Source: a virus
Taxonomy: Duplodnaviria; Caudoviricetes
DNA length: 64,000 nt
Direction: 5' to 3' (one strand)
IMG/VR virus record: IMGVR_UViG_3300037247_001786
Coordinates: 96,001 to 160,000 of that record
A program made the position numbers and the translations under genes. Of this stretch, positions 1-64,000 are shown one piece after another (the stretch's first letter is position 1; every line of letters starts with the position of its first letter). The notes below the pieces were generated by a model that had not been told where the DNA came from, did not search any database, and was given only the letters and a program-made list of their open reading frames with translations.

Positions 1-1
1 G

Positions 2-118
2 GACAAATTGACCGAAGTTAAAAAATATGGAAGATATCCAAAAATGCATATGGTCGTAGTCCCAGAATATACGTTGCCTGGGGGTAGATCGAGATGGTTT
101 CGTTATTTGTTTAAATAA
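2..118 (+). CDS. 3' end of an upstream hypothetical protein (partial)
   Basis: Frame open from the window edge: DKLTEVKKYGRYPK...RWFRYLFK, TAA at 116-118. Confidence 0.5.
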   Translation, partial: DKLTEVKKYGRYPKMHMVVVPEYTLPGGRSRWFRYLFK

Positions 119-151
119 CAGAAGTCCAGAATATAATTTTTATAAAAATAA

Positions 152-176
152 AGGAATACTTCTTTTAATTCCGAAT
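152..176 (+). promoter_or_regulatory. Class II (sigmaH-like) promoter AGG-N18-GAAT
   Basis: AAAGGAATAC...CCGAAT, same spacing as about 13 other intergenic copies. Confidence 0.5.
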
Positions 177-188
177 TATAATAGAAGA

Positions 189-210
189 GTGATTATATTT
201 ATAGTATAAT
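189..210 (+). promoter_or_regulatory. Class I promoter GTGATT-N10-TATAAT
   Basis: GTGATT ATATTTATAG TATAAT upstream of SD AAGGAG and ATG 245. Confidence 0.65.
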
Positions 211-244
211 CTAAATTATAATTTAATTAAAAGGAGTATTTTTT

Positions 245-1279
245 ATGGAACAAGTAAAAAGAGACCCAACAAAAGCAGCGAAAGCAAAAATCAAAAAAAT
301 GTTATCTAAATACAATTGGATAATAGCGGAGCCGTATTACGACACAGTAATAGACAATGGCTCAACGGGTAAAAGTAAGACATTTATAACGCTTAGACAG
401 TTTAAGGAGCGTATAGACGAAGGACAAAGCCTTAAAGCAATGAAGGGAGAAGGAGTCTCAAAACACTTAATCCAATTCTTTAGTAATTTTCTTCAAGGTA
501 AGATTAAATTAACAAAATCAGATTTCGAAGATAGATATAATGAAGGAAAAGAGCTAGACGAAATTTGTGCCGAATTTAATGTCCAACGAGGAGACCTTAC
601 TTATCTTCGGCAACTTTATGGAATTAAAAGAAAAGGGGCAACTTTTATTAAGAGAAAAAAAACAGAAGAACCTCTTACCCAAATTCAAAAAGATCTTATC
701 TATGGTTCTTTGATGGGAGACGCAAAATCCCAGAATAATAAGTGGAATACTTCAGTCGGTTTTGGGCACGGGCGAACACAAAAAGAGTATGTAGAATGGA
801 AGCACTCTTTACTGAAGAATATTTCTACTCCAAAAGGTATAACTAAATATTCTTACTATGACGAAAGATATAAAAAAGATTACGATACATATAGATTTTA
901 TACTCTCGCTAATTCCGACGTTGAAGAGATATTGCATAAGTTCTATACCAGTGACGGAAAACAAATTAACAACGATATCTTAGATCATTTATCTGCTTTT
1001 TCTATTGCTGTTTGGTATATGGATGACGGATATGCAGATAAAGGGAAATACGGAATAACTAATTATATCTTTTGTACTGACTCTTTCTCCTCTGAATCCT
1101 GTGACAATATAGTTAAATGGTTCGATGAAAAATGGGGGATTAAATCCCATAAGAGAGAGCGTCAACTAAGTGATAGAATAGGATATCGAATTGTTATTAG
1201 GGCAGAATCGAGAGATAGATTCATTTCTCTAGTCGAACCTCACCTCATTCCGTCGCTTCGATACAAAATAGAATTGTAA
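245..1279 (+). CDS. Free-standing LAGLIDADG-family homing endonuclease (LAGLIDADG_2/DOD-like)
   Basis: Motifs IYGSLMGDA and IAVWYMDDG, plus FCTDSFS and YRIVI typical of this family; N-terminal helical extension; SD AAGGAG. Confidence 0.85.
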   Translation: MEQVKRDPTKAAKAKIKKMLSKYNWIIAEPYYDTVIDNGSTGKSKTFITLRQFKERIDEGQSLKAMKGEGVSKHLIQFFSNFLQGKIKLTKSDFEDRYNEGKELDEICAEFNVQRGDLTYLRQLYGIKRKGATFIKRKKTEEPLTQIQKDLIYGSLMGDAKSQNNKWNTSVGFGHGRTQKEYVEWKHSLLKNISTPKGITKYSYYDERYKKDYDTYRFYTLANSDVEEILHKFYTSDGKQINNDILDHLSAFSIAVWYMDDGYADKGKYGITNYIFCTDSFSSESCDNIVKWFDEKWGIKSHKRERQLSDRIGYRIVIRAESRDRFISLVEPHLIPSLRYKIEL

Positions 1280-1280
1280 A

Positions 1281-1302
1281 GTGATTAATCTTCAAGTAAA
1301 AT
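1281..1302 (+). promoter_or_regulatory. Class I promoter
   Basis: GTGATT AATCTTCAAG TAAAAT. Confidence 0.55.
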
Positions 1303-1333
1303 AGTATCTTTAATATTATCAGTAAAGGAAACT

Positions 1334-1894
1334 ATGATTATTAGTGCTTTTGTATTTGGGATTATTAACAGCGTGGTATCTACAATTATCATCTCTATTG
1401 TGGTTTATTGTTATCTTCGTTTTAAAAATTATATAAGGATTAACTCTATCATTAACATAATCAATAGAGAAAGTACAGGGAGTGGAGTCCCTAGAGACAA
1501 AAATGACAGATTAATTGTTGGAGATGTCCAATGTCATATTTCGGAAAATAGAAGCTTAGAGTTTTTTAGTGTAAAAATAAAAAATATTACGTTATATACG
1601 GACGAAGGAGGTGCTCGCCGAGATAGGGAGCCTCCTCCAAAAGTTATAGATATTTCATCTTTAGGCGTTCAAAGTATATCTACTCCCTTAAATAAACTTA
1701 ATAATAACAGGTGGGGATTAATGACTCTTAACGAGATAAAATGTTGTCCTGGTTTTTATAGTAGATTTAAATGCGTGTGTTTTGATATAGATTATATTGA
1801 TACATACGGTCAGTGCCAATTTGGATTTGTATTATTAAATAAAGAAAAATCTAAAAAAATGATAGACCACTTATCTTCTACCGATTTTCTTTAA
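1334..1894 (+). CDS. Hypothetical protein with N-terminal transmembrane helix
   Basis: 186 aa ORF, SD AAGGA, hydrophobic first 28 residues. Confidence 0.7.
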   Translation: MIISAFVFGIINSVVSTIIISIVVYCYLRFKNYIRINSIINIINRESTGSGVPRDKNDRLIVGDVQCHISENRSLEFFSVKIKNITLYTDEGGARRDREPPPKVIDISSLGVQSISTPLNKLNNNRWGLMTLNEIKCCPGFYSRFKCVCFDIDYIDTYGQCQFGFVLLNKEKSKKMIDHLSSTDFL

Positions 1895-1921
1895 CAAATA
1901 AGACTAACTAGCCCAAATTTT

Positions 1922-1951
1922 GCCCAAACCGTCAAAAGTTTGGGCTTTTTT
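1922..1951 (+). terminator. Rho-independent terminator (repeated at 5046-5075)
   Basis: GCCCAAAC-CGTCAAAA-GTTTGGGC-T6. Confidence 0.8.
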
Positions 1952-1979
1952 AGTGATTTAATTTCTGTTAAGATGAAGT
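1940..1979 (+). repeat. 40-bp direct repeat copy 1 (terminator tail plus class I promoter); copy 2 at 6381-6420
   Basis: TTGGGCTTTTTTAGTGATTTAATTTCTGTTAAGATGAAGT identical at both sites; contains GTGATT-N10-TAAGAT at 1953-1974. Confidence 0.9.
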
Positions 1980-2000
1980 GTTAAATTTAATGGAGAAGAT

Positions 2001-2147
2001 ATGAACAGAGAAAAGTTTTGGGCAAAAACTTTTATTTGTAGGAGATGTGGAAGTAGGAGTAGATGTAATAGTTACTGTTTAAAATTAACATGTTCTTGTG
2101 GATACGTCCTTTTTAGGAGCAAAAAGGCAAAAAGATTAGAGTTGTAG
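2001..2147 (+). CDS. Small Cys-rich (zinc-ribbon-like) protein, 48 aa; not in the ORF track
   Basis: MNREKFWAKTFICRRCGSRSRCNSYCLKLTCSCGYVLF...; SD GGAGA; paralog at 6911-7054. Confidence 0.65.
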   Translation: MNREKFWAKTFICRRCGSRSRCNSYCLKLTCSCGYVLFRSKKAKRLEL

Positions 2148-2168
2148 TGGTTAAATTGGAGAAATATA

Positions 2169-2600
2169 ATGAAGTTATTTTTTAGAACTAGAAGAGAAGA
2201 TTTAAAGCTATTAAATTTTATATTAGAAGAATTAGATTTTACCCAATTCGAGTTAAATTGTTTTGACGACAAAGAGAATTGTGTCATTCGGATGGAAGAC
2301 GCTTCTTTCCGCGATATTTTTAATTTTATGGATAATTTATTTTATAGTTATTCTGGTGCGGATGAAATTACGTTTCCTATGGGTTCTGTTTTAATATATC
2401 ATAAAAAAGATAGGAATATTTATATTGATTTTAAAGATTTCGAGGGGCAATCAGATATTCGTCCTTTTGATGAGGCGATTAATCCTGATTACGGATTAGA
2501 TATTGATGATTTTGACATTGATAGTGGTAATTATTTTATCGCTATAAAGTCGCCTGGTGGTTTTTATTGTTATCAATTATCTGGTGACCCTTATAAGTAA
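2169..2600 (+). CDS. Hypothetical acidic protein
   Basis: 143 aa ORF with upstream GGAG, on the coding strand of its neighbours. Confidence 0.7.
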   Translation: MKLFFRTRREDLKLLNFILEELDFTQFELNCFDDKENCVIRMEDASFRDIFNFMDNLFYSYSGADEITFPMGSVLIYHKKDRNIYIDFKDFEGQSDIRPFDEAINPDYGLDIDDFDIDSGNYFIAIKSPGGFYCYQLSGDPYK

Positions 2601-2628
2601 TTCCCAGTATGCGATACAAGATAGGCAA
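2600..2628 (+). repeat. 29-bp direct repeat copy 1 (copy 2 at 4151-4179; 20-bp partial copy at 5640-5659)
   Basis: ATTCCCAGTATGCGATACAAGATAGGCAA exact at both sites. Confidence 0.92.
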
Positions 2629-2645
2629 GTGATTTTCCTTTCAAA

Positions 2646-2667
2646 GTGATTATAGATTCACTATAAT
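2646..2667 (+). promoter_or_regulatory. Class I promoter with a second GTGATT upstream (2629-2634)
   Basis: GTGATT ATAGATTCAC TATAAT followed by SD GAGGAGG. Confidence 0.7.
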
Positions 2668-2693
2668 ATGATCTTAATTTTGAGGAGGAAAAG

Positions 2694-4175
2694 GTGAGAG
2701 AGATATTAGATGATATAGATTTATTTGCGGCAAGTAGACAAGTAGTAGAATATATAATAGCCGGGAATGGAAAGCGAGGAAAATGCCTATCTATTACGCA
2801 TCCGGAAATTGCTAAAGAGTGGGATTTTACTAAAAATAAATTAACACCAAAAGAGGTTACTTATGGGACTAGTAAAAAAGTCTATTGGATTTGTCCTAAA
2901 GGTCATGAATTTGATGCGTTAATAAATAACAGGGCAAGAAGAGGCGATGGTTGTCCTTGTTGTTCTGGGCATAAAGTACATAAAGATAATTGTTTGGCTA
3001 CCCTTAGGCCCGATTTGGCTAAAGAATGGCATCCAACTTTAAACGATTTAACACCAGAAGAAGTTACTTGTGGTAACAATAAAAAAGTGTGGTGGATATG
3101 TCCTAAAGGACATGAATATGAGATAAAGATAAGCCATAGATGTTCGAGAAATCAGGGTTGTCATTATTGTTCTGGGAGGAAAGTTTGTCAAGACAATTGT
3201 TTGGCTACCCTTAGTCCCGATTTGGCTAAAGAATGGCATCCAACTTTAAACGATTTAACACCAGAAGAAGTTACTTGTGGTAGCAAGAAAAAAGTCTATT
3301 GGATTTGCCCTAAAGGGCATGAATATGACGCGACAATAAATAACAGGACTAACGGAGCTAATTGCTCCTATTGTTCCGGACAAAGAGTGCATAAAGATAA
3401 TTGTTTAGCTACTCTCAAACCCGATTTAGCTAAAGAATGGGATTTCATTAAAAATGATTTAACTCCAGAAGAAGTTACTTGTGGTAGCCCTAAAAAAGTC
3501 TATTGGATTTGTCCTAAAGGACATGAATATGACTCGACAATAAGTAGCAGGACTAACGGAACTAATTGCCCCTATTGTTCTGGACAAAGAGTTTGTCAAG
3601 ACAATTGTTTGGCTACCCTTAGGCCCGATTTGGCTAAAGAATGGCATCCAACTTTAAACGATTTAACACCAGAAGAAGTTACTTGCGGTAGCCCTAAAAA
3701 AGTGTGGTGGATATGCCCTAAAGGGCATGAATATGACGCATCTATATGGAAAAGGGCAAGGCGAAGGCAGGGGTGCCGTATCTGTTCCTATGGCAAATCT
3801 GAAAAAGAGGTAGGAGATATTTTAAAAATATATTTCGACAAGTGGAAAATTTTAAGACAGAAAAAAATATGGGATAGCTATAAAAGGTATAATCATAAAA
3901 GATATTGTGATTATTGGTTAGAGAGAAATGGGGCGAAAATTATGGTAGAATATGATGGCAGGCAACATTTTGAACCAGTTAGATTTGCAAATTTTTCTTG
4001 GAAAAAAGCACAAAAAAATCTTGAAAAAACTCAAATAAAAGACAAACTTGACGCAAAATTTTGCAAAGAGCATGGAATTATTCTTCATCGGATCAAATAT
4101 AATGAAGATAAAGAAGAGTCTATTAAGAGACTAAAAGCAAGTTTAGAGTTATTCCCAGTATGCGATACAAGATAG
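2694..4175 (+). CDS. Zinc-ribbon repeat (DUF4379-like, five units) protein with C-terminal Vsr/DUF559-like PD-(D/E)XK endonuclease domain
   Basis: Five 68-69 aa repeats LAKEW..N..TPEEVT.GS.KKV.WICPKGHEY..I..R...C..C; C-terminal DYWL...VEYDGRQH...KFCKEHGIILHRIKY; GTG start with strong SD. Confidence 0.8.
   Translation: MREILDDIDLFAASRQVVEYIIAGNGKRGKCLSITHPEIAKEWDFTKNKLTPKEVTYGTSKKVYWICPKGHEFDALINNRARRGDGCPCCSGHKVHKDNCLATLRPDLAKEWHPTLNDLTPEEVTCGNNKKVWWICPKGHEYEIKISHRCSRNQGCHYCSGRKVCQDNCLATLSPDLAKEWHPTLNDLTPEEVTCGSKKKVYWICPKGHEYDATINNRTNGANCSYCSGQRVHKDNCLATLKPDLAKEWDFIKNDLTPEEVTCGSPKKVYWICPKGHEYDSTISSRTNGTNCPYCSGQRVCQDNCLATLRPDLAKEWHPTLNDLTPEEVTCGSPKKVWWICPKGHEYDASIWKRARRRQGCRICSYGKSEKEVGDILKIYFDKWKILRQKKIWDSYKRYNHKRYCDYWLERNGAKIMVEYDGRQHFEPVRFANFSWKKAQKNLEKTQIKDKLDAKFCKEHGIILHRIKYNEDKEESIKRLKASLELFPVCDTR
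2784..3790 (+). repeat. Intragenic tandem repeat, five units of 204-207 bp
   Basis: Unit starts (Cys codon) at 2784, 2991, 3198, 3402, 3606; long identical DNA stretches between units. Confidence 0.9.
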
Positions 4176-4234
4176 GCAAATAGAGGTTTTCTTTTATTTT
4201 CGCGGAATAAATAGTTATGAACTGGTATAAACAA
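4151..4234 (+). repeat. Cassette junction repeat: 29-bp repeat copy 2; 4160-4234 matches 5640-5714 with one mismatch
   Basis: ATGCGATACAAGATAGGCAAATAGAGGTTTTCTTTTATTTTCGCGGAATAAATAGTTATGAA(C/T)TGGTATAAACAA; encodes CDTR-stop, a class II promoter and MNWYKQ. Confidence 0.92.
4184..4208 (+). promoter_or_regulatory. Class II (sigmaH-like) promoter, probably giving a leaderless mRNA
   Basis: AGGTTTT...CGCGGAAT; ATG is 8 nt after the -10 box; no SD. Confidence 0.6.
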
Positions 4235-5041
4235 ATTAAAATATCTTATACAAGAGCGAAGCAATGGGATCAAGAAACTTTAGACAGAATTGGGCAGTTG
4301 TTTTTAGAGGGTAATAATATATCTCAAGTTGCTAAAATAATGAATATTCCTCGTACAACCCTAACCTCTTTAAACAAAAAATACAAATGGAAAGAATCTA
4401 GAGTTTTTTCTCAAGACGAATTAGATACAATCGGAGAATTAATATCAGAAGGTAATTCTTTAACCGAAATTGCAAATATGCTTAATATCCCTCGTTCGAC
4501 ATTGTCTTGGATGAGAGGAAAATACAATTGGGAAAGTTTTGACGAACAAAAACGAAAATGGTGGAAACAATTAGCCGATTCTTATCTAGAGGGATTAAGC
4601 TTTGATGATGTAGCCGCCAAATTTAACACGACTAACATAAGTGTTCGTAATGCATTAATATTTTTAGGTTTAAAAGATAAGATACGGTCTCAATCAGAGA
4701 TTTCTAAACAAAAATGGCAAGATGAAGATTTTAGAAATAAGATGATGGAATACCATGGAAGTGATGAAAATAGAAAAAGGGTAAGTGAATGGTCTAAGAA
4801 GAATTGGCAAAATCCTGAAATGAGAAAGAGGTTGACAGATGCTCCTACTCAATGGTGGGCAGAGCGAGGAGGACTAGAGGGTTATTTAACATCTATTCCT
4901 AAAGAGCAAGCTATTACTTATTTAAATGGACTTGTCGCTAGAAAACATACTGAAAATCCTGATATGGCATTTGCTATTAAAAATAAATATATGCAAATAA
5001 TAGAGCGAGCCAATTCTGAACCTCAACTACCTACTATATAA
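4217..5041 (+). CDS. Multi-HTH DNA-binding protein with MNWYKQ leader and W..P..R helical repeats
   Basis: Three HTH-like segments (ISQVAKIMNIPRTTL, LTEIANMLNIPRSTL, FDDVAAKFNTTNISV); no nuclease motif seen; paralog of 5697-6353. Confidence 0.7.
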   Translation: MNWYKQIKISYTRAKQWDQETLDRIGQLFLEGNNISQVAKIMNIPRTTLTSLNKKYKWKESRVFSQDELDTIGELISEGNSLTEIANMLNIPRSTLSWMRGKYNWESFDEQKRKWWKQLADSYLEGLSFDDVAAKFNTTNISVRNALIFLGLKDKIRSQSEISKQKWQDEDFRNKMMEYHGSDENRKRVSEWSKKNWQNPEMRKRLTDAPTQWWAERGGLEGYLTSIPKEQAITYLNGLVARKHTENPDMAFAIKNKYMQIIERANSEPQLPTI

Positions 5042-5045
5042 ACTA

Positions 5046-5075
5046 GCCCAAACCCTCAAAAGTTTGGGCTTTTTT
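5046..5075 (+). terminator. Rho-independent terminator, near-identical to 1922-1951
   Basis: GCCCAAAC-CCTCAAAA-GTTTGGGC-T6. Confidence 0.8.
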
Positions 5076-5143
5076 CTTGGACAATATACTGTCGTACCTC
5101 GTCATAGCGTGCCGTAGCTAGGAGTAAGTGATTTCTTTGCAAA

Positions 5144-5165
5144 GTGATTAAGATATCGCTATAAT
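5144..5165 (+). promoter_or_regulatory. Class I promoter with a second GTGATT upstream (5128-5133)
   Basis: GTGATT AAGATATCGC TATAAT followed by SD GAGGAG. Confidence 0.7.
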
Positions 5166-5193
5166 ATATCTTTAATTATTTTGAGGAGAGAGG

Positions 5194-5655
5194 ATGCCAG
5201 AGATATTAGGCGATATAGATATGTTCGCGGGAGAAAGAAAGAAAAAATGCACTTATTGCAAAAGATTTAAAAGCTTAGATAAATTTGGAAAAGATAAAGG
5301 GCAATCTTCTGGATTAAAATGCAGATGTAAGGGATGTATGAATCTTATTCAAAGGCAGGACTATGCTAATAGTAGTAGACGCTACGAAGATATGACCAAG
5401 AGAGCTTTGAAACGCCTTTATGGAATATCTTTAGAGCAATATAAAAAAATGGCTGATGCACAAATGAACTGTTGTGCTATCTGTGGCAAACATCAAAAGA
5501 ATTTTAATCATCGCTTAGCCGTTGACCATTGCCATGAAACTGGAAAAATACGAGGGCTACTATGTGCTAAATGCAATACGGGTATCGGAAATTTTAAAGA
5601 CGATATTCACTTATTAGGACAAGCCATAGAGTATCTTCGATGCGATACAAGATAG
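5194..5655 (+). CDS. Recombination endonuclease VII-family (His-Me finger) nuclease
   Basis: CAICG...LAVDHCHETGKIRGLLCAKCNTGIGNFKDD..LLGQAIEYL; N-terminal CxxC...CxxC zinc domain. Confidence 0.88.
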   Translation: MPEILGDIDMFAGERKKKCTYCKRFKSLDKFGKDKGQSSGLKCRCKGCMNLIQRQDYANSSRRYEDMTKRALKRLYGISLEQYKKMADAQMNCCAICGKHQKNFNHRLAVDHCHETGKIRGLLCAKCNTGIGNFKDDIHLLGQAIEYLRCDTR

Positions 5656-5714
5656 GCAAATAGAGGTTTTCTTTTATTTTCGCGGAATAAATAGTTATGA
5701 ATTGGTATAAACAA
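5640..5714 (+). repeat. Cassette junction repeat copy 2, including class II promoter 5664-5688
   Basis: Matches 4160-4234 except position 5702. Confidence 0.92.
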
Positions 5715-6353
5715 TCACAATCTATAGGTAAGAGGTGGACATTAGAAGACCTACAGGTAATAAGAGAATTACTCGAAGAGGGGCATTCCTCAAGGCAAAT
5801 AGCTAAATTATTTGAAGTAGCCCACTCTACAATAAATACGTTAAACAATAAATACAATTTAAAATCTTTTCCTAAAAAACAATTGAACAGAATTAAACCT
5901 ATGGAAGATAAGATAAAAGAACTCTATCTATTACCTCCTGATGGTCAAGGTTTATCTGCTATGGAAGTTGGAAGACAATTAGATATTTCTCCTACTACTG
6001 TTCGTAAAGTTATAGGAAATTTAGGGCTAGATGTTAGAGGGGGGGCTGAAGCTTGGGATGATGATAGAAGAGAGCAAACAAGTGAAAGATTTAAAAAGCA
6101 ATGGGAAGACCCGGAACATAAGGAAATGATGAGAGGAGTTTCGGAACAGTATTGGAACAATCCCGCAAATAGGGAAAATGCGAGTCTTCGAGAAAAAGCA
6201 AGATGGGAAGATGACCCTACGATTAGAGAAAGGGCTGTTAAGAAAAGAGAAGAATATTGGGCAAATTATCCTGGTGGTTTTAATGCTTGGATACAATCCT
6301 TTCCTCCTGAGAAGCAAAAAGAAATTCTTAATGCGATAAACGCTCCAAATTAA
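5697..6353 (+). CDS. HTH DNA-binding protein with MNWYKQ leader and W..P..R repeats
   Basis: SSRQIAKLFEVAHSTI and SAMEVGRQLDISPTTV HTH-like segments; WEDPEHKE, WNNPANRE repeats. Confidence 0.7.
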   Translation: MNWYKQSQSIGKRWTLEDLQVIRELLEEGHSSRQIAKLFEVAHSTINTLNNKYNLKSFPKKQLNRIKPMEDKIKELYLLPPDGQGLSAMEVGRQLDISPTTVRKVIGNLGLDVRGGAEAWDDDRREQTSERFKKQWEDPEHKEMMRGVSEQYWNNPANRENASLREKARWEDDPTIRERAVKKREEYWANYPGGFNAWIQSFPPEKQKEILNAINAPN

Positions 6354-6361
6354 TTAACTTC

Positions 6362-6392
6362 AAGCCCATCTCTTATTGAGTTGGGCTTTTTT
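6362..6392 (+). terminator. Rho-independent terminator
   Basis: AAGCCCATCTC-TTATT-GAGTTGGGCTT followed by a T run. Confidence 0.75.
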
Positions 6393-6420
6393 AGTGATTT
6401 AATTTCTGTTAAGATGAAGT
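6381..6420 (+). repeat. 40-bp direct repeat copy 2 (includes class I promoter 6394-6415)
   Basis: Identical to 1940-1979. Confidence 0.9.
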
Positions 6421-6438
6421 ATTAAATGGAGCAAAGAT

Positions 6439-6909
6439 ATGGGATATAGAAATTATTTATATAAGATAAAAAAAGAAGATTATGTTAAGGGGCGAGAGTT
6501 TTTCGATTATGACGATGATATTGCGACTGAGATATATGAGCTTGGCAAATATCTTGATAACGAAGTTAGAGAAGGTCTCTCTGTTATAGATGAAAATAAC
6601 TGCCCAGATACTGAATGCTTGTTAATTGATATAGAATCGGTACTTTGCATCATCTCTCATTATGCTCAAAGGCATCTTAATTTTCTCAATACTTTAAAAA
6701 GAGGAAAGAACCCTCAATATACTATGGAATCACATCTTGATGACCAGATTCGAAAATGGTCTCGCCCAGATGACTTTGTTTATGATTTAGATAGAGGTAG
6801 AGAAAATATAGTAAACAGTTGGGAATTTCAATATGAGATTTTTGATTTAGTTCGTATTTATAAGACATTTGATACTGAAAATTATTTTTTAATATGGGCA
6901 GGATATTAG
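6439..6909 (+). CDS. Hypothetical phage protein
   Basis: 156 aa ORF with GGAG SD. Confidence 0.72.
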   Translation: MGYRNYLYKIKKEDYVKGREFFDYDDDIATEIYELGKYLDNEVREGLSVIDENNCPDTECLLIDIESVLCIISHYAQRHLNFLNTLKRGKNPQYTMESHLDDQIRKWSRPDDFVYDLDRGRENIVNSWEFQYEIFDLVRIYKTFDTENYFLIWAGY

Positions 6910-6910
6910 A

Positions 6911-7054
6911 ATGAAGAAAAAATGTATTTGTTCTCGTTGTAAGAGTATATGGACTCGGCAATCAAGGAGTTGCATAAAAATAACTTGCACTTGCGGAAAA
7001 GTGGTTATGGACAGGACAAAAGAATATGAATCGAGAAGAAGACATGAGATTTAA
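6911..7054 (+). CDS. Small Cys-rich protein, 47 aa; paralog of 2001-2147; not in the ORF track
   Basis: MKKKCICSRCKSIWTRQSRSCIKITCTCGKVVMDRTKEYESRRRHEI; fills the gap between two genes. Confidence 0.6.
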   Translation: MKKKCICSRCKSIWTRQSRSCIKITCTCGKVVMDRTKEYESRRRHEI

Positions 7055-7292
7055 ACCTGGGCAAAAAGTAAAACTTAAAAAAAGTGCTTTAAGTAGTCAG
7101 CAAGATGGAGTTGTATCTAATTTATATCCTCCTTATGTAGCGACTATTAGTTTCGTTACCCCTGACCCTCATTCTGGTGATTATATGTACGAGTTTAAGG
7201 AATGCCCTTGGGGTTGGTACGAGAGTGAGGTAGATTGTCTTTATAGGTGGGAAAAGGCATCTAATATATTTGCGATAATAGATTTAGATTAA
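7044..7292 (+). CDS. Hypothetical protein (MRFKPGQKV start; SH3/KOW-like small beta domain possible)
   Basis: Track start 7026; the ATG at 7044 gives the common phage F..G.KV N-terminus. Confidence 0.65.
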   Translation: MRFKPGQKVKLKKSALSSQQDGVVSNLYPPYVATISFVTPDPHSGDYMYEFKECPWGWYESEVDCLYRWEKASNIFAIIDLD

Positions 7293-7312
7293 TATTTAGC
7301 GGGAGAAAAGTT

Positions 7313-7762
7313 ATGAAAATAGTGATAAATAGTTGTTATGGGGGTTTTGGGCTTTCTTTAAAAGCTCAAGAAGAATATTTAAAATTGTCTGGTAAGGAAG
7401 CTTATTTTTATAAGATGTCTGAATATAAAAATTTTAAAGATGGTCCAAATGAATATAAAAAAGAAGAATACAAAAGGACATCTTCTAAATCTAATTCTCT
7501 TTGGTCTCAAACATTCACAAAAGATTTTGGAGAAACTTTCGAAAGTATTCCAGACGAAGATTATAGAAAATATATCTTTAATGACTATAAAATAGAAAGA
7601 GATGATCCTATTTTAGTATCTGTTGTAGAGAGTTTGGGTAAAGAGGCTAACGGAGCTTGTGCCGAACTGTCTATTGTAGAGGTGCCAGATGATATTAAAT
7701 GGTTTATAGATGAATATGACGGACAGGAACATGTAGCTGAAGAACATAGTACTTGGTATTAG
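7313..7762 (+). CDS. Conserved phage hypothetical protein
   Basis: MKIVINSCYGGFGLS...RDDPILVSVVESLG...IDEYDGQEHVAE, a pattern I recall from many phage proteins of unknown function. Confidence 0.75.
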   Translation: MKIVINSCYGGFGLSLKAQEEYLKLSGKEAYFYKMSEYKNFKDGPNEYKKEEYKRTSSKSNSLWSQTFTKDFGETFESIPDEDYRKYIFNDYKIERDDPILVSVVESLGKEANGACAELSIVEVPDDIKWFIDEYDGQEHVAEEHSTWY

Positions 7763-7773
7763 GAGATATATTA

Positions 7774-7953
7774 ATGAGTACTTTAACTGAAACATTATTG
7801 TGTGTATTAATGACAGTGGCAATATTTTGTATTTTCTATACTACTTTATTTATATTTGGTATTTTTCTTAATATAGCGATGATATCTTATATTTTAGGTA
7901 TTATAATTTTACTTCTTTTTAGATATAATATGACAGGAGATGATTGTGGGTAA
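7774..7953 (+). CDS. Small two-TM membrane protein
   Basis: Two hydrophobic stretches; SD AGGAG upstream of ATG 7774. Confidence 0.6.
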   Translation: MSTLTETLLCVLMTVAIFCIFYTTLFIFGIFLNIAMISYILGIIILLLFRYNMTGDDCG

Positions 7954-8032
7954 AGAAATTATGATGAGGATGATGCAGGGACAGATAGAGTCGAATTAGC
8001 GACAGATGCTTAATAGTTATTTTTAAAATATT

Positions 8033-8062
8033 AAAGCCTTCTTTTAAAGAGGGCTTTTTTTT
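8033..8062 (+). terminator. Rho-independent terminator
   Basis: AAAGCCTTCTT-TTA-AAGAGGGCTTT followed by a T run. Confidence 0.75.
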
Positions 8063-8081
8063 CGCGAAAATTTAATTGTAA

Positions 8082-8104
8082 GTGATTCTATTTTATGTTA
8101 TATT
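8082..8104 (+). promoter_or_regulatory. Class I promoter (11-nt spacer variant)
   Basis: GTGATT CTATTTTATGT TATATT. Confidence 0.5.
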
Positions 8105-8127
8105 GTCATTTTAATTAAGGAAACAGT

Positions 8128-8391
8128 ATGAAGATTAATCAATATAATTTTTATTTCCCGTCTAAACTTTTAAAAGAAGTATTACCTGGTGAAGTGTTTT
8201 ATTTTACTGCTCCATGTAGTGGAACTCCTTATACTCGGATAGGAGCTTCTATTGATCATACAAAATTTTACATTCTAGACATAGGATGTAGTGAATTCTT
8301 CGAACCAAAAGAAGAAGATATGGAGAAAAGGGTTTATCTTATAGATGGTGTTTTTAACTGCACAATGCTTCCCCGCCCTGAAGACAAGTAG
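8128..8391 (+). CDS. Hypothetical protein
   Basis: 87 aa ORF, SD AAGGA. Confidence 0.65.
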   Translation: MKINQYNFYFPSKLLKEVLPGEVFYFTAPCSGTPYTRIGASIDHTKFYILDIGCSEFFEPKEEDMEKRVYLIDGVFNCTMLPRPEDK

Positions 8392-8416
8392 AGGATAATT
8401 GCCTTCTTTGTAGAAC
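8392..8416 (+). promoter_or_regulatory. Class II promoter, probably leaderless
   Basis: AGGATAA...GTAGAAC; ATG 8425 is 8 nt after the -10 box. Confidence 0.5.
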
Positions 8417-8424
8417 TATCTATT

Positions 8425-8853
8425 ATGAGTAGTTTTACAGATAATCTAATAGTTAGCCCTCTAAAAGACAGTAAAAGGTGGGTTGTAAGAAAAGAATTTT
8501 CTTATGATGTTGGTTTCGAAGGTAGTAATAATACCATAGTTGTCCCAGCGGGATTTATTACCGACTATGCAAGTATCCCGCAATTTTTATGGAGTTTATT
8601 TCCTAATGTTGGGAAATACACTTCTGCCGCCGTGATCCATGATTTTTTGTATTACTCTCACGAAAGAACAAGAAAGGAAGCTGACGATATATTTAAGGAG
8701 GGAATGATAGTTTTAGGGGTAGAGGAGTGGAAAGCCAATTTATTTTATAGTGCTGTTAGAACTTTTGGTGAAGGAGCTTATAAAAATAATAAAAAATACA
8801 TTATTAATTTTTTAGATGAATATATAAAAATACAAAAAATGGAGAAATTATGA
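8425..8853 (+). CDS. DUF1353 family protein
   Basis: IVVPAGFITDYASIPQFLWSLF...YTSAAVIHDFLY...RKEADDIF.EGM..LGV..WKA..FY.AVRTFG. Confidence 0.9.
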   Translation: MSSFTDNLIVSPLKDSKRWVVRKEFSYDVGFEGSNNTIVVPAGFITDYASIPQFLWSLFPNVGKYTSAAVIHDFLYYSHERTRKEADDIFKEGMIVLGVEEWKANLFYSAVRTFGEGAYKNNKKYIINFLDEYIKIQKMEKL

Positions 8854-9149
8854 GTTTTACATTGCAAAAAATAGGGTCAGGATTATGGATCGCGGCATTA
8901 GCATTGTTATTTTTAAAAGAAATAGCATTTTGTTATTTAGCTTTATTGGGTGTGGGGATCATTGACCTAATTTTAGTTAAGAAAAAAGAAAAAACTATCA
9001 CTCAGTGGTATAGAGCAAAATTACCTAAATTAGTAGATACTATTTTAACTGTAGGATTGGTAGGTTTATTCGTATGGGCTGGAGGGCATATCGCTGGCTT
9101 ATATTTTTTAATGGGAACAATTAATGGTCACTTAAATGGCGATTGGTAG
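8850..9149 (+). CDS. Small multi-pass membrane protein (holin-like candidate)
   Basis: 99 aa with about three hydrophobic segments around a basic loop; ATGA overlap with DUF1353. Confidence 0.6.
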   Translation: MSFTLQKIGSGLWIAALALLFLKEIAFCYLALLGVGIIDLILVKKKEKTITQWYRAKLPKLVDTILTVGLVGLFVWAGGHIAGLYFLMGTINGHLNGDW

Positions 9150-9219
9150 GACAATAGTGATGAAGAGTTAAGGGTAGTAGGGTCAATAGAGGATCGTTTT
9201 GAGATATTAGATTTATGAT

Positions 9220-9248
9220 AAGATGGTTAGCCAATAGCCATCTTTTTT
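9220..9248. terminator. Bidirectional terminator between convergent blocks
   Basis: AAGATGGTTA-GCCAA-TAGCCATCTT followed by a T run. Confidence 0.65.
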
Positions 9249-9252
9249 ATTT

Positions 9253-10455
9253 TTAACCATGTTCATGTGGATAATTTTCTAAACTCCTATTTTCTACCAA
9301 TGATCTATCGGCAGTTGCAACAGTTCTACTTTCCAGCCTTCCTCCAACAGTTGCTCTAAATAATAAAAGATCTGACATATCATCAGTTACAATGACTCTT
9401 AATTCGTCATCATTTTCTCCCTTTAGAACTAATGGGGCATAATTTACTATTCTACATTGCAAGAAAGTAGTTGTATCATCTCCCCATATCTTTACATGAG
9501 TATTTGGTATACTTAGTAAATCTCCTATTGATCTTGTTGGAAGAGAAAAGACTATAACTCCATCAACGATTCTTTGATATATTACTCCTGATGCTAATGT
9601 TATTCCTAAGAATTTTGTATAATCAAGGTAGGAGACTGTAGGATGGTAAGTAGGATCTCCTGCGACAACTGGAAGAGCATTAGGAGCTGTTGCTATTGGA
9701 GCCGCTATAGTAAGGGTAATTTCATCAACATGATGCCACTGATCTCTTAATGGTACGATATTGAATATTTTAGGACCACCTCCTACTGTTGACCCCTCTA
9801 TTTGTAAATCATCTATATAGAACGTTGGACCTAATCCGCTTCTAACTTCTATTGTGACTCTAAGAGCATCTATTGTTAATCCTATTAATGCCATATCTAA
9901 CAAAGGTATAGTTAATTTTTGCCAATTTCCAGTTGAAGCAGGTGTAAAATAATTTTCTAACAACACTCTTGTTCCTACATCTACTGCTCCTCCTGTGTCC
10001 CATCCATAAATACTTATGTCATCTCCTGCTGCCCAATTTGCTGTAACATATACGAACAGAGTTATAGAAGAATAGGCAGATAGGGTTATATTTCCTGAAG
10101 GATTTAAAAATTGTATGGTATCACCAGGCTGGGAATTGATAGATTGTAGACTTTGAGTTCCTGTATTAGCCTGAGTTATACTAGTTAGATCCCAGTTTGG
10201 TCCATTTTCTATAGAACCAGTCCAATATGGGTTATCTCCTCCATCGTAGACTTCTTCTATGACCGCTCCTACTCCTGAGCTTGCATCTATATTCATGCCT
10301 ATTCCTAATTCGGAATTGGAAAAGAATTGGGTCAAGTTAGTATATTCTTTCAGATCGCGTGTGGATACAATAAGACCATTTTTTTCTCCTGGAGAGACAT
10401 CTATGTGAGCTTTATTATTATTCTTAGGATCTGTAATATAACTTTCTACGCCCAT
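9253..10455 (-). CDS. Putative virion protein with galactose-binding/CBM-like domain
   Basis: 400 aa, rich in Gly/Thr/Ser/Asp; YSSITLFVYV...WQKLTIPL...FYIDDLQI jelly-roll pattern. Confidence 0.6.
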   Translation of the reverse strand: MGVESYITDPKNNNKAHIDVSPGEKNGLIVSTRDLKEYTNLTQFFSNSELGIGMNIDASSGVGAVIEEVYDGGDNPYWTGSIENGPNWDLTSITQANTGTQSLQSINSQPGDTIQFLNPSGNITLSAYSSITLFVYVTANWAAGDDISIYGWDTGGAVDVGTRVLLENYFTPASTGNWQKLTIPLLDMALIGLTIDALRVTIEVRSGLGPTFYIDDLQIEGSTVGGGPKIFNIVPLRDQWHHVDEITLTIAAPIATAPNALPVVAGDPTYHPTVSYLDYTKFLGITLASGVIYQRIVDGVIVFSLPTRSIGDLLSIPNTHVKIWGDDTTTFLQCRIVNYAPLVLKGENDDELRVIVTDDMSDLLLFRATVGGRLESRTVATADRSLVENRSLENYPHEHG

Positions 10456-10461
10456 ATTTTA

Positions 10462-11055
10462 TTATCCTGAGAATGTTGGGTGATAGTTGATACCAAATGT
10501 TAATGATATTTTTTCTGAGGTAGGTGTCTTACTATACACAGAGATGATTCTATTTCTAGGAATAATTATGTCTTGGTCGAAGTTATGATATTTAGAACCG
10601 TTTGACTCTATGTATACTCTTTGAAGAATTGTTCCTCCAGATAATCCTGTTATATCATCTCCTGCCAAAAAAGTTCCAATTGCAGTATTCCCGCTACCAA
10701 GATTCATATTAACAGGAGTCACGCTTGTGCCTCCAACAGGATCTCCTTCCTCTCCTCCTCTAATCTCAATGCAATCACTAAGTCCTGTTCCTGCTAATCT
10801 ATGTGTCATTCCTTCTATTGTCATATCTATCGCTGAAGTATTTTTCATATAGAATATGCAAACTTCTTCATCAGTATCTCCAGCAGAAGGGTCATAGGTC
10901 ATAGGAGTTTGCTCAAGAAGGATATTAAAGGCTAGACCATGACTATGATTTGTATCATGTTCTGTTGATGCAGTGATCGCAACAACTTCTAACTTATTAT
11001 CTTTATTAACGGCAACGGTTCTGCCTGATCCTGTCCCATCTTCAATTAAAATAAT
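10462..11055 (-). CDS. Putative structural protein, paralog of 11090-11677; true N-terminus lies upstream of the track ATG (10902), possible ATT start
   Basis: Frame open to an in-frame TAA at 11071-11073; reads IILIEDGTGSGRTVAVNKDNKLEVVAI, aligning with MSIIEDGKGSGKKVGVSASGRLEVVAV; no ATG/GTG/TTG in the extension. Confidence 0.65.
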   Translation of the reverse strand: MILIEDGTGSGRTVAVNKDNKLEVVAITASTEHDTNHSHGLAFNILLEQTPMTYDPSAGDTDEEVCIFYMKNTSAIDMTIEGMTHRLAGTGLSDCIEIRGGEEGDPVGGTSVTPVNMNLGSGNTAIGTFLAGDDITGLSGGTILQRVYIESNGSKYHNFDQDIIIPRNRIISVYSKTPTSEKISLTFGINYHPTFSG

Positions 11056-11089
11056 ACACCATCCTTTTCTTTAATTAATATTTTCATTA

Positions 11090-11677
11090 TTACCCTGGTC
11101 TTTTCATTCCGAAAGATAATCTAGTATAAAAGGTTCCAGCAGTCTTATCTCCTACATATGATAGTTCCATAGTTCCTCCTTGTCCTAGTACGACCGATGC
11201 TTCTTTATTGAAAACGTTCATATCTCCATCTTCTTTTGTATACCATCTATCAATTTCTAATGCAGTTCCAGCCAAAGTTGGATTATCTGTATAAACAGTT
11301 ACTGCTGCTTCATTGTTGCTAGCTGTATTTATATTTATAGGGTCTACTTCTATTCCTCCAGATTCGTATGTTCTTCCGAAAGCTATTCTATAATAATTAT
11401 TATCACTAGTTGCAAAAGCAGTTCCTCCAGAAGACCCAAGTATTTGATGTCTTACATATGTAACGATTATACTTTCTGATGGCGAGTTATTCCTGATATG
11501 CAAAGCAGTTGTTGTTCCGCTACTGAGTGTTACTGTTCCTATTACTTGATAAGCTTGTTGTGCGAGGAAACTTATAGCGTGTTGGACGCTTTCTGAAACA
11601 GCTACGACTTCTAATCTACCAGAAGCACTTACTCCAACTTTTTTTCCAGAGCCTTTACCATCTTCAATAATTGACAT
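11090..11677 (-). CDS. Putative structural protein (IEDG.GSG family)
   Basis: ATG 11677 with SD GGGAG; Thr/Ser/Gly-rich beta pattern. Confidence 0.7.
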   Translation of the reverse strand: MSIIEDGKGSGKKVGVSASGRLEVVAVSESVQHAISFLAQQAYQVIGTVTLSSGTTTALHIRNNSPSESIIVTYVRHQILGSSGGTAFATSDNNYYRIAFGRTYESGGIEVDPININTASNNEAAVTVYTDNPTLAGTALEIDRWYTKEDGDMNVFNKEASVVLGQGGTMELSYVGDKTAGTFYTRLSFGMKRPG

Positions 11678-11678
11678 T

Positions 11679-11921
11679 TTATTCTCCCATTTTATCTCTA
11701 TAAGATTCAGCATCTTTATAAGTTAGTTTACTATTAGTTATTATATCTAGATGCATATTAAATTTTTTCAATTCCATTAATATTTTTTGGAAAAGCATTA
11801 ATTCTTCTAAAGAAAGAGTCATTAGCTCATTATTATCTTCTCCTGCTATTCCTATAGGTTGTGCTTCTGAATCAGTATCTTTTCCAAATCCAACTACGTT
11901 TTTTATTTTCTCTGTTGACAT
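11679..11921 (-). CDS. Small protein duplicating the C-terminus of 11945-12523
   Basis: GKDTDSEAQPIGIAGEDNNELMT vs GKDPDGNAQPIGISGEDNNEVLT. Confidence 0.75.
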   Translation of the reverse strand: MSTEKIKNVVGFGKDTDSEAQPIGIAGEDNNELMTLSLEELMLFQKILMELKKFNMHLDIITNSKLTYKDAESYRDKMGE

Positions 11922-11944
11922 TCTATTTTTTTCCCCAAAAACCT
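11920..11944 (-). promoter_or_regulatory. Class II promoter
   Basis: Minus strand AAGGTTTTTGGGGAAAAAAATAGAAT; the -10 box overlaps ATG 11921. Confidence 0.45.
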
Positions 11945-12523
11945 TTAATTTTCCTGTATAGGACCTATGTCTTTATTTCTAATATGATCCCCTGTCATGA
12001 TAGCCATTTGCATATTAGCTTTTATTAATTCTAAATAGATATCTTCTAGTAGTGTTTTTGCATCGAGGTCCATTGTTAAGACTTCATTATTATCTTCTCC
12101 CGATATTCCGATAGGTTGAGCATTTCCATCGGGGTCTTTGCCGTGAAGAAGGATTCCCCCTGTTTCGACTGTAATAGGTTGTCCTGGAGTTACTTCTTCA
12201 ATTAATTGATCGGAGACATCCGTTACTTCGTTTTCTTCTGCTGGAGTAATAGCTTCATCTATTTTAGCAATAGATATTGGTCCAGGAAATTCATTGGTAT
12301 ATATTTTCTGTTTGTTAAGGGAAAATTTGCCTGATTTAAGTAATGAAGCTAATACAGTGGAATGGCTTATTTTTTCGCGAGAATAAAATCTTAATACATC
12401 TATTTTTTTACCTGGTTTAATAACAGGAAGAAGGAGCAAATCTCCAACCGCCATATTATATTTGGTATTATTTGTTACCCACCAAGATTCTCTTTTATTC
12501 TCATCTCTTCTAATATCAGCCAC
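11945..12523 (-). CDS. Hypothetical protein whose N-domain is shared with 20975-21547
   Basis: GTG start with SD AAGGAG; NNTKYNMAVGDLLL..IKPGKKID...SREK...S..LASLLKSG. Confidence 0.75.
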   Translation of the reverse strand: MADIRRDENKRESWWVTNNTKYNMAVGDLLLLPVIKPGKKIDVLRFYSREKISHSTVLASLLKSGKFSLNKQKIYTNEFPGPISIAKIDEAITPAEENEVTDVSDQLIEEVTPGQPITVETGGILLHGKDPDGNAQPIGISGEDNNEVLTMDLDAKTLLEDIYLELIKANMQMAIMTGDHIRNKDIGPIQEN

Positions 12524-12528
12524 ACTAT

Positions 12529-13119
12529 TTATTCTCCTTTATTTCCTATACTAATATTGCCTGATCCAGTATTAGTTATATTTATTGTAGGAGGAGTAAG
12601 TTCGTGTCCCTGTTGATGAGGCATACGATTTCCATAGATTGAACTTCTCCAATCGGTTACGCCATCTAAATATTTAGCAGCTTCTAATGAACGACTTGGG
12701 GTAACATTTTTTCTATCAATGTCAAGATATCTCATTGCTTCCCTTGCCATTCCTTGTAGTGTTGGTCCTGGCATATCGTCATCTTCATATTCTGCTTTAA
12801 GGTCTTCTACAACGTTAACGCATCTATTAAATGTTTTAATTGCCCTTTTTGATTCTTGTTTCGGATATTTCCAAGCTTCTGAAAAGAGGGGGAATGCGTG
12901 AACATCGCTCATAAAGACAGCGGTCAATACAATCCTGCTTTTTGATTCGGTCAGTTTTACTTTACAAGTGTAGCCATCGCTATCCATTGTATCATTATAG
13001 TCTGTTTCGTGACCTTTTGACATGTAGGCAAGTTTTACCATCTTCTCTTTGCGAAAAAAGTGTTTTTCAAATGAATGAATAACTTTAGGGTCTTGACATT
13101 TTCTTTGATACCAGTTCAT
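12529..13119 (-). CDS. Hypothetical protein with MNWY leader
   Basis: ATG 13119 gives MNWYQRKCQ (track start is 13137). Confidence 0.7.
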   Translation of the reverse strand: MNWYQRKCQDPKVIHSFEKHFFRKEKMVKLAYMSKGHETDYNDTMDSDGYTCKVKLTESKSRIVLTAVFMSDVHAFPLFSEAWKYPKQESKRAIKTFNRCVNVVEDLKAEYEDDDMPGPTLQGMAREAMRYLDIDRKNVTPSRSLEAAKYLDGVTDWRSSIYGNRMPHQQGHELTPPTINITNTGSGNISIGNKGE

Positions 13120-13128
13120 ACTCTCATT

Positions 13129-13153
13129 CTTCCGCATTTAGGGCAAAAACCCT
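13129..13153 (-). promoter_or_regulatory. Class II promoter driving the minus-strand block
   Basis: Minus strand AAAGGGTTTTTGCCCTAAATGCGGAAG. Confidence 0.55.
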
Positions 13154-13175
13154 TTTTTTACTTTTTCCTTTGAAA

Positions 13176-13197
13176 GTGATTCTATAAGTGGTATAAT
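13176..13197 (+). promoter_or_regulatory. Class I promoter
   Basis: TTGAAA GTGATT CTATAAGTGG TATAAT. Confidence 0.7.
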
Positions 13198-13358
13198 GTC
13201 TTTTGATCCCACTTATCTCACTTTGGTTTGGTTTGTTTGGGTTAATATTATTATATTAAAAACATTAATTAAATAATATATCACATAATATAAAAGAAAT
13301 ATAATAGAAATATTATAATATATAACATAACACATTAAAACAATATATAGGAGTAATT

Positions 13359-14222
13359 ATGAAGTTTCCTTGGAATAAATATATAGAGCTTCCTTTAGAA
13401 AGTAGAAATACACTTCAAGTATTTATCACTAATAAATGCAATATGAGATGTACTGGTTGTTTTGCTAGAAAGGTAATGGGAGATAATAATCAAAATATCA
13501 GTTTAGATGAGTATGAGAGGGTTATTGTTGACTTTATTAAAAAAGAGGGTAGGCAGATTAATTTATTGGGTGGAGAGCCTCTTTTACATCCTGAATTAAG
13601 AGGTATTCTTAGTATAAATAAACATTATGGGTTAAAAACGACGATTTATACGAATGGAACTGCTTTTAAAGGATATATTCCATCTGATTTTAAAGATGCA
13701 AAATTAAGAGTTTCTATATATTCTCATAGAGGAGACGATAAGTCATGTTTATCTATTCCTCATGATTCTCCTCATTTTGATGGTAATTTCATGGTTTCCC
13801 GCACAACAACAGTTAAGGAACTTATTTCTTCTGCTAATAGGTGTGAAGAGATATATGGCTGTAAAGTATTTTTCATCTCCTCTCTCAGGGAGCTTGACAA
13901 TGAGCGTAGAGAGTTCTTTGACGACACTGACCTAACTATGCCTCTCTTCGAGTATAAAGAGCTTGTGCATAGGTTCTTGGACTTATATGAGGGAGATATG
14001 GATATTCATGTATCCAAACGGGGAGTATTTGAGAGTACAACTAGTTTATGTAATAATTCTTGCCGGTTCGCGAACTATTTTATTGGGGGTAAAATTATTC
14101 AATGCCCTTATGATGTAGTTAATGAAGTGTATCAAGATGGGTATAGTTTTAATAAAAGATATTGTAGACAAAGTAATAGCTGCTTGATGAGTAAAGTGAT
14201 TTACAGGAAGAAAGATGAGTGA
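13359..14222 (+). CDS. Radical SAM enzyme
   Basis: ITNKCNMRCTGC (CX3CX2C), LLGGEPLLHP, YTNG motifs; extra C-terminal cysteines. Confidence 0.9.
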   Translation: MKFPWNKYIELPLESRNTLQVFITNKCNMRCTGCFARKVMGDNNQNISLDEYERVIVDFIKKEGRQINLLGGEPLLHPELRGILSINKHYGLKTTIYTNGTAFKGYIPSDFKDAKLRVSIYSHRGDDKSCLSIPHDSPHFDGNFMVSRTTTVKELISSANRCEEIYGCKVFFISSLRELDNERREFFDDTDLTMPLFEYKELVHRFLDLYEGDMDIHVSKRGVFESTTSLCNNSCRFANYFIGGKIIQCPYDVVNEVYQDGYSFNKRYCRQSNSCLMSKVIYRKKDE

Positions 14223-14379
14223 ATCTAAGGGAAAAGTTAATAAAGAGAAGCTTGAGGCATATCAAGCTAAAAAGCAAGGATTTACCGAAGATACGAGGAC
14301 ATACGCCTCTATGCTTAAAAGAGCTTTTTTGAGAAATAAAGCGGCATCAAAAATTAAACACGTCAGATATATTGGATAA
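14215..14379 (+). CDS. Small basic protein, 54 aa; not in the ORF track
   Basis: MSESKGKVNKEKLEAYQAKKQGFTEDTRTYASMLKRAFLRNKAASKIKHVRYIG; start overlaps the radical SAM stop; AGGA upstream. Confidence 0.5.
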   Translation: MSESKGKVNKEKLEAYQAKKQGFTEDTRTYASMLKRAFLRNKAASKIKHVRYIG

Positions 14380-14388
14380 AATAGAGTA

Positions 14389-14652
14389 TTAGTATCCTCT
14401 TCTTTTCCTGTCTTCTTTTTCCATTCTTAAGGCTGCTTCTACGACATTTAATATCGCACTGTCAAATTCTTGGTCTCCCTTTCTTTTGCAATCATAGTTA
14501 TGATCCCAATTTTTTACGATCCACTCTAGAGACCTTACATTGTTTTCGTGATCTGATATCACTGTTTCGTATGACCCTCTAATAAAACATACTACATCTA
14601 GGGATATTCCTAATATATCTTCTTTTGGGAACCATTCTGGTCTATAAGTCAT
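14389..14652 (-). CDS. Hypothetical protein
   Basis: 87 aa, SD AAGGAG, own class I promoter. Confidence 0.7.
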   Translation of the reverse strand: MTYRPEWFPKEDILGISLDVVCFIRGSYETVISDHENNVRSLEWIVKNWDHNYDCKRKGDQEFDSAILNVVEAALRMEKEDRKRRGY

Positions 14653-14677
14653 ATTTTTCTCCTTTTCTAATTTCTAT

Positions 14678-14699
14678 ATTATATCTAAATTTATAGCAC
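14678..14699 (-). promoter_or_regulatory. Class I promoter variant
   Basis: Minus strand AAAA GTGCTA TAAATTTAGA TATAAT. Confidence 0.55.
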
Positions 14700-14726
14700 T
14701 TTTCTAATTTATTCCGATAAATATAT

Positions 14727-15215
14727 ATGAAGACTATAGAGATGTATGTAAATGGAGAGAAATGGAAAAATACTACTATTTCAGATATAGAATTAGGTAG
14801 AGGTCATTTTCCTATAGATAGCTCTGTTTATAGTCATTATGAAGATAGAGGGCGTTATGATTTTGGCGGGCTTATTGTTACGCCGGAAGAAGTTCATAGA
14901 GTTGAATTCGAAATAGAATCATATTCTTATATGTATGCCAATCAATCTGTCTCTCCTATTATTTATGATGACCTTCTAAAACGTTCTATGGATAAAAGAT
15001 TAGATTTTATTTTTATGGGCAGAAGGATACACGATATAAGTTTTGATAGAAATAGTTTTATTACAACATGGTATAGAGCTGAATGCAACGATCCTAATTT
15101 TTATATTTCAGAAGAGGGAAATATAGAATATAAAAAAATTGAAAAAAAGAAGGTCATAGTTAAGATTACTATTAAAAAAAGACGAAATTATTTCGAATGG
15201 ATAGATTTGGATTAA
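14727..15215 (+). CDS. Hypothetical protein
   Basis: 162 aa ORF, no SD. Confidence 0.65.
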   Translation: MKTIEMYVNGEKWKNTTISDIELGRGHFPIDSSVYSHYEDRGRYDFGGLIVTPEEVHRVEFEIESYSYMYANQSVSPIIYDDLLKRSMDKRLDFIFMGRRIHDISFDRNSFITTWYRAECNDPNFYISEEGNIEYKKIEKKKVIVKITIKKRRNYFEWIDLD

Positions 15216-15218
15216 AAA

Positions 15219-15295
15219 AGGTATTTTTGTTTGGTTGGGGAACTGTAATGTAAGTGAATTTAGTTATTTAAAAGTGATTCATAATAGAGTATACT
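15219..15295 (+). promoter_or_regulatory. Tandem class II (15219-15243) and class I (15274-15295) promoters
   Basis: AAAGGTATT...GGGGAAC, then GTGATT CATAATAGAG TATACT, then SD GAGGAGGT. Confidence 0.6.
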
Positions 15296-15327
15296 AAATA
15301 ATGACATCCTGAGGAGGTATATTTATT

Positions 15328-15615
15328 ATGGGAAATAGAAACATTGAGAGATTGAAAGAAAAAGTAGGATTTACTTCTGATTCAGAGGGCGTAGATAAGT
15401 ACTTTGAATTAATAGACAAGATATATTATGAAGAAGAGGTATACGTCGAAGACTTTAATGAAGATATAGAAGTGTCTACATGGTTTTTTGAAGATGGAAG
15501 AAGAATATCTCTAAATACAGATGAGCTAGTTAATTTAGCTTTGTTCTTATTAGATTTACATAGAGATGCAGATGAGCAATTAATGTCTTTAGAGGAATTA
15601 GAAAAAAGTTATTGA
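15328..15615 (+). CDS. Hypothetical acidic protein
   Basis: 95 aa, strong SD GAGGAGGT. Confidence 0.75.
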   Translation: MGNRNIERLKEKVGFTSDSEGVDKYFELIDKIYYEEEVYVEDFNEDIEVSTWFFEDGRRISLNTDELVNLALFLLDLHRDADEQLMSLEELEKSY

Positions 15616-15624
15616 GAGGTTAAT

Positions 15625-16128
15625 ATGAAAGAATTTAAAACAAAAAATTACATTGAAAAAAAAGCTCAATTTAATACTGATTTACCAGGAGATCCAGGGT
15701 TACCTTCAGGAGTTAGTGATCAAATAATATCAGACCAATTTGACGGAGGAGATTCTACAGATTATTCAAAACAAGCTGGGGAATATGAAACGAAAGTGGA
15801 TTGGGCAGAGGAAACTCAAGAGTTAGTTAACGCTGGTTATGACGTTATGGGTCTTCCTCAGAGAGGGTTAGGAGATATAAAAGTTTATTTTGAGTACGAC
15901 GCACAGGTTTATGGAGGAGATGTTACTATCTCTAATATTCGGCTTTTAGATATCAAAGTTCTGATGGGGGGTCAATATCAAGCTTTAACAGTTAAGGAGC
16001 CAGCAACTAAAGAGGGTCTCTTTGAGGGTCTTCAGGAGGAGATAGTTGAGCAAGAGCGGATAATAATTAAAGAACAACATGAAGGAAGTATAGGTATAAG
16101 ACCTGACAGAACAGAAGAATTATATTAA
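15625..16128 (+). CDS. Hypothetical acidic protein (possible head-internal protein)
   Basis: 167 aa, SD GAGG, N-terminal basic leader ending KKAQ. Confidence 0.7.
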   Translation: MKEFKTKNYIEKKAQFNTDLPGDPGLPSGVSDQIISDQFDGGDSTDYSKQAGEYETKVDWAEETQELVNAGYDVMGLPQRGLGDIKVYFEYDAQVYGGDVTISNIRLLDIKVLMGGQYQALTVKEPATKEGLFEGLQEEIVEQERIIIKEQHEGSIGIRPDRTEELY

Positions 16129-16132
16129 AAGC

Positions 16133-16159
16133 AAAAGCCTCCGTTTGGGGGCTTTTTTT
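16133..16159 (+). terminator. Rho-independent terminator
   Basis: AAAAGCCTCC-GTTT-GGGGGCTTTT followed by a T run. Confidence 0.8.
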
Positions 16160-16225
16160 GTGAGACTATTTTAAGTTCTCTATTTTTGTCGATTAATATT
16201 TACTTATAGATAAGGGAGAAAAAAT

Positions 16226-16522
16226 ATGTCTTTTACTCAAGAAGAAGCAGAGAAAGCTATTACTTATGCAAAAAATGGGGCTATGTTTATGTTTAGAGCT
16301 AATTCAGAGTTGTCTGGTGAGATATTAAAGGGAGGGGATTCTATAAAAGGAATGCCGATATTTATTCAAGACATGATGATGACTAGAGAGTGGATAAATA
16401 TTGACGATATTATGGTAGTAAAGTATTTTTCAAAAACTTTAGATAAAAAAAATACTTATCTATTTGATAGAGGTGATATAAAAGTGATACCAGAGCCTTG
16501 GAATCCAATTAAAATTAGTTAG
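16226..16522 (+). CDS. Hypothetical protein
   Basis: 98 aa, SD AAGGGAG. Confidence 0.7.
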   Translation: MSFTQEEAEKAITYAKNGAMFMFRANSELSGEILKGGDSIKGMPIFIQDMMMTREWINIDDIMVVKYFSKTLDKKNTYLFDRGDIKVIPEPWNPIKIS

Positions 16523-16535
16523 AGGAGAATCAAAA

Positions 16536-16823
16536 ATGGAAACAGAAAATAAAAATATAAAGAATGATACTAAAAAGAAAGTTTCTAAGAAAAAAAAGGT
16601 AGAAGAGGTTAACGAAATAATTAGTAGTGTATCTTGTATTGATCTTGAAAATAAGTTTTTATTAGTTCGAGTAGGCACAATTGATAATCCTGCATCAACT
16701 GACCAGATTAATGAAGTTCAGGAGAAATTAGAAGATATGCTTAATAAACATAATATAAAATGTTTAGCTTTTGTAACTCATCATGCGGTAGATATGACAT
16801 TGATAGAGAAGCGTGTAATTTAA
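16536..16823 (+). CDS. Hypothetical protein
   Basis: 95 aa, SD GAGGAG. Confidence 0.7.
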   Translation: METENKNIKNDTKKKVSKKKKVEEVNEIISSVSCIDLENKFLLVRVGTIDNPASTDQINEVQEKLEDMLNKHNIKCLAFVTHHAVDMTLIEKRVI

Positions 16824-16836
16824 ATAAGGACTTTAC

Positions 16837-17262
16837 ATGAAGAATAAAAACGATAAAACTATTTTTAATAATTTTTTAGAATATTGGTATTTTGCTAGAT
16901 TCTTTTCAGATCATCAGAAAGAGATCATATTTAATAGTTTATCATTCAAAGAGCAAGACGCTTTAATAAAATCTTGCAATAAAGGGGGATGGGATGATGT
17001 TCTAAATAGAAATATTTTAGACGAGATACTCGATGATATAAAAAAAGAAACTGGGTATAATTTAATAGATATTCGCTATAAAGTGTTGCACAATAAGAGC
17101 GTCTATATTCCTACTGAATTTTGGTTACATGTACTATCTCAATTTAAAGATTATGACAAAAAACAAATAAATTATATTTTAGGGGGCATCAAGGCTGTAA
17201 AGTGTGATCAAAATTCAGATATTACATTACTTACACCATTTTATTCTAAACTTAAGGAGTAG
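16837..17262 (+). CDS. Hypothetical protein
   Basis: 141 aa, SD AAGGA. Confidence 0.7.
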   Translation: MKNKNDKTIFNNFLEYWYFARFFSDHQKEIIFNSLSFKEQDALIKSCNKGGWDDVLNRNILDEILDDIKKETGYNLIDIRYKVLHNKSVYIPTEFWLHVLSQFKDYDKKQINYILGGIKAVKCDQNSDITLLTPFYSKLKE

Positions 17263-17263
17263 T

Positions 17264-17971
17264 ATGTCAAAAAAGAAATCTCGGGCAAACGGAACTGTTA
17301 CAGAATTAAAAAGAACAAAAGATCTTGGTTTTAGCACAAAAAAGAAAGTTACCCTTTCTGCGAAAACTGAAAATCAAAAACAACTATTTAAATCAATTAA
17401 GCATAATGTAATAACTATAGCTACGGGACCACCAGGAACTGGGAAAACTCTTATATCTGTCGTGAGTGCTTTAAAATCTCTTATAGACTGCAAGTACGGT
17501 AAAATAATTTTCACTCGTCCTTGTATAGAGGCAGATGGCGAGAATTTAGGCTTTTTACCAGGCGATTTAAATGAGAAAATATCTCCATACATGATGCCAA
17601 TTTTTGATTTCTTATCAGGGTATTTAGATAAAGTTCAAATAGAAAAAATGATATTAAATGGAAATATTATGACAATCCCTCTTGCTTTTATGAGGGGTAT
17701 AACATTTGAGAACTCTTTTGTCCTATTAGATGAATGTCAAAATACCACTCCCAAACAGATGAAAATGGTTTTAACTAGAATAGGGGAAAACTCTCAAGTA
17801 GTAATGACTGGAGACCCTAATCAATCAGATATAAAAGGAACAAACGGTTTAGTAGATATTGTAACTAGACTGGATAATGTTCCTGATATAGGTATCGTTC
17901 GCTTTACAGAAGAGGATATCGTGAGACATGGAATTGTTAAAATTATAGAGAAACGTTACGAAGGAGTTTAA
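17264..17971 (+). CDS. phoH: PhoH-family ATPase
   Basis: Walker A GPPGTGKT, LGFLPGDLNEK..PYM, PLAFMRGITF, LLDECQNTT..QMKMVLTRIG, TGDPNQSD; SD AAGGAG favours ATG 17264. Confidence 0.95.
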   Translation: MSKKKSRANGTVTELKRTKDLGFSTKKKVTLSAKTENQKQLFKSIKHNVITIATGPPGTGKTLISVVSALKSLIDCKYGKIIFTRPCIEADGENLGFLPGDLNEKISPYMMPIFDFLSGYLDKVQIEKMILNGNIMTIPLAFMRGITFENSFVLLDECQNTTPKQMKMVLTRIGENSQVVMTGDPNQSDIKGTNGLVDIVTRLDNVPDIGIVRFTEEDIVRHGIVKIIEKRYEGV

Positions 17972-17984
17972 CTCAATAAAATAA

Positions 17985-18009
17985 AGGTTTTTGCGGAAAA
18001 TATAACAAT
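17985..18009 (+). promoter_or_regulatory. Class II promoter for the 18052-22609 operon
   Basis: AAAGGTTTTTGCGGAAAATATAACAAT. Confidence 0.55.
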
Positions 18010-18051
18010 GTATAAAAATATATTTTAATATGCAATAACTGGAGTGTAGAT

Positions 18052-20793
18052 ATGTCATTTTTAAAGAAAATATTAGGAAGAGTTTATAAAAATAGTGGTC
18101 AAGGGTTCAATTTAAAGAATCAAATGATGAAAAAAGCGGTTGTGGCTGAAGAAACTGGATACCTTCCAGACACCCTTACTCCTTTAGAAGATTTTGACGA
18201 AACAGGACAGATGCAACCGAAACAAGTAGACCCTTCATATAGTGTTGCTATGGAGAGATACATAGATCAAAATGTGAATGAATCTCAACTCCCCCCAATA
18301 CCTTCAGAGTGGGTAGACGATATAAATTTAAGAATGCATTTTCAAAATATAGCTCAACAAAGAATAGGAAATATGTCTGAGTCATTTGTATCTAGAGCAT
18401 TTCAAGCTACTATGATGGCGAAAGAAGCCCCTGTTTCACCTCAACAACAAGCTCCTCAACAACAATCTCCTCAACAGCAGGGAGATGACTATGTTGACAT
18501 TGACACTGACCTGGTAACTAAATTTTTAGATACTCCTCATGCTCTTTCTGTTTTAGATTCCATATCTACATCAATACTTCAGTCTGGATACAGCCAGGTT
18601 AACAATAAAGATACGGCTGATGCTAGGGCTTGGCAATCGGTCGCCTTTGCGTTAGGTCCTCCTATCGCTAAAAAAAGAGGAGAAGGTATTAGAAGGGACC
18701 AAAGATTTAATTATTTTCTTTTTAACCCTGACAAGATGCCAGTGGATATTTCTCGCGATTATCAACAGTTTTTAGTAGCCAATCCTGAAATAAAAACAGA
18801 TCAAGCTATAGAATATTTAAAAAGTAACTTCGGCGATAAATTAATAACTGCTTTAAATGAGGATATTAATAATAATGATCCAAGTATTAAACAGTGGATA
18901 TTAAAGCAGGAAGGACATGTCGCTAAAGACGAAACGGACGAACAGATAGGAGTATCATTGACGGGAGGAGGAGATGATGCTGATGCCTATAATTTACAAG
19001 AAGAAGACATAGGCTCTATGAATTTAAACAGAGTGGAACAAAGAGAGAAAGACGTAAGAGAAATATCGGATGAAAAAAATTCTTTAACTAGATCCGTAAA
19101 GGCTTTTGCTAAATTATACATACAAGATGTGGTTAGAGATATGAAAGAAGTTTTATCAAAAGCTGTAGAAAGTAGCTATAATAAATATCCAGGTAAAGAG
19201 TCTTACAATATAGAAAGAATGAATTTATTTAACAAGAAACTATTAGATCAATATTTAGAAATATTTAATTCTGACCCTGTGATTGACCCTAAAACGGGTG
19301 CCGTCTCTTTTAGAAAATACCAACAAGACCCTAAAAATCCCAATAAACAGATATATACTGCAAGAATAGATATTCCTCAAGAAGATATAATTAGTATTTT
19401 TAAAGGAAATATAGAAAAAGACGTTACTGATCTTTATAGAGATATTAAAGATCAAAGAAAAGAAGGGAAAGCTGATTTTGATATTTTAAATTGGTTTAAA
19501 AAGTCTCAAGATAAGGGAATTCTTCCTCATACTGCGTTGCAGGATAGTTATAAAAAAGCTTATATTATTAAATCTATTATCAGAAATGCTCTCAAGAAAA
19601 ATACGATAGATGGAATTGCTTCTAACCCTGAACATATTTTTACTGGATCAAAAGAGATGGGAAGTGAGGAGATGTTAAAAATGTTATACCAGCTTTCTAA
19701 TTCAGATGAACAGGGAATATCTAAAGAAGAGAGAAAGAGAAGAGTTGCAAGATATATTGATATGACAGAAAAGGATGCACAGAACCCCAAGGGGGGTAAT
19801 TATGAGATGTATAAAACATTTGCTGATATGAAGAGGCAAAATTTAGAGCCAGGTAGTGAAGAGTCTAAAGAGATGGCAAATTCAATGAAGCCTTATGCTC
19901 AATATGACTCAATGTATCTTATGGAAGGTCTAAATGATGCGAAACAAAATCAATCAGATCCATATCATAGCGATGTTTTTAAAGCATTTTTAGGGGCATT
20001 GAATCCACACAAGAGGGTAAGAACAGGTAAGTTATCAAATATATATAATAGTTTGATGGGGAAGGGAGAAGAATATAAAGAAGATGTATCAATGCTCTCT
20101 AAAAAAGAAGCGATACAATATCGAAATTTAAAACTAAGCAAGATGCGTTACGAAAGCACGCTACAAGATAAAGAAAAAGCTATTGAAACGCAGCATGTAA
20201 AAATAAAAAAAGTAACAGACAAATATCATGCTCGCATATCTAAAGCTCTTATTTCAGCTAATAAGAAAAGAAAAATACAAGGATTAAGAGATATGAGTAT
20301 GGGAGAGTATGTAGGTAAACCAGAGTGGGACGGAAAGTCGCCTCTTCATTATGAAGATTATATCAGAGCTGGCATAAACAAAGCTAAAGATTCCCTATGG
20401 GGGAAAGACGAAGCTACTCATTGGAGAGATTTTGGACCAATGAGGCAGATAGAGACTATTAAGAATAGAGAGCCTCAACCTACATACAATGAAGCTGGAG
20501 ATAGAATAGAGCCTCCTATCAGGTCTCAAAATGTTCAATTTATTAAAAATAAAATACAAGAAGCAAATTTAGCGTTAGACGAGTTTAGAAAAACTCATAA
20601 AATTACCGATATTCAAGACAGAATGGCAGAAGCATTATGTAAGACGTATCTTGTAAAAATAGCCTCTATAAAAGAGACTGTAAGTAGATACAGTAATATG
20701 AAAATAGCTTTTAACGTATCTATATTTAATAATATGGTGCAAGATATACATAATAATTTTGAATTAGAGTTTAATAAAATATTTGGAATATAA
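18052..20793 (+). CDS. Large helical hypothetical protein with Gln-rich linker (possible internal virion protein)
   Basis: 913 aa, PQQQAPQQQSPQQQ segment, charged helical composition. Confidence 0.8.
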   Translation: MSFLKKILGRVYKNSGQGFNLKNQMMKKAVVAEETGYLPDTLTPLEDFDETGQMQPKQVDPSYSVAMERYIDQNVNESQLPPIPSEWVDDINLRMHFQNIAQQRIGNMSESFVSRAFQATMMAKEAPVSPQQQAPQQQSPQQQGDDYVDIDTDLVTKFLDTPHALSVLDSISTSILQSGYSQVNNKDTADARAWQSVAFALGPPIAKKRGEGIRRDQRFNYFLFNPDKMPVDISRDYQQFLVANPEIKTDQAIEYLKSNFGDKLITALNEDINNNDPSIKQWILKQEGHVAKDETDEQIGVSLTGGGDDADAYNLQEEDIGSMNLNRVEQREKDVREISDEKNSLTRSVKAFAKLYIQDVVRDMKEVLSKAVESSYNKYPGKESYNIERMNLFNKKLLDQYLEIFNSDPVIDPKTGAVSFRKYQQDPKNPNKQIYTARIDIPQEDIISIFKGNIEKDVTDLYRDIKDQRKEGKADFDILNWFKKSQDKGILPHTALQDSYKKAYIIKSIIRNALKKNTIDGIASNPEHIFTGSKEMGSEEMLKMLYQLSNSDEQGISKEERKRRVARYIDMTEKDAQNPKGGNYEMYKTFADMKRQNLEPGSEESKEMANSMKPYAQYDSMYLMEGLNDAKQNQSDPYHSDVFKAFLGALNPHKRVRTGKLSNIYNSLMGKGEEYKEDVSMLSKKEAIQYRNLKLSKMRYESTLQDKEKAIETQHVKIKKVTDKYHARISKALISANKKRKIQGLRDMSMGEYVGKPEWDGKSPLHYEDYIRAGINKAKDSLWGKDEATHWRDFGPMRQIETIKNREPQPTYNEAGDRIEPPIRSQNVQFIKNKIQEANLALDEFRKTHKITDIQDRMAEALCKTYLVKIASIKETVSRYSNMKIAFNVSIFNNMVQDIHNNFELEFNKIFGI

Positions 20794-20796
20794 AAT

Positions 20797-20967
20797 ATGA
20801 ATATTACGACGGTATGCTCTCATTGTAGAAATCACGATAAAGAGCCGAATATAGAGATTAATTTCAAAGATGGAGCTGTTTATTATATTTGCCCAGAATG
20901 TAAAAAAGAGAGTAAAATACTTTTAAAAGCAGAAGGTAAACCTTTTCCTAAATTAAGAAGAGTATAA
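20797..20967 (+). CDS. Small zinc-ribbon protein, 56 aa; not in the ORF track
   Basis: MNITTVCSHCRNH...YYICPECKKESK...; fills the gap between two genes. Confidence 0.7.
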   Translation: MNITTVCSHCRNHDKEPNIEINFKDGAVYYICPECKKESKILLKAEGKPFPKLRRV

Positions 20968-20974
20968 TATTTTT

Positions 20975-21547
20975 ATGTTTTTTATTGTAAATACTACAAA
21001 GAACTCTTTATGTATCGCTGATCTAAAATTAACATTAGGACCTCGACAGGGAATAGATCTAGACAAGAGAAATAAAAGAGAAGAGGCTGAAAAATCTCAA
21101 GGATTAAAGTCTTTAGTATCTAAAGGTCTTATTTCTATTAAAAATAAAACTAAACCAGAAGTCCAGTCTAATTTTATACAAGAAATTCATAACCATAGCG
21201 AGATAGATACTGATCAGATGAAGAAAGAGATTATGGAGGGGGTTAAAGAAGCGATAGCTGAAAATATGCCTCCTCAACCAACTCCTCAACAGCCAAATAT
21301 TAATATGGAGGAATTGGCTAAGATGATAGCATCTATTATCCCTCAGTTGAACAATAATGCCAATTTAAATTCTACTCCAAAAGATGAAGAAGTTAAAGTA
21401 GATGAGGGTATTTTAGCCGATATACATAGTAGAGTTGTTAATAAAATAGTTAAAAACGTTGAAAGTGGCGATATTAATTATCAGAAAGAGAAAACAAGTA
21501 ATACTATAGATGATAATATTGATGAATTAGAAGGTTTATTAGAATAA
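20975..21547 (+). CDS. Hypothetical protein; candidate partner of the actin-like ATPase
   Basis: N-domain paralogous to 11945-12523, Pro/Gln linker, acidic amphipathic C-terminus IDDNIDELEGLLE. Confidence 0.75.
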   Translation: MFFIVNTTKNSLCIADLKLTLGPRQGIDLDKRNKREEAEKSQGLKSLVSKGLISIKNKTKPEVQSNFIQEIHNHSEIDTDQMKKEIMEGVKEAIAENMPPQPTPQQPNINMEELAKMIASIIPQLNNNANLNSTPKDEEVKVDEGILADIHSRVVNKIVKNVESGDINYQKEKTSNTIDDNIDELEGLLE

Positions 21548-21559
21548 TAGGAGATAAAG

Positions 21560-22609
21560 ATGTCTAGAGCAATAGCGTGGGATCCTGGAACGATGTTTTT
21601 TCAGATAGCGGAAAAAAATGGAGAGGAAATAGATATAAATATAATTAGAAATGCTTTTGTTGAATTGGAAGCGACAGATGATATTGAGCAAGTGTTGGAG
21701 CAAAATAATTGGCAATATATCTCTGATGGTAAGAAGTTCTATATTATAGGTGAAGATAGTTTAAGGGTTGCGAAGATGTTCCCTGGCAAAGTTGAGCTAA
21801 GAAGACCTATGCAGGATGGAGTTCTTAATAAAGGTGAGGACAAAAAGATGTTAGTTATGACAAAGATGCTGGAAGACGTAATAGGTAAAGCATCAGATAA
21901 TAGTTCAATGGTTTGTTTTTGTGTCTCTTCTGAATCGGTAGATAACAATATTGATAACACATTTCATAAAGCTAGGCTAGAGGGGATGGCTAAAAGATTA
22001 GGATATAATACTAAGGTAATCGAAGAGGGTCACGCGGTAGTTTTAGCGGAACGCCCAGTAATGATAGAGGCAGACGGCACTGAGTCTCCTTATTCTGGTA
22101 TAGGGATTTCTTTTGGAGCCGGAAAAGTTAATTGCGTATTAGCTTATAAGGGGTTGCCAATTATCGGGATGTCAGCTACGAGAAGTGGAGACTATATTGA
22201 TCAAAAAGTATCAGAGCAAACAGATACTCCAATAGCTCAAGTTACCACTATTAAAGAAAAAAGTTTAGATTTCGACAATATAGATTATGATGATGATGTT
22301 ATTTTTGCATTAGATGCGTATTATACAAATATGTTAGAATATGTATTTAAAAACTTTTCAATAAAATTTCAGGAGGTTAAAAGTCAATTCGAGGCTCCTC
22401 TTGATATAGTCATCGCTGGCGGAACATCTATGCCTAAAGGATTTAGGAATAAGGTTCAAAGAGTTATAAATAAATTGGATTTACCATTTCAGATTAAGGA
22501 AGTTAAACTTTCTCAAGATCCTAGAAATGCGGTAGTTAAGGGATGCTTGACTCAAGCAATTATTTCTCAAAAAAAGTTTAAAGCGAAATCAGCAGATACG
22601 ATAATTTAA
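21560..22609 (+). CDS. Actin/Hsp70-fold ATPase, resembling the volactin/Mad28 group
   Basis: Phosphate-1 AWDPGT, connect EEGHAVV, phosphate-2 GIGISFGAGKVN, SGDYID, adenosine VIAGGTSMPKGF, AVVKGCL; RNAFVE and LRRPM..GVL match my recollection of volactin/Mad28. Confidence 0.85.
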   Translation: MSRAIAWDPGTMFFQIAEKNGEEIDINIIRNAFVELEATDDIEQVLEQNNWQYISDGKKFYIIGEDSLRVAKMFPGKVELRRPMQDGVLNKGEDKKMLVMTKMLEDVIGKASDNSSMVCFCVSSESVDNNIDNTFHKARLEGMAKRLGYNTKVIEEGHAVVLAERPVMIEADGTESPYSGIGISFGAGKVNCVLAYKGLPIIGMSATRSGDYIDQKVSEQTDTPIAQVTTIKEKSLDFDNIDYDDDVIFALDAYYTNMLEYVFKNFSIKFQEVKSQFEAPLDIVIAGGTSMPKGFRNKVQRVINKLDLPFQIKEVKLSQDPRNAVVKGCLTQAIISQKKFKAKSADTII

Positions 22610-22627
22610 ATAAAGGTTTCCAGAAGA

Positions 22628-22676
22628 AAAAAAGAGAAGTTATACTGAATAAATAGAAGTGTAACTTCTCTTTTTT
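22628..22676 (+). terminator. Long hairpin/terminator overlapping a class II promoter (22614-22639)
   Basis: 18-bp arms AAAAAAGAGAAGTTATAC / GTGTAACTTCTCTTTTTT with one G-T pair, 13-nt loop. Confidence 0.75.
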
Positions 22677-22690
22677 AATGGAGGCTCATA

Positions 22691-23416
22691 ATGGGTTATT
22701 GTACTCAAACAGATATAGAAAATGTTATTGCACAGGCATTAACTAGTGCAACCGCTTCAAGCCCAGACTCGTTTGGGACACTATCTTCTCTTATTAATAT
22801 AGGGAATTCTCTTGATAAAAATTTAGTTCCAGATTCGTCAGTAGATTATTATATCCAAATGGCTGATAGGGAGGTAGATGCTTCATTGAGCGAACTTTAC
22901 TCCACTCCATTTTGCGAATTAGCTAATTTTGAAACAGTTCTATTCTCTGATATTTACGAATATAATCCTTATATTGTGACAGAAAGAGCATGTCCGCTCG
23001 CCGTAGGAGACCAGGTTATTATTTTAGGTTCTGGGCAAGAGGAAAGACATGTTATAGATGAGGTTATTAGCTCTATGATTTTTTCTACCGAAGATGAAAT
23101 AGGATTTTCATTTACTGCTGATAGTAGGGTTGTTAGGGTATCTTATCCGGATCCTATTAGATTTATCTCCGCAAGAAAAGCGTCAGCTACCCTATATGAT
23201 AAATATTTTTCTTCAGAAAGTTCTCCTAACGTTTCTAAATTTGGAGAATACTTAAGGCAATTAGCATTTACTGATACTAATAATATTTTAAATGGAACAA
23301 CTATTTTACATGGACAACATAGAATAGGTCGTAGATTTTATAATAGTAATTTGGTTGACCAGTATGGATTACCTCAGGGTGGAGCTATTTCAAAAGATAT
23401 GAGGCAAATAAAATAA
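22691..23416 (+). CDS. Head-tail connector/adaptor (DUF1320/gp6-like) with an inserted beta domain
   Basis: YCTQTDIEN...IQMADREVDASLSELYSTP...IRFISARKASATLY; position before the tail genes. Confidence 0.7.
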   Translation: MGYCTQTDIENVIAQALTSATASSPDSFGTLSSLINIGNSLDKNLVPDSSVDYYIQMADREVDASLSELYSTPFCELANFETVLFSDIYEYNPYIVTERACPLAVGDQVIILGSGQEERHVIDEVISSMIFSTEDEIGFSFTADSRVVRVSYPDPIRFISARKASATLYDKYFSSESSPNVSKFGEYLRQLAFTDTNNILNGTTILHGQHRIGRRFYNSNLVDQYGLPQGGAISKDMRQIK

Positions 23417-23692
23417 ATGAATCAAGATCAAGATGGAATTGAATATTTAGAAGAGTTATCTTCTAAGATAAATAAGTACCAAGGAGTAAGCGAACTAGGA
23501 GAAGAGCTTCAGGTAGGAATACGATTATCGAAGACAAATAAAGGGGCAAGAACAAATGCTAGGATAGAGTCGGCTCAGAAAAAAGAACCGTTTGATGAGA
23601 CAGAAACTATTGAAGAGGAATTGATGGACGTAGAAGATGACATAACGGGTGAATTAATAAATAGAATGCTAACAGATATATTTGGAATATAA
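23417..23692 (+). CDS. Small acidic neck/tail completion candidate
   Basis: 91 aa, synteny only. Confidence 0.6.
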   Translation: MNQDQDGIEYLEELSSKINKYQGVSELGEELQVGIRLSKTNKGARTNARIESAQKKEPFDETETIEEELMDVEDDITGELINRMLTDIFGI

Positions 23693-23695
23693 GAT

Positions 23696-24601
23696 ATGGC
23701 GATGCAAGAAGTTTTAGATAGTGTAAGGCGGATAGTTCATAAATGGGTGAACACTATTACTCCTATAACAGCAAACATTACGCCTGGGGACACTGTTATC
23801 TCTGTTCAGAATGTTAGGCGTTTTCAAATAGGTGATCAGATAATGGTAAAAGGGTCACAAAAGTACGAGACAGGTCTTATTATAGAAGAAACCGATTCCA
23901 CATTACAAACTATAACAGTGACAACTCCTCTTCTTAATAGTTGGGTAGTCTCTCCAAATACCACGATAATAAAAACAATAGGAGAGCAATTTGTTCAAGG
24001 TATATATATAGGAGACCCTGATGTTATTATTAAGTTTCCTGCTATCACTGTAAGTGGGGCTAGCAGGTCTTCAGAATGGCTTACTCTCGAAAGCACAAAA
24101 GAAAGATATGAAATAGAAATAGGAGTTTTTGTTCAAGACTCTACTCATGAAAAAGGATATAGATTTCTTATGGCTTTAGTTGATACAATACAAAAAGGAT
24201 TAAAAAGGAATGTCTTACCAATGATATACGATGCTGAATTTTCTGCTCTTAAAACAAACTATACAAATAATGATCCTAATATAATTGTTAGCGATAGTAG
24301 TATTTTTGAACCATATCAAAGAATATATATAGAAGATCCAACACAATTTGTTGAGACATGGACGGATGTTATTTATAGCGATGGCGAAACTATAAAGTTA
24401 AAATGGCCTCTTGACTTAGCTTTTGATAAAGACGATACCATTATTACTATCCCTCATAGATTTATATTTAATTCTTGGCCTGCAACTATTAATTATGGAA
24501 AAATACACAAAGGGCAATTACTTAAAGCCGCTACTATTAGTTGGTTTGCAGAAGAGGAAGAATCTCAGTTCTTACGAAGAGATGAGGGGAAAATATTTTA
24601 A
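23696..24601 (+). CDS. Tail terminator/completion protein with inserted beta domains
   Basis: FPAITVSG...ERYEIEIGVFV...LMALVDTIQKGL pattern; synteny. Confidence 0.6.
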   Translation: MAMQEVLDSVRRIVHKWVNTITPITANITPGDTVISVQNVRRFQIGDQIMVKGSQKYETGLIIEETDSTLQTITVTTPLLNSWVVSPNTTIIKTIGEQFVQGIYIGDPDVIIKFPAITVSGASRSSEWLTLESTKERYEIEIGVFVQDSTHEKGYRFLMALVDTIQKGLKRNVLPMIYDAEFSALKTNYTNNDPNIIVSDSSIFEPYQRIYIEDPTQFVETWTDVIYSDGETIKLKWPLDLAFDKDDTIITIPHRFIFNSWPATINYGKIHKGQLLKAATISWFAEEEESQFLRRDEGKIF

Positions 24602-24609
24602 AATAAAAA

Positions 24610-24698
24610 AGGATTATTCGGTAATAGAAAGAATGATTATTTATCAGCTTATTTAACTGATAAAACAAATAAAAGGAATAATAATATAATGTTAGAAT
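24610..24698 (+). promoter_or_regulatory. Two tandem class II (sigmaH-like) promoters (24610-24634, 24674-24698)
   Basis: AAAGGATTA...AAGAAT and AAAGGAATA...TAGAAT, both AGGA-N17-GAAT. Confidence 0.65.
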
Positions 24699-24747
24699 AT
24701 TATTATAAGAACCTGTAATTAGTAAAGATTAATAACGGAGATAAAAT

Positions 24748-25230
24748 ATGGCAGATTTTCAAGAAACATATGTAAAAATAGCGGAAGCTACTGCTGCTTC
24801 AAGAGACGCTCTTAATGATGCTGTAACCCCTTTAGGAGACTCTACTTCTTATGATGGGCTTGGCAGTGATGGAAATGTTAAGGTTATTGTTGATGTACAG
24901 TCTTCAGGAGAAACTGGCGATTTTAATGAAAGTACTATTTCAGAGATTCAATTCGAAATAGACACATTAGTCCCAGCTAATTCTACTTGGACACAAGTAA
25001 GAGATATAGCTACATCTGATTCAGCGTACACAGTACTCGTAACAGCATTAAATAATTATGTAATTAATAATGTTTTAGGCGAGGTAAGTGATTCAGGTAC
25101 AGATAGCGGTAGTTATCAAGCAACCTTACAGCTTTTCATTGAGAACGATTGTGTTTGGAGCGATCCTAGCTTAGGATCTCCAGCATCATGGTTGTCATTA
25201 TCAACATCTGCTGGATTTACAGTACTATAA
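24748..25230 (+). CDS. Acidic hypothetical virion protein
   Basis: 160 aa, SD GGAG, directly upstream of the tail tube gene. Confidence 0.7.
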   Translation: MADFQETYVKIAEATAASRDALNDAVTPLGDSTSYDGLGSDGNVKVIVDVQSSGETGDFNESTISEIQFEIDTLVPANSTWTQVRDIATSDSAYTVLVTALNNYVINNVLGEVSDSGTDSGSYQATLQLFIENDCVWSDPSLGSPASWLSLSTSAGFTVL

Positions 25231-25255
25231 TAAGAATTTTTAAGGGAGATAAAAA

Positions 25256-26245
25256 ATGGCTACAAATCCTTTCTTTGACCAGCCACCTGCATATATGGGA
25301 TATGTTGGTTTCGTCAATATTGATGGAAACATCATCAGGGCGACATCGGCTGATATTGCATTAACGCAAGACATTACAAAACCTGACGTTGTAGATGGAC
25401 GTATTGACAGGACAGTCTATCAGCTTGGACCTCAAGAGGTTGGAGGTTCAGTAGCTTTTCCTGCGATATATGACAATGCTGGAGGAGTAACAACGATAGC
25501 AAATATGTGGGAAAAAGTTTGCAAAAGAACAGAGTTAGGCACTTTGTTAAGTTTCCCTATTACTGTTAAGTACGCTCAAACTGGAACATATAATAGTTCA
25601 AGTTTTACTTATGATAATTGCGTAGCAAATAGTCTTCAATTTTCTGTAACTCAGGGAGACGTTATGAATGTAAGTATGGACGTTATAGGGCTAACAAGAA
25701 CGCCTGTATCGATACCAGACCCACCTGGAACTTCTACTTCTACGGATAACAGCAGAATTGTAACATGGGCTGATTCAAGAATAGAGATAAACGCAGGAGA
25801 TCAACGTCCTATTGGATTGGCAGGACAAATCGGAGGTCAATTCATTAGGTCTTTTGAAGTTAATATAAGTAACAACGTAGAAAGATTTTATACTTTGAAT
25901 AAGGCGTTATTTGCTCAAGCGGTAGCTCCTTCCAAGAGAGACGTAACAGGCAATATAGTTGTTCTCGGTAGACTACCAGGTTTATCAGAATTAGCATTTA
26001 CAAATGAAAATTATGCATACGAAGATACAGAGATCCGTTTTGGATTCACTCCTTCTATTGGCAGCTCCGAATTTATTAGAAGAATCCCTAATGTTGTTTT
26101 CCAAATTGAAGAAATGTCAATTACTAACAACTTATTTGAAACTACAATGAATTGGCATTCGCTTCCAGCTGCAAGAATTGCAAGTTCGACAACTACAGCG
26201 ACGACAGATCCTTTATTGGATACAACTTTCACTACTACCTATTAA
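25256..26245 (+). CDS. Major tail tube protein
   Basis: NSLQFSVTQGDVMNVSMDVIG, RSFEVNISNNVERFYTL, KRDVTGNI tube-fold patterns; precedes chaperone and tape measure. Confidence 0.78.
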   Translation: MATNPFFDQPPAYMGYVGFVNIDGNIIRATSADIALTQDITKPDVVDGRIDRTVYQLGPQEVGGSVAFPAIYDNAGGVTTIANMWEKVCKRTELGTLLSFPITVKYAQTGTYNSSSFTYDNCVANSLQFSVTQGDVMNVSMDVIGLTRTPVSIPDPPGTSTSTDNSRIVTWADSRIEINAGDQRPIGLAGQIGGQFIRSFEVNISNNVERFYTLNKALFAQAVAPSKRDVTGNIVVLGRLPGLSELAFTNENYAYEDTEIRFGFTPSIGSSEFIRRIPNVVFQIEEMSITNNLFETTMNWHSLPAARIASSTTTATTDPLLDTTFTTTY

Positions 26246-26253
26246 ACACTTTT

Positions 26254-26283
26254 AAAAGGGGCGACAAGTTCGCCCCTTTTTTT
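26254..26283 (+). terminator. Strong Rho-independent terminator after the tail tube gene
   Basis: AAAAGGGGCGA-CAAGT-TCGCCCCTTTT followed by a T run. Confidence 0.85.
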
Positions 26284-26394
26284 CTTTTCCCCCCACACCC
26301 CCCCACTTATCGAAAAAAGTCTTTTTTTTCGATATATATAATGCAGGGAATCTGCATAGATATTAAATCATTATTATTAAAAGGAGGACATACT

Positions 26395-26826
26395 ATGTCT
26401 CTATTTGATGCAAGCTCTATAGAAGTAAAGCTTTATTATATCTTTAGGAAAAAAGATAATTCTACTATTTTAACAGTTTTAAGTGACGAGAAGGCTGAAA
26501 AAATGTTAGCAGATGATGAAAAGAAGAAAGAAGTAGAAGTTTTAATTACTCAATGGTCAGTTATGAGTTGGGATGAGCAAAATGCTTCAGTTAAGTATGC
26601 TTATGATAAAGTCAATGAGATAACAGGTGAAAAAATATTTGATCATGTTGCTTATCGAGATGCCATTATAAAATCCTGTTTAAAAGGTTGGGATATTGAG
26701 ATAAATGGGCAACCGGCACCATTAACACCAGAAAATATTAATAGATTGCCAGGTGAAGTAGTGATGGCTATATACTCGAAGTATGAGCAAACGTTAAGTT
26801 ACACTGAAGCTGAATTAAAAAACTAG
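26395..26826 (+). CDS. Tail assembly chaperone (gpG-like)
   Basis: SD AAGGAGG before ATG 26395; IKSCLKGWDIEING.P.P.T.ENINRLP; ends in A AAA AAC TAG. Confidence 0.8.
   Translation: MSLFDASSIEVKLYYIFRKKDNSTILTVLSDEKAEKMLADDEKKKEVEVLITQWSVMSWDEQNASVKYAYDKVNEITGEKIFDHVAYRDAIIKSCLKGWDIEINGQPAPLTPENINRLPGEVVMAIYSKYEQTLSYTEAELKN
26817..26823 (+). other. Programmed -1 ribosomal frameshift slippery heptamer A AAA AAC
   Basis: XXXYYYZ heptamer immediately before the stop; the -1 frame continues LALAAADLATG... to 27029. Confidence 0.8.
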
Positions 26827-27029
26827 CCTTGGCGGCTGCTGATTTAGCTACCGGACGACCAATTGGGGTGAAGCCAGTCCCAGAAGAACTCGTTTGGTTC
26901 CTACTTGGCAAAGAATTCCATTGGTCGCCACCACAAATAAAAGCGATGGACAAGAAAGATGTTGATGCTATGATTTATATCTTATCTACATATAATAGAG
27001 TAAAAAATCAAATAGTACAAAAAAAATAA
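26823..27029 (+). CDS. Frameshift extension of the tail chaperone (gpGT-like)
   Basis: FLLGKEFHWSPPQIKAMD resembles gpT-type motifs; the TTG 26829 start lacks an SD. Confidence 0.72.
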   Translation, partial: LALAAADLATGRPIGVKPVPEELVWFLLGKEFHWSPPQIKAMDKKDVDAMIYILSTYNRVKNQIVQKK

Positions 27030-27544
27030 TGGAGAAAGAAATGAAAAATTTATTTATAACAGAAGATGATATCTTTGAAGTAAAAATATATGTTGCAGAA
27101 GATGAGGAAGGTTTGATATATTGCGACATAACCGAAGAAGGAGTAAATATCCTATTAGAAGATAAAGACCTTTCTATAGAAGAGTATAAAGTGGTCTTCA
27201 GAAAACCTTCTTTTGGAGATTTAAAAACGCTAACCGACATATTAACAGCCCCTAGAGAAACCGAGATGGGAATAACTTATGATATGAATCCAATTGCTAC
27301 TAGAATACAAACAATAAGCTTTTTTATTAAAGATTGGAATTTAGTTGATAGTAAAGGAGAGAAAGTGCCAACTACTGAAGAAAATATCATGAAATTAAAT
27401 CCTATTATAGCGGCAGCTATAGGCATTCAGTTAGATTTTAATTTAAGTAGCAAAGAAGTAGATAGCGTTGAAGAGCCATCTCCACCAGTTCCTCCAACTA
27501 TAGAGGAAATATCAGAGACAGATGTATCTGTAGTAAAAGTGTAG
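27029..27544 (+). CDS. Second tail assembly chaperone-like protein
   Basis: FRKPSFGD...FIKDWNLVDSKGEKVPTTEENIMKLNP aligns with the first chaperone. Confidence 0.65.
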   Translation: MEKEMKNLFITEDDIFEVKIYVAEDEEGLIYCDITEEGVNILLEDKDLSIEEYKVVFRKPSFGDLKTLTDILTAPRETEMGITYDMNPIATRIQTISFFIKDWNLVDSKGEKVPTTEENIMKLNPIIAAAIGIQLDFNLSSKEVDSVEEPSPPVPPTIEEISETDVSVVKV

Positions 27545-27561
27545 CAAAAGAAGACGAATAA

Positions 27562-27586
27562 AGGTTTTTTTCGCGAAAAATATAAT
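27562..27586 (+). promoter_or_regulatory. Class II promoter for the tape measure gene
   Basis: AAAGGTTTTTTTCGCGAAAAATATAAT. Confidence 0.55.
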
Positions 27587-27624
27587 GTAAATATATCATT
27601 TTCATTTATGGAACATATTAAATC

Positions 27625-30600
27625 ATGGCTGAATCAGAAAACATAGAACAGCTTATTGAACGTACTATAAAAATATATCTTGAATCAGAGGGTTTTGCTG
27701 ATCTAGATAGAGGCGTTAAATCTGTTAAGAGAGAGATAGATGCTCTCCGTAAGTCCGCAAAAAATGCGGGAAACACTATCACTGATTTAAATAAAGAGAT
27801 GCTTGACAGTGTTAAAAAGTATATCTCTCAACAATCAAAACAGTCTAAAGAAGTAACTGGTCTTACTAAAAAATATAAAATGCTTGGACAAGCGGCTAGG
27901 GGAACTAATAGGTACCTTGGAGAAATGGGCATCGGACTTCGGAAGATAGCTGGTTTTTCTAGTTTGGGGAAAATGATAGGGGAAGCAATATCTTTTGAAA
28001 AATCTCTTCTTAAACTTTCTTCGTCTACTAACAGACTAGGGATAGGGATTACCTCTTTAGAAAATAAAATAATTAGCATGTCTATCTCTACAAAATTAAC
28101 TAGAAAAGAGACGGTGGAATTATTTTCTGAATTTAATAAAAATTATAAATTTGTTTCATTTAGAGAATTCGAATCATTGCTTGGTCGAATACAGATGATG
28201 GTTGGGACTAATAAGGAAGCAATACAGGGATATATGTCATCTGTTTCTTCTTTGTCTCAAAAATATGCTGGATTAGCACAACAAATAGCTCTAATAGGTA
28301 AGGGAGGAACTGCTGAGGATGAGAAATTTATAGCATCTAGATTACAGATGTTATATCTTACCAATCAGATTGGGGATAGCGAATATCGAAATATAATAGC
28401 GGTTGTTAGAGGAAATCGTCAATTATCTAAATATGACAGAATTCGACAACAGCAAGCGAAAGATCAGGTTGAAGCTGCTGCTAAGTTTAAATTACATATG
28501 GAAAATGTTGCCATAAGTATAGGGCAAACAATATTACCTCTTTTAGAAAAAATTTCTGACATTCTGGATAACTTAACAAATGGAGGAGAAAATTGGGGTA
28601 AGGCAATGCTATCGGGTATTGCTATTCTGGGGACAGCTAGGCTTGGGGTAGCCGCGTTATCGATGGGAGGCAGAGCTTTAGCCTCTGGTGCTATAGGAGC
28701 AGGTGGAGCCGCGGCAGCAGGAGGAGCTACTGGGATAGGGATAGCAGGGGCTGCTGGAGCATCAATGCTACCAGCCGCTGGAGTATTAGGAGGAGTCGCT
28801 GTTGGAGGAGCTGTTGCTTATGTAGGGGATAGAGCTAGAGGTGAATACGAAGATAGAAGTAGGAAACAAAGCGGTTGGGCGGCGGTAGGTACAGAGACAA
28901 AAGGGCATGCTGCAGGGGCACTGTCGGCAGGAGCTGGAGGAGCACTAATAGGTGCTGCTATCGGAACATTTATTCCCATTCCAGGATTAGGAACAGCTTT
29001 GGGAGCTGCTATAGGTTTTGCTACAGGATCTCTTATTGGGCTAGGTAGGACGATACAAGCGGATGTGGAGTATAATTCTGATAAAGCGAGAAAAGCACGA
29101 GCACGAACAGAACTGGTAAAAAGAAAAGCTGAAGCAGAAATAAATAGGGGAAGAAAGCAGGAAACGTCTGACGCTATGGAGTCAGGTCGGATGAAAGGCA
29201 CATTGGCTAGAACTCCAGGTGACATGATGAGTATTTATACTTCGGCAGCGACAGTAAGAGAGTCTTTTAAAATAGCAGAAGAAAAAGCATATGCTACTTT
29301 AGGAGGAAAAGAGGCTTTCGGGGCAAAAATAAAAACAGCCGGAGAGGGACTTCAAACTGCAAGGCAGGGAGAAGGGTCTATACGTGCAGATATTAAAAAG
29401 GTTAAAGACTCAGAGGAAGGGACTAAAAAAGAGAGAAAAGAAAGAGTAAAATCTTTGCGAGCGATGTTAGCTGTACAGAAAGAAGAGGTCGCACAAAGAG
29501 AAGCTGCTGCCGAGAAACTGAAAGAACAAGAAAATGAGATATTAGAAACTTTGCATAGTCAAAATGTAGAGCTAGTTAAATCAGAAGCTTCTTTTGATGC
29601 TATGAAAGAAAGTATTAGAGAGATGGCGGAGTATGCCAAAGAGCTTCAAGGTTTAAAAGAAGCAAAGTTTGGATTAATGGGAGCAGAAGTTGAAAGAATG
29701 GGGCTAACAGGTAATGTAGATACAGGTAGGCTATCTGATCTTAGAGAGGGCACAGTTGCTACTATACTTAAAGCTGTTAAGGCACAAGAATCTTACCTAA
29801 AAGGTGCTAGGATGATTCAGAAAATTCAAGGGGAAGAAGGGAAGAACGCTGAAAAAATAAGATTAGCCGATTTAGTCAAACGAAATATAATGACAAAAGA
29901 AGAGGCTAGTCAATACGGCGATATAAATTCTAAATTAAAAGATATAGTTATTACTGATAAGGAAATAATTAAAGCAGAATCAATTATTATTCAAAAGAAT
30001 AAAGATTTAAATAGGGTTGTGCTTGAAACAAATAAGGCATTTGATGCTAGGGTTAAATATGCGGGATTATTAGCTTCTCAGGCTGAGTTACAGGTTCAAT
30101 TAGCAGATAGTTATGCAATAAGTTTAGGAGCTTCAGCCGAAACTCGTAAAAGAGCATTCGTAGCAATAGGCGAAACGATTAATGAGTTAGAAAAGAAAAG
30201 GCAAGACATTATAAAACAGCAATCTGAACCTCAATCAGAAGCAATAATGCTATCTTTGAAAACGCAAAGATTAACGTTAGAGAATCAGATAACTCAAGAA
30301 CATATCAAGCAAGCTAATTTAGTAAAGGCATTAAGAGATGGGTGGATAGAGGCTGTTGGTGCTATGAATACTGGAGCTGGAACATTCACTAAGATTATAC
30401 TTGATCAAAATAAAGGAACAGCGGCTGCTTTAAGGCTTGCAGGCGACGCAGCTGTTATCTCTAGCGTTAGCGGTAGCATAAGACCTGGTGCAGGATATCG
30501 AACTTCAGAAAGATTTAGTCCTGTTGGAGCTGGGGGCATTTCAGATATAACCGGGGCAACAGGTAAAAGAGATTTAGCTTATAGGACAACAGCGGACGAA

Positions 30601-30912
30601 CAGCTAGGGTTAGCCGTTGGAGGTATTCAAAGAATGGGTAGGGATAGAGCCATTAGAGATATCACGGCAAGAAATAGAGCTGCTGGATCAGGAAACTTAA
30701 CAGGGGTAGCTTTCGGAGGCAGTAGGCACTATGAAGGGGCAATAGGCGAGGGAATGGCTCTTCAAAATAATGTAGGAACAGTTAATGTAAAAGTTACTTT
30801 AGAAACAGATGAGCAAAAAATAGGTGAACAAATAGGTAGGGCAGTTGCACCAGCAGTTAAGAGAATTGTTCATGAAACTTCTGCTCAAATCATTGACGGG
30901 ATTTCTCCTTAG
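27625..30912 (+). CDS. Tail tape measure protein
   Basis: 1095 aa, helical/coiled-coil with a central Gly/Ala-rich hydrophobic stretch; follows the chaperones. Confidence 0.85.
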   Translation: MAESENIEQLIERTIKIYLESEGFADLDRGVKSVKREIDALRKSAKNAGNTITDLNKEMLDSVKKYISQQSKQSKEVTGLTKKYKMLGQAARGTNRYLGEMGIGLRKIAGFSSLGKMIGEAISFEKSLLKLSSSTNRLGIGITSLENKIISMSISTKLTRKETVELFSEFNKNYKFVSFREFESLLGRIQMMVGTNKEAIQGYMSSVSSLSQKYAGLAQQIALIGKGGTAEDEKFIASRLQMLYLTNQIGDSEYRNIIAVVRGNRQLSKYDRIRQQQAKDQVEAAAKFKLHMENVAISIGQTILPLLEKISDILDNLTNGGENWGKAMLSGIAILGTARLGVAALSMGGRALASGAIGAGGAAAAGGATGIGIAGAAGASMLPAAGVLGGVAVGGAVAYVGDRARGEYEDRSRKQSGWAAVGTETKGHAAGALSAGAGGALIGAAIGTFIPIPGLGTALGAAIGFATGSLIGLGRTIQADVEYNSDKARKARARTELVKRKAEAEINRGRKQETSDAMESGRMKGTLARTPGDMMSIYTSAATVRESFKIAEEKAYATLGGKEAFGAKIKTAGEGLQTARQGEGSIRADIKKVKDSEEGTKKERKERVKSLRAMLAVQKEEVAQREAAAEKLKEQENEILETLHSQNVELVKSEASFDAMKESIREMAEYAKELQGLKEAKFGLMGAEVERMGLTGNVDTGRLSDLREGTVATILKAVKAQESYLKGARMIQKIQGEEGKNAEKIRLADLVKRNIMTKEEASQYGDINSKLKDIVITDKEIIKAESIIIQKNKDLNRVVLETNKAFDARVKYAGLLASQAELQVQLADSYAISLGASAETRKRAFVAIGETINELEKKRQDIIKQQSEPQSEAIMLSLKTQRLTLENQITQEHIKQANLVKALRDGWIEAVGAMNTGAGTFTKIILDQNKGTAAALRLAGDAAVISSVSGSIRPGAGYRTSERFSPVGAGGISDITGATGKRDLAYRTTADEQLGLAVGGIQRMGRDRAIRDITARNRAAGSGNLTGVAFGGSRHYEGAIGEGMALQNNVGTVNVKVTLETDEQKIGEQIGRAVAPAVKRIVHETSAQIIDGISP

Positions 30913-30957
30913 TGGTTATCATATCTTTTTATAGAAATTTTTATTTTCAGGACGAAT

Positions 30958-33900
30958 ATGGCTTCAAGAGACACTATAGGATTTTTATGCTACAATAATT
31001 CAGAATTAGTTAGAGATGGATATATTGACTCCGTTGTAGCTCTTGAACATAATGCTGATGATTTTAATTTTCGAAAATTAACCAGAAATAGGAAAGGTGT
31101 TACATATCAACTTATAAAAGATGATCCAGATGACCCAGATAAGATAACTAAAGTAATCGAAAGAAGAAAACTTCTTCCTGCCGAAAAAATTAAGATAGAA
31201 ATTCAATTCGGAAAAACTCTTAAAAATGCAGTAACTCACCCTATCGCTCCCGGAGCTATTCCTGGATTTGTTGGTTTTTTAGTTGGAAATCCGTTAGCTG
31301 GAATAGGCTTTGGTGGAGTAACTTCAGGATATACTGATTTCGTATATGACATTATAGATTCAGAGATGAAGATAAATGAGAAAATTAAAATAACCCAAGA
31401 GGTGTTAAATACTGGTATAATTACTTTTGATTCTTTTCCTGTTTCTATTTTTGGAATAGTTAGAGAGTATCAAGAAGAATTGTTAGACGATGCAGCAGTT
31501 GCCCAATTTAAAGAAACTCATCCACAAGGAAGAGTAGAGCTAGACCCTGTTACTGGAGCAACGGTCGGTAAGGTCGGATTAGATTTTACAGGAGAGCAAA
31601 CAGAAAGGATAGGGCAGCACAGTAGAGGGTCATATCAGGGGGGACCGAGAAAAAGAATTGATGGAGCTACAAATAAAGAGGGACAATTCGGAGAAGTTGG
31701 GGTTCCTCGTATACAAATAGTGGAAAATCTTGGCGACTCTGGAGAGCCTCCGGATCAGGAAGTAGTATTACTTGCCGGTCAGGAAAATATTTTTGTTGAG
31801 ATAGTAAGAGATTATAGAAAATTAAAATTTAGAGGAGACAATAGGGACGTTAGTGGGCAAAGGCGTTATCCTTTTAAAAATAGAGGATTAGATGATGTCA
31901 CGGATAATAGCATAAGAATAGATTTAGCTCATCTTCGTTTAGATGATACTATTTATATTACTTTTTGCACATCTAGTAAGCGTAGGGTTCGCCAAGCTAT
32001 GCGTCATAAAGGAATTGTTGGACAAGGGAACACTGTTGGGGTTACGGGTTGGAATTTAGAAATAGGAAGTGAGATGGATATATTTGATTTCCAGATAAGA
32101 GATTGGATAGTTCCTGCCGTTGTTCCTAGAAGAATTGATTCTCCAGATGATCAATTTAAAATAACTTTTAACGAATATAGAAGTTGGAAAATAGTAGAAG
32201 ATACCCTTCCAGAGGATGAGGCTAAATCTTATTTTAATCAAAGATTTGACAGAATAGAAGGTTGGAGGATGTCAAGTGTAATCACATCTCGTTTAGATGT
32301 TATGTGGGCTGCTGATTATAGGGGCATTGTTTTAATGGGAGATAATAGTCCAGCCGTCGTTGTTTTTCCAGTGTCATCGATAAAGGATAGAGAGTGGTTT
32401 TTAAATTATGTTAAAGGGCTTGATTTTGTAGAGAAGCACGAAGACCCTATTACGGGGAATATTATTTATGATAATTTAGAGATAAAGATAGACCATATTT
32501 ATAAAAAATTAAACAAAATGGCTGAAGGTCCAATTGATATCGGTAGCACTGCTAACGCTCTTAATTTCGATAGGGAAAAAATTCCTTATTATTATGATTT
32601 CGCCAAAGCGTTGCAATCGGTTTCTTCTTTCGATGAGGATATTATAGGTGCAGGAGTTGGGATACCAGCCCTTGATGTTTTGTTAAAGCAATTGTTAGAT
32701 GATGGAGCTATTCCAGGATTAACTGCTGAATCTTTTTATAAAGAAGAAAATGCTTTCTATATATCCCAAATTGGAATAGCTTTTAATAATGCTACTTGGT
32801 CAACTTTAGATTTAAAATATTCAGATTTATCTCTTTCTCATTTTCAATGGTCTCCGATGCAACCTATTGCTACTTGGGATTGTTCTGTAGATTTTCCAAT
32901 TAAAGAACATCATTATAATTGTCATACTTATGACCCAGGCGGAGGACCAGGGATTTGGTTTTCTACTAGCTATATAGAAAATGAACTTTTTGAGTGGAGA
33001 CCTCCTGGAGGATTTATAGAAAGTTATTGGAAAATGGACACTCCTTATTTTTGCGGAGAGTTCGGCAAAAAAACTAGAATATATATAGAAAGAGTGGGAG
33101 GAAATAGTTTAGATAATAATAGCTGGATATATGTAGATACTAGAGCTGATGTGCCAGAAACAATATCTATGGATAAAAATATATTGACAGAAGAAGCCTG
33201 TTTATTTTTCTACGACAATGATTATCAAGACAGTGCTTCGTATCATCTATTTTCAGATAATACAGTAAAAGATAGTTTTAAATTTTTAGAGATAAATTTA
33301 GACAAAACTCACGCAAGAGATTTTCTTAATTCTAATGATGATGAATCTGCAATGATAGAAGTTCATAACAATCAAAAAATAATAGGCTATAATAATATTT
33401 TAGGGGATAGCCCTAGTTATAGTAAAGGACAGCCTCTTACTAATGATTTTTCTTATGTTTTTCATAATAATTTAATTGGTTTTTGGCAAGAAGTAGATAT
33501 TTTAAATGGGACTAACCCAAGTGGATTATCCTTCGATTTAGATTTTTCAGAAAATATTCCAAGAATAAACAATATTCCTTCTAATTGGGCGATGAAAGAG
33601 ATAAATATAGAATATAGAATACCTTCCGGAGAAAACATAAAAGTTGGAGAATCTTACATAACCTTATATTTTGAAGAAGAAGAAGTGAGTATAAATAATT
33701 TAGTTATATCTAAAACTACTTTTGAGGATACCTATCTATTAAAAATAAATTGTCAATACTATAATTCCGAGACGATACAATTATTAGGAGACATTTGGAA
33801 AAAAATAGACGTAATTAAGTTTAATGCAATAATTGCGGATACCTTTGAGTTAAATGACGTAAAGATAAAAGAGGGGCAAACCTCAGTTGTTTATGATGGC

Positions 33901-35097
33901 AATGGTAAAACTATGGTGTTTTTTGCAGATAGTAAAAATGGGAATATATCTGTCGCTGTTTCTTATAATAACGGTAAGTTATGGAATATTTTCAGAGATA
34001 TAGTGAGGTTAGTATCGGATGAAGTAATTACTCTACCAGTTGCTTTACAAGATAGTAAAACAAAAATGATACATTTATTTTATGTTTTAAATGATTCTTT
34101 TTTAATGTATAAACCTATAGATCCGGAAATGTTTGTTGCTCAGGATATATGGGTAGATTATGTTGCTCCAGATTTTTATGATAACACTTCTACGGATGAT
34201 GATGTAAGCGACGAGTCTTCTTCTTTATATCCATTCTCTGATCCAGGTAGAAGTTTAAGAAGAGGGGTTAGTTATTTTGTATTGGGAGATGCAGAAGATC
34301 AATATTTTATAGATCAGATAACTATCACTAACAATATTTTACTAAATAATAGCTCTAATAATTTGGATCAGAGTATTAGATTTAATTTTCTGGGCGAGAC
34401 CAGTAGTATGGATTCAAAATTTAATGGAAAGCCTTTTGCTGTGAACATAGACAATAGAGGTGTTCCAAGGTTATTTTTTACAGAAGAAGACGGAGGTTTT
34501 TCGATTAAATTTAGTAGGGATTATTTTAGATGGGATTATATAGCTAAAAGTCTTCCATTACATAAAACTTATTTAACTGATGATATAATAGAGGAAGACA
34601 ACACTGTAATCAGTAATATACAGGTAGCTAGAAATTATTATGATGAAGGGTATATATATATCTTTTATTTCTATAGAGGCATGTTATTGATGAGAGTTCT
34701 GTCTCCAGAGATACTTACAGTCGATATCGATGGTAGCGGAGATGTAGATGAGACAAGATTAAGAAAATATCTTGATATTACGTCAAATAGCTACTCTTCT
34801 CTCCCTATATTTATTGTTGGTAACATCCCAGATGATATTTTAAATTTAAGAGTACGGGAATTAGATGATGGATCTGTTTCTCAAATAGCTATACAATTTC
34901 CATATAATAGATCAGATATCCTTAAAAAATTTAATCAAGATTTCGAAATAGACACAAGCACTCAAGTATTTAGTTATATAACTGGTTCGGGAGCGGTTAG
35001 AGTTTTTTATAAGGATATTTTGGGCAATGTTAATGGAGCTTATATAACAGGGGAACTTCCTGTATTGGAAATTTTTTATGAATTAAAAAAGGAGTAA
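30958..35097 (+). CDS. Large tail-tip/baseplate protein with Asp-box propeller region
   Basis: 1379 aa, acidic; VAVSYNNGKLW Asp-box-like motif; position after the tape measure. Confidence 0.65.
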   Translation: MASRDTIGFLCYNNSELVRDGYIDSVVALEHNADDFNFRKLTRNRKGVTYQLIKDDPDDPDKITKVIERRKLLPAEKIKIEIQFGKTLKNAVTHPIAPGAIPGFVGFLVGNPLAGIGFGGVTSGYTDFVYDIIDSEMKINEKIKITQEVLNTGIITFDSFPVSIFGIVREYQEELLDDAAVAQFKETHPQGRVELDPVTGATVGKVGLDFTGEQTERIGQHSRGSYQGGPRKRIDGATNKEGQFGEVGVPRIQIVENLGDSGEPPDQEVVLLAGQENIFVEIVRDYRKLKFRGDNRDVSGQRRYPFKNRGLDDVTDNSIRIDLAHLRLDDTIYITFCTSSKRRVRQAMRHKGIVGQGNTVGVTGWNLEIGSEMDIFDFQIRDWIVPAVVPRRIDSPDDQFKITFNEYRSWKIVEDTLPEDEAKSYFNQRFDRIEGWRMSSVITSRLDVMWAADYRGIVLMGDNSPAVVVFPVSSIKDREWFLNYVKGLDFVEKHEDPITGNIIYDNLEIKIDHIYKKLNKMAEGPIDIGSTANALNFDREKIPYYYDFAKALQSVSSFDEDIIGAGVGIPALDVLLKQLLDDGAIPGLTAESFYKEENAFYISQIGIAFNNATWSTLDLKYSDLSLSHFQWSPMQPIATWDCSVDFPIKEHHYNCHTYDPGGGPGIWFSTSYIENELFEWRPPGGFIESYWKMDTPYFCGEFGKKTRIYIERVGGNSLDNNSWIYVDTRADVPETISMDKNILTEEACLFFYDNDYQDSASYHLFSDNTVKDSFKFLEINLDKTHARDFLNSNDDESAMIEVHNNQKIIGYNNILGDSPSYSKGQPLTNDFSYVFHNNLIGFWQEVDILNGTNPSGLSFDLDFSENIPRINNIPSNWAMKEINIEYRIPSGENIKVGESYITLYFEEEEVSINNLVISKTTFEDTYLLKINCQYYNSETIQLLGDIWKKIDVIKFNAIIADTFELNDVKIKEGQTSVVYDGNGKTMVFFADSKNGNISVAVSYNNGKLWNIFRDIVRLVSDEVITLPVALQDSKTKMIHLFYVLNDSFLMYKPIDPEMFVAQDIWVDYVAPDFYDNTSTDDDVSDESSSLYPFSDPGRSLRRGVSYFVLGDAEDQYFIDQITITNNILLNNSSNNLDQSIRFNFLGETSSMDSKFNGKPFAVNIDNRGVPRLFFTEEDGGFSIKFSRDYFRWDYIAKSLPLHKTYLTDDIIEEDNTVISNIQVARNYYDEGYIYIFYFYRGMLLMRVLSPEILTVDIDGSGDVDETRLRKYLDITSNSYSSLPIFIVGNIPDDILNLRVRELDDGSVSQIAIQFPYNRSDILKKFNQDFEIDTSTQVFSYITGSGAVRVFYKDILGNVNGAYITGELPVLEIFYELKKE

Positions 35098-35105
35098 TCT
35101 ATTAA

Positions 35106-38100
35106 ATGGGACTTTTTGATAGCGACGACATTAATCTATATAGAAATAATATACTAGAGATACCTTGGGACAAGTTAGAAGGAGTCCCTACTAACTTAAC
35201 AGGTGATCCTCCAGCTATTAATCAAGGAGTTGTACAGGTTCGTTGTTTCATACATCCCTATTGTCCTTTCGTAAAAGTTCCAAAAGAAGAATATGATCTT
35301 GTTTTTAATTCTTTAACTATGCCTGTTATAAATGAGGCTTTACCAGATGACGCTAAAAAATCTTTAACAACTACTGGTGGGTTAGAAGGGGTTCATTTTA
35401 CTGAAAAATATATCTATAGGCATAATTATATACAAAGAGAAATTCTGAGACAAACGACCCCCCCTAGTACTTGGGCAGTTGAGATAGAAAATTCTAAAAA
35501 TGCTCTTGAATCGGTATATGAGACAAGGTATAGAGAAGAACAAACATGGCTTATTAGAGAGAGCCCTTTTGACGGTGAATTTAATACAGTAGATTCAAAT
35601 TTATTTATTTCTTTATCTTCTCAAATAGACTCTGCATCAATAGCTCAGTGGGGATATCATTATCCATCTTTTACTTCTTCTTATACAACTACAGATGAGT
35701 TGTTGGATTATAAAAAAGATTATTACGAAGATAATAGCCAAAATTTTAATAAAGACAACAAAGGGATAAATACTACTAATGTTCAGATGCCTAGACAAAC
35801 GGCGACAACGGATTCTTTAGGAGAGTCTGTTCACTGGAGAGTAGAAAAGAAAACTCCTTTATATAGAGGAGAGGATTTCTTTATAGAATTTCATAGACAT
35901 GCCAAATCTGCGAATATAAATAGTAAGAGAACAGGAGATGATAAAAATACAATTCCGTTCAATCCTAGTTTTGAAAATTATAGATCAATAGATGTTTTTG
36001 GAGACGAATATGGAAATAACACTGAATACGACATAGCTGGTGATGAAACTTTAAAAGTTTTTATCAATAGGGCTGTAAGAGAAAGTGATGACCCAGAGGA
36101 AAGGTCATCTTTTAGATTATTTGACCAAGCATATTATATTATAGAAATGGGAGATATTACTTCAGTTAATACAGATGGCAAAAAGGAACATTATTTTATA
36201 ATTATAACAGAAAGAGATTATCCTATTTTTGTTGCGATAGATACCATAGATGGTGCTGATGATTTTGAATATTCCAGAGTTCTTTCTACTTTTAAAGAAG
36301 GAGGGATTCATGGCTCGGCTCTTATAAATGCGGAAAAAATGAGAATTACAGTTAGAAATCATTTAGGTAAATTAGCAATAACATTTGATATAGATGGGAA
36401 TAGAAGCAACCCTTGGATTATTGAAAGAACAGATTATTTAACAATTAATCAGTTAGCAGGAGCTATCTCCTCTGGGGGACAGTCTATTGACGATAAAGGG
36501 TCAATTGGAACGCCTTTAACTGTTCCTAACTCTACAATTCATTTATGGGGAGGTAATCTTTTATGCGGATTCGTATTTGGTCCGTTGCAATACTCAAGAG
36601 AAAAAATAGAATTTGTTTGGCCTCAACAACACTCTTTGCCAGATAATACTAAGATTAGTGCTAGGCTTACTACTTCAGATGATTTTATTCATGACATGGA
36701 AAGATATCAAGATATCCCTGGAACTCCCACAGATGTAGATCCATTATTTACCCAGCAAGCTCATTTTTATAAGCAGTGGGGTCGATCCAATCAATTTTCA
36801 GATTTAGATGACGTTAAAAATGGAGTATTCTTCTATGGAAGAGGAGTAGACCCCCTTATAGCTTTATCTCCTGATGAAACTAGTGTAGGGGTAAGAGACT
36901 CTTCAATATTTCTTAGTATTAAAGGATCGCCCACTTCTCTTTCTGGGTATACATGGCATGACGTAGACCGTCACAGACAAAAGTTCTATTTAAAACTTAA
37001 TTTAACTACTGGGAGTCATAAATTTAGCAATTCGGAACAGGAAGGCTGGAGAGGTATAGCCTCAGGAGGAACAGTGACGTCCGATAGTATTCTTAGTGAT
37101 GATGAGTGGATAGTTAATTCGTGCAAAACTCCTATCCTTACTTCTATTAGATTGGTAGGGGAAGTGAACGACGATGAGCCTCGTTGGGCTGACGGGACAA
37201 CCTCTTCAGGATATGATGGGCTTCCTAATCCTAGTGCTCCCCACTTTAGGGATGTATCTCACCACGTTACTTCTTATAATGAGAATTGGAGTTCTTCTGA
37301 TTTTTATGAGATAGAGCATACAGGAACAATTAATTTTTTATTGAAAGAAGTTGCAATTGATGTGAATGGAGTTATAACTTCTTTTGACGATAGCGAATAT
37401 TTAAAATCACTACAAGATAAATCTTTTTATATAGAAGTGTGGGCTGGTTACGAACCTCTAGGAGTGACAGGTAAAGAGTATACTCAGATGAATGGATTTT
37501 ATAAGTTATTTACAGGAATATGTTATGGGGGAATGGTAGATAAGACTCAAAGCAGAGAAATGATGACTTGCAAGATACACGACTACAAGAAAATACTTCA
37601 GGACCAAAAGTTTTTTAACTCTCCTTTTTTTGATGGAATGAGAGATGTTAATGCTGTTTTGGAAATTATGAATATGGCTGGCTTTAGGTCAAAGGGTCCC
37701 GCTGATCCAGGTAAGTATTTAAGAGATATGAAAGAAGACGATTTCTCAACTCCTATATACTATACGACCTCTGACGGTAGATTTTTTATTGATAATAAAT
37801 ATGCTTTGCCGAGTTCGTACAGAAGAATAGAACAAGCATTTTTTAAATTTGAGGCTGGGTCTACACTTTACGATGGAATAATAAAAATAGCTCATAACGC
37901 TTCAAAATTATTTTATTTTGATCAACATGGAGTTGCTCATTTTGAGAGTTATTTAGATTTGGAAAGGAATCGAATTCTTGGAGGAGAAGAGGGTCAAGGG
38001 GCAGGCGGTCTTTTCGCATTTACGAGCAATCATACTCTCTATGATGGTCAATTGATATATAATAAATTAGAAAAACAATTTAGGGTCGAAGATGTTCATA

Positions 38101-38465
38101 ATCATTTAAAAATTATGTCTGCTACTCCAAATAAAGAGATACTTTTCGCTGATGATCTTAGATGGGAGTCTTTAGATGATCCAACTCAAGAAGGATTTTT
38201 AGGTTATAAAAAACTATTTTATCAAAGAGCAGGATTTTTAGGATCAGAGGGGGCAGTTAGGAAACTTATTGATTTTTATAGAGTTATGTTTAGGCCAGAG
38301 GTTTTTGTGAAATTTGAGACTCACGGAATACCAATAAGGGCTACAGACCACATATGGGTAGATAATGAATTTCTAAGAGTTTCAAAAGTAACGCATAATA
38401 TAGATGCTAAAGAAAATAAGTGGTGGATGAATGTTGAAGGAGAAAGGATGCAACCTGTCCAATAA
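35106..38465 (+). CDS. Baseplate hub/tail-tip protein
   Basis: 1119 aa; C-terminal LFYFDQHGVAHF...HIWVDNEFLRVSKVTHNIDAKENKWWMNVEG hub-like pattern. Confidence 0.65.
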   Translation: MGLFDSDDINLYRNNILEIPWDKLEGVPTNLTGDPPAINQGVVQVRCFIHPYCPFVKVPKEEYDLVFNSLTMPVINEALPDDAKKSLTTTGGLEGVHFTEKYIYRHNYIQREILRQTTPPSTWAVEIENSKNALESVYETRYREEQTWLIRESPFDGEFNTVDSNLFISLSSQIDSASIAQWGYHYPSFTSSYTTTDELLDYKKDYYEDNSQNFNKDNKGINTTNVQMPRQTATTDSLGESVHWRVEKKTPLYRGEDFFIEFHRHAKSANINSKRTGDDKNTIPFNPSFENYRSIDVFGDEYGNNTEYDIAGDETLKVFINRAVRESDDPEERSSFRLFDQAYYIIEMGDITSVNTDGKKEHYFIIITERDYPIFVAIDTIDGADDFEYSRVLSTFKEGGIHGSALINAEKMRITVRNHLGKLAITFDIDGNRSNPWIIERTDYLTINQLAGAISSGGQSIDDKGSIGTPLTVPNSTIHLWGGNLLCGFVFGPLQYSREKIEFVWPQQHSLPDNTKISARLTTSDDFIHDMERYQDIPGTPTDVDPLFTQQAHFYKQWGRSNQFSDLDDVKNGVFFYGRGVDPLIALSPDETSVGVRDSSIFLSIKGSPTSLSGYTWHDVDRHRQKFYLKLNLTTGSHKFSNSEQEGWRGIASGGTVTSDSILSDDEWIVNSCKTPILTSIRLVGEVNDDEPRWADGTTSSGYDGLPNPSAPHFRDVSHHVTSYNENWSSSDFYEIEHTGTINFLLKEVAIDVNGVITSFDDSEYLKSLQDKSFYIEVWAGYEPLGVTGKEYTQMNGFYKLFTGICYGGMVDKTQSREMMTCKIHDYKKILQDQKFFNSPFFDGMRDVNAVLEIMNMAGFRSKGPADPGKYLRDMKEDDFSTPIYYTTSDGRFFIDNKYALPSSYRRIEQAFFKFEAGSTLYDGIIKIAHNASKLFYFDQHGVAHFESYLDLERNRILGGEEGQGAGGLFAFTSNHTLYDGQLIYNKLEKQFRVEDVHNHLKIMSATPNKEILFADDLRWESLDDPTQEGFLGYKKLFYQRAGFLGSEGAVRKLIDFYRVMFRPEVFVKFETHGIPIRATDHIWVDNEFLRVSKVTHNIDAKENKWWMNVEGERMQPVQ

Positions 38466-38497
38466 TAAGTAGGGTAAATATATAATAGGAGTAAAAA

Positions 38498-38725
38498 ATG
38501 AGTTTTAATACAGCTTCAAATGCTGGTTCATCTTTTGGTAGAAGAATCAGTCGAAATTTAGAGAATGTCATGGACGCTTCATCAACAGCTCATGATAGAT
38601 CGATAATGAATGTTAGAGCAGATATGCAACAAAGATATGGGGCAATGCAGATGATGGATGTATATCCTAATCAATATGCTATGTTCGGAAGTTGGGCTAA
38701 TAGCAGCACTACAGTTGCTCCCTAA
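38498..38725 (+). CDS. Small hypothetical protein
   Basis: 75 aa, SD AGGAG. Confidence 0.65.
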   Translation: MSFNTASNAGSSFGRRISRNLENVMDASSTAHDRSIMNVRADMQQRYGAMQMMDVYPNQYAMFGSWANSSTTVAP

Positions 38726-38740
38726 ATAAAGGAAACAGTT

Positions 38741-41700
38741 ATGGGTACCACAAGATTTTTTAGTTTAGCTTTCTTTGATTTCGGAGATCAGCTTGATTCT
38801 CAGTTGAATGTGAACAAAGAAATAGACAGGTTTGTCCTTATAGATAAACAGCTCTATGGGCTGTATAGTATCTTTGGAAACGGAGTTATTAATGGATGGT
38901 CGGTTACAGATGGAGGATCATCTCAAACAGAGGGAATTGCTGTAAATGTTTCTACAGGTTTAGGTATTATTAATTTTATATCTTCCCAGACTGATCTTCC
39001 TGGTAAAGTTATTCATTTAACGCCTAATTCTACTCAGTATATTTATGCGGTTTTAACGGGCAACACTACTAGAACTAGGGTTATTAATTTTAAAAAATCC
39101 AGCAGTAGTACATATAATAATAATGCTATATTATTAGCAAAAGTTGTTACTAGCAGCACTGGCGTTGCTTTTATTGATAACAACGTAAGAGATTTAATTA
39201 GCTTTGAGTCAATAATACAAAATGAGATAGATGAGCATAAGCACAGGGGATCTCCTTCTAAAATAGACTTACAAGAAGAAATAAAAAATCAATTACCAGG
39301 AGCAAGAATAGAAAGTTTAGATGCGTCAAAAATAACCAGCGGCGTTTTGGGAATTGATGCGATTCCTCTTATAGACCATAACGAGTTAGAAAACAAGGGT
39401 CTTTTAACTCATGCCGCATTAGATTCTTTTGTGAGAAGTTTATCTCAAAACAATAAAGAATTATTGGGAGAGATATCAACCGTTAACTTATTAAAAACAC
39501 AGATATTTCTTAAATATATTCATCCGGAAGTTGACCAATATTGGATTAACGAATTTGTGTTAATACCAGGAATAAGTCCAGACAGTTTTATAGATTTTGC
39601 TTCTTCTACAGCTAATATAGATTTAGTTAATCAATGTATTAGTGGAATCCCTGCACGAACAGGACTATTTACGTCAGTTTTTTGGAGAGATCAACAATCT
39701 TTTTCAAATACTCATTATAGAAATAATGTTGTAATCTCTAATGGGGAAGTGTCTCTAGAGCGTTCAGGTGAAAATATATTACAGATAGAAGGATTTAATA
39801 ATTTTGGACAAGGTCAGGGAAGTGTTATTAACGCTTTTACCTCTGAGATAGTCGCGACAGAAGAGTCTGTATCTGTTACGGCAGATATTTCTGATCAAAA
39901 TAAGGTAGAGGGCGATGCCGCTGGATCTTTCAGTGCCAGCAATTCTTTACAAGCACGGTATACAAAGGATTTAAGAACGGATATAGGAAATAATATAGGT
40001 CAAAATTGGTCAACAGATTACGACGAGTTATCTTTATGGGTTAAAACAATTGATCAAGTTCACGAAGCGGTATATTTAAAAATAATAACATATGACCAGT
40101 CATTAGGAGCTGAAGTAGTTCTTCCAGAAATAACATTAATAGATAAAGATCACGTTACAACAAATACAGATAGTACTAAAAATGAATTTGAAGAGATAAT
40201 AGTCAGTTTGGTGGATTTAGACGTTTCAAATGTAACTAAAGTTATGTTTTATACAGACGAAATTAGTAATACATTTAATTTCTTTGTGGACGATATGCAT
40301 GTTAGGAGAAGAAATTTAGTTGTTCCGAGCGGGACAGTTAGATATCGTTATATTACGGAGTCAGATATAGTTTTTCACTCTATATGGCACGAGTCTGTCA
40401 CCCCAGACAATACAGAAGTTCAAGTGAGAGTAAAAACTGCGTCTTCTACTTCTTTATTAAATAGGTCTTCATATAGCTTACCTGTGGTTACAGGAGATGT
40501 TTTTGCATTAGCTGGTTCAGCGATAGAGATAGAGGTTATTCTATTGTCATCTGATAATACTGCAACTCCAGTATTGGATTATCTTGAGTTAAGGCTTTTA
40601 GTCGATGGTGATTTTAGCGGATTCGAGATAAACACAGAAAGTGAATGGAACGAGGGAACGCTTCAGAATATAGCCGTTGAAGATACTGAATCTGAGGACT
40701 CTAATCTTACTATATCATCACCAATTAATGTAGGTGGTTTTTATTTTGCACAAAATGATTCAGCGAGCGAAATGAATGATACGAATGTTGGTCAAATAGG
40801 TTTTAGCGGTAGCTTTATGCCCATATCATCTAATCAGGCTTTAAAGTGGTCATCTAACCCGTATAAAAAATTCGATTACTTAACGTCGATAGTTAGGAAA
40901 TTTGATAAAAGTTATTTGATAGCTGATACCAATAATGATAGGGTTCTAGAAGTTGATTCAGCAGGTAATCTTATTAAAGGATATGGAACGAGCTATGCAA
41001 CTATCGAGGCTGAAGAATTATACCCTTTATCATTTGTATATAATCAAGAATCGCATATTCTTTCTATCGCTTTCACTAAAGCTGTAGAGCTTCAAGATAT
41101 TACAAAAATAGTTTTTTATATTAGTTCTTTAAAGTTCCCTTTAACCACACAAGATATTCTTATTAGTTTCGACAAGTCTGGAGGGAGAGTGATTGAAATT
41201 CAGCTTTCAGATGACACCTGGGTATCTTTGGCTAATCTAACAACTAGTCATACTTCTGATTTAACAGTTGATATAGAAGCTGATGCATTTACAGCAGAGA
41301 TTATAGATTCTTCTGGAGAATTATTATCTCCGGGATTATATGGATGGGAATGTTTCGTCGGAGATTTTACTTACATAGACAATATTAGTCATCCTATATT
41401 TGTTGATATTCTAGAAAATGGCAATTGGGTTGTTGCTAATGCTTTTGTCAATTTTGATAGTACCGAAGAGGAGGGGGTTGAGAATACTAATAGTTCCCCA
41501 GGTATACTTGAGTTCGATCCTGACACTGGATTAGAAGTTTATAGTTCTGATTTGACAGTTTTTTCAGATTTCACTTTAGGATCTATACTTGAATATCAAG
41601 ATAATAAATTTTTAATTGCATGTATGAAAGAAGGAGAGACAATTGATAGTGCCGTTGATAGTGATACTATTAGGTCTATAGGCACAGATAAAGCTATTTT

Positions 41701-41998
41701 TAGAGCATCTGCTGTCGATTCGTTGACAAATTATAGAGGTAAGGTATTAATTCTTGATAAGGTGAATAATAAGTTTACGACTCTCTATAGTTCTCCAGAC
41801 GGGTTGTATCCATCAGATGTTGATATGTATGCTGATGGAAGCGTTCTTGTTTCTGAGTCTAGTTTTGCCGAATCGAGTGGCAGATTAATAAAGTTAGATT
41901 CATTTGGAAATATTACATGGGTTTTTGGAACTGGCACTTTTAATATAATTAGAGATGCAAAGGTTGTTTCGGTTGATAATATAATGGTAAGCATATAG
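38741..41998 (+). CDS. Virion structural protein (tail-fibre/baseplate anchor, CBM-like domain, NHL-like propeller)
   Basis: N-terminus paralogous to 61999; YLIADTNNDRVLEVDSAGNLI and VLVSESSF...LIKLDSFGNITW propeller blades. Confidence 0.7.
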   Translation: MGTTRFFSLAFFDFGDQLDSQLNVNKEIDRFVLIDKQLYGLYSIFGNGVINGWSVTDGGSSQTEGIAVNVSTGLGIINFISSQTDLPGKVIHLTPNSTQYIYAVLTGNTTRTRVINFKKSSSSTYNNNAILLAKVVTSSTGVAFIDNNVRDLISFESIIQNEIDEHKHRGSPSKIDLQEEIKNQLPGARIESLDASKITSGVLGIDAIPLIDHNELENKGLLTHAALDSFVRSLSQNNKELLGEISTVNLLKTQIFLKYIHPEVDQYWINEFVLIPGISPDSFIDFASSTANIDLVNQCISGIPARTGLFTSVFWRDQQSFSNTHYRNNVVISNGEVSLERSGENILQIEGFNNFGQGQGSVINAFTSEIVATEESVSVTADISDQNKVEGDAAGSFSASNSLQARYTKDLRTDIGNNIGQNWSTDYDELSLWVKTIDQVHEAVYLKIITYDQSLGAEVVLPEITLIDKDHVTTNTDSTKNEFEEIIVSLVDLDVSNVTKVMFYTDEISNTFNFFVDDMHVRRRNLVVPSGTVRYRYITESDIVFHSIWHESVTPDNTEVQVRVKTASSTSLLNRSSYSLPVVTGDVFALAGSAIEIEVILLSSDNTATPVLDYLELRLLVDGDFSGFEINTESEWNEGTLQNIAVEDTESEDSNLTISSPINVGGFYFAQNDSASEMNDTNVGQIGFSGSFMPISSNQALKWSSNPYKKFDYLTSIVRKFDKSYLIADTNNDRVLEVDSAGNLIKGYGTSYATIEAEELYPLSFVYNQESHILSIAFTKAVELQDITKIVFYISSLKFPLTTQDILISFDKSGGRVIEIQLSDDTWVSLANLTTSHTSDLTVDIEADAFTAEIIDSSGELLSPGLYGWECFVGDFTYIDNISHPIFVDILENGNWVVANAFVNFDSTEEEGVENTNSSPGILEFDPDTGLEVYSSDLTVFSDFTLGSILEYQDNKFLIACMKEGETIDSAVDSDTIRSIGTDKAIFRASAVDSLTNYRGKVLILDKVNNKFTTLYSSPDGLYPSDVDMYADGSVLVSESSFAESSGRLIKLDSFGNITWVFGTGTFNIIRDAKVVSVDNIMVSI

Positions 41999-42014
41999 AA
42001 TTAAAGAAAAAAGA

Positions 42015-42039
42015 AGGATTTCTCCGATAATATTACAAT
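42015..42039 (+). promoter_or_regulatory. Class II promoter
   Basis: AAGGATTTCTCCGATAATATTACAAT. Confidence 0.5.
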
Positions 42040-42076
42040 AGAATAATATAGTTTATTATTTTATAGGAGAAGTTTA

Positions 42077-42268
42077 ATGAAAAAAGAAAGATATACAGAA
42101 GAAATAAGAATAGTAGCTCCCCCTTCGCTATATAAACCATTTGTTGAAAAATGTGAAAAGCAGTACAAGACTATATCTCAAGTGCTGAGAGAATTAATGG
42201 TGGAATATATTATTGACGACATTCAGAAAGAAGGCGAGGATAGCGTTAATGAAAAAGCTAATCTATAA
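42077..42268 (+). CDS. Ribbon-helix-helix (CopG/Arc-like) DNA-binding protein
   Basis: IRIVAPPSLYKPFVEKCEKQYKTISQVLRELMVEYI; SD AGGAG. Confidence 0.72.
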   Translation: MKKERYTEEIRIVAPPSLYKPFVEKCEKQYKTISQVLRELMVEYIIDDIQKEGEDSVNEKANL

Positions 42269-43151
42269 TGAAGTGAAAAAAGTTTTTGAAGACGGTGGAT
42301 GTGAGTTATTATCTAGTGAATATAAAAACAATTTTACTAAAATGAGATACAGGTGTTCTTGTGGAAATGTTTCAGATATCTCATTAACTCATTTTAAAAA
42401 AGGTAGAAGATGCAGGGAATGTGGATATAAAAAATCAAGCTTAACTCATACATATACCCATAAAGAAGTTAAGAAGATATTTGTGAAGAATAACTGTGAA
42501 TTGTTAAGTGGGGAATATGGGGGGCATAATTCGAAGCTAGAATATAAATGCGTTTGTGGGAATATCTCTAAAATAACATTAACTAATTTCAATAGGGGTC
42601 ACAGATGTAAGAAATGCTGGTATGAAAAAATAGCGAAGAACCTGAGTTTTTCATATAATCAGGTTAAAAAAATATTTAAGGATGGAGGAGGGGAATTATT
42701 AAGTAAAAAATATAAAAATGCTAATAGTTATTTAAAATATAGATGTAGTTGTGGCAATATTTCTAAAATAACTTTAGCTCATTTTTCTCAAGGTCAAAGA
42801 TGTAAAAAATGCGGGATAGAAAAAATATCAGGAAAAAACAATTATAATTGGAATTTCGATTTAACAGTAGAAGAGAGAGATATAAAAAGGGATTATGCAG
42901 AATATAAGAATTGGAGGAAGAAGGTCTACGCAAGAGATGGATATGTCTGTCAAAGATGTTTTAAAAAAGGTAATTATTTAAACGCACATCATATATTAAA
43001 TTATTCTACTTATAAAGATTTAAGACTAGTAACTGCTAATGGTATAACTTTATGCAGAGGGTGTCATATATGGTTCCACAAAAAATATGGGAAAAAAGAT
43101 AATAACGCAAAACAATTAGATGAATTTCTTAAAAAATTGATAGTATTATGA
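42249..43151 (+). CDS. HNH endonuclease with three N-terminal zinc-ribbon repeats
   Basis: WRKKVYARDGYVCQRC...LNAHHIL...NGITLCRGCHIWFH; three repeats of about 65 aa ELLS..Y......YRCSCGN.S.I.L..F..G.RC..C; SD GAGG favours ATG 42249. Confidence 0.88.
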   Translation: MKKLIYNEVKKVFEDGGCELLSSEYKNNFTKMRYRCSCGNVSDISLTHFKKGRRCRECGYKKSSLTHTYTHKEVKKIFVKNNCELLSGEYGGHNSKLEYKCVCGNISKITLTNFNRGHRCKKCWYEKIAKNLSFSYNQVKKIFKDGGGELLSKKYKNANSYLKYRCSCGNISKITLAHFSQGQRCKKCGIEKISGKNNYNWNFDLTVEERDIKRDYAEYKNWRKKVYARDGYVCQRCFKKGNYLNAHHILNYSTYKDLRLVTANGITLCRGCHIWFHKKYGKKDNNAKQLDEFLKKLIVL

Positions 43152-44251
43152 AAAAAATAGAAATAGAATATTGTTGTTTTTTAAATTCCAGCGGATATAG
43201 TGCTGCCGCCCAAGATTATATTTTAGCATTACATAACAGCGGTAGATACAATATTAAGATACATGCTTTTGGTGGTAAACCAGCGAGACCAGCTATTAGC
43301 GACGAAAGATATTCTATATTTTCAAAAATGATAAAGAAAAAATCTAATGCAGACGCTATACAAATACTACATTGTATCCCAACTTTGCAAAAAAATATTA
43401 AAAAGAAAAAAGAGAAAAACATAGCATTTTCAACTTTCGAGACGTTTGCTCCTCCAGATAATTGGATTTCAATATTGAATAAAAACAATGCGATGATAGC
43501 TCCTTCATTTTTTAATTATAAAATTTTTGCTCACTCAAAGATAAATAAGCCTATATTTCATATCCCTCATTGTATAGATTTTAATACTTTCAACAATAAT
43601 GTGTCTCCTATCAGAAAATACGATAAATTTACTTTTTTATTTTTTGGGGCCTGGAAGAAAAGGAAGGGATACGAAGCACTATTAGAGGCTTGGTTTAGAG
43701 AATTTAAAGAGTCTGACGGGGTCCAACTTGTTATAAAAACGGACAAAAACAGACAAGCCTCAGCGTATATCGAAAAAATAAAGAAAGAGATCGGAATAAC
43801 TAAAGGATTTGCCCCTATTTTAATTGAAAATAAAATATTCAGTGAAGCAGAGATGCCCCACTTTTTAAAGTCATTTAATTGTTTAATACTTCCAACGATG
43901 GGAGAAGGGTTTAACCTTCCAGGATTACAATGTATGAGTTTGGGGGTTCCAGTTATAATTACGGACTTTTCTGGGTGTCAGGATTATGCGGATATAGAAA
44001 CAGCGACAATGATAGATCCAAAAGGTTTTATTTTGAAGAAGAATATGGATGGTATTCCTCAATTTAGAAATAAAAAATGGGCTTTTGTCTCCGTAAATGA
44101 TATAATAATAAAAATGAAATATGCGGTTGAGAATCAAACAGAAATAAAAAAGAAAGCAGATAATGCTTATGATATAGTAAGAAGTAAATTTACTTATCAA
44201 AAAACAGAAGAGTTATTTAGGGAAATGATAGGAACTCTGTATGACATATAA
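43148..44251 (+). CDS. GT-B fold glycosyltransferase (GT4-like)
   Basis: FLFFGAWKKRKGYEALLEAW...LILPTMGEGFNLPGLQCMSLGVPVIITDFSG. Confidence 0.88.
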   Translation: MKKIEIEYCCFLNSSGYSAAAQDYILALHNSGRYNIKIHAFGGKPARPAISDERYSIFSKMIKKKSNADAIQILHCIPTLQKNIKKKKEKNIAFSTFETFAPPDNWISILNKNNAMIAPSFFNYKIFAHSKINKPIFHIPHCIDFNTFNNNVSPIRKYDKFTFLFFGAWKKRKGYEALLEAWFREFKESDGVQLVIKTDKNRQASAYIEKIKKEIGITKGFAPILIENKIFSEAEMPHFLKSFNCLILPTMGEGFNLPGLQCMSLGVPVIITDFSGCQDYADIETATMIDPKGFILKKNMDGIPQFRNKKWAFVSVNDIIIKMKYAVENQTEIKKKADNAYDIVRSKFTYQKTEELFREMIGTLYDI

Positions 44252-47200
44252 AGCACAAATTAATCCTCAATTAGGACAATCTTTTAACAACGTCACTTTA
44301 CTCTTAACATCTGACAAGAAGGTAGATGCAAATGTTAAAGTAGAAAATGGTACGCACCTTTCAACTGTAGATGAATTTAAGATTAATGCTAATGAGGTAT
44401 CCATTGAAAGGCATATTGATTTAAATATCCCTGAACATTCTTCCGATTCTATGATATCTATATTTATCAGTATAGAAGAAAAAAATGACGATAGAGAGTT
44501 TGAATTAGTTCAAGTTATCCCTATAGTATATTGTATCGATGAGAAAGTTTTATCTGAAACAGATAGCTTATTTAATATCTCCCCTTCTTTTGCAGGACAA
44601 GATGATACTTGTAAAGTATCCGTTAAAGGAAAGACGGAAGATAGATATATTATCTCTATAAATGATAAAAGATTTAACGTTATAATAGGACCTTCGGGAA
44701 TAGGAACAATACATTTTAAATCAAAAGATGTATTAGGTTTAGATTTTGAGAATATTGTTCATAAGTTTCCTATGTATTATTATTCTTCGAGCGACAACTA
44801 TACAATAAAGTATTTTAGTGGAAATTATATTCATATTATTCCAAATGATATCAAAGCCGCTGTAGATGAAGATCCGAGATGTTTAGATTACGACCCTCTT
44901 ACGTGGACAGCAGCAGATCAATGTTTTACTAATATATCAAACTCTCCTGCTACGCCACTGTCGATTGAAATACCTAACCACGAAATACCCTCAACCTCAT
45001 GCGATTACGACGACTGTGATAGCACCTGTGCTTGTGAGAGCGTAACATCAGCTCTTGACGATGATGCATGTAGGATACATAAATTTTCAACTACCTTACT
45101 TTCTAATGGAATGGCTTTAAATTCTTATATTAGCGTTGATGATTCTATTGGATTAGGGGAAGACGAGTTTAACATACAGAGAATATTTATTAAGTCTGAT
45201 ACAACTTCTGTTGAGGCTCAGTTAATAGGTGCTCAAAATGTAGCTGTTTTGCCTAAAGAAGCCGATGAAAATTTTACTATCTTTATCGGGGAAAGTATTT
45301 ATAACAGGATAGTTGAATTAGAGGCAAACGGAAAAAGTGTTTTTGTAGTATTTATGGATGAAGATATACAGTATCAGGGCTTTCCTCTTATAGAGGTTCA
45401 GGATACAGATGAATATCTTGCATATTTTCCAGCGATAGTTGATAGGGACATAAGTAACGTTTCTATTAGTGAGCTAAAGCCATGCGTTTACGCAGTTTTT
45501 TATGAGTTTGATGGGGCAACGGTTGTCCCTAGTGTTATTATCCCTTCTGATATTCAAAAATTACCGTTTATAAATGTATTAGGTGAGCCAGTTACGGCAA
45601 CTAATATTTCTATATCATCTAATAGCGATTATAGAGGTACAGACGGCGAAAGTATTGTTCATGTTGTAGCTGAAGCGTATGTTTCTGGAAAGATTCAATT
45701 GTTTTATTATGGTTTTAGTGTTGGTCCGTCAGTATATACTTCTACTAATTCAGATAGTTGGACAATGTTAACCAGTACAGAAAATAATAAAAATGCAAAA
45801 ACTGTTACTGATAAATATAATAATTTACATATATTTTGGGAAAGTGATAGGACTGGATTATCTCAAATCTACTATGGAGTATTAGGACCTTCATCAGTTT
45901 TCTATTCAAATTCTGTTCTTTCTTCTATTATAGATAAAAAAGCTGAACTTAATAGAAAAGAAGATAAGCCTTTTGGATATTTACATCAAGATATTATCGA
46001 ATCAACTGGAGAAACGCTTTCAAGAGTTGTTGACGATGCTATATTCGAGTCCAATGGTGATATAATCTACCCTAACAAAGGAATACTAAGTACGGCTTGG
46101 GTTAAGAATGAGACCAATGATGGAGAAGTCTCGGTGACGGACTTTAATGACGTTGCTAATATTTCTATTACCGCTTCATCTCTTTCTGATACAGCAGTGG
46201 CTTTTACGTCTTTAAATAGGGATAATTTTTTAGATTTATCTTCAGGGCTTTTGTCGCAGATTAATTATCAAGTTTCTTTTGATTTTGATGGAGACCTGGG
46301 GCAGGACGCTAGCAGTAGTTTAGTATTGTTAGACCAAGATGATATAGACGATTTGTATAGCTCATTTAAGTCTCAGTTCACAGAAACAACTGATAGTGAT
46401 ATAGTTAATAATCTTCCATTTTATGTTTCCGGGAGTAACAGATTTACTATTGGAAAAGAAGAATCTATATATGATAGATTTATTCCTATGATGGGAGCAT
46501 ACAAGAATACTGATTTAGAGAATTATGTCGAGGGACAAACAACTTCAACTGATTTTGAGATAATCGCTTCAGGGTCTGATAGAACTTTAAATCATTTCTT
46601 TATAGCTGTAATTCCAGAAAAAATAAGATTTAAGGCAACGAATATAGAAGACTCAGATACATTTCAAAATCGAGTGGGAGAAAGCGTCACTTATGTGTTG
46701 GAAGAAATTCAAGAATATTATACTGGAAGAGCTTCGTTAGCAGTAATATACACAAATGATAATTATTTATTTGATTATGAACTTTCTAACACTATTGTAA
46801 GAAACATTTCTAAGCCATTTATTTTGTCAGAAACAACGCAAATGGAAATTTTAGTTAATTATTCTAAAATGTTTGGAGAAGATTCTACAAAATATCTTAA
46901 TGTTCCAGCAGCCTTATCTTCTGATTATCCAAGATTCGTTTGTAGTTTATCTGTAATTGTAGATCAAAATCCTGAATTCTCAGAATCATTTATTGTAGAT
47001 TTATCAGATCAATATAGATCTTTTGATATCGGTTTAGGGGTAACGTCTAAGGGAAGTTTTAAGGCAGACGTTTTCTATCCATACAATTCAAGTGTTTTCG
47101 AGAATACTGTTGTTCAGTTTAATTATTCCAATGTTGTTATTAGCTCTCCAACATATCAAGTTAATTCTTCTATAGGATCTATTCCTTCTTATGCTAGAGA

Positions 47201-49526
47201 GCAGTCTGATTTTTCTACATACGATTTTTATGGAAATACAGAAGACATTATTGAGAACTTTTTTGATAATTATGATTTCTTATTTGACGATATTATTTTA
47301 GACCCTAGTACAGGAGAGGTTATATCTGGTTACTCTGCGGAGGCAGTTGACCCTAGCACAGGAGATGGATTTGATATTTCTACACAGTCGAAATTTGCTC
47401 TTAATGAATTTATGCAATTACCTCTTACTCTAGAAGGGGTTAATAGTAATTTATCTATAAGTTTAGATTTTATAAATGATATTCATTTGTCTTGGCAGTC
47501 TAATAGAGATAGGAATTGGAATATTTTTTATTCGAATTCTACTGACAAAAAAATACCTTTTAGGTATGATACTAGAATAACTGATACTAACAGTAACAGC
47601 TTGAGTCCCGATGTAGCTACCGCTCAGGACGGAAAGAGAATGATAGTATGGCACGACAATAGGAACGAAATATTCCAAGTACTGTCGGCTCGTGCTCTCG
47701 AAAGTTCTGTTTCCGCTGATGAGGTATGCGAAAGAACAGGAAGACTACTTTATACTGACGAGACTGAAGCAGACACAGTTACCTCCGTCATTAATTTTTC
47801 TCAATCTAATGATGACATTTCTACGGGCGATCAAAATCTTCATTTTAGAGTCACTTTTTATGCCGACGCTGCTAAAGAGAGAGTAGTTTATTCTTCTTTC
47901 TCTCTAATAGATAATAAGAGATGGTACGTTAAGGGATCAACATATGGCTCTCTTCCAGAAAGCGGACTAGTTTTGCCAGACGATACATCTGTAGAGATAT
48001 TTTATGTGCCTGATATTTATCCTCAACAACTATTTAATCAGCAAACAGCTATCTCTCTTACGGGATCAGTAGAGGAGGTTTCATTATTAAGTGGTGTAAA
48101 ATATTATGTTGACATCGAATCGTATGATATAGATACTATTGAGACTACATTGATATCAACGGTTGAATTTAGATTTAATGCTTCAGATGTAGAGACTAAT
48201 TTTTGGAGAGAGGATCTCGACAAGAAGAGGTGGATATGTAGCGGACAAGGACAGGATGACTTAGTTGTTGTTGATAGGGGAGAACAATCTCTATTCCCAA
48301 GTATAGCGTCTAACATGTTTGAATATTTTTATATAGTTTGTCAAAGTTCAAAAGATGGAGTTGATACTATCGTAAATTCGTTCTGGGATACTTCTCTTGA
48401 TATGCTTTATAGTTCTGGTCAAGGTTTATGGGAAACAGAGGGTCCTTTCTCAGGACAACAACCTCATGTTATTATGGATCAAGGACAGAGTTTTTATATT
48501 GTAAGTTCAGATGACGATAATATATATTCTTCAAAATGTAGATTGCCATTTACATCGGGAGAGATAGTTTCTGACCCTTCTGCTGGTACTGCGGTTGAAA
48601 ATCTTTGCAAACCAGGAACACTAACCTCGCTAGATAGCTCATTTGGCGATTTTGTAGTTAGGGTTTCTAGTGAAGATACAGTGGGATCATTCGTAACAAA
48701 TAAAGACGACATTGTTTCAGTTATAGACAAGACGGCTATAAATATAGATATAGCTGGCGTCTATGGAGCTTATGCAGTTAGGATTAGAAATCAAAATGGT
48801 TCATGGAGTAGTTGGATAGATATTAATAATCAAGAATTTATTGAAAATGGTAGGTTTGTTGTTCCATGGTCTATTCCTAGAATTAATGGACTTCGACATC
48901 TCTGTTGTCAAGTTCTAACTATTTACGGAGTGACTCCTATTAATTGTATAGATATTTTTGTTAATATGCAGATAGTAGATTACGTTGTAGAATATTTTGA
49001 AGATATAGCGAGGACAAATGAGGTTACAGTTCTCGATGGATTTTCTTTATTAGCCACGAAAGGAGAGGATTCTGCTGAGATATATATAAGAGTTATCTTT
49101 AGTGAGCCTCAAGCGTATACAAGTTTAAAATTTGACGTTATCCATCAGGGTATATCTACTATATTTGATAAAGAATTGTTACCAGAAGGATCTCTTCCTA
49201 CTTTAAATTATCTTGGTAGTTTTACGATAAGAAAAGAAGATGGAATTTACGATAAAGACGGAACAGGTTTCTTAAAAGTTAAATTTAGAGATGAGTCTTC
49301 TAGTACTGATGAATGCGTATCAGATAAAAGAGATTTATATAATCAGATGCTAATTACTAGCGAATTGGAATTTTTAGATACCGTATCTCTTGACCCAGCA
49401 GACGCTTTTCAAGAATATTTAACAGGAACGGTTTCAAAAGTATTAGATATTAATGAATTTAAACAATATTATGATCAAGATGACCCAGACTCCTTATTCG
49501 GGGATGCTGGATTTTATAGGAATTAA
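44241..49526 (+). CDS. Very large virion protein with W.D.R propeller blades
   Basis: 1761 aa, acidic and Ser-rich; WESDRTGLSQIYYG, WQSNRDRNWNIFYS, WHDNRNEIFQV. Confidence 0.7.
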   Translation: MTYKAQINPQLGQSFNNVTLLLTSDKKVDANVKVENGTHLSTVDEFKINANEVSIERHIDLNIPEHSSDSMISIFISIEEKNDDREFELVQVIPIVYCIDEKVLSETDSLFNISPSFAGQDDTCKVSVKGKTEDRYIISINDKRFNVIIGPSGIGTIHFKSKDVLGLDFENIVHKFPMYYYSSSDNYTIKYFSGNYIHIIPNDIKAAVDEDPRCLDYDPLTWTAADQCFTNISNSPATPLSIEIPNHEIPSTSCDYDDCDSTCACESVTSALDDDACRIHKFSTTLLSNGMALNSYISVDDSIGLGEDEFNIQRIFIKSDTTSVEAQLIGAQNVAVLPKEADENFTIFIGESIYNRIVELEANGKSVFVVFMDEDIQYQGFPLIEVQDTDEYLAYFPAIVDRDISNVSISELKPCVYAVFYEFDGATVVPSVIIPSDIQKLPFINVLGEPVTATNISISSNSDYRGTDGESIVHVVAEAYVSGKIQLFYYGFSVGPSVYTSTNSDSWTMLTSTENNKNAKTVTDKYNNLHIFWESDRTGLSQIYYGVLGPSSVFYSNSVLSSIIDKKAELNRKEDKPFGYLHQDIIESTGETLSRVVDDAIFESNGDIIYPNKGILSTAWVKNETNDGEVSVTDFNDVANISITASSLSDTAVAFTSLNRDNFLDLSSGLLSQINYQVSFDFDGDLGQDASSSLVLLDQDDIDDLYSSFKSQFTETTDSDIVNNLPFYVSGSNRFTIGKEESIYDRFIPMMGAYKNTDLENYVEGQTTSTDFEIIASGSDRTLNHFFIAVIPEKIRFKATNIEDSDTFQNRVGESVTYVLEEIQEYYTGRASLAVIYTNDNYLFDYELSNTIVRNISKPFILSETTQMEILVNYSKMFGEDSTKYLNVPAALSSDYPRFVCSLSVIVDQNPEFSESFIVDLSDQYRSFDIGLGVTSKGSFKADVFYPYNSSVFENTVVQFNYSNVVISSPTYQVNSSIGSIPSYAREQSDFSTYDFYGNTEDIIENFFDNYDFLFDDIILDPSTGEVISGYSAEAVDPSTGDGFDISTQSKFALNEFMQLPLTLEGVNSNLSISLDFINDIHLSWQSNRDRNWNIFYSNSTDKKIPFRYDTRITDTNSNSLSPDVATAQDGKRMIVWHDNRNEIFQVLSARALESSVSADEVCERTGRLLYTDETEADTVTSVINFSQSNDDISTGDQNLHFRVTFYADAAKERVVYSSFSLIDNKRWYVKGSTYGSLPESGLVLPDDTSVEIFYVPDIYPQQLFNQQTAISLTGSVEEVSLLSGVKYYVDIESYDIDTIETTLISTVEFRFNASDVETNFWREDLDKKRWICSGQGQDDLVVVDRGEQSLFPSIASNMFEYFYIVCQSSKDGVDTIVNSFWDTSLDMLYSSGQGLWETEGPFSGQQPHVIMDQGQSFYIVSSDDDNIYSSKCRLPFTSGEIVSDPSAGTAVENLCKPGTLTSLDSSFGDFVVRVSSEDTVGSFVTNKDDIVSVIDKTAINIDIAGVYGAYAVRIRNQNGSWSSWIDINNQEFIENGRFVVPWSIPRINGLRHLCCQVLTIYGVTPINCIDIFVNMQIVDYVVEYFEDIARTNEVTVLDGFSLLATKGEDSAEIYIRVIFSEPQAYTSLKFDVIHQGISTIFDKELLPEGSLPTLNYLGSFTIRKEDGIYDKDGTGFLKVKFRDESSSTDECVSDKRDLYNQMLITSELEFLDTVSLDPADAFQEYLTGTVSKVLDINEFKQYYDQDDPDSLFGDAGFYRN

Positions 49527-49528
49527 TT

Positions 49529-51388
49529 ATGTCAATAATAGATAATCCAAGCATTGATGAGCATAGCTCTCCTACTTTAATATATCCAGTGGGGGGAGAG
49601 GTTTTATCTCATGAAACAATTCAAATATTATGGGAGGAGCCTTTTCTTTTAGCACAAGGTGATAATAACCTAATGTATTGGTACGAGATTTTTTACTCTA
49701 TCGATTCCATAATAGAAGATGATAGATCCTGGCATAAAATAGCTGACATCCCTTCTGGCAATTCTATTTTTAATTGGAAGATACCTCATCAAATAAGAAA
49801 TGATAATTGCAGGGTTGGGATAAGAACAGTTGATAGCGAGGGGGGTAGAACTCCTATAATTATGTCTTCGAGTACTTTTTCTGTAAAGAATAGAAGCCTT
49901 CCGTCTCCAGCGATATTCTCTCCTATAGAGGGAGATAAATTTTTTACATATATCCCTGTAACATTTGATCAAAATGGTCTTGCAGGGCAATTCCCAAAAA
50001 GGGCTCACTATAGGATATCGTACAGCTCTAGTGATATTGAAACAGATTGGATTTGTATTGGAGATGATATCCCGATAACGACCTCTGTAACATATATAGA
50101 TGTTAGCGACTTAGTTTCTTCTAATGATTATTCATTTAAATTCGAATTAATAGATGGCGAAAACTCTTCAGACCCAGTTTTTGTAAATAACATAACTATT
50201 AATAATTTAGATTTCTTTAAAATTGACACAGTCCCCCCATCAGGAACAATTTCTGTAAGGAATAATGCGGAATATATTAACAACAGAGACATTATATTAG
50301 AGTTAACATCTTATGATAAAACATCTGGCACTAAATCATTTAGAATAATACAAAAAGAAATAGACAATAGCGAATTGGCTGATACCTCAAGCCCTTTGTA
50401 TCCCATATCCGACATAGCTAGTTGGAGAGTTGTTAATCCTGACGGGATAAAACTTATACAATCTTCTTTCGTTGACCATGCTGGAAATGTTTTAGAGGCG
50501 TCTGATAGCGATTTCTTTTTTAGAACATATAAGTCTATTGATAACAGAGAAATAACTTCTATATTAGTTAATAAAAATGGAGCTGATTATGATATATGGA
50601 TAGCGGTTGGAGGTACAGATCCTGAGTTATTTTTAAATGGATCGACGGTAGTCGGAGCTGAATCTGTGGGAACTCTTAGTTATCTTCCAGCCAATATTTC
50701 AGGAAGCAGTCTTGATTATGAACAAAGATATAACGTTGAAGATCTAGGCAATATAGACGTAACATTTGAAGCTTTTACAGTCAAAGATAGACTCGTAATA
50801 GAGGGAGGAGGAAGTGTCTTAAAGGATACAGGTCTTATCTCCGGATCCGAGTCTTTTAATCTTTCAGTCGCTGGAATAACTGAGATAATAGTTAAAGTAA
50901 CTTCCAATTCTGCTGGAACAGGTTGGATATATACTATAGATAGTAAAAATGAATATGAGTTAACTAGTGATTTTTACGATACCGCTGCGAGCCAAGATAA
51001 TCCGGCAGGAGAAGTTTTATCTATGGCTATGTATAATGAAGTTTTGTATCTTGGAGTAAAAACTAAAGATGCTCATGGGCTATTACAAAGATATACAGGT
51101 AGTCATGTAGAATCTGTTTACGAGATACCTACTTTAGATTCAGTTATTAATTCTATGGTAGTCTTCGATAATAGACTTTTTATTGCATGTGAAAATGGAG
51201 AATTATATAGCTTTAATGGAACAACTGTTCAAATAGAAAATGATGGAGATGCATTTGAGTCTGGATTACATAAAATAGGAACAGATGGAAATTTATTGTA
51301 TATATTTTTAAGTAATTCTAACGATATATATACAGCATATAAGGACTCTGTTGGGGAGTTAGTTTATATTAAAACAACTTTAGGATAA
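49529..51388 (+). CDS. Virion protein with Ig/FN3-like domains and C-terminal propeller
   Basis: 619 aa; PTLIYPVGGEVL...IQILWE, DTVPPSGTISV. Confidence 0.65.
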   Translation: MSIIDNPSIDEHSSPTLIYPVGGEVLSHETIQILWEEPFLLAQGDNNLMYWYEIFYSIDSIIEDDRSWHKIADIPSGNSIFNWKIPHQIRNDNCRVGIRTVDSEGGRTPIIMSSSTFSVKNRSLPSPAIFSPIEGDKFFTYIPVTFDQNGLAGQFPKRAHYRISYSSSDIETDWICIGDDIPITTSVTYIDVSDLVSSNDYSFKFELIDGENSSDPVFVNNITINNLDFFKIDTVPPSGTISVRNNAEYINNRDIILELTSYDKTSGTKSFRIIQKEIDNSELADTSSPLYPISDIASWRVVNPDGIKLIQSSFVDHAGNVLEASDSDFFFRTYKSIDNREITSILVNKNGADYDIWIAVGGTDPELFLNGSTVVGAESVGTLSYLPANISGSSLDYEQRYNVEDLGNIDVTFEAFTVKDRLVIEGGGSVLKDTGLISGSESFNLSVAGITEIIVKVTSNSAGTGWIYTIDSKNEYELTSDFYDTAASQDNPAGEVLSMAMYNEVLYLGVKTKDAHGLLQRYTGSHVESVYEIPTLDSVINSMVVFDNRLFIACENGELYSFNGTTVQIENDGDAFESGLHKIGTDGNLLYIFLSNSNDIYTAYKDSVGELVYIKTTLG

Positions 51389-51397
51389 TGAATTAAT

Positions 51398-53077
51398 ATG
51401 AGTAGTTATTTAAAATTAGATACCAGTTTAGATTCGTACATTTCTTTTGCCGACGCAGTTTTTCCTGCTGTCGGAACGGATAGTGCTTCTTTTGCTATCT
51501 GGTGTAAACTTAATAGTAAGTCAACCTCAATGACTTTATTTCATAAGCATGATGGAGCAACAGGATATAAAGCTATTTTTAATGAAGAAGTTAATGGCGA
51601 TTTATCACTAGAGTTTATAGTTGATGGGGCTACCACTAAAACGTCGAGAATAGAAAATATTCCAACTAAACTAGATGAATGGCAATTATTTGTCTTTTTA
51701 ATTGACAGAACTGGTAATCAGAGTATCTATATTGACGCGGTATTGCATGCTGATACATATACCATTGGAACATCTCCGTCTGGGACAGTTGATAATGCAT
51801 CTGATTTTTATGTAGGAGTTGATCTTTTAAATCCATCAGTTTCTTCATCAGGTAGTATAGATATAGATGGTTTTGCTTTTTATAATGGGTATCTTTTAAC
51901 TCAATCTAATATTAGAGATATATACAATCGAGGGATGGGAGTTAAACTGGAGCAAACAACTCCTAATCTTACTTTCGGATTAAATATAGACGAGGGAACT
52001 GGAACATCATTAACCGATATCGTCGCTTCTGTATTAGGGGCTATTAATACTAACGATAGTTCATTAATATGGGATGTATCAGGTGTTGACGTTATGAGTC
52101 CGTCTCATATTAAGCTTTATTTAACTAGTCTTGAACCAGACTTGGCTCAAACTAATTACTCTCAATCTATAGGAGGATATATTAGTCAGTCTCTTTTATA
52201 TCCAGAGACAACTCTTGCTTCATCAGTTGGGTTATACCAAACAAGTGCCACTCTCGTTTCTGCGACAGGATTGTTGGGGTCAACAGATATCGCATTGAGA
52301 ACGGAGATAGCAAAGGTAGAGGCAATAACAGGGACAACCGTTACAATCGTAGAGAGAGGGATAAATGGGTCAATCGGTTATTATCCGTCAGGGACAGTCG
52401 TACAGGGACTTACTCTTCTTTTTAATGATTCCTTTAACACTGGTAGAAAACAATATAGATGTTATGCTATAAAAAATATATCGACTTCCGAAACGGCATA
52501 TGATCTTTCAATATATTTAAAACAATTGAGTAGAAATTCTGGAACAACTATAAAATTAGCGTTAGAGTATCCTAGAAGTCAGGAGATTACAGGGGCTTCT
52601 ACTAGTTGGACATCTTCGATGTTGGTAGATAGTTCTATTGCGGGGGTCTATGAAGATAATTTATTCACAGATTCTTATATGACTTTTGAAGATTCTCCTA
52701 ACTCTGGAGAGAGAAGAAGAATAAATAGTTACGATGGAGACACAGGTACATTTGTTTTTGCTGATTCATTGCCAATAGATTTTGATGTGTTAGTTCATAA
52801 TGCTATTATAAATTATACTGTCGATGCTTCACCGGCACAGAGGGTTAAGTCGGGTATTGATGCTCCTATAGATAGTGATTACATTTCAGAATTTTCAACG
52901 GTTATAGATAGGGGCAATGCGATAGAGCTTATTAATTTAGATACTATTGGGTCTTTTCTTCCAGGAGATATTATTTATGTTTGGGTAGAGAGGGAAATAG
53001 GGAAATCTAACAGTTCCTATGTTGACAATAGTTTTGTTTTGAGTATAGATTTTAATAGAGATTTGGGGGGTAATTAA
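51398..53077 (+). CDS. LamG/concanavalin A-like domain virion protein
   Basis: SFAIWCKL...WQLFVFLIDR.G...IYIDAV...FYVG...IDGFAFYNGYLLTQSNI. Confidence 0.78.
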   Translation: MSSYLKLDTSLDSYISFADAVFPAVGTDSASFAIWCKLNSKSTSMTLFHKHDGATGYKAIFNEEVNGDLSLEFIVDGATTKTSRIENIPTKLDEWQLFVFLIDRTGNQSIYIDAVLHADTYTIGTSPSGTVDNASDFYVGVDLLNPSVSSSGSIDIDGFAFYNGYLLTQSNIRDIYNRGMGVKLEQTTPNLTFGLNIDEGTGTSLTDIVASVLGAINTNDSSLIWDVSGVDVMSPSHIKLYLTSLEPDLAQTNYSQSIGGYISQSLLYPETTLASSVGLYQTSATLVSATGLLGSTDIALRTEIAKVEAITGTTVTIVERGINGSIGYYPSGTVVQGLTLLFNDSFNTGRKQYRCYAIKNISTSETAYDLSIYLKQLSRNSGTTIKLALEYPRSQEITGASTSWTSSMLVDSSIAGVYEDNLFTDSYMTFEDSPNSGERRRINSYDGDTGTFVFADSLPIDFDVLVHNAIINYTVDASPAQRVKSGIDAPIDSDYISEFSTVIDRGNAIELINLDTIGSFLPGDIIYVWVEREIGKSNSSYVDNSFVLSIDFNRDLGGN

Positions 53078-53078
53078 T

Positions 53079-54098
53079 ATGTATGTATCTTATGTAAAAA
53101 TGTTGATGGACTTTAATGACTCCACATTGTTTGACCCAGTAAGTGGGATATTTTTTAATGCTGTAAACAGCGGGACTAATACGTCAGTGTCCATTAGTAA
53201 TTCAGGGTATCATATGAGACAAGACCAGTATCTCGTTGGAAGAGATATCCCTATTAACACTGATTCATCTGGATTTTCTTTTGGTTTTTGGTTGTATCCT
53301 GTAAATCCAGGACAAGTTAGAAATACAGATTCCGATGAAATAGAAGCTCTAAGAATGCCTGTAATAATATTTGCTGATCCTTCTGGCGATTTTGATGATG
53401 TTTTAATATCTGTTTATGAGAATACTAATGTAGATGGAACTAATAAATTAGAGTTAACACTTAAAAGCTCCGATCCGTCCATAGGGGACACCTCATATGT
53501 TGTTTATTCAGATTCATATACAGAAAGGGTATCGCATCATTTCTTTATTAATATTTCGCTAGAAAAAGAAGAGGTACAGATATTAATAGATGGAGTTGAA
53601 AGTTCTTTAAATAATCCTACCGGAACGCTTCCTTCTTCTTTCGAATACTCTGCAATAGACGTTGGCATTAATAGAATAATGGAAGATTCTTATGACTATA
53701 ATATAGCAAATAATTTTGGAATAATAGATGATATAGGATTTTTTAATTTACAATTTGATGTCGAGAGTATACTTCCTAAACTTATAAATGAAGGTTTAGA
53801 GGAATTCGCAGATATAGATTTAAGAGATAGGGAAGAATTTTTTCAAAGTAATTTATTTGATGATCCGACGACTTTGAAGGTAAATGCGATGATAGACGAT
53901 ATGAGTTATGTTTACCTAGCAAGGAACGATGGAAAAATATTATTTGGATCTCCTCTATTATGGGAATCAAGGAAAGTATTTTCAGATGGTAATGAGGATG
54001 CATTGTTAAACGATTTTGTTATTACTGAGGATAGCCCAATTTCAGCAGTTGTGCAAAATGGTTTTCTCGAAATAAAAGATTCAATTATAAGGTTATAA
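53079..54098 (+). CDS. LamG/concanavalin A-like domain virion protein
   Basis: FSFGFWLYP...HHFFINI...ILIDGV...GIIDDIGFFN. Confidence 0.72.
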   Translation: MYVSYVKMLMDFNDSTLFDPVSGIFFNAVNSGTNTSVSISNSGYHMRQDQYLVGRDIPINTDSSGFSFGFWLYPVNPGQVRNTDSDEIEALRMPVIIFADPSGDFDDVLISVYENTNVDGTNKLELTLKSSDPSIGDTSYVVYSDSYTERVSHHFFINISLEKEEVQILIDGVESSLNNPTGTLPSSFEYSAIDVGINRIMEDSYDYNIANNFGIIDDIGFFNLQFDVESILPKLINEGLEEFADIDLRDREEFFQSNLFDDPTTLKVNAMIDDMSYVYLARNDGKILFGSPLLWESRKVFSDGNEDALLNDFVITEDSPISAVVQNGFLEIKDSIIRL

Positions 54099-54099
54099 A

Positions 54100-56226
54100 A
54101 TGGCTACAGACTTAAACGTACAAATAAAAATTAATAATCAAAATGTAGTTTCACAGAACACTCCAGTGAGGGTCGTCGGAGGAGTTACGGTTTTTTCATG
54201 GGAATTTGATGGAATCTCCCTTGTAGATGTTGATGAAACTGATGGAACATTTGATCTAGAATCTATTGGGGGGCAAATAGCGGTCGAGATAAAAATAGCG
54301 GATAATAATATTAATTTAGGATCCGAAAGTTTTAATGGAAATGTTGCTTCTATAGAATTTACGTCTTGGACAGCAAGGTCATGGAAGTACGTGGGACCTT
54401 TTCTGGAACGAGGTCAAACATATTATGGGCAGATAAGGTTAATAGATGAAGCTAGCAGAACAAGTACCCCTGTTGCATTTTCTTTTCTAGTAAATACTTT
54501 ATCAGCAGCTTCAAGTGCCGTGGTCTCACCGTCAAGCCCTACAGTAGATGATGATATCGTTTTGACTTATGACTATTCTGATCCAGATGCTGATATAGAG
54601 GGAGACACTTTAGTAAGATGGTTTAGGAATGGGGTCTATCAGAGAAATTTAGATGGGCAGCTTCTTATAGGTTCTTCTTATATGCAAATAGACGATATCT
54701 GGTACGCAGATGTTCTTCCACATGACGGTTACGAGTATGGGTCAAGAATCTCTTCTAATTCTGTCCAGGTTATTAGAACTCTTATTTCTATTTCCTCTGC
54801 TGCTATATCTCCTACTTCTCCTAACGAAAATGACATTTTAAAAGCAGATTATAAAGTTGATATATTGTCTATACAAGAAGATATATCTATTAGATGGTTC
54901 GTTAATAACGTTATACAAGAATCCTTTATCGATAAACAATATATGAGATATGATGCGACACCAGGAGACATAGTTAGATATGAAGTCAAAACAGAATCTG
55001 GAACTATTTTTATATCTTCTGACGATGTAACTATTGTTGCTAGTGATTTTTCTGTTTATGATATAAAAGTAGATGGGATGCTGGAATCGTTGGAGGTTTC
55101 CACGACGACACCAAGCGTGAGATGGAAAACCCACATACCAGAGGGTAGAGATATTAATTATACCCGTATTCAAATAGGTACTTTTTATGAAGCTGAAAAT
55201 ATTTATAACAACGTTATAGAAATAGACAAGGATAATTTTACTGTTCCTGCGAATATATTAAAAAGAGGGGTTGATTACTATATATCTATAACTATTAGTG
55301 ACACAACTTCCTTTGGTCAATCTTCCACTTCTCATTTTAGAGTAAAAGGGTCTCGATGGAGCGATTCTGTAGACAATGACACAGGTTGGTCTATTGAAAC
55401 TATCTACTTAATACAAGATAGTGGCGATTTTAGCTCTTCTGAATATCAAGTATTCCGCATTTCAGATGGAACTTTTTTTGCAGAAGTAAGGCTACATAAT
55501 AATAAAATAGCTTTTGTCTCTGAAGATTTTACATATGTTGATATCGACTCTAGTGATAGAAACCTATTAACTATAGTTGGTAAGGGAAATGACGTTAAAA
55601 TATATTTAGATAGAACATTAGTATTGGACGCTACTGGCAAATTTACTCAAAGGACAACGGAGAAAATTTTAGAGTTAGGAAATATAACAGGGTCAACTTT
55701 CTTTTTTACATATAAATATATTTATTATACAATTTCAGGAGACTACCATCCAGGAGAGTCTTCCGAATATTCCAATATGCAGTTTTCTACATTTTTACAA
55801 TTAGAGAATAACGAGATAGTTGCTTTAAAAGGATATATAGAGGTCGTAGATGGGATTACCACAGATACAAAGGTTTTCGCTTCCAATCCTGATGATGAAG
55901 ATGAAAGCGGAAGTGTTTATTCTATACTATCTTCTAATAAATATAAAGTTGGAACTGTTCCTAAAACTTATTCTCCTATAAATAAAATAAGAAAATCTCC
56001 AGATGGTAAAAAAGTTGGAATAGCTCATGCGAAAGGGGCATCTGTTGTAACGGGGTATTTAATTAATCCGTTTAACTTCGAGATAGATTTTACGGAAGAA
56101 GATAGCGATGGTGAGTTTCCTTTACCAGAAGATAATGGTTGGGAGTTGGTACAGAATATGGGATGGACAGCATCTTATTTTAATAATGATGGTTTTAATA
56201 TTAATACCATAATACAGAGAGATTAA
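54100..56226 (+). CDS. Virion protein with two Ig-like repeats and a lectin-like domain
   Basis: SPSSPTVDDDIVLTYDY...VRWFRNG and SPTSPNENDILKADY...IRWFVNN repeats. Confidence 0.7.
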   Translation: MATDLNVQIKINNQNVVSQNTPVRVVGGVTVFSWEFDGISLVDVDETDGTFDLESIGGQIAVEIKIADNNINLGSESFNGNVASIEFTSWTARSWKYVGPFLERGQTYYGQIRLIDEASRTSTPVAFSFLVNTLSAASSAVVSPSSPTVDDDIVLTYDYSDPDADIEGDTLVRWFRNGVYQRNLDGQLLIGSSYMQIDDIWYADVLPHDGYEYGSRISSNSVQVIRTLISISSAAISPTSPNENDILKADYKVDILSIQEDISIRWFVNNVIQESFIDKQYMRYDATPGDIVRYEVKTESGTIFISSDDVTIVASDFSVYDIKVDGMLESLEVSTTTPSVRWKTHIPEGRDINYTRIQIGTFYEAENIYNNVIEIDKDNFTVPANILKRGVDYYISITISDTTSFGQSSTSHFRVKGSRWSDSVDNDTGWSIETIYLIQDSGDFSSSEYQVFRISDGTFFAEVRLHNNKIAFVSEDFTYVDIDSSDRNLLTIVGKGNDVKIYLDRTLVLDATGKFTQRTTEKILELGNITGSTFFFTYKYIYYTISGDYHPGESSEYSNMQFSTFLQLENNEIVALKGYIEVVDGITTDTKVFASNPDDEDESGSVYSILSSNKYKVGTVPKTYSPINKIRKSPDGKKVGIAHAKGASVVTGYLINPFNFEIDFTEEDSDGEFPLPEDNGWELVQNMGWTASYFNNDGFNINTIIQRD

Positions 56227-56229
56227 AAA

Positions 56230-59200
56230 ATGCCTACAAGCGAATATAATGAATATAATGTTGAAAGTGGCGGAGGTCTATGGTACTATAAGCAAGACAA
56301 ACCAGGATCCGAATGGTTTGATAATGCCAGCAATAGCTCTGGCTGGACTGTTGACTTTAATTTAAAAGTTACTGATGTTAGCGACAGTATAGATAGCTTG
56401 TCAGAAGACGCTTTAGATGGAGCTGGTATATATGTAAATGACGGAACGGCTCAAGAGTCTATAACATTTCTTACTCAAGAAATTATTTTTAAAAATTCTA
56501 ATGAAAAAATAGTTTATGATACCACTGTCGAAACTAATTACAGATTACTGGGTAAAGATGGGGGATTGCAACTTTTTGCCAGAGCTTCATCCAATACTAC
56601 GGATCCGTATTCTTTAATAGCTCAAACTTCATTTCAAAATCTATCTAGCTTGGAGGCTAATGGACATAGCCCGTCTGTAACGGAAGATATTGATGGTAAT
56701 TTTCATGCGGTATGGAAGGATGACGGAAATAAGATAGGACAAATATTTTATTCTAAGTTTACAGATAAGTGGTCAACTCCAGAATTAATAAGCGATAATC
56801 TTTATGGAGTAGGCTCTCCAAAAATAATTATCAATAACGACAATATTATTTTCGTTACATATGAATTTTTTAATGTCTCGAATTCTTCTATCGCTTTAGT
56901 ATATAAAAATGAGATAGGTTGGAGTAATCCTTATTTTATGGGGACAGGTTTTGGAGATGCTAAAAACCCTGTAATAACTTTTGATAGTCAATATAATGTT
57001 ATAGTAGCATGGCAAGATCATCGCTTTGCTAATCCAGAAATATATTTAAATAAGCTATCAATAGATACTCTTTCTATTGGAGATGACTTAAGGGTTACGG
57101 ATGAATCATATTTTGTAGTTAATCCAGCTATTTCTTCATATATGGATGAGGTATTTATTACATGGACAAAGGTAGACACAGATAGCACTTCTTTTATTCA
57201 AGTAGCAAAATATAATTCTATGTTAGAGACAGTCTCTTCGGCAGTTGATTTAACCTCTGTCGGAGGCGATTCAGGCTTTTCAGATGTAATAGTAAATTCT
57301 TCAGGAGAGGTTTTAACAGTTTGGCACGATACGGTTGATGGAAGAAGGGATATTTATGCTTCTGTTTTAAATCTTAATTTAGACATTATTATTTCTTCCT
57401 ACACCGTAACTGATCCTTTACAGACTAACGGAGGAAGCTCGTTCCCTGTTCTTTCTGAACAATCGTCAACAGGGGATATTTATATAGTTTGGCAAGATTA
57501 TCTTACAGATTACACTTCATTTTTTGATGCAGATGAGTATGATCCATATAGTGCTCTTGTAACTGATATTTCTACTCCTCCTTCTTCAGCTATATTTTAC
57601 GCTACTTACGGAGGAGGTGCTTTTCATTCTAGCGGCAGTGGAGAGACAGATACTCAAATAGATTTTCAAGGATCTGTATACGCTTTCCATCCAGCATCTC
57701 CTATCTTATTTTCTGGGACTATTCCTATCTTGTACGAAGCCTACAACGTTAACGAAGATGGATTTTTATATACTGATCAGATGTTTAAATACATAAGCTC
57801 ATATAATCTATTAGACGAATACAATGAGGTCGGTCCTTTTGCGGTAAGTGGCAAAAGAAATAGAAAAGAAATTAGATTTGGAGATTATGCTAAAAATCTT
57901 AATGTACATTATATATTTAAGAATTTTAAATATTACCTTGAAGATGCAGTTGTTCCATATTACCTAACAGAGATATCGGCTAGTAATTTTTCCTTTATTA
58001 ATACTTTAAATTCTAATGATATCGCTATTAATAATTACGGCGATGTTTGGATGGTTGGGACATGCGGTATGTTTTATTATATAAGTAAAGATGGAGGATT
58101 GGCACTAGTTGGTCCAGATGAAGATAACGGAGTGGAGGCTCCTATATCAGGGCATGTCAAGTCAATTGATTTTGATAAGCAAAATACACTACACGTTGTT
58201 GCTAGTGATGGCATCTATGCCAGTAAGGAACATATTAGATGTTATACTAAAGTTGTATCTGCTTCTAATATTAATGTATTATCATTTGATAAAGATAATA
58301 ATTTATTTTTTGGGGAAGGGTCAACTCTTTATAAATATACTGTTGATCCGTATGCTCTTATCAGCTCAATTAGTATGGCAGGGACAATTACCTCCATAGA
58401 GGTTGATGATAATAATATCGTTTGGGTGGGAACAACGAATGGTCTTTATAGGGTGTATAATAATGCTAGTATAAGATACACTACTTCGAATGGGCTTATA
58501 TCTAATAACGTAAATGATATAGCTATCAGGAATACTGCAATTAGATATATAGCTACTGCTACAGGGATTAATAAAATGATAGGCACAGCATTTGACAGAG
58601 AAATTAGGTCATCTAATGATGCGATATGGAATGAAAACGTAAAGTCAATAATGTGGCAAGACCCTAATGTTCTATGGGCTGGCACATTATCACAAGTTAA
58701 TCAAGTACTAATAGATGATATAACCGAAACATATGAAACTTTTATTTATGAGCCTGTCTCTTCTCGAACAATAAGAGAAGACGATTTACAGCAGTATTAT
58801 ATTTTGCTGGGAGATAATCCAAGAATATCCAAAAGCGACATTCTTGAAGTTTATATTAATGGAACACTAATTCACCATGGATATTCTCTTGGAGCAGATA
58901 GATTAGCTACTGATGTTATAGAAGATGCGGAACAGGTTTTATTATTTGAGACTCCTCTGTTACATGGAGACGTAGTCGAGATATTAGTTAGAAATGATTT
59001 AAGGATAAGGGCATCTTTTGAACAAGAATTAGAAGAAAAAGTAGTTTCTGGGGAAAGGCTAATTAGGATAAAAGACCTAGATGTTGGTAATGATATTTAT
59101 ATTATAACGGAAGGAGACGAAAACGAAGTTAAGGTAAATGATTCTAACACAGATATACCTTTTGATCAAGTTCATTTAGACTCGACTCCCCCAACAGGAA

Positions 59201-61989
59201 CTATTGACATTCCTGATAATGCACAGGTTGATCAAACAAAAATCCAGGTTGATATTACCGGAACAGATACTTTTGAAGGTGTCGCTGGTTCTGGAGTTAG
59301 CCAAATGATAGTTTCTAATTTTGAAAACTTTACAACAGATGGATTTTCGTCTCAAGATCCGGTCCCATTTGCAACTAGATATGAACACGATTTAGGATCT
59401 AGCACTCAAGATATTTTATTTACCCCTGTTGATGCTGGTGCAGGGGCTGGAACTAGTATAAGGTCTCAAAGCGTTAGCGGAACAGATGAGCTTTTCTACA
59501 CGACATCCAATCCAGGTAGGGTTTATAAATATGATTCGTTTAATGAAGAATGGAATTTACTTTTTTCTTATGAAGATGATAATTATGTAGATTTTATTGT
59601 TAATTACAGCACAAAATTAATAGTTAGTGTTGGTCACGCTACGGACGTTGCCAAACTATATATTTATGAATACCAATTCGATTCTAATGGAGCTTTTTTA
59701 GGATATTCAGTTGGTGCTACTATCGCTGTTTCCGAATCTAGAATACATTGCTATCAGGTTCTTAATTCTTTATTCTATATAGGTACAGGTAAGGGATTGG
59801 GAGACGAATATGGGGATGGGTCAGGTAGCAACGGCGGAAAAGTTTATTACTATGATGAAACTATTTTGAGAGAATTGGTCAGAGATATAGATGACGATGT
59901 TTACTCTTTTGCAACGACGCCAGGTAGTGATAATTTAATAGCGGTGACAGGAGATTCTGGTTTTGTTTATGAAATAGACACTATCTCTGAGACAGCCTTT
60001 CCTGTTCACAACGATGTGGAGCCTCTAGTCTCTGCCTCTTTCATACAGCAAGGCGATGACGGTCTAGTATTTATAGGAGGGGCTGATAACGGGACGATAC
60101 GCAGGTCTAAAGTTAGTAGTAATTCTTATGATGTTTCTTTCAGAACAACTCCTGGCAAGATATCTTCTTTAAAGGTATTTCCAATAACAGAGGATAATAA
60201 AACTATAGATACTTTATACGCATCGGTAGGAAACGTATTGTATTATTTATCTACATCTGGAGCATGGGTGTGGAAATATACTCATACAGAAAATATTAAT
60301 GACATAACATTTAATTCTAATACTAATTTTATTCATATCATTTCAAATGGAGGAATCGTTAGGTTGGCTCCTACTCAGCAAGATAAGACCATATATCTAA
60401 AACTAATTGATAAGGCTGGGAACGAATCTTCCTTATACGACGATGAGGGAGAAATCAAAGACAATTTTACAGATAGTATCTCTATCTCAAATCTAGTTGA
60501 TTTTATAAATGAAAATAAAATATTTGAACTAGATGAACTTGGAAACACTGTTTTTACGTTAAGGGGAAGTAATAGTTTCTTCTCAGCAGATAGAGTGGAG
60601 CAAGAAAAAGGAGTATACACAAGTGAAATATTTGACGGAACAAATGATTTAGTAAAATGGGATTCAATATCATGGCAAGCGACCGAGATGGCAAATACAG
60701 AGATTAAAGTGTATATTCGATCATCTTCTTCTAGGATAGATATTTTGTTGGAAGATTGGATAGGTCCATACAATAACACTCAAGCGTCCGGAGTTGATAT
60801 AAGTCATTTTAGCGGACAATTTTTACAATTCAAAATAGAGCTTACAAGTGACGTTAAGGGAATTAGCCCTACATTCCATAAAGCTACTATTAGGTCTATC
60901 TCAAGTGAGGCTATACATTTCTTTACTACTAATTTTGCCTTAACAGGTAGGGTTCATAAAGGAATATTAACGAGCCAGAAATTAGTTCCTGTATCAGCAG
61001 ATGTCGTTTTTGGTATTAATACAACGAACTCTGTTAATTGGAATGATTATCAAATAGTTGATGAAAATAGGTTATTTAATGTTAATCAAATAGGGGAAAA
61101 TGTTAGAGTTGGTATAAAATTATTAAGTCCAAATAGGAATTTAACTGAAGCAGATGCATTTGATGAATACGGACCTTATAGTTCAGATCTTCATGTAAAT
61201 ACAATAGATTTTTCTTTGTTAAATAATACCGGGTCTTCTCAGGAATATCATTTTAAGATAACCTTATATGAAGATATTAATTTAGAAAACGAGGTGTACT
61301 CAGCTTATTCGTTTGATGACCAAGAAGGATTTAACGCCAATGGAGCGAAGATAGATAGTGACGGAGTAACAATTCCATATAATTCAGAAGCTGTAGTTTT
61401 ATTCACTGTCCCTGGGTCAGCGAATATAAAATGTAATACTTATTATTTCGTTAAAGTAGAGTCTATATATGATTTTGACGCAGAGGGAGAAGGAACTTTT
61501 GATACGGTTTCAGATGATTCTTCTTATATTGCAAGTTGCAGTTCTTCGTTTGTAGACGTAATTGATTTTAATTTTACAAATAATGAAGGGATTACAGGGG
61601 TCTTCGATTTTAGAATAAGATTTTATAGTGATCCAGAAAGAACAAATATATATAAAACTGTATTTAGTCAAAATGATAGGACAGGTTGGTTTGTGGACGA
61701 TGTCAATATTTCAGAGTCAGGGGTATCTATGTCTCCTTCTGAAACAGTTAATATTGTTTATAGACCTGACTTAGAAGATTTTGTAACAGGAACAAATTAT
61801 TACTTATCTATAGACGCTTGGGAAAATAATCAAGGGGAATATGTCTTCTCTTCCAACTCTTATACTTTCCAGGCTAGAGATGCTACAAGTTTAATATATT
61901 GTGGAGGTTACTCCGATGTTCCGGTAGTTAAAAACTTTGGAATTATGCTGGAATTAGAAGACAACCAATTCGTTACTTTAAATTTGTAA
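56230..61989 (+). CDS. Very large multidomain virion/adhesin protein (lectin-like, several beta-propellers)
   Basis: 1919 aa; WQDHRFANPEIY blades and ITSIEVDDNNIVWVGTTNGLYR / YTTSNGLISNNVNDI regulator-propeller-type repeats. Confidence 0.75.
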   Translation: MPTSEYNEYNVESGGGLWYYKQDKPGSEWFDNASNSSGWTVDFNLKVTDVSDSIDSLSEDALDGAGIYVNDGTAQESITFLTQEIIFKNSNEKIVYDTTVETNYRLLGKDGGLQLFARASSNTTDPYSLIAQTSFQNLSSLEANGHSPSVTEDIDGNFHAVWKDDGNKIGQIFYSKFTDKWSTPELISDNLYGVGSPKIIINNDNIIFVTYEFFNVSNSSIALVYKNEIGWSNPYFMGTGFGDAKNPVITFDSQYNVIVAWQDHRFANPEIYLNKLSIDTLSIGDDLRVTDESYFVVNPAISSYMDEVFITWTKVDTDSTSFIQVAKYNSMLETVSSAVDLTSVGGDSGFSDVIVNSSGEVLTVWHDTVDGRRDIYASVLNLNLDIIISSYTVTDPLQTNGGSSFPVLSEQSSTGDIYIVWQDYLTDYTSFFDADEYDPYSALVTDISTPPSSAIFYATYGGGAFHSSGSGETDTQIDFQGSVYAFHPASPILFSGTIPILYEAYNVNEDGFLYTDQMFKYISSYNLLDEYNEVGPFAVSGKRNRKEIRFGDYAKNLNVHYIFKNFKYYLEDAVVPYYLTEISASNFSFINTLNSNDIAINNYGDVWMVGTCGMFYYISKDGGLALVGPDEDNGVEAPISGHVKSIDFDKQNTLHVVASDGIYASKEHIRCYTKVVSASNINVLSFDKDNNLFFGEGSTLYKYTVDPYALISSISMAGTITSIEVDDNNIVWVGTTNGLYRVYNNASIRYTTSNGLISNNVNDIAIRNTAIRYIATATGINKMIGTAFDREIRSSNDAIWNENVKSIMWQDPNVLWAGTLSQVNQVLIDDITETYETFIYEPVSSRTIREDDLQQYYILLGDNPRISKSDILEVYINGTLIHHGYSLGADRLATDVIEDAEQVLLFETPLLHGDVVEILVRNDLRIRASFEQELEEKVVSGERLIRIKDLDVGNDIYIITEGDENEVKVNDSNTDIPFDQVHLDSTPPTGTIDIPDNAQVDQTKIQVDITGTDTFEGVAGSGVSQMIVSNFENFTTDGFSSQDPVPFATRYEHDLGSSTQDILFTPVDAGAGAGTSIRSQSVSGTDELFYTTSNPGRVYKYDSFNEEWNLLFSYEDDNYVDFIVNYSTKLIVSVGHATDVAKLYIYEYQFDSNGAFLGYSVGATIAVSESRIHCYQVLNSLFYIGTGKGLGDEYGDGSGSNGGKVYYYDETILRELVRDIDDDVYSFATTPGSDNLIAVTGDSGFVYEIDTISETAFPVHNDVEPLVSASFIQQGDDGLVFIGGADNGTIRRSKVSSNSYDVSFRTTPGKISSLKVFPITEDNKTIDTLYASVGNVLYYLSTSGAWVWKYTHTENINDITFNSNTNFIHIISNGGIVRLAPTQQDKTIYLKLIDKAGNESSLYDDEGEIKDNFTDSISISNLVDFINENKIFELDELGNTVFTLRGSNSFFSADRVEQEKGVYTSEIFDGTNDLVKWDSISWQATEMANTEIKVYIRSSSSRIDILLEDWIGPYNNTQASGVDISHFSGQFLQFKIELTSDVKGISPTFHKATIRSISSEAIHFFTTNFALTGRVHKGILTSQKLVPVSADVVFGINTTNSVNWNDYQIVDENRLFNVNQIGENVRVGIKLLSPNRNLTEADAFDEYGPYSSDLHVNTIDFSLLNNTGSSQEYHFKITLYEDINLENEVYSAYSFDDQEGFNANGAKIDSDGVTIPYNSEAVVLFTVPGSANIKCNTYYFVKVESIYDFDAEGEGTFDTVSDDSSYIASCSSSFVDVIDFNFTNNEGITGVFDFRIRFYSDPERTNIYKTVFSQNDRTGWFVDDVNISESGVSMSPSETVNIVYRPDLEDFVTGTNYYLSIDAWENNQGEYVFSSNSYTFQARDATSLIYCGGYSDVPVVKNFGIMLELEDNQFVTLNL

Positions 61990-61998
61990 AGAAAATAC

Positions 61999-64000
61999 AT
62001 GCCAATTAAAACAAGACATTACGGATTAGAAGCTTTCTCATTTGGAGATTTTTATTCAGCCGCCGCTGATCAAAGAAGATTTACTTCAATAGATAGTCAA
62101 TTAGGGTTATTATCTGATATTATTGGTCCAGGCAAGATAGAGGGTTGGGATATAGAAATTGTGGACAGACCAACTCGTTCTTTGAAAGTAACTGAAGGAA
62201 TGGGTATTATCGGGAGAACGGTATATCTTTCTTTCGGCGAGATGGAATTTAACATGCTGAATAACCAGACGAAATATGTCTATATGAAAAAAAAGACAGA
62301 TGAAATAGGAGGTTTTAGCGGTTCATCAAATATAGATTCTGCAATAGCTTCTGATAGTTCCCCTCCTGCATCTCCTGCTAATTTAATTTCTCCTCCAGAA
62401 GATAGCAGCAATAATCCTATTAATGAGCTAATCTCTTATAATCAAATAGCTTTTAGCTGGGATGCAAATTCCGAAGTTGATTTTAGCCATTATGTTGTAA
62501 CTAGAATAGGAGATCCAGAATACGGCGTTGCAAATGTCGAGACTATCACTACCGATACTTTGTTTATAGATACTGACTTATCTCAAAACACTTCTTATAT
62601 CTATCAAGTTATTGCTGTTGATTTTAGTGGGAATGAGAGTCCTCCATCTGATATAATCGTTTCAACTAACGTAGATACTCGTAACCCTTTGCCTCCTTTG
62701 TTTTTACAGGTATTTATTGGTAGCGAATCTGTCCAAGCGATATGGGATCATTCACCTTCTGGTTATGTAGAATTCTATGAGGTTTCTGCTCAGTTATTAG
62801 ATAGCAATTATGATGCTGATGGAGATCCAGTTATCCTATCTCTTATCGATGCTAATTCATTAGAAGAGTTTGGGTCTACTTATTCATTTATAGATGATTT
62901 AGCTAACGATCGCTATTATAATATATCAGTTAGATCTTTAAGTTTCGGTGGGCAATATTCTCAAGAAATATTTAAAATAGTAAAACCAAGATTTAGTACA
63001 GGGGCTGGAGAAGTTCGGGATATAGTTGCCGAGTTTCCAGAAAGCATATTTGAGAACGTAAAATTAGAAACAGATATTTCATGGTCACATGTATTCGACC
63101 CATATTTCTCTTCACCAGATCAGTTTTTAGTAACATTTGTAGAAAATGGAATACGGTCATCCGAACCCATTTCCGTTTTGGCATCTGAAGCTTTAGCTCT
63201 TTGTGATAATTTAGAAGATGATAAACTTTGTTACTCTCATCACATTCAATTTATTCCTTATTTAGATCCAGATGACGGAGTCGTTAAATTCGAATCTATT
63301 AAAGAATACACTCCTTATCTTATAACTATACAAACATATGTCGAAGAAACGGACAGTACGAGCAACGGAGCTTTTTTAAGAGTAGATAGAACTCCGTCTT
63401 ACCAGCTTTTACCCGCTGTCTCTAATGCTGATATAGAAAGAAATACAAGTGATAATAGCATAATAGTTAGATGGGAAAATCCGCCCACTATATTTTTTAA
63501 TAATTGTAAAATTAGTGTGACTATAATAGATTTGAATGCAGTAGTTGACGACATCGTAATAGAAGACGATACAGATGTTGGGAAAGCAACAAGCTATGCC
63601 ATTCCTGGTAGTTATTTTGACGTAGACCAAAGATATATTTTTGAGATTACTCCTGTTGATATTTTTGAAAGGGATGGGCAATCTCTTTCTATTGCTGAAC
63701 AATTTACTGAAGATGAGTTGGATCCAAGACCTGAAAGTCCAGTTGGCAAAGATGTTGTTAATGGAGACGGAGTGGTAACTTTAACGTGGGGATTGGATCA
63801 TATAGAAGAGACTGTCTCGTATAAGATATATAGATCGTCGGCAACAAAAACTTTTTATCTATATACCGACTTTACTCTTATAGTAACTGTCGATGCAGAT
63901 GTAACAAAGTTAGTTGATTATGATGTTTTAAATGGCGGAACATATGCATATATGATAACTGCCGTTAATATATATGGGAATGAATCTTTAAATCCTGTAG
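61999..64000 (+). CDS. Fibronectin type III repeat virion protein (3' partial); not in the ORF track
   Basis: ATG 61999, frame reads as coding to the window end; FN3 motifs SWDANSEVDFSHY...YIYQVIAVDFSGNES and YAYMITAVNIYGNES. Confidence 0.85.
   Translation, partial: MPIKTRHYGLEAFSFGDFYSAAADQRRFTSIDSQLGLLSDIIGPGKIEGWDIEIVDRPTRSLKVTEGMGIIGRTVYLSFGEMEFNMLNNQTKYVYMKKKTDEIGGFSGSSNIDSAIASDSSPPASPANLISPPEDSSNNPINELISYNQIAFSWDANSEVDFSHYVVTRIGDPEYGVANVETITTDTLFIDTDLSQNTSYIYQVIAVDFSGNESPPSDIIVSTNVDTRNPLPPLFLQVFIGSESVQAIWDHSPSGYVEFYEVSAQLLDSNYDADGDPVILSLIDANSLEEFGSTYSFIDDLANDRYYNISVRSLSFGGQYSQEIFKIVKPRFSTGAGEVRDIVAEFPESIFENVKLETDISWSHVFDPYFSSPDQFLVTFVENGIRSSEPISVLASEALALCDNLEDDKLCYSHHIQFIPYLDPDDGVVKFESIKEYTPYLITIQTYVEETDSTSNGAFLRVDRTPSYQLLPAVSNADIERNTSDNSIIVRWENPPTIFFNNCKISVTIIDLNAVVDDIVIEDDTDVGKATSYAIPGSYFDVDQRYIFEITPVDIFERDGQSLSIAEQFTEDELDPRPESPVGKDVVNGDGVVTLTWGLDHIEETVSYKIYRSSATKTFYLYTDFTLIVTVDADVTKLVDYDVLNGGTYAYMITAVNIYGNESLNPV

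What the first reader, a model, noticed from the sequence alone, without database searches (positions are those of the whole stretch)
17985..22676. Phage actin-like ATPase (volactin/Mad28-like) in a four-gene late-type operon with a candidate adaptor
Seen: one class II promoter, a 913-aa helical protein, an unannotated zinc-ribbon, a 190-aa protein ending in an acidic amphipathic tail (IDDNIDELEGLLE), then a 349-aa protein with the actin-fold motifs (DPGT, EEG, GISFGAG, GGTS) and a terminator, directly before the head-tail connector. Known: phage cytomotive filaments are mainly PhuZ/TubZ tubulins and rare actins such as CGP3 AlpC. From memory this sequence resembles haloarchaeal volactin and magnetosome Mad28 more than ParM or MreB. 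Inference: a filament-plus-adaptor system acting during virion assembly, capsid/DNA trafficking or host-shape remodelling rather than plasmid-like segregation.
Basis: partly seen in the sequence, partly recalled or inferred. Interest (0 to 1): 0.75.

Follow-up and report, generated by a model that had tools for sequence, protein, structure and literature searches.

The report
Volactin-type actin gene in huge phage
A 461-kb uncultivated marine-sediment phage, like at least 37 related viral contigs of up to about 550 kb, carries a true actin gene of the recently named volactin family, fixed between two small partner genes and the head-tail adaptor gene; this points to an undescribed actin cytoskeleton that these phages use late in infection.

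Summary
Four tightly spaced + strand ORFs (913, 56, 190 and 349 aa) lie between a recurring late-promoter-like motif and a strong hairpin terminator.

**The 349-aa protein is an actin.** It matches Pfam Volactin PF25216 at E 7e-63 over its full length. The AlphaFold2 model has pLDDT 95.8, and its best solved-structure matches are MreB, MamK, BeeR and actin. It is not the capsid protein: portal, protease-scaffold and major capsid genes lie 15-25 kb upstream of the window.

**Conservation.** It is the best-conserved gene of the neck/tail block. The order zinc ribbon, 190-aa protein, actin, Mu-gp36-like adaptor holds in 35-37 of 37 IMG/VR loci, and in relatives down to 37% actin identity. The 913-aa protein is conserved only among close relatives.

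**Candidate adaptor.** The 190-aa protein has a folded N-domain, a flexible linker and a conserved C-terminal helix. Complex prediction gives only weak support for binding.

**Other points.** Several orthologues carry inteins inside the ATP-binding motifs. Filament formation and function are inferred, not shown. I could not test the Mad28 link.

This scan flagged the same family earlier in other huge-phage genomes. I found no paper describing it.

The parts
17204..17971 (+). PhoH-like ATPase gene, upstream neighbour. It is also the upstream neighbour of the cassette in three related loci.
   Evidence: Pfam PhoH E 1e-72. PhoH lies upstream in L004/L005, L006 and L010.
17981..18002 (+). Late-promoter-like motif ATAAAGGTTT-N-AAAATA, 50 nt before the 913-aa ORF.
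   Evidence: Two exact pattern matches in the window against 0 expected. The core also precedes the protease-scaffold gene, the adaptor gene and the tape-measure-like gene. Promoter function is inferred.
18052..20793 (+). 913-aa fast-evolving protein with no known family. It has a Q/P-rich low-complexity stretch and an invariant N-terminal F-N-L motif.
   Evidence: No Pfam or PHROG hit. Orthologues of 860-1028 aa are found only in close relatives, at 20-25% identity. The ESM Atlas model is poor, pLDDT 0.46.
20797..20967 (+). 56-aa four-cysteine zinc-ribbon protein, a conserved partner gene.
   Evidence: C7, C10, C32 and C35 are invariant. It is found in 35 of 37 IMG/VR loci and in L009-L011. 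Weak match to phrog_30325.
20975..21547 (+). 190-aa candidate adaptor. Folded N-domain (residues 1-58), flexible linker with isolated helices, and a conserved C-terminal helix ending N-I-D-E-L-E-x-L-L.
   Evidence: AlphaFold2: pLDDT above 92 for residues 1-58 and a helix at 178-189. Conservation pattern in the 39-sequence alignment A5. Present upstream of the actin gene in 37 of 37 IMG/VR loci. Complex prediction with the actin: weak support.
21560..22609 (+). 349-aa actin-fold ATPase of the Volactin family.
   Evidence: PF25216 E 7e-63 covering profile positions 4-321 of 321. AlphaFold2 pLDDT 95.8, pTM 0.93. Foldseek top hits are MreB, Mbl, BeeR, MamK and actin. More than 600 homologues at E<=0.001, the best 120 listed at 66-87% identity.
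22610..22619 (+). Second copy of the ATAAAGGTTT core, directly after the actin stop codon.
22628..22676 (+). Hairpin with 19-nt arms flanked by an A run and a T run, an intrinsic-terminator-like structure.
   Evidence: -31.9 kcal/mol, z -7.98, matched by 0 of 200 shuffles. Inverted repeat I2.
22691..23416 (+). 241-aa head-tail adaptor candidate (Mu gp36/DUF1320-like), the conserved downstream neighbour.
   Evidence: PF07030 hit in 13 of 13 orthologues, all below Pfam's 24.7-bit cut-off, best E 6e-5. PDB 8rka DUF1320 protein at E 0.006. phrog_195 at E 0.008. Present in 36 of 37 IMG/VR loci.
25256..26245 (+). Tail tube protein, which places the cassette in the neck/tail module.
   Evidence: Pfam Phage_tube_2 E 9e-16 and phrog_290. 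The same family lies downstream of the actin gene in L002, L004-L006, L009 and L010.

Best explanation
**Shown.** ORF 21560-22609 encodes a phage actin of the Volactin family. It has a complete nucleotide-binding site of that family's type. It is a vertically inherited core gene of a widespread clade of huge phages, with contigs up to about 550 kb. Its position is fixed: behind a four-Cys zinc-ribbon gene and a 190-aa gene, and in front of the head-tail adaptor gene, inside the neck/tail module. A promoter-like motif shared with other virion operons precedes the unit.

**Inferred.** Late in infection the protein binds ATP and polymerises into filaments, as cellular volactin does in vivo. The 190-aa protein acts as its adaptor: the C-terminal amphipathic acidic helix docks on the actin, and the folded N-terminal domain holds a phage cargo. 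The zinc ribbon is a further cofactor. Together they would position or bring together virion parts (filled heads, necks, tails) or organise the assembly site in a large infected cell. That would be an actin-based counterpart of the PhuZ tubulin system of nucleus-forming jumbo phages. This genome has no tubulin gene by the Pfam Tubulin model.
For: **Family and fold**
- Pfam Volactin 213 bits against a 35-bit cut-off, full length.
- The best sequence match in the PDB is MamK.
- AlphaFold2 pLDDT 95.8.
- The 50 Foldseek rows shown are almost all MreB/Mbl, MamK, BeeR, actin or Arp entries, with no sugar kinase or Hsp70 among them.
- Catalytic-site columns are conserved family-wide: D8, G10, T11, E156, G186, G188, G287, G288.
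- Volactin forms dynamic filaments in vivo (PMC10869688).

**It is not the capsid protein.** Portal (phrog_16240, 1e-49), protease-scaffold and major capsid protein (phrog_2522, 3e-63) lie elsewhere in the genome.

**Selection and importance**
- It is the most conserved gene of the block, tied with the adaptor in one locus and just behind the 56-aa zinc ribbon in three.
- Inteins are inserted in its phosphate-2 loop and in the G-D-W-I-D motif in several orthologues.

**Linkage**
- Across 37 IMG/VR loci the zinc ribbon is present in 35, the 190-aa family in 37 and the adaptor in 36.
- The same order holds at 51%, 41% and 37% actin identity.

**Partner**
- The 190-aa protein has a domain-linker-helix architecture with a nearly invariant C-terminal E-L-x-x-L.
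- Complex prediction verdict was 'weak support'. Score 0.55 against a best control of 0.00. The runs agree in at least 62% of contacts, and the partner's pLDDT is at least 56.
- In the tool's calibration the pass mark was reached by 58 of 80 solved complexes and 2 of 110 mismatched pairs. At a score of 0.60 or under, only 7 of those 80 solved complexes passed, and so did both mismatches.

**Timing.** The ATAAAGGTTT motif is shared with the protease-scaffold, adaptor and tape-measure-like operons.

**No tubulin.** PF00091 finds nothing in the genome, while it rings in 13 of 14 control genomes.
Against: - No experiment or read data shows polymerisation, timing of expression or localisation.
- Gene position is the only link to virion assembly.
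- The complex score falls in the band where passes are more often wrong than right unless the prior was good, and no contacts were returned.
- The N-domain of the 190-aa protein has no identified fold or cargo. The best VIA match has Z 4.2, which is below any meaningful level.
- The family's phosphate-2 loop has Ser where most actins have Asp, so its ATPase kinetics cannot be assumed.
- Cellular volactin is linked to cell shape, not to cargo transport.
- The only cultured-phage hit by structure, Bacillus phage G gp506, is just 13% identical. No model system exists.
Confidence: 0.5

Rival explanations
1. A non-filamentous ASKHA ATPase acts as an assembly chaperone or minor virion-associated factor for the neck or tail. 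It would resemble the Hsp70 homologue of closteroviruses, which helps build the virion and is incorporated into it (established knowledge, not tested here).
For: The gene sits directly in front of the head-tail adaptor gene in every locus examined. Hsp70-like proteins of viruses share the fold and appear among the BFVD matches. The phosphate-2 Asp is replaced by Ser.
Against: The sequence family is Volactin, whose founding member polymerises in vivo. Foldseek ranks polymerising actins first, and the 50 rows shown from the PDB hold no Hsp70. The protein has no substrate-binding domain and is only 349 aa.
Confidence: 0.17
2. A host-remodelling cytoskeleton. The phage actin changes host cell shape or size, as volactin influences the rod-to-disk transition in Haloferax, to make room for very large particles. 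Its position among the structural genes would only reflect late timing.
For: It belongs to the same family as a cell-shape factor (PMC10869688). Huge capsids need space.
Against: The strict and very old linkage to the zinc ribbon, the 190-aa protein and the adaptor is not needed for a shape function. I saw no membrane-targeting segment in the sequence (direct reading, weak evidence). The host is unknown.
Confidence: 0.12
3. A ParMRC- or AlpAC-like DNA-positioning system. The 190-aa protein would be a ParR/AlpA-type DNA-binding adaptor that ties phage DNA to growing filaments for replication-site placement, packaging or plasmid-like carriage.
For: Prophage CGP3 uses the actin AlpC with the DNA-binding adaptor AlpA (PMC4446434, PMC5539076). 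The 190-aa protein has the small N-domain plus C-terminal helix layout of ParR-type adaptors. One source names a homologue 'predicted transcriptional regulator'.
Against: There is no iteron or centromere-like repeat array in or around the operon. The adaptor candidate lies upstream of the actin gene, not downstream. The setting is the neck/tail module, not the replication genes. No DNA-binding fold was recognised. The actin family differs from ParM and AlpC.
Confidence: 0.12

Closest known systems
Volactin (VolA, HVO_2015) of Haloferax volcanii; Pfam PF25216
   Same: Same sequence family: 213 bits, full-length match. It shares the family signatures G-I-S-F-G-A-G (Ser in phosphate 2) and R-x-G-D-W-I-D. 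VolA forms dynamic filaments in vivo (PMC10869688).
   Different: Identity to the cellular members sampled is only about 28-35%. The phage proteins form their own strongly supported clade (SH-aLRT 100), apart from the cellular group (quick tree with an unresolved backbone). The gene is virus-encoded, lies in a neck/tail module and has two dedicated small partner genes. The cellular relative examined (L016) has none of these neighbours.
PhuZ/TubZ tubulin spindle of nucleus-forming jumbo phages (Chimalliviridae)
   Same: A cytoskeletal polymer encoded by very large phages. By established knowledge, PhuZ filaments position the phage nucleus and deliver capsids. This is the functional model proposed here.
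   Different: The fold is unrelated (tubulin versus actin). This genome has no Pfam Tubulin match. PhuZ is not embedded in a neck/tail operon and has no known adaptor of this kind.
AlpC/AlpA of Corynebacterium prophage CGP3, and ParM/ParR
   Same: A phage- or plasmid-borne actin with a small adaptor protein (PMC4446434, PMC5539076).
   Different: The actin family differs. P0004 shows no Pfam match to any ParM-type family, and only Volactin passes a cut-off. No centromere-like repeats are present. The setting is the late structural genes. The adaptor candidate has no recognised DNA-binding domain.
MamK and Mad28 of magnetotactic bacteria
   Same: MamK is the best sequence match among solved structures (E 0.012), and its filament form gives the highest TM-score (0.69). 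Mad28 is reported to polymerise and to lack two of the five canonical motifs (PMC10653835), which recalls the Ser-type phosphate-2 loop here.
   Different: The match to MamK is marginal. I could not compare Mad28, because no sequence was available through the tools.

Membership tests
Volactin (Pfam PF25216) | Full-length match above the curated gathering score | tested here: met
   213.4 bits against a 35-bit cut-off, profile positions 4-321 of 321. Reproduced on the genome, with one of the 14 control genomes over the cut-off; four ring, among them Haloferax volcanii.
Volactin (Pfam PF25216) | Actin fold with the five nucleotide-binding motifs, in the family's own form (Ser in phosphate 2; R-x-G-D-W-I-D) | tested here: met
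   AlphaFold2 pLDDT 95.8. Foldseek matches MreB, MamK and actin. S184, G186, G188, G210 and D211 are invariant or nearly so across the 82 sampled family members and in the distant set A6.
Volactin (Pfam PF25216) | Dynamic polymerisation in vivo | not testable with these tools
   Shown only for VolA of Haloferax volcanii (PMC10869688).
Mad28 | Clusters with Mad28 of Thermodesulfobacteriota/Nitrospirota in a tree or profile | not tested
   No tool gave a Mad28 sequence. Only literature descriptions were read.
MreB/Mbl (Pfam PF06723) | Match above the gathering score | tested here: not met
   21.6 bits against a 27-bit cut-off, covering residues 58-167 only.
ParMRC / AlpAC type II segregation system | Centromere-like repeat array next to the actin and adaptor genes | tested here: not met
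   No repeat family with more than 2 copies in 16800-23800. The only strong inverted repeat is the terminator hairpin.
ParMRC / AlpAC type II segregation system | Adaptor with a DNA-binding domain whose C-terminus binds the actin | tested here: inconclusive
   A C-terminal helix is present and conserved. The binding prediction is a weak pass: 0.55 against a best control of 0.00. No DNA-binding fold was recognised.
Phage tubulin PhuZ/TubZ | Tubulin/FtsZ GTPase fold | tested here: not met
   P0004 has an actin fold. There is no PF00091 match anywhere in the genome.
HK97-type major capsid protein (rival raised by the gene order) | Capsid-protein family match, with no other capsid gene in the genome | tested here: not met
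   The major capsid protein is found at genome 80615-81487 (phrog_2522, 3e-63), with portal and protease-scaffold next to it. P0004 has no PHROG hit.

The most novel reading that the evidence does not exclude
The zinc ribbon, the 190-aa protein and the actin form a self-contained, actin-based transport or positioning machine specific to a large clade of huge phages. Filaments would capture virion parts through the 190-aa adaptor and drive head-tail joining or particle arrangement. That would make it the first actin counterpart of the PhuZ spindle, and the first actin family known to host inteins.
Probability: 0.35. Interest if true: 0.85.

Novelty: new variant of a known kind. Interest (0 to 1): 0.72.

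Why it matters
Phage cell biology currently knows one well-studied viral cytoskeleton, the PhuZ tubulin of nucleus-forming jumbo phages, and a few ParM-like actins used for DNA handling. This finding adds a different actin family. It is a core gene, about as conserved as structural genes, in a globally distributed clade of huge phages with contigs up to about 550 kb. It is wired into the neck/tail operon and has two dedicated partner genes.

If it polymerises, very large phages have solved the problem of organising assembly in the cell at least twice, once with tubulin and once with actin. It also widens the volactin family from a haloarchaeal shape factor to viruses, and to bacteria-type fusions.

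It gives testable reagents: a 349-aa protein with a high-confidence model, and a 190-aa partner with a defined C-terminal peptide.

The 2026 jumbo-phage review (PMC13282480), the 2021 comparative survey (PMC7824862) and the 2020 huge-phage paper (PMC7162821) do not mention such an actin.

Tried and rejected
1. **Capsid/portal misreading.** The order (large protein, small protein, 190 aa, 349 aa, adaptor) mimics portal-scaffold-capsid. I rejected this because the real portal, protease-scaffold and major capsid genes lie at genome 71-81.5 kb.

2. **'The Ser in phosphate 2 is a phage-specific rewiring.'** Rejected. S184 is nearly invariant across the 82 sampled family members, including the haloarchaeal-type and other distant ones.

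3. **'The 190-aa protein's tail is the genome's common C-terminal address tag.'** Rejected. The F-D-x-I-D-x-[DE] tag is on 8 other ORFs, while the D-E-L-E-x-L-L ending is unique to this protein.

4. **DNA and protein searches of GenBank phages.** There was no DNA match. There were only two protein hits at 28-29% identity, in uncultured huge phages LR745208 and LR756511. Their neighbours gave no informative PHROG matches.

5. **ESM Atlas look-ups** of the 913-aa and 190-aa proteins gave no usable family.

6. **VIA wide search with the 190-aa model.** The best match was Z 4.2 (YqbF, ribosomal proteins, GINS), below any meaningful level, so no fold could be assigned.

As a result I did not sample named cellular genomes, and Mad28, MamK, ParM and AlpC were not placed in a tree.

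8. **Tree.** The tree is a quick search rooted on one long MreB branch. Only the phage clade (support 100) and the grouping of the cellular members (support 90) are used from it.

9. **Sequencing runs.** No RNA holder is listed. The only run that holds the whole stretch is a marine sediment metagenome, which may be the source of this DNA.

10. **A mistyped call** returned nothing.

Full report
**What is there.** The window is positions 96001-160000 of a 460,978-bp IMG/VR virus record with direct terminal repeats. The only sequencing run that holds the whole stretch is a marine sediment metagenome, which may be its source. At the given coordinates four + strand ORFs follow each other with gaps of 3, 7 and 12 nt:
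- P0001, 18052-20793, 913 aa
- P0002, 20797-20967, 56 aa
- P0003, 20975-21547, 190 aa
- P0004, 21560-22609, 349 aa

Upstream lies a PhoH-like gene. Downstream lie a 241-aa gene, further small genes, a tail tube gene (Pfam Phage_tube_2, 9e-16) and a tape-measure-like gene.

**Regulatory signals.** The sequence ATAAAGGTTT-N5-12-AAAATA occurs at 17981-18002, 50 nt before P0001, and at 27558-27582, before the tape-measure-like gene. None is expected by chance. Genome-wide, the ATAAAGGTTT core also precedes the protease-scaffold gene and two other genes, and it stands directly after the P0004 stop codon at 22610-22619. A 19-nt-arm hairpin at 22628-22676 with a T run is very stable (-31.9 kcal/mol, z -8.0). 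These data fit a late transcription unit shared with virion genes. Promoter function is inferred, and I cannot explain why a second motif copy lies in front of the hairpin.

**Ruling out a trivial reading.** The order large protein, small protein, 190 aa, 349 aa, adaptor looks like portal, scaffold and capsid. Following leads in earlier notes of this scan, I checked the region 15-25 kb upstream of the window:
- genome 71380-73680 is the portal (phrog_16240, 1e-49; it also has a C-terminal DUF559 domain)
- genome 74390-79894 is a giant protease-scaffold (head maturation protease PHROG)
- genome 80615-81487 is the major head protein (phrog_2522, 3e-63)

P0004 is therefore not the capsid protein, and P0001 is not the portal.

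**What P0004 is.**
- Pfam Volactin (PF25216) matches at E 7.3e-63, 213 bits, over profile positions 4-321 of 321. MreB reaches only 21.6 bits, below its cut-off. The same model passes its cut-off in just one of 14 control genomes; four ring, among them Haloferax volcanii.
- Among solved structures, the best sequence match is MamK, at E 0.012.
- An AlphaFold2 model built from 82 family members has pLDDT 95.8 and pTM 0.93.
- Foldseek against the PDB returns MreB/Mbl, BeeR, MamK (TM 0.69 for the filament form) and eukaryotic actin. No sugar kinase or Hsp70 is among the 50 rows shown.
- Against predicted viral structures, nothing is closer than 13-14% identity. The hits are Hsp70 homologues and Bacillus phage G gp506.
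- Across the 82 sampled family members the nucleotide-site columns are conserved: D8, G10, T11, E156, G186, G188, G287, G288.
- The Ser at position 184, where most actins have Asp, is nearly invariant family-wide. That includes haloarchaeal-type and other distant members. It is a volactin-family trait, not a phage-specific change.
- The founding member, VolA, forms dynamic filaments in vivo (PMC10869688).

**Distribution, conservation and inteins.**
- The 90%-cluster database holds more than 600 homologues at E<=0.001. The best 120 listed are 66-87% identical, and many sit on contigs of 140-548 kb, some mis-binned as bacterial or archaeal MAGs.
- The exhaustive search of 50%-identity representatives finds 823 clusters at E<=0.001 and 206 at E<=1e-30.
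- IMG/VR yields 37 loci on contigs up to 548 kb.
- In a quick maximum-likelihood tree, the window's protein lies in a clade of huge-phage proteins with SH-aLRT 100. Three members with cellular-type features group elsewhere with support 90: one haloarchaeal-type, one fused to a ParB-type HTH and one fused to a BY-kinase. The backbone is unresolved, and the root rests on a single long MreB branch.
- P0004 is the most conserved gene of the block or ties for it, except that the 56-aa zinc ribbon edges it in three loci (75, 78 and 38%). Identities to six related loci are shown below.

| Gene | Identity to six related loci (%) |
|---|---|
| Actin (P0004) | 73, 68, 75, 50, 39, 37 |
| Adaptor (241 aa) | 61, 50, 63, 43, 39, 35 |
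| Tail tube | 44, 39, 45, 35, 37 (five loci) |
| P0003 | 27-36 (four loci) |
| P0001 | 23 at most |

- About 16 of the 150 best representatives are 700-800 aa because they carry inteins with LAGLIDADG endonuclease domains. The junctions show at least three insertion areas: G-I-S|C...H-N|C-G-A-G inside phosphate 2, several positions just after G-A-G-M, and S-x-R|C...H-N|C-G-D-W-I-D.
- By established knowledge, inteins favour essential catalytic motifs. This is indirect support that the nucleotide site is functional and the gene important.

**The neighbourhood.**
- In three long relatives with 67-75% identical actins, the order is large protein, 56-58 aa, 187-199 aa, actin, 241-242 aa, about 90 aa, about 300 aa and later the tail tube, with PhoH upstream in two of them and three small ORFs before the actin in one.
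- Profiles of P0002 and P0003 find their orthologues directly upstream of the actin gene at 51% actin identity (a relative read with TAG=Q), at 41% and at 37%.
- A systematic check of the 37 IMG/VR loci finds the P0003 family in 37, the zinc ribbon in 35 and the adaptor in 36. Both loci that lack the zinc ribbon are cut by a contig end just upstream of the P0003 gene; the one without a detected adaptor has about 3 kb of sequence downstream. In some loci a few small ORFs are inserted between P0003 and the actin gene.
- P0001-type proteins are recognisable only in the close clade, at 20-25% identity. Little beyond an N-terminal F-N-L motif is conserved.
- At 35% actin identity the context changes to ClpP, a resolvase and glycosyltransferases. 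A cellular, haloarchaeal-type relative has none of these neighbours and instead has a second volactin paralogue.
- The conserved functional unit is therefore zinc ribbon + P0003 + actin, next to the adaptor.
- The adaptor call itself rests on PF07030 (Mu gp36) hits in all 13 orthologues, all below Pfam's 24.7-bit cut-off (best E 6e-5), and on a DUF1320 structure at E 0.006.

**The candidate adaptor P0003.**
- Its family evolves quickly, at 33-71% identity among the detected homologues. Two parts are kept: residues 1-60 and a C-terminal N-I-D-E-L-E-x-L-L, with E184, L185 and L188 nearly or fully invariant.
- AlphaFold2 gives a confident small alpha/beta domain for residues 1-58 (pLDDT above 92). 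After it comes a low-confidence linker with isolated helices, ending in a terminal helix at 178-189.
- The N-domain has two paralogues in the genome: window 11945-12523 on the minus strand (E 2e-6) and a 514-aa ORF (E 0.004). The C-terminal ending is unique in the genome.
- Complex prediction of actin plus P0003 gave the verdict 'weak support'. The score was 0.55 against a best control of 0.00. The runs agree in at least 62% of contacts, and the partner's pLDDT is at least 56. The pass mark was reached by 58 of 80 solved complexes and 2 of 110 mismatched pairs. At 0.60 or under, only 7 of those 80 solved complexes passed, and so did both mismatches. No contacts were reported.
- With the strong synteny as a prior, I put binding at roughly even odds.

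**Mechanism.**
- Shown: the family, the fold, an intact nucleotide site of the family's type, core-gene status, fixed linkage to two small genes and the adaptor, and a promoter-like motif shared with virion operons.
- Inferred: ATP-dependent polymerisation late in infection, docking of the P0003 C-terminal helix on the actin, and use of the filaments to place or join virion parts. This would be analogous to PhuZ in nucleus-forming jumbo phages. This genome has no Pfam Tubulin match.
- I give this composite reading about 0.5.
- Rivals are a non-filamentous assembly chaperone or virion-associated ATPase (0.17), host shape or size remodelling (0.12), and a ParMRC/AlpAC-like DNA-positioning system (0.12). 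The last is weakened by the lack of any repeat array and by the structural-gene setting.

**Comparison and novelty.**
- The protein is a member of the Volactin family by the curated profile, and it probably works like other cytomotive actins.
- It is not MreB (below the cut-off). It does not sit in a ParMRC-type locus. It is unrelated in fold to PhuZ. I could not test the Mad28 link, because no sequence was available.
- Papers on volactin (17 hold the term), on actin-like proteins with huge phages and on jumbo phages and actin homologues describe no such phage actin. The same holds for the 2026 jumbo-phage review, the 2021 comparative survey and the 2020 huge-phage paper. PF25216 is cited nowhere in the library.
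- Earlier AI notes of this same scan reached the same family assignment on other huge-phage genomes. I re-derived it independently here.
- New in this report: the family-wide nature of the Ser loop, the intein sites, the 37-locus synteny count, the architecture of P0003 and the weak complex pass.

**Limits.** There is no experimental or expression evidence. The host is unknown. The tree is a quick one. Contexts of most family representatives were not examined.

Noticed in passing
Proteins P0124, P0127, P0128, P0132, P0149, P0150, P0203, P0223, P0227 and others (orthologues elsewhere, not in this window): Inteins with LAGLIDADG endonuclease domains interrupt volactin-type actin genes at three or more sites: inside G-I-S|G-A-G, just after G-A-G-M, and before G-D-W-I-D. 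I know of no report of inteins in an actin-fold protein (from memory).
   Followed up: partly
L009 (NCBI GCA_040384165.1 contig, 92 kb): A relative with a 51% identical actin needs TAG read as Gln for the actin gene to translate. It is a stop-codon-recoded phage that keeps the same cassette.
   Followed up: no
window 22610-22676: A copy of the late-promoter-like core ATAAAGGTTT lies between the actin stop codon and the terminator hairpin. Transcripts started there would begin with the hairpin. The arrangement is unexplained.
   Followed up: partly
window 11945-12523 (-) and genome 90019-91563 (+): Two other ORFs carry the N-terminal domain of the 190-aa protein (E 2e-6 and 0.004). It is a small phage-specific module reused in the genome.
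   Followed up: partly
   Followed up: partly
L002 13276 onward (548-kb contig): The gene in the tape-measure position of a relative is called as 5139 aa, against 1095 aa in this window. Tail-length genes differ greatly within the clade.
   Followed up: no
P0134, P0158, P0183; L016: Volactin-family proteins, at least some of them cellular, occur as tandem duplications in one chain, as fusions to a ParB-type HTH or to a Wzz/BY-kinase module, and as two adjacent paralogues in a haloarchaeal-type MAG.
   Followed up: no
window 245-5041: A LAGLIDADG endonuclease (PF03161, 4e-33), a protein with five DUF4379 zinc-finger repeats and HNH-type PHROG matches, and an HTH protein cluster at the start of the window. 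This is a patch of mobile endonuclease genes.
   Followed up: no
BFVD hit G3MAP7: Bacillus phage G, a cultured 498-kb phage, has gp506, a 371-aa actin-fold protein (TM 0.60, 13% identity). It is a different family but a possible cultured comparator.
   Followed up: no
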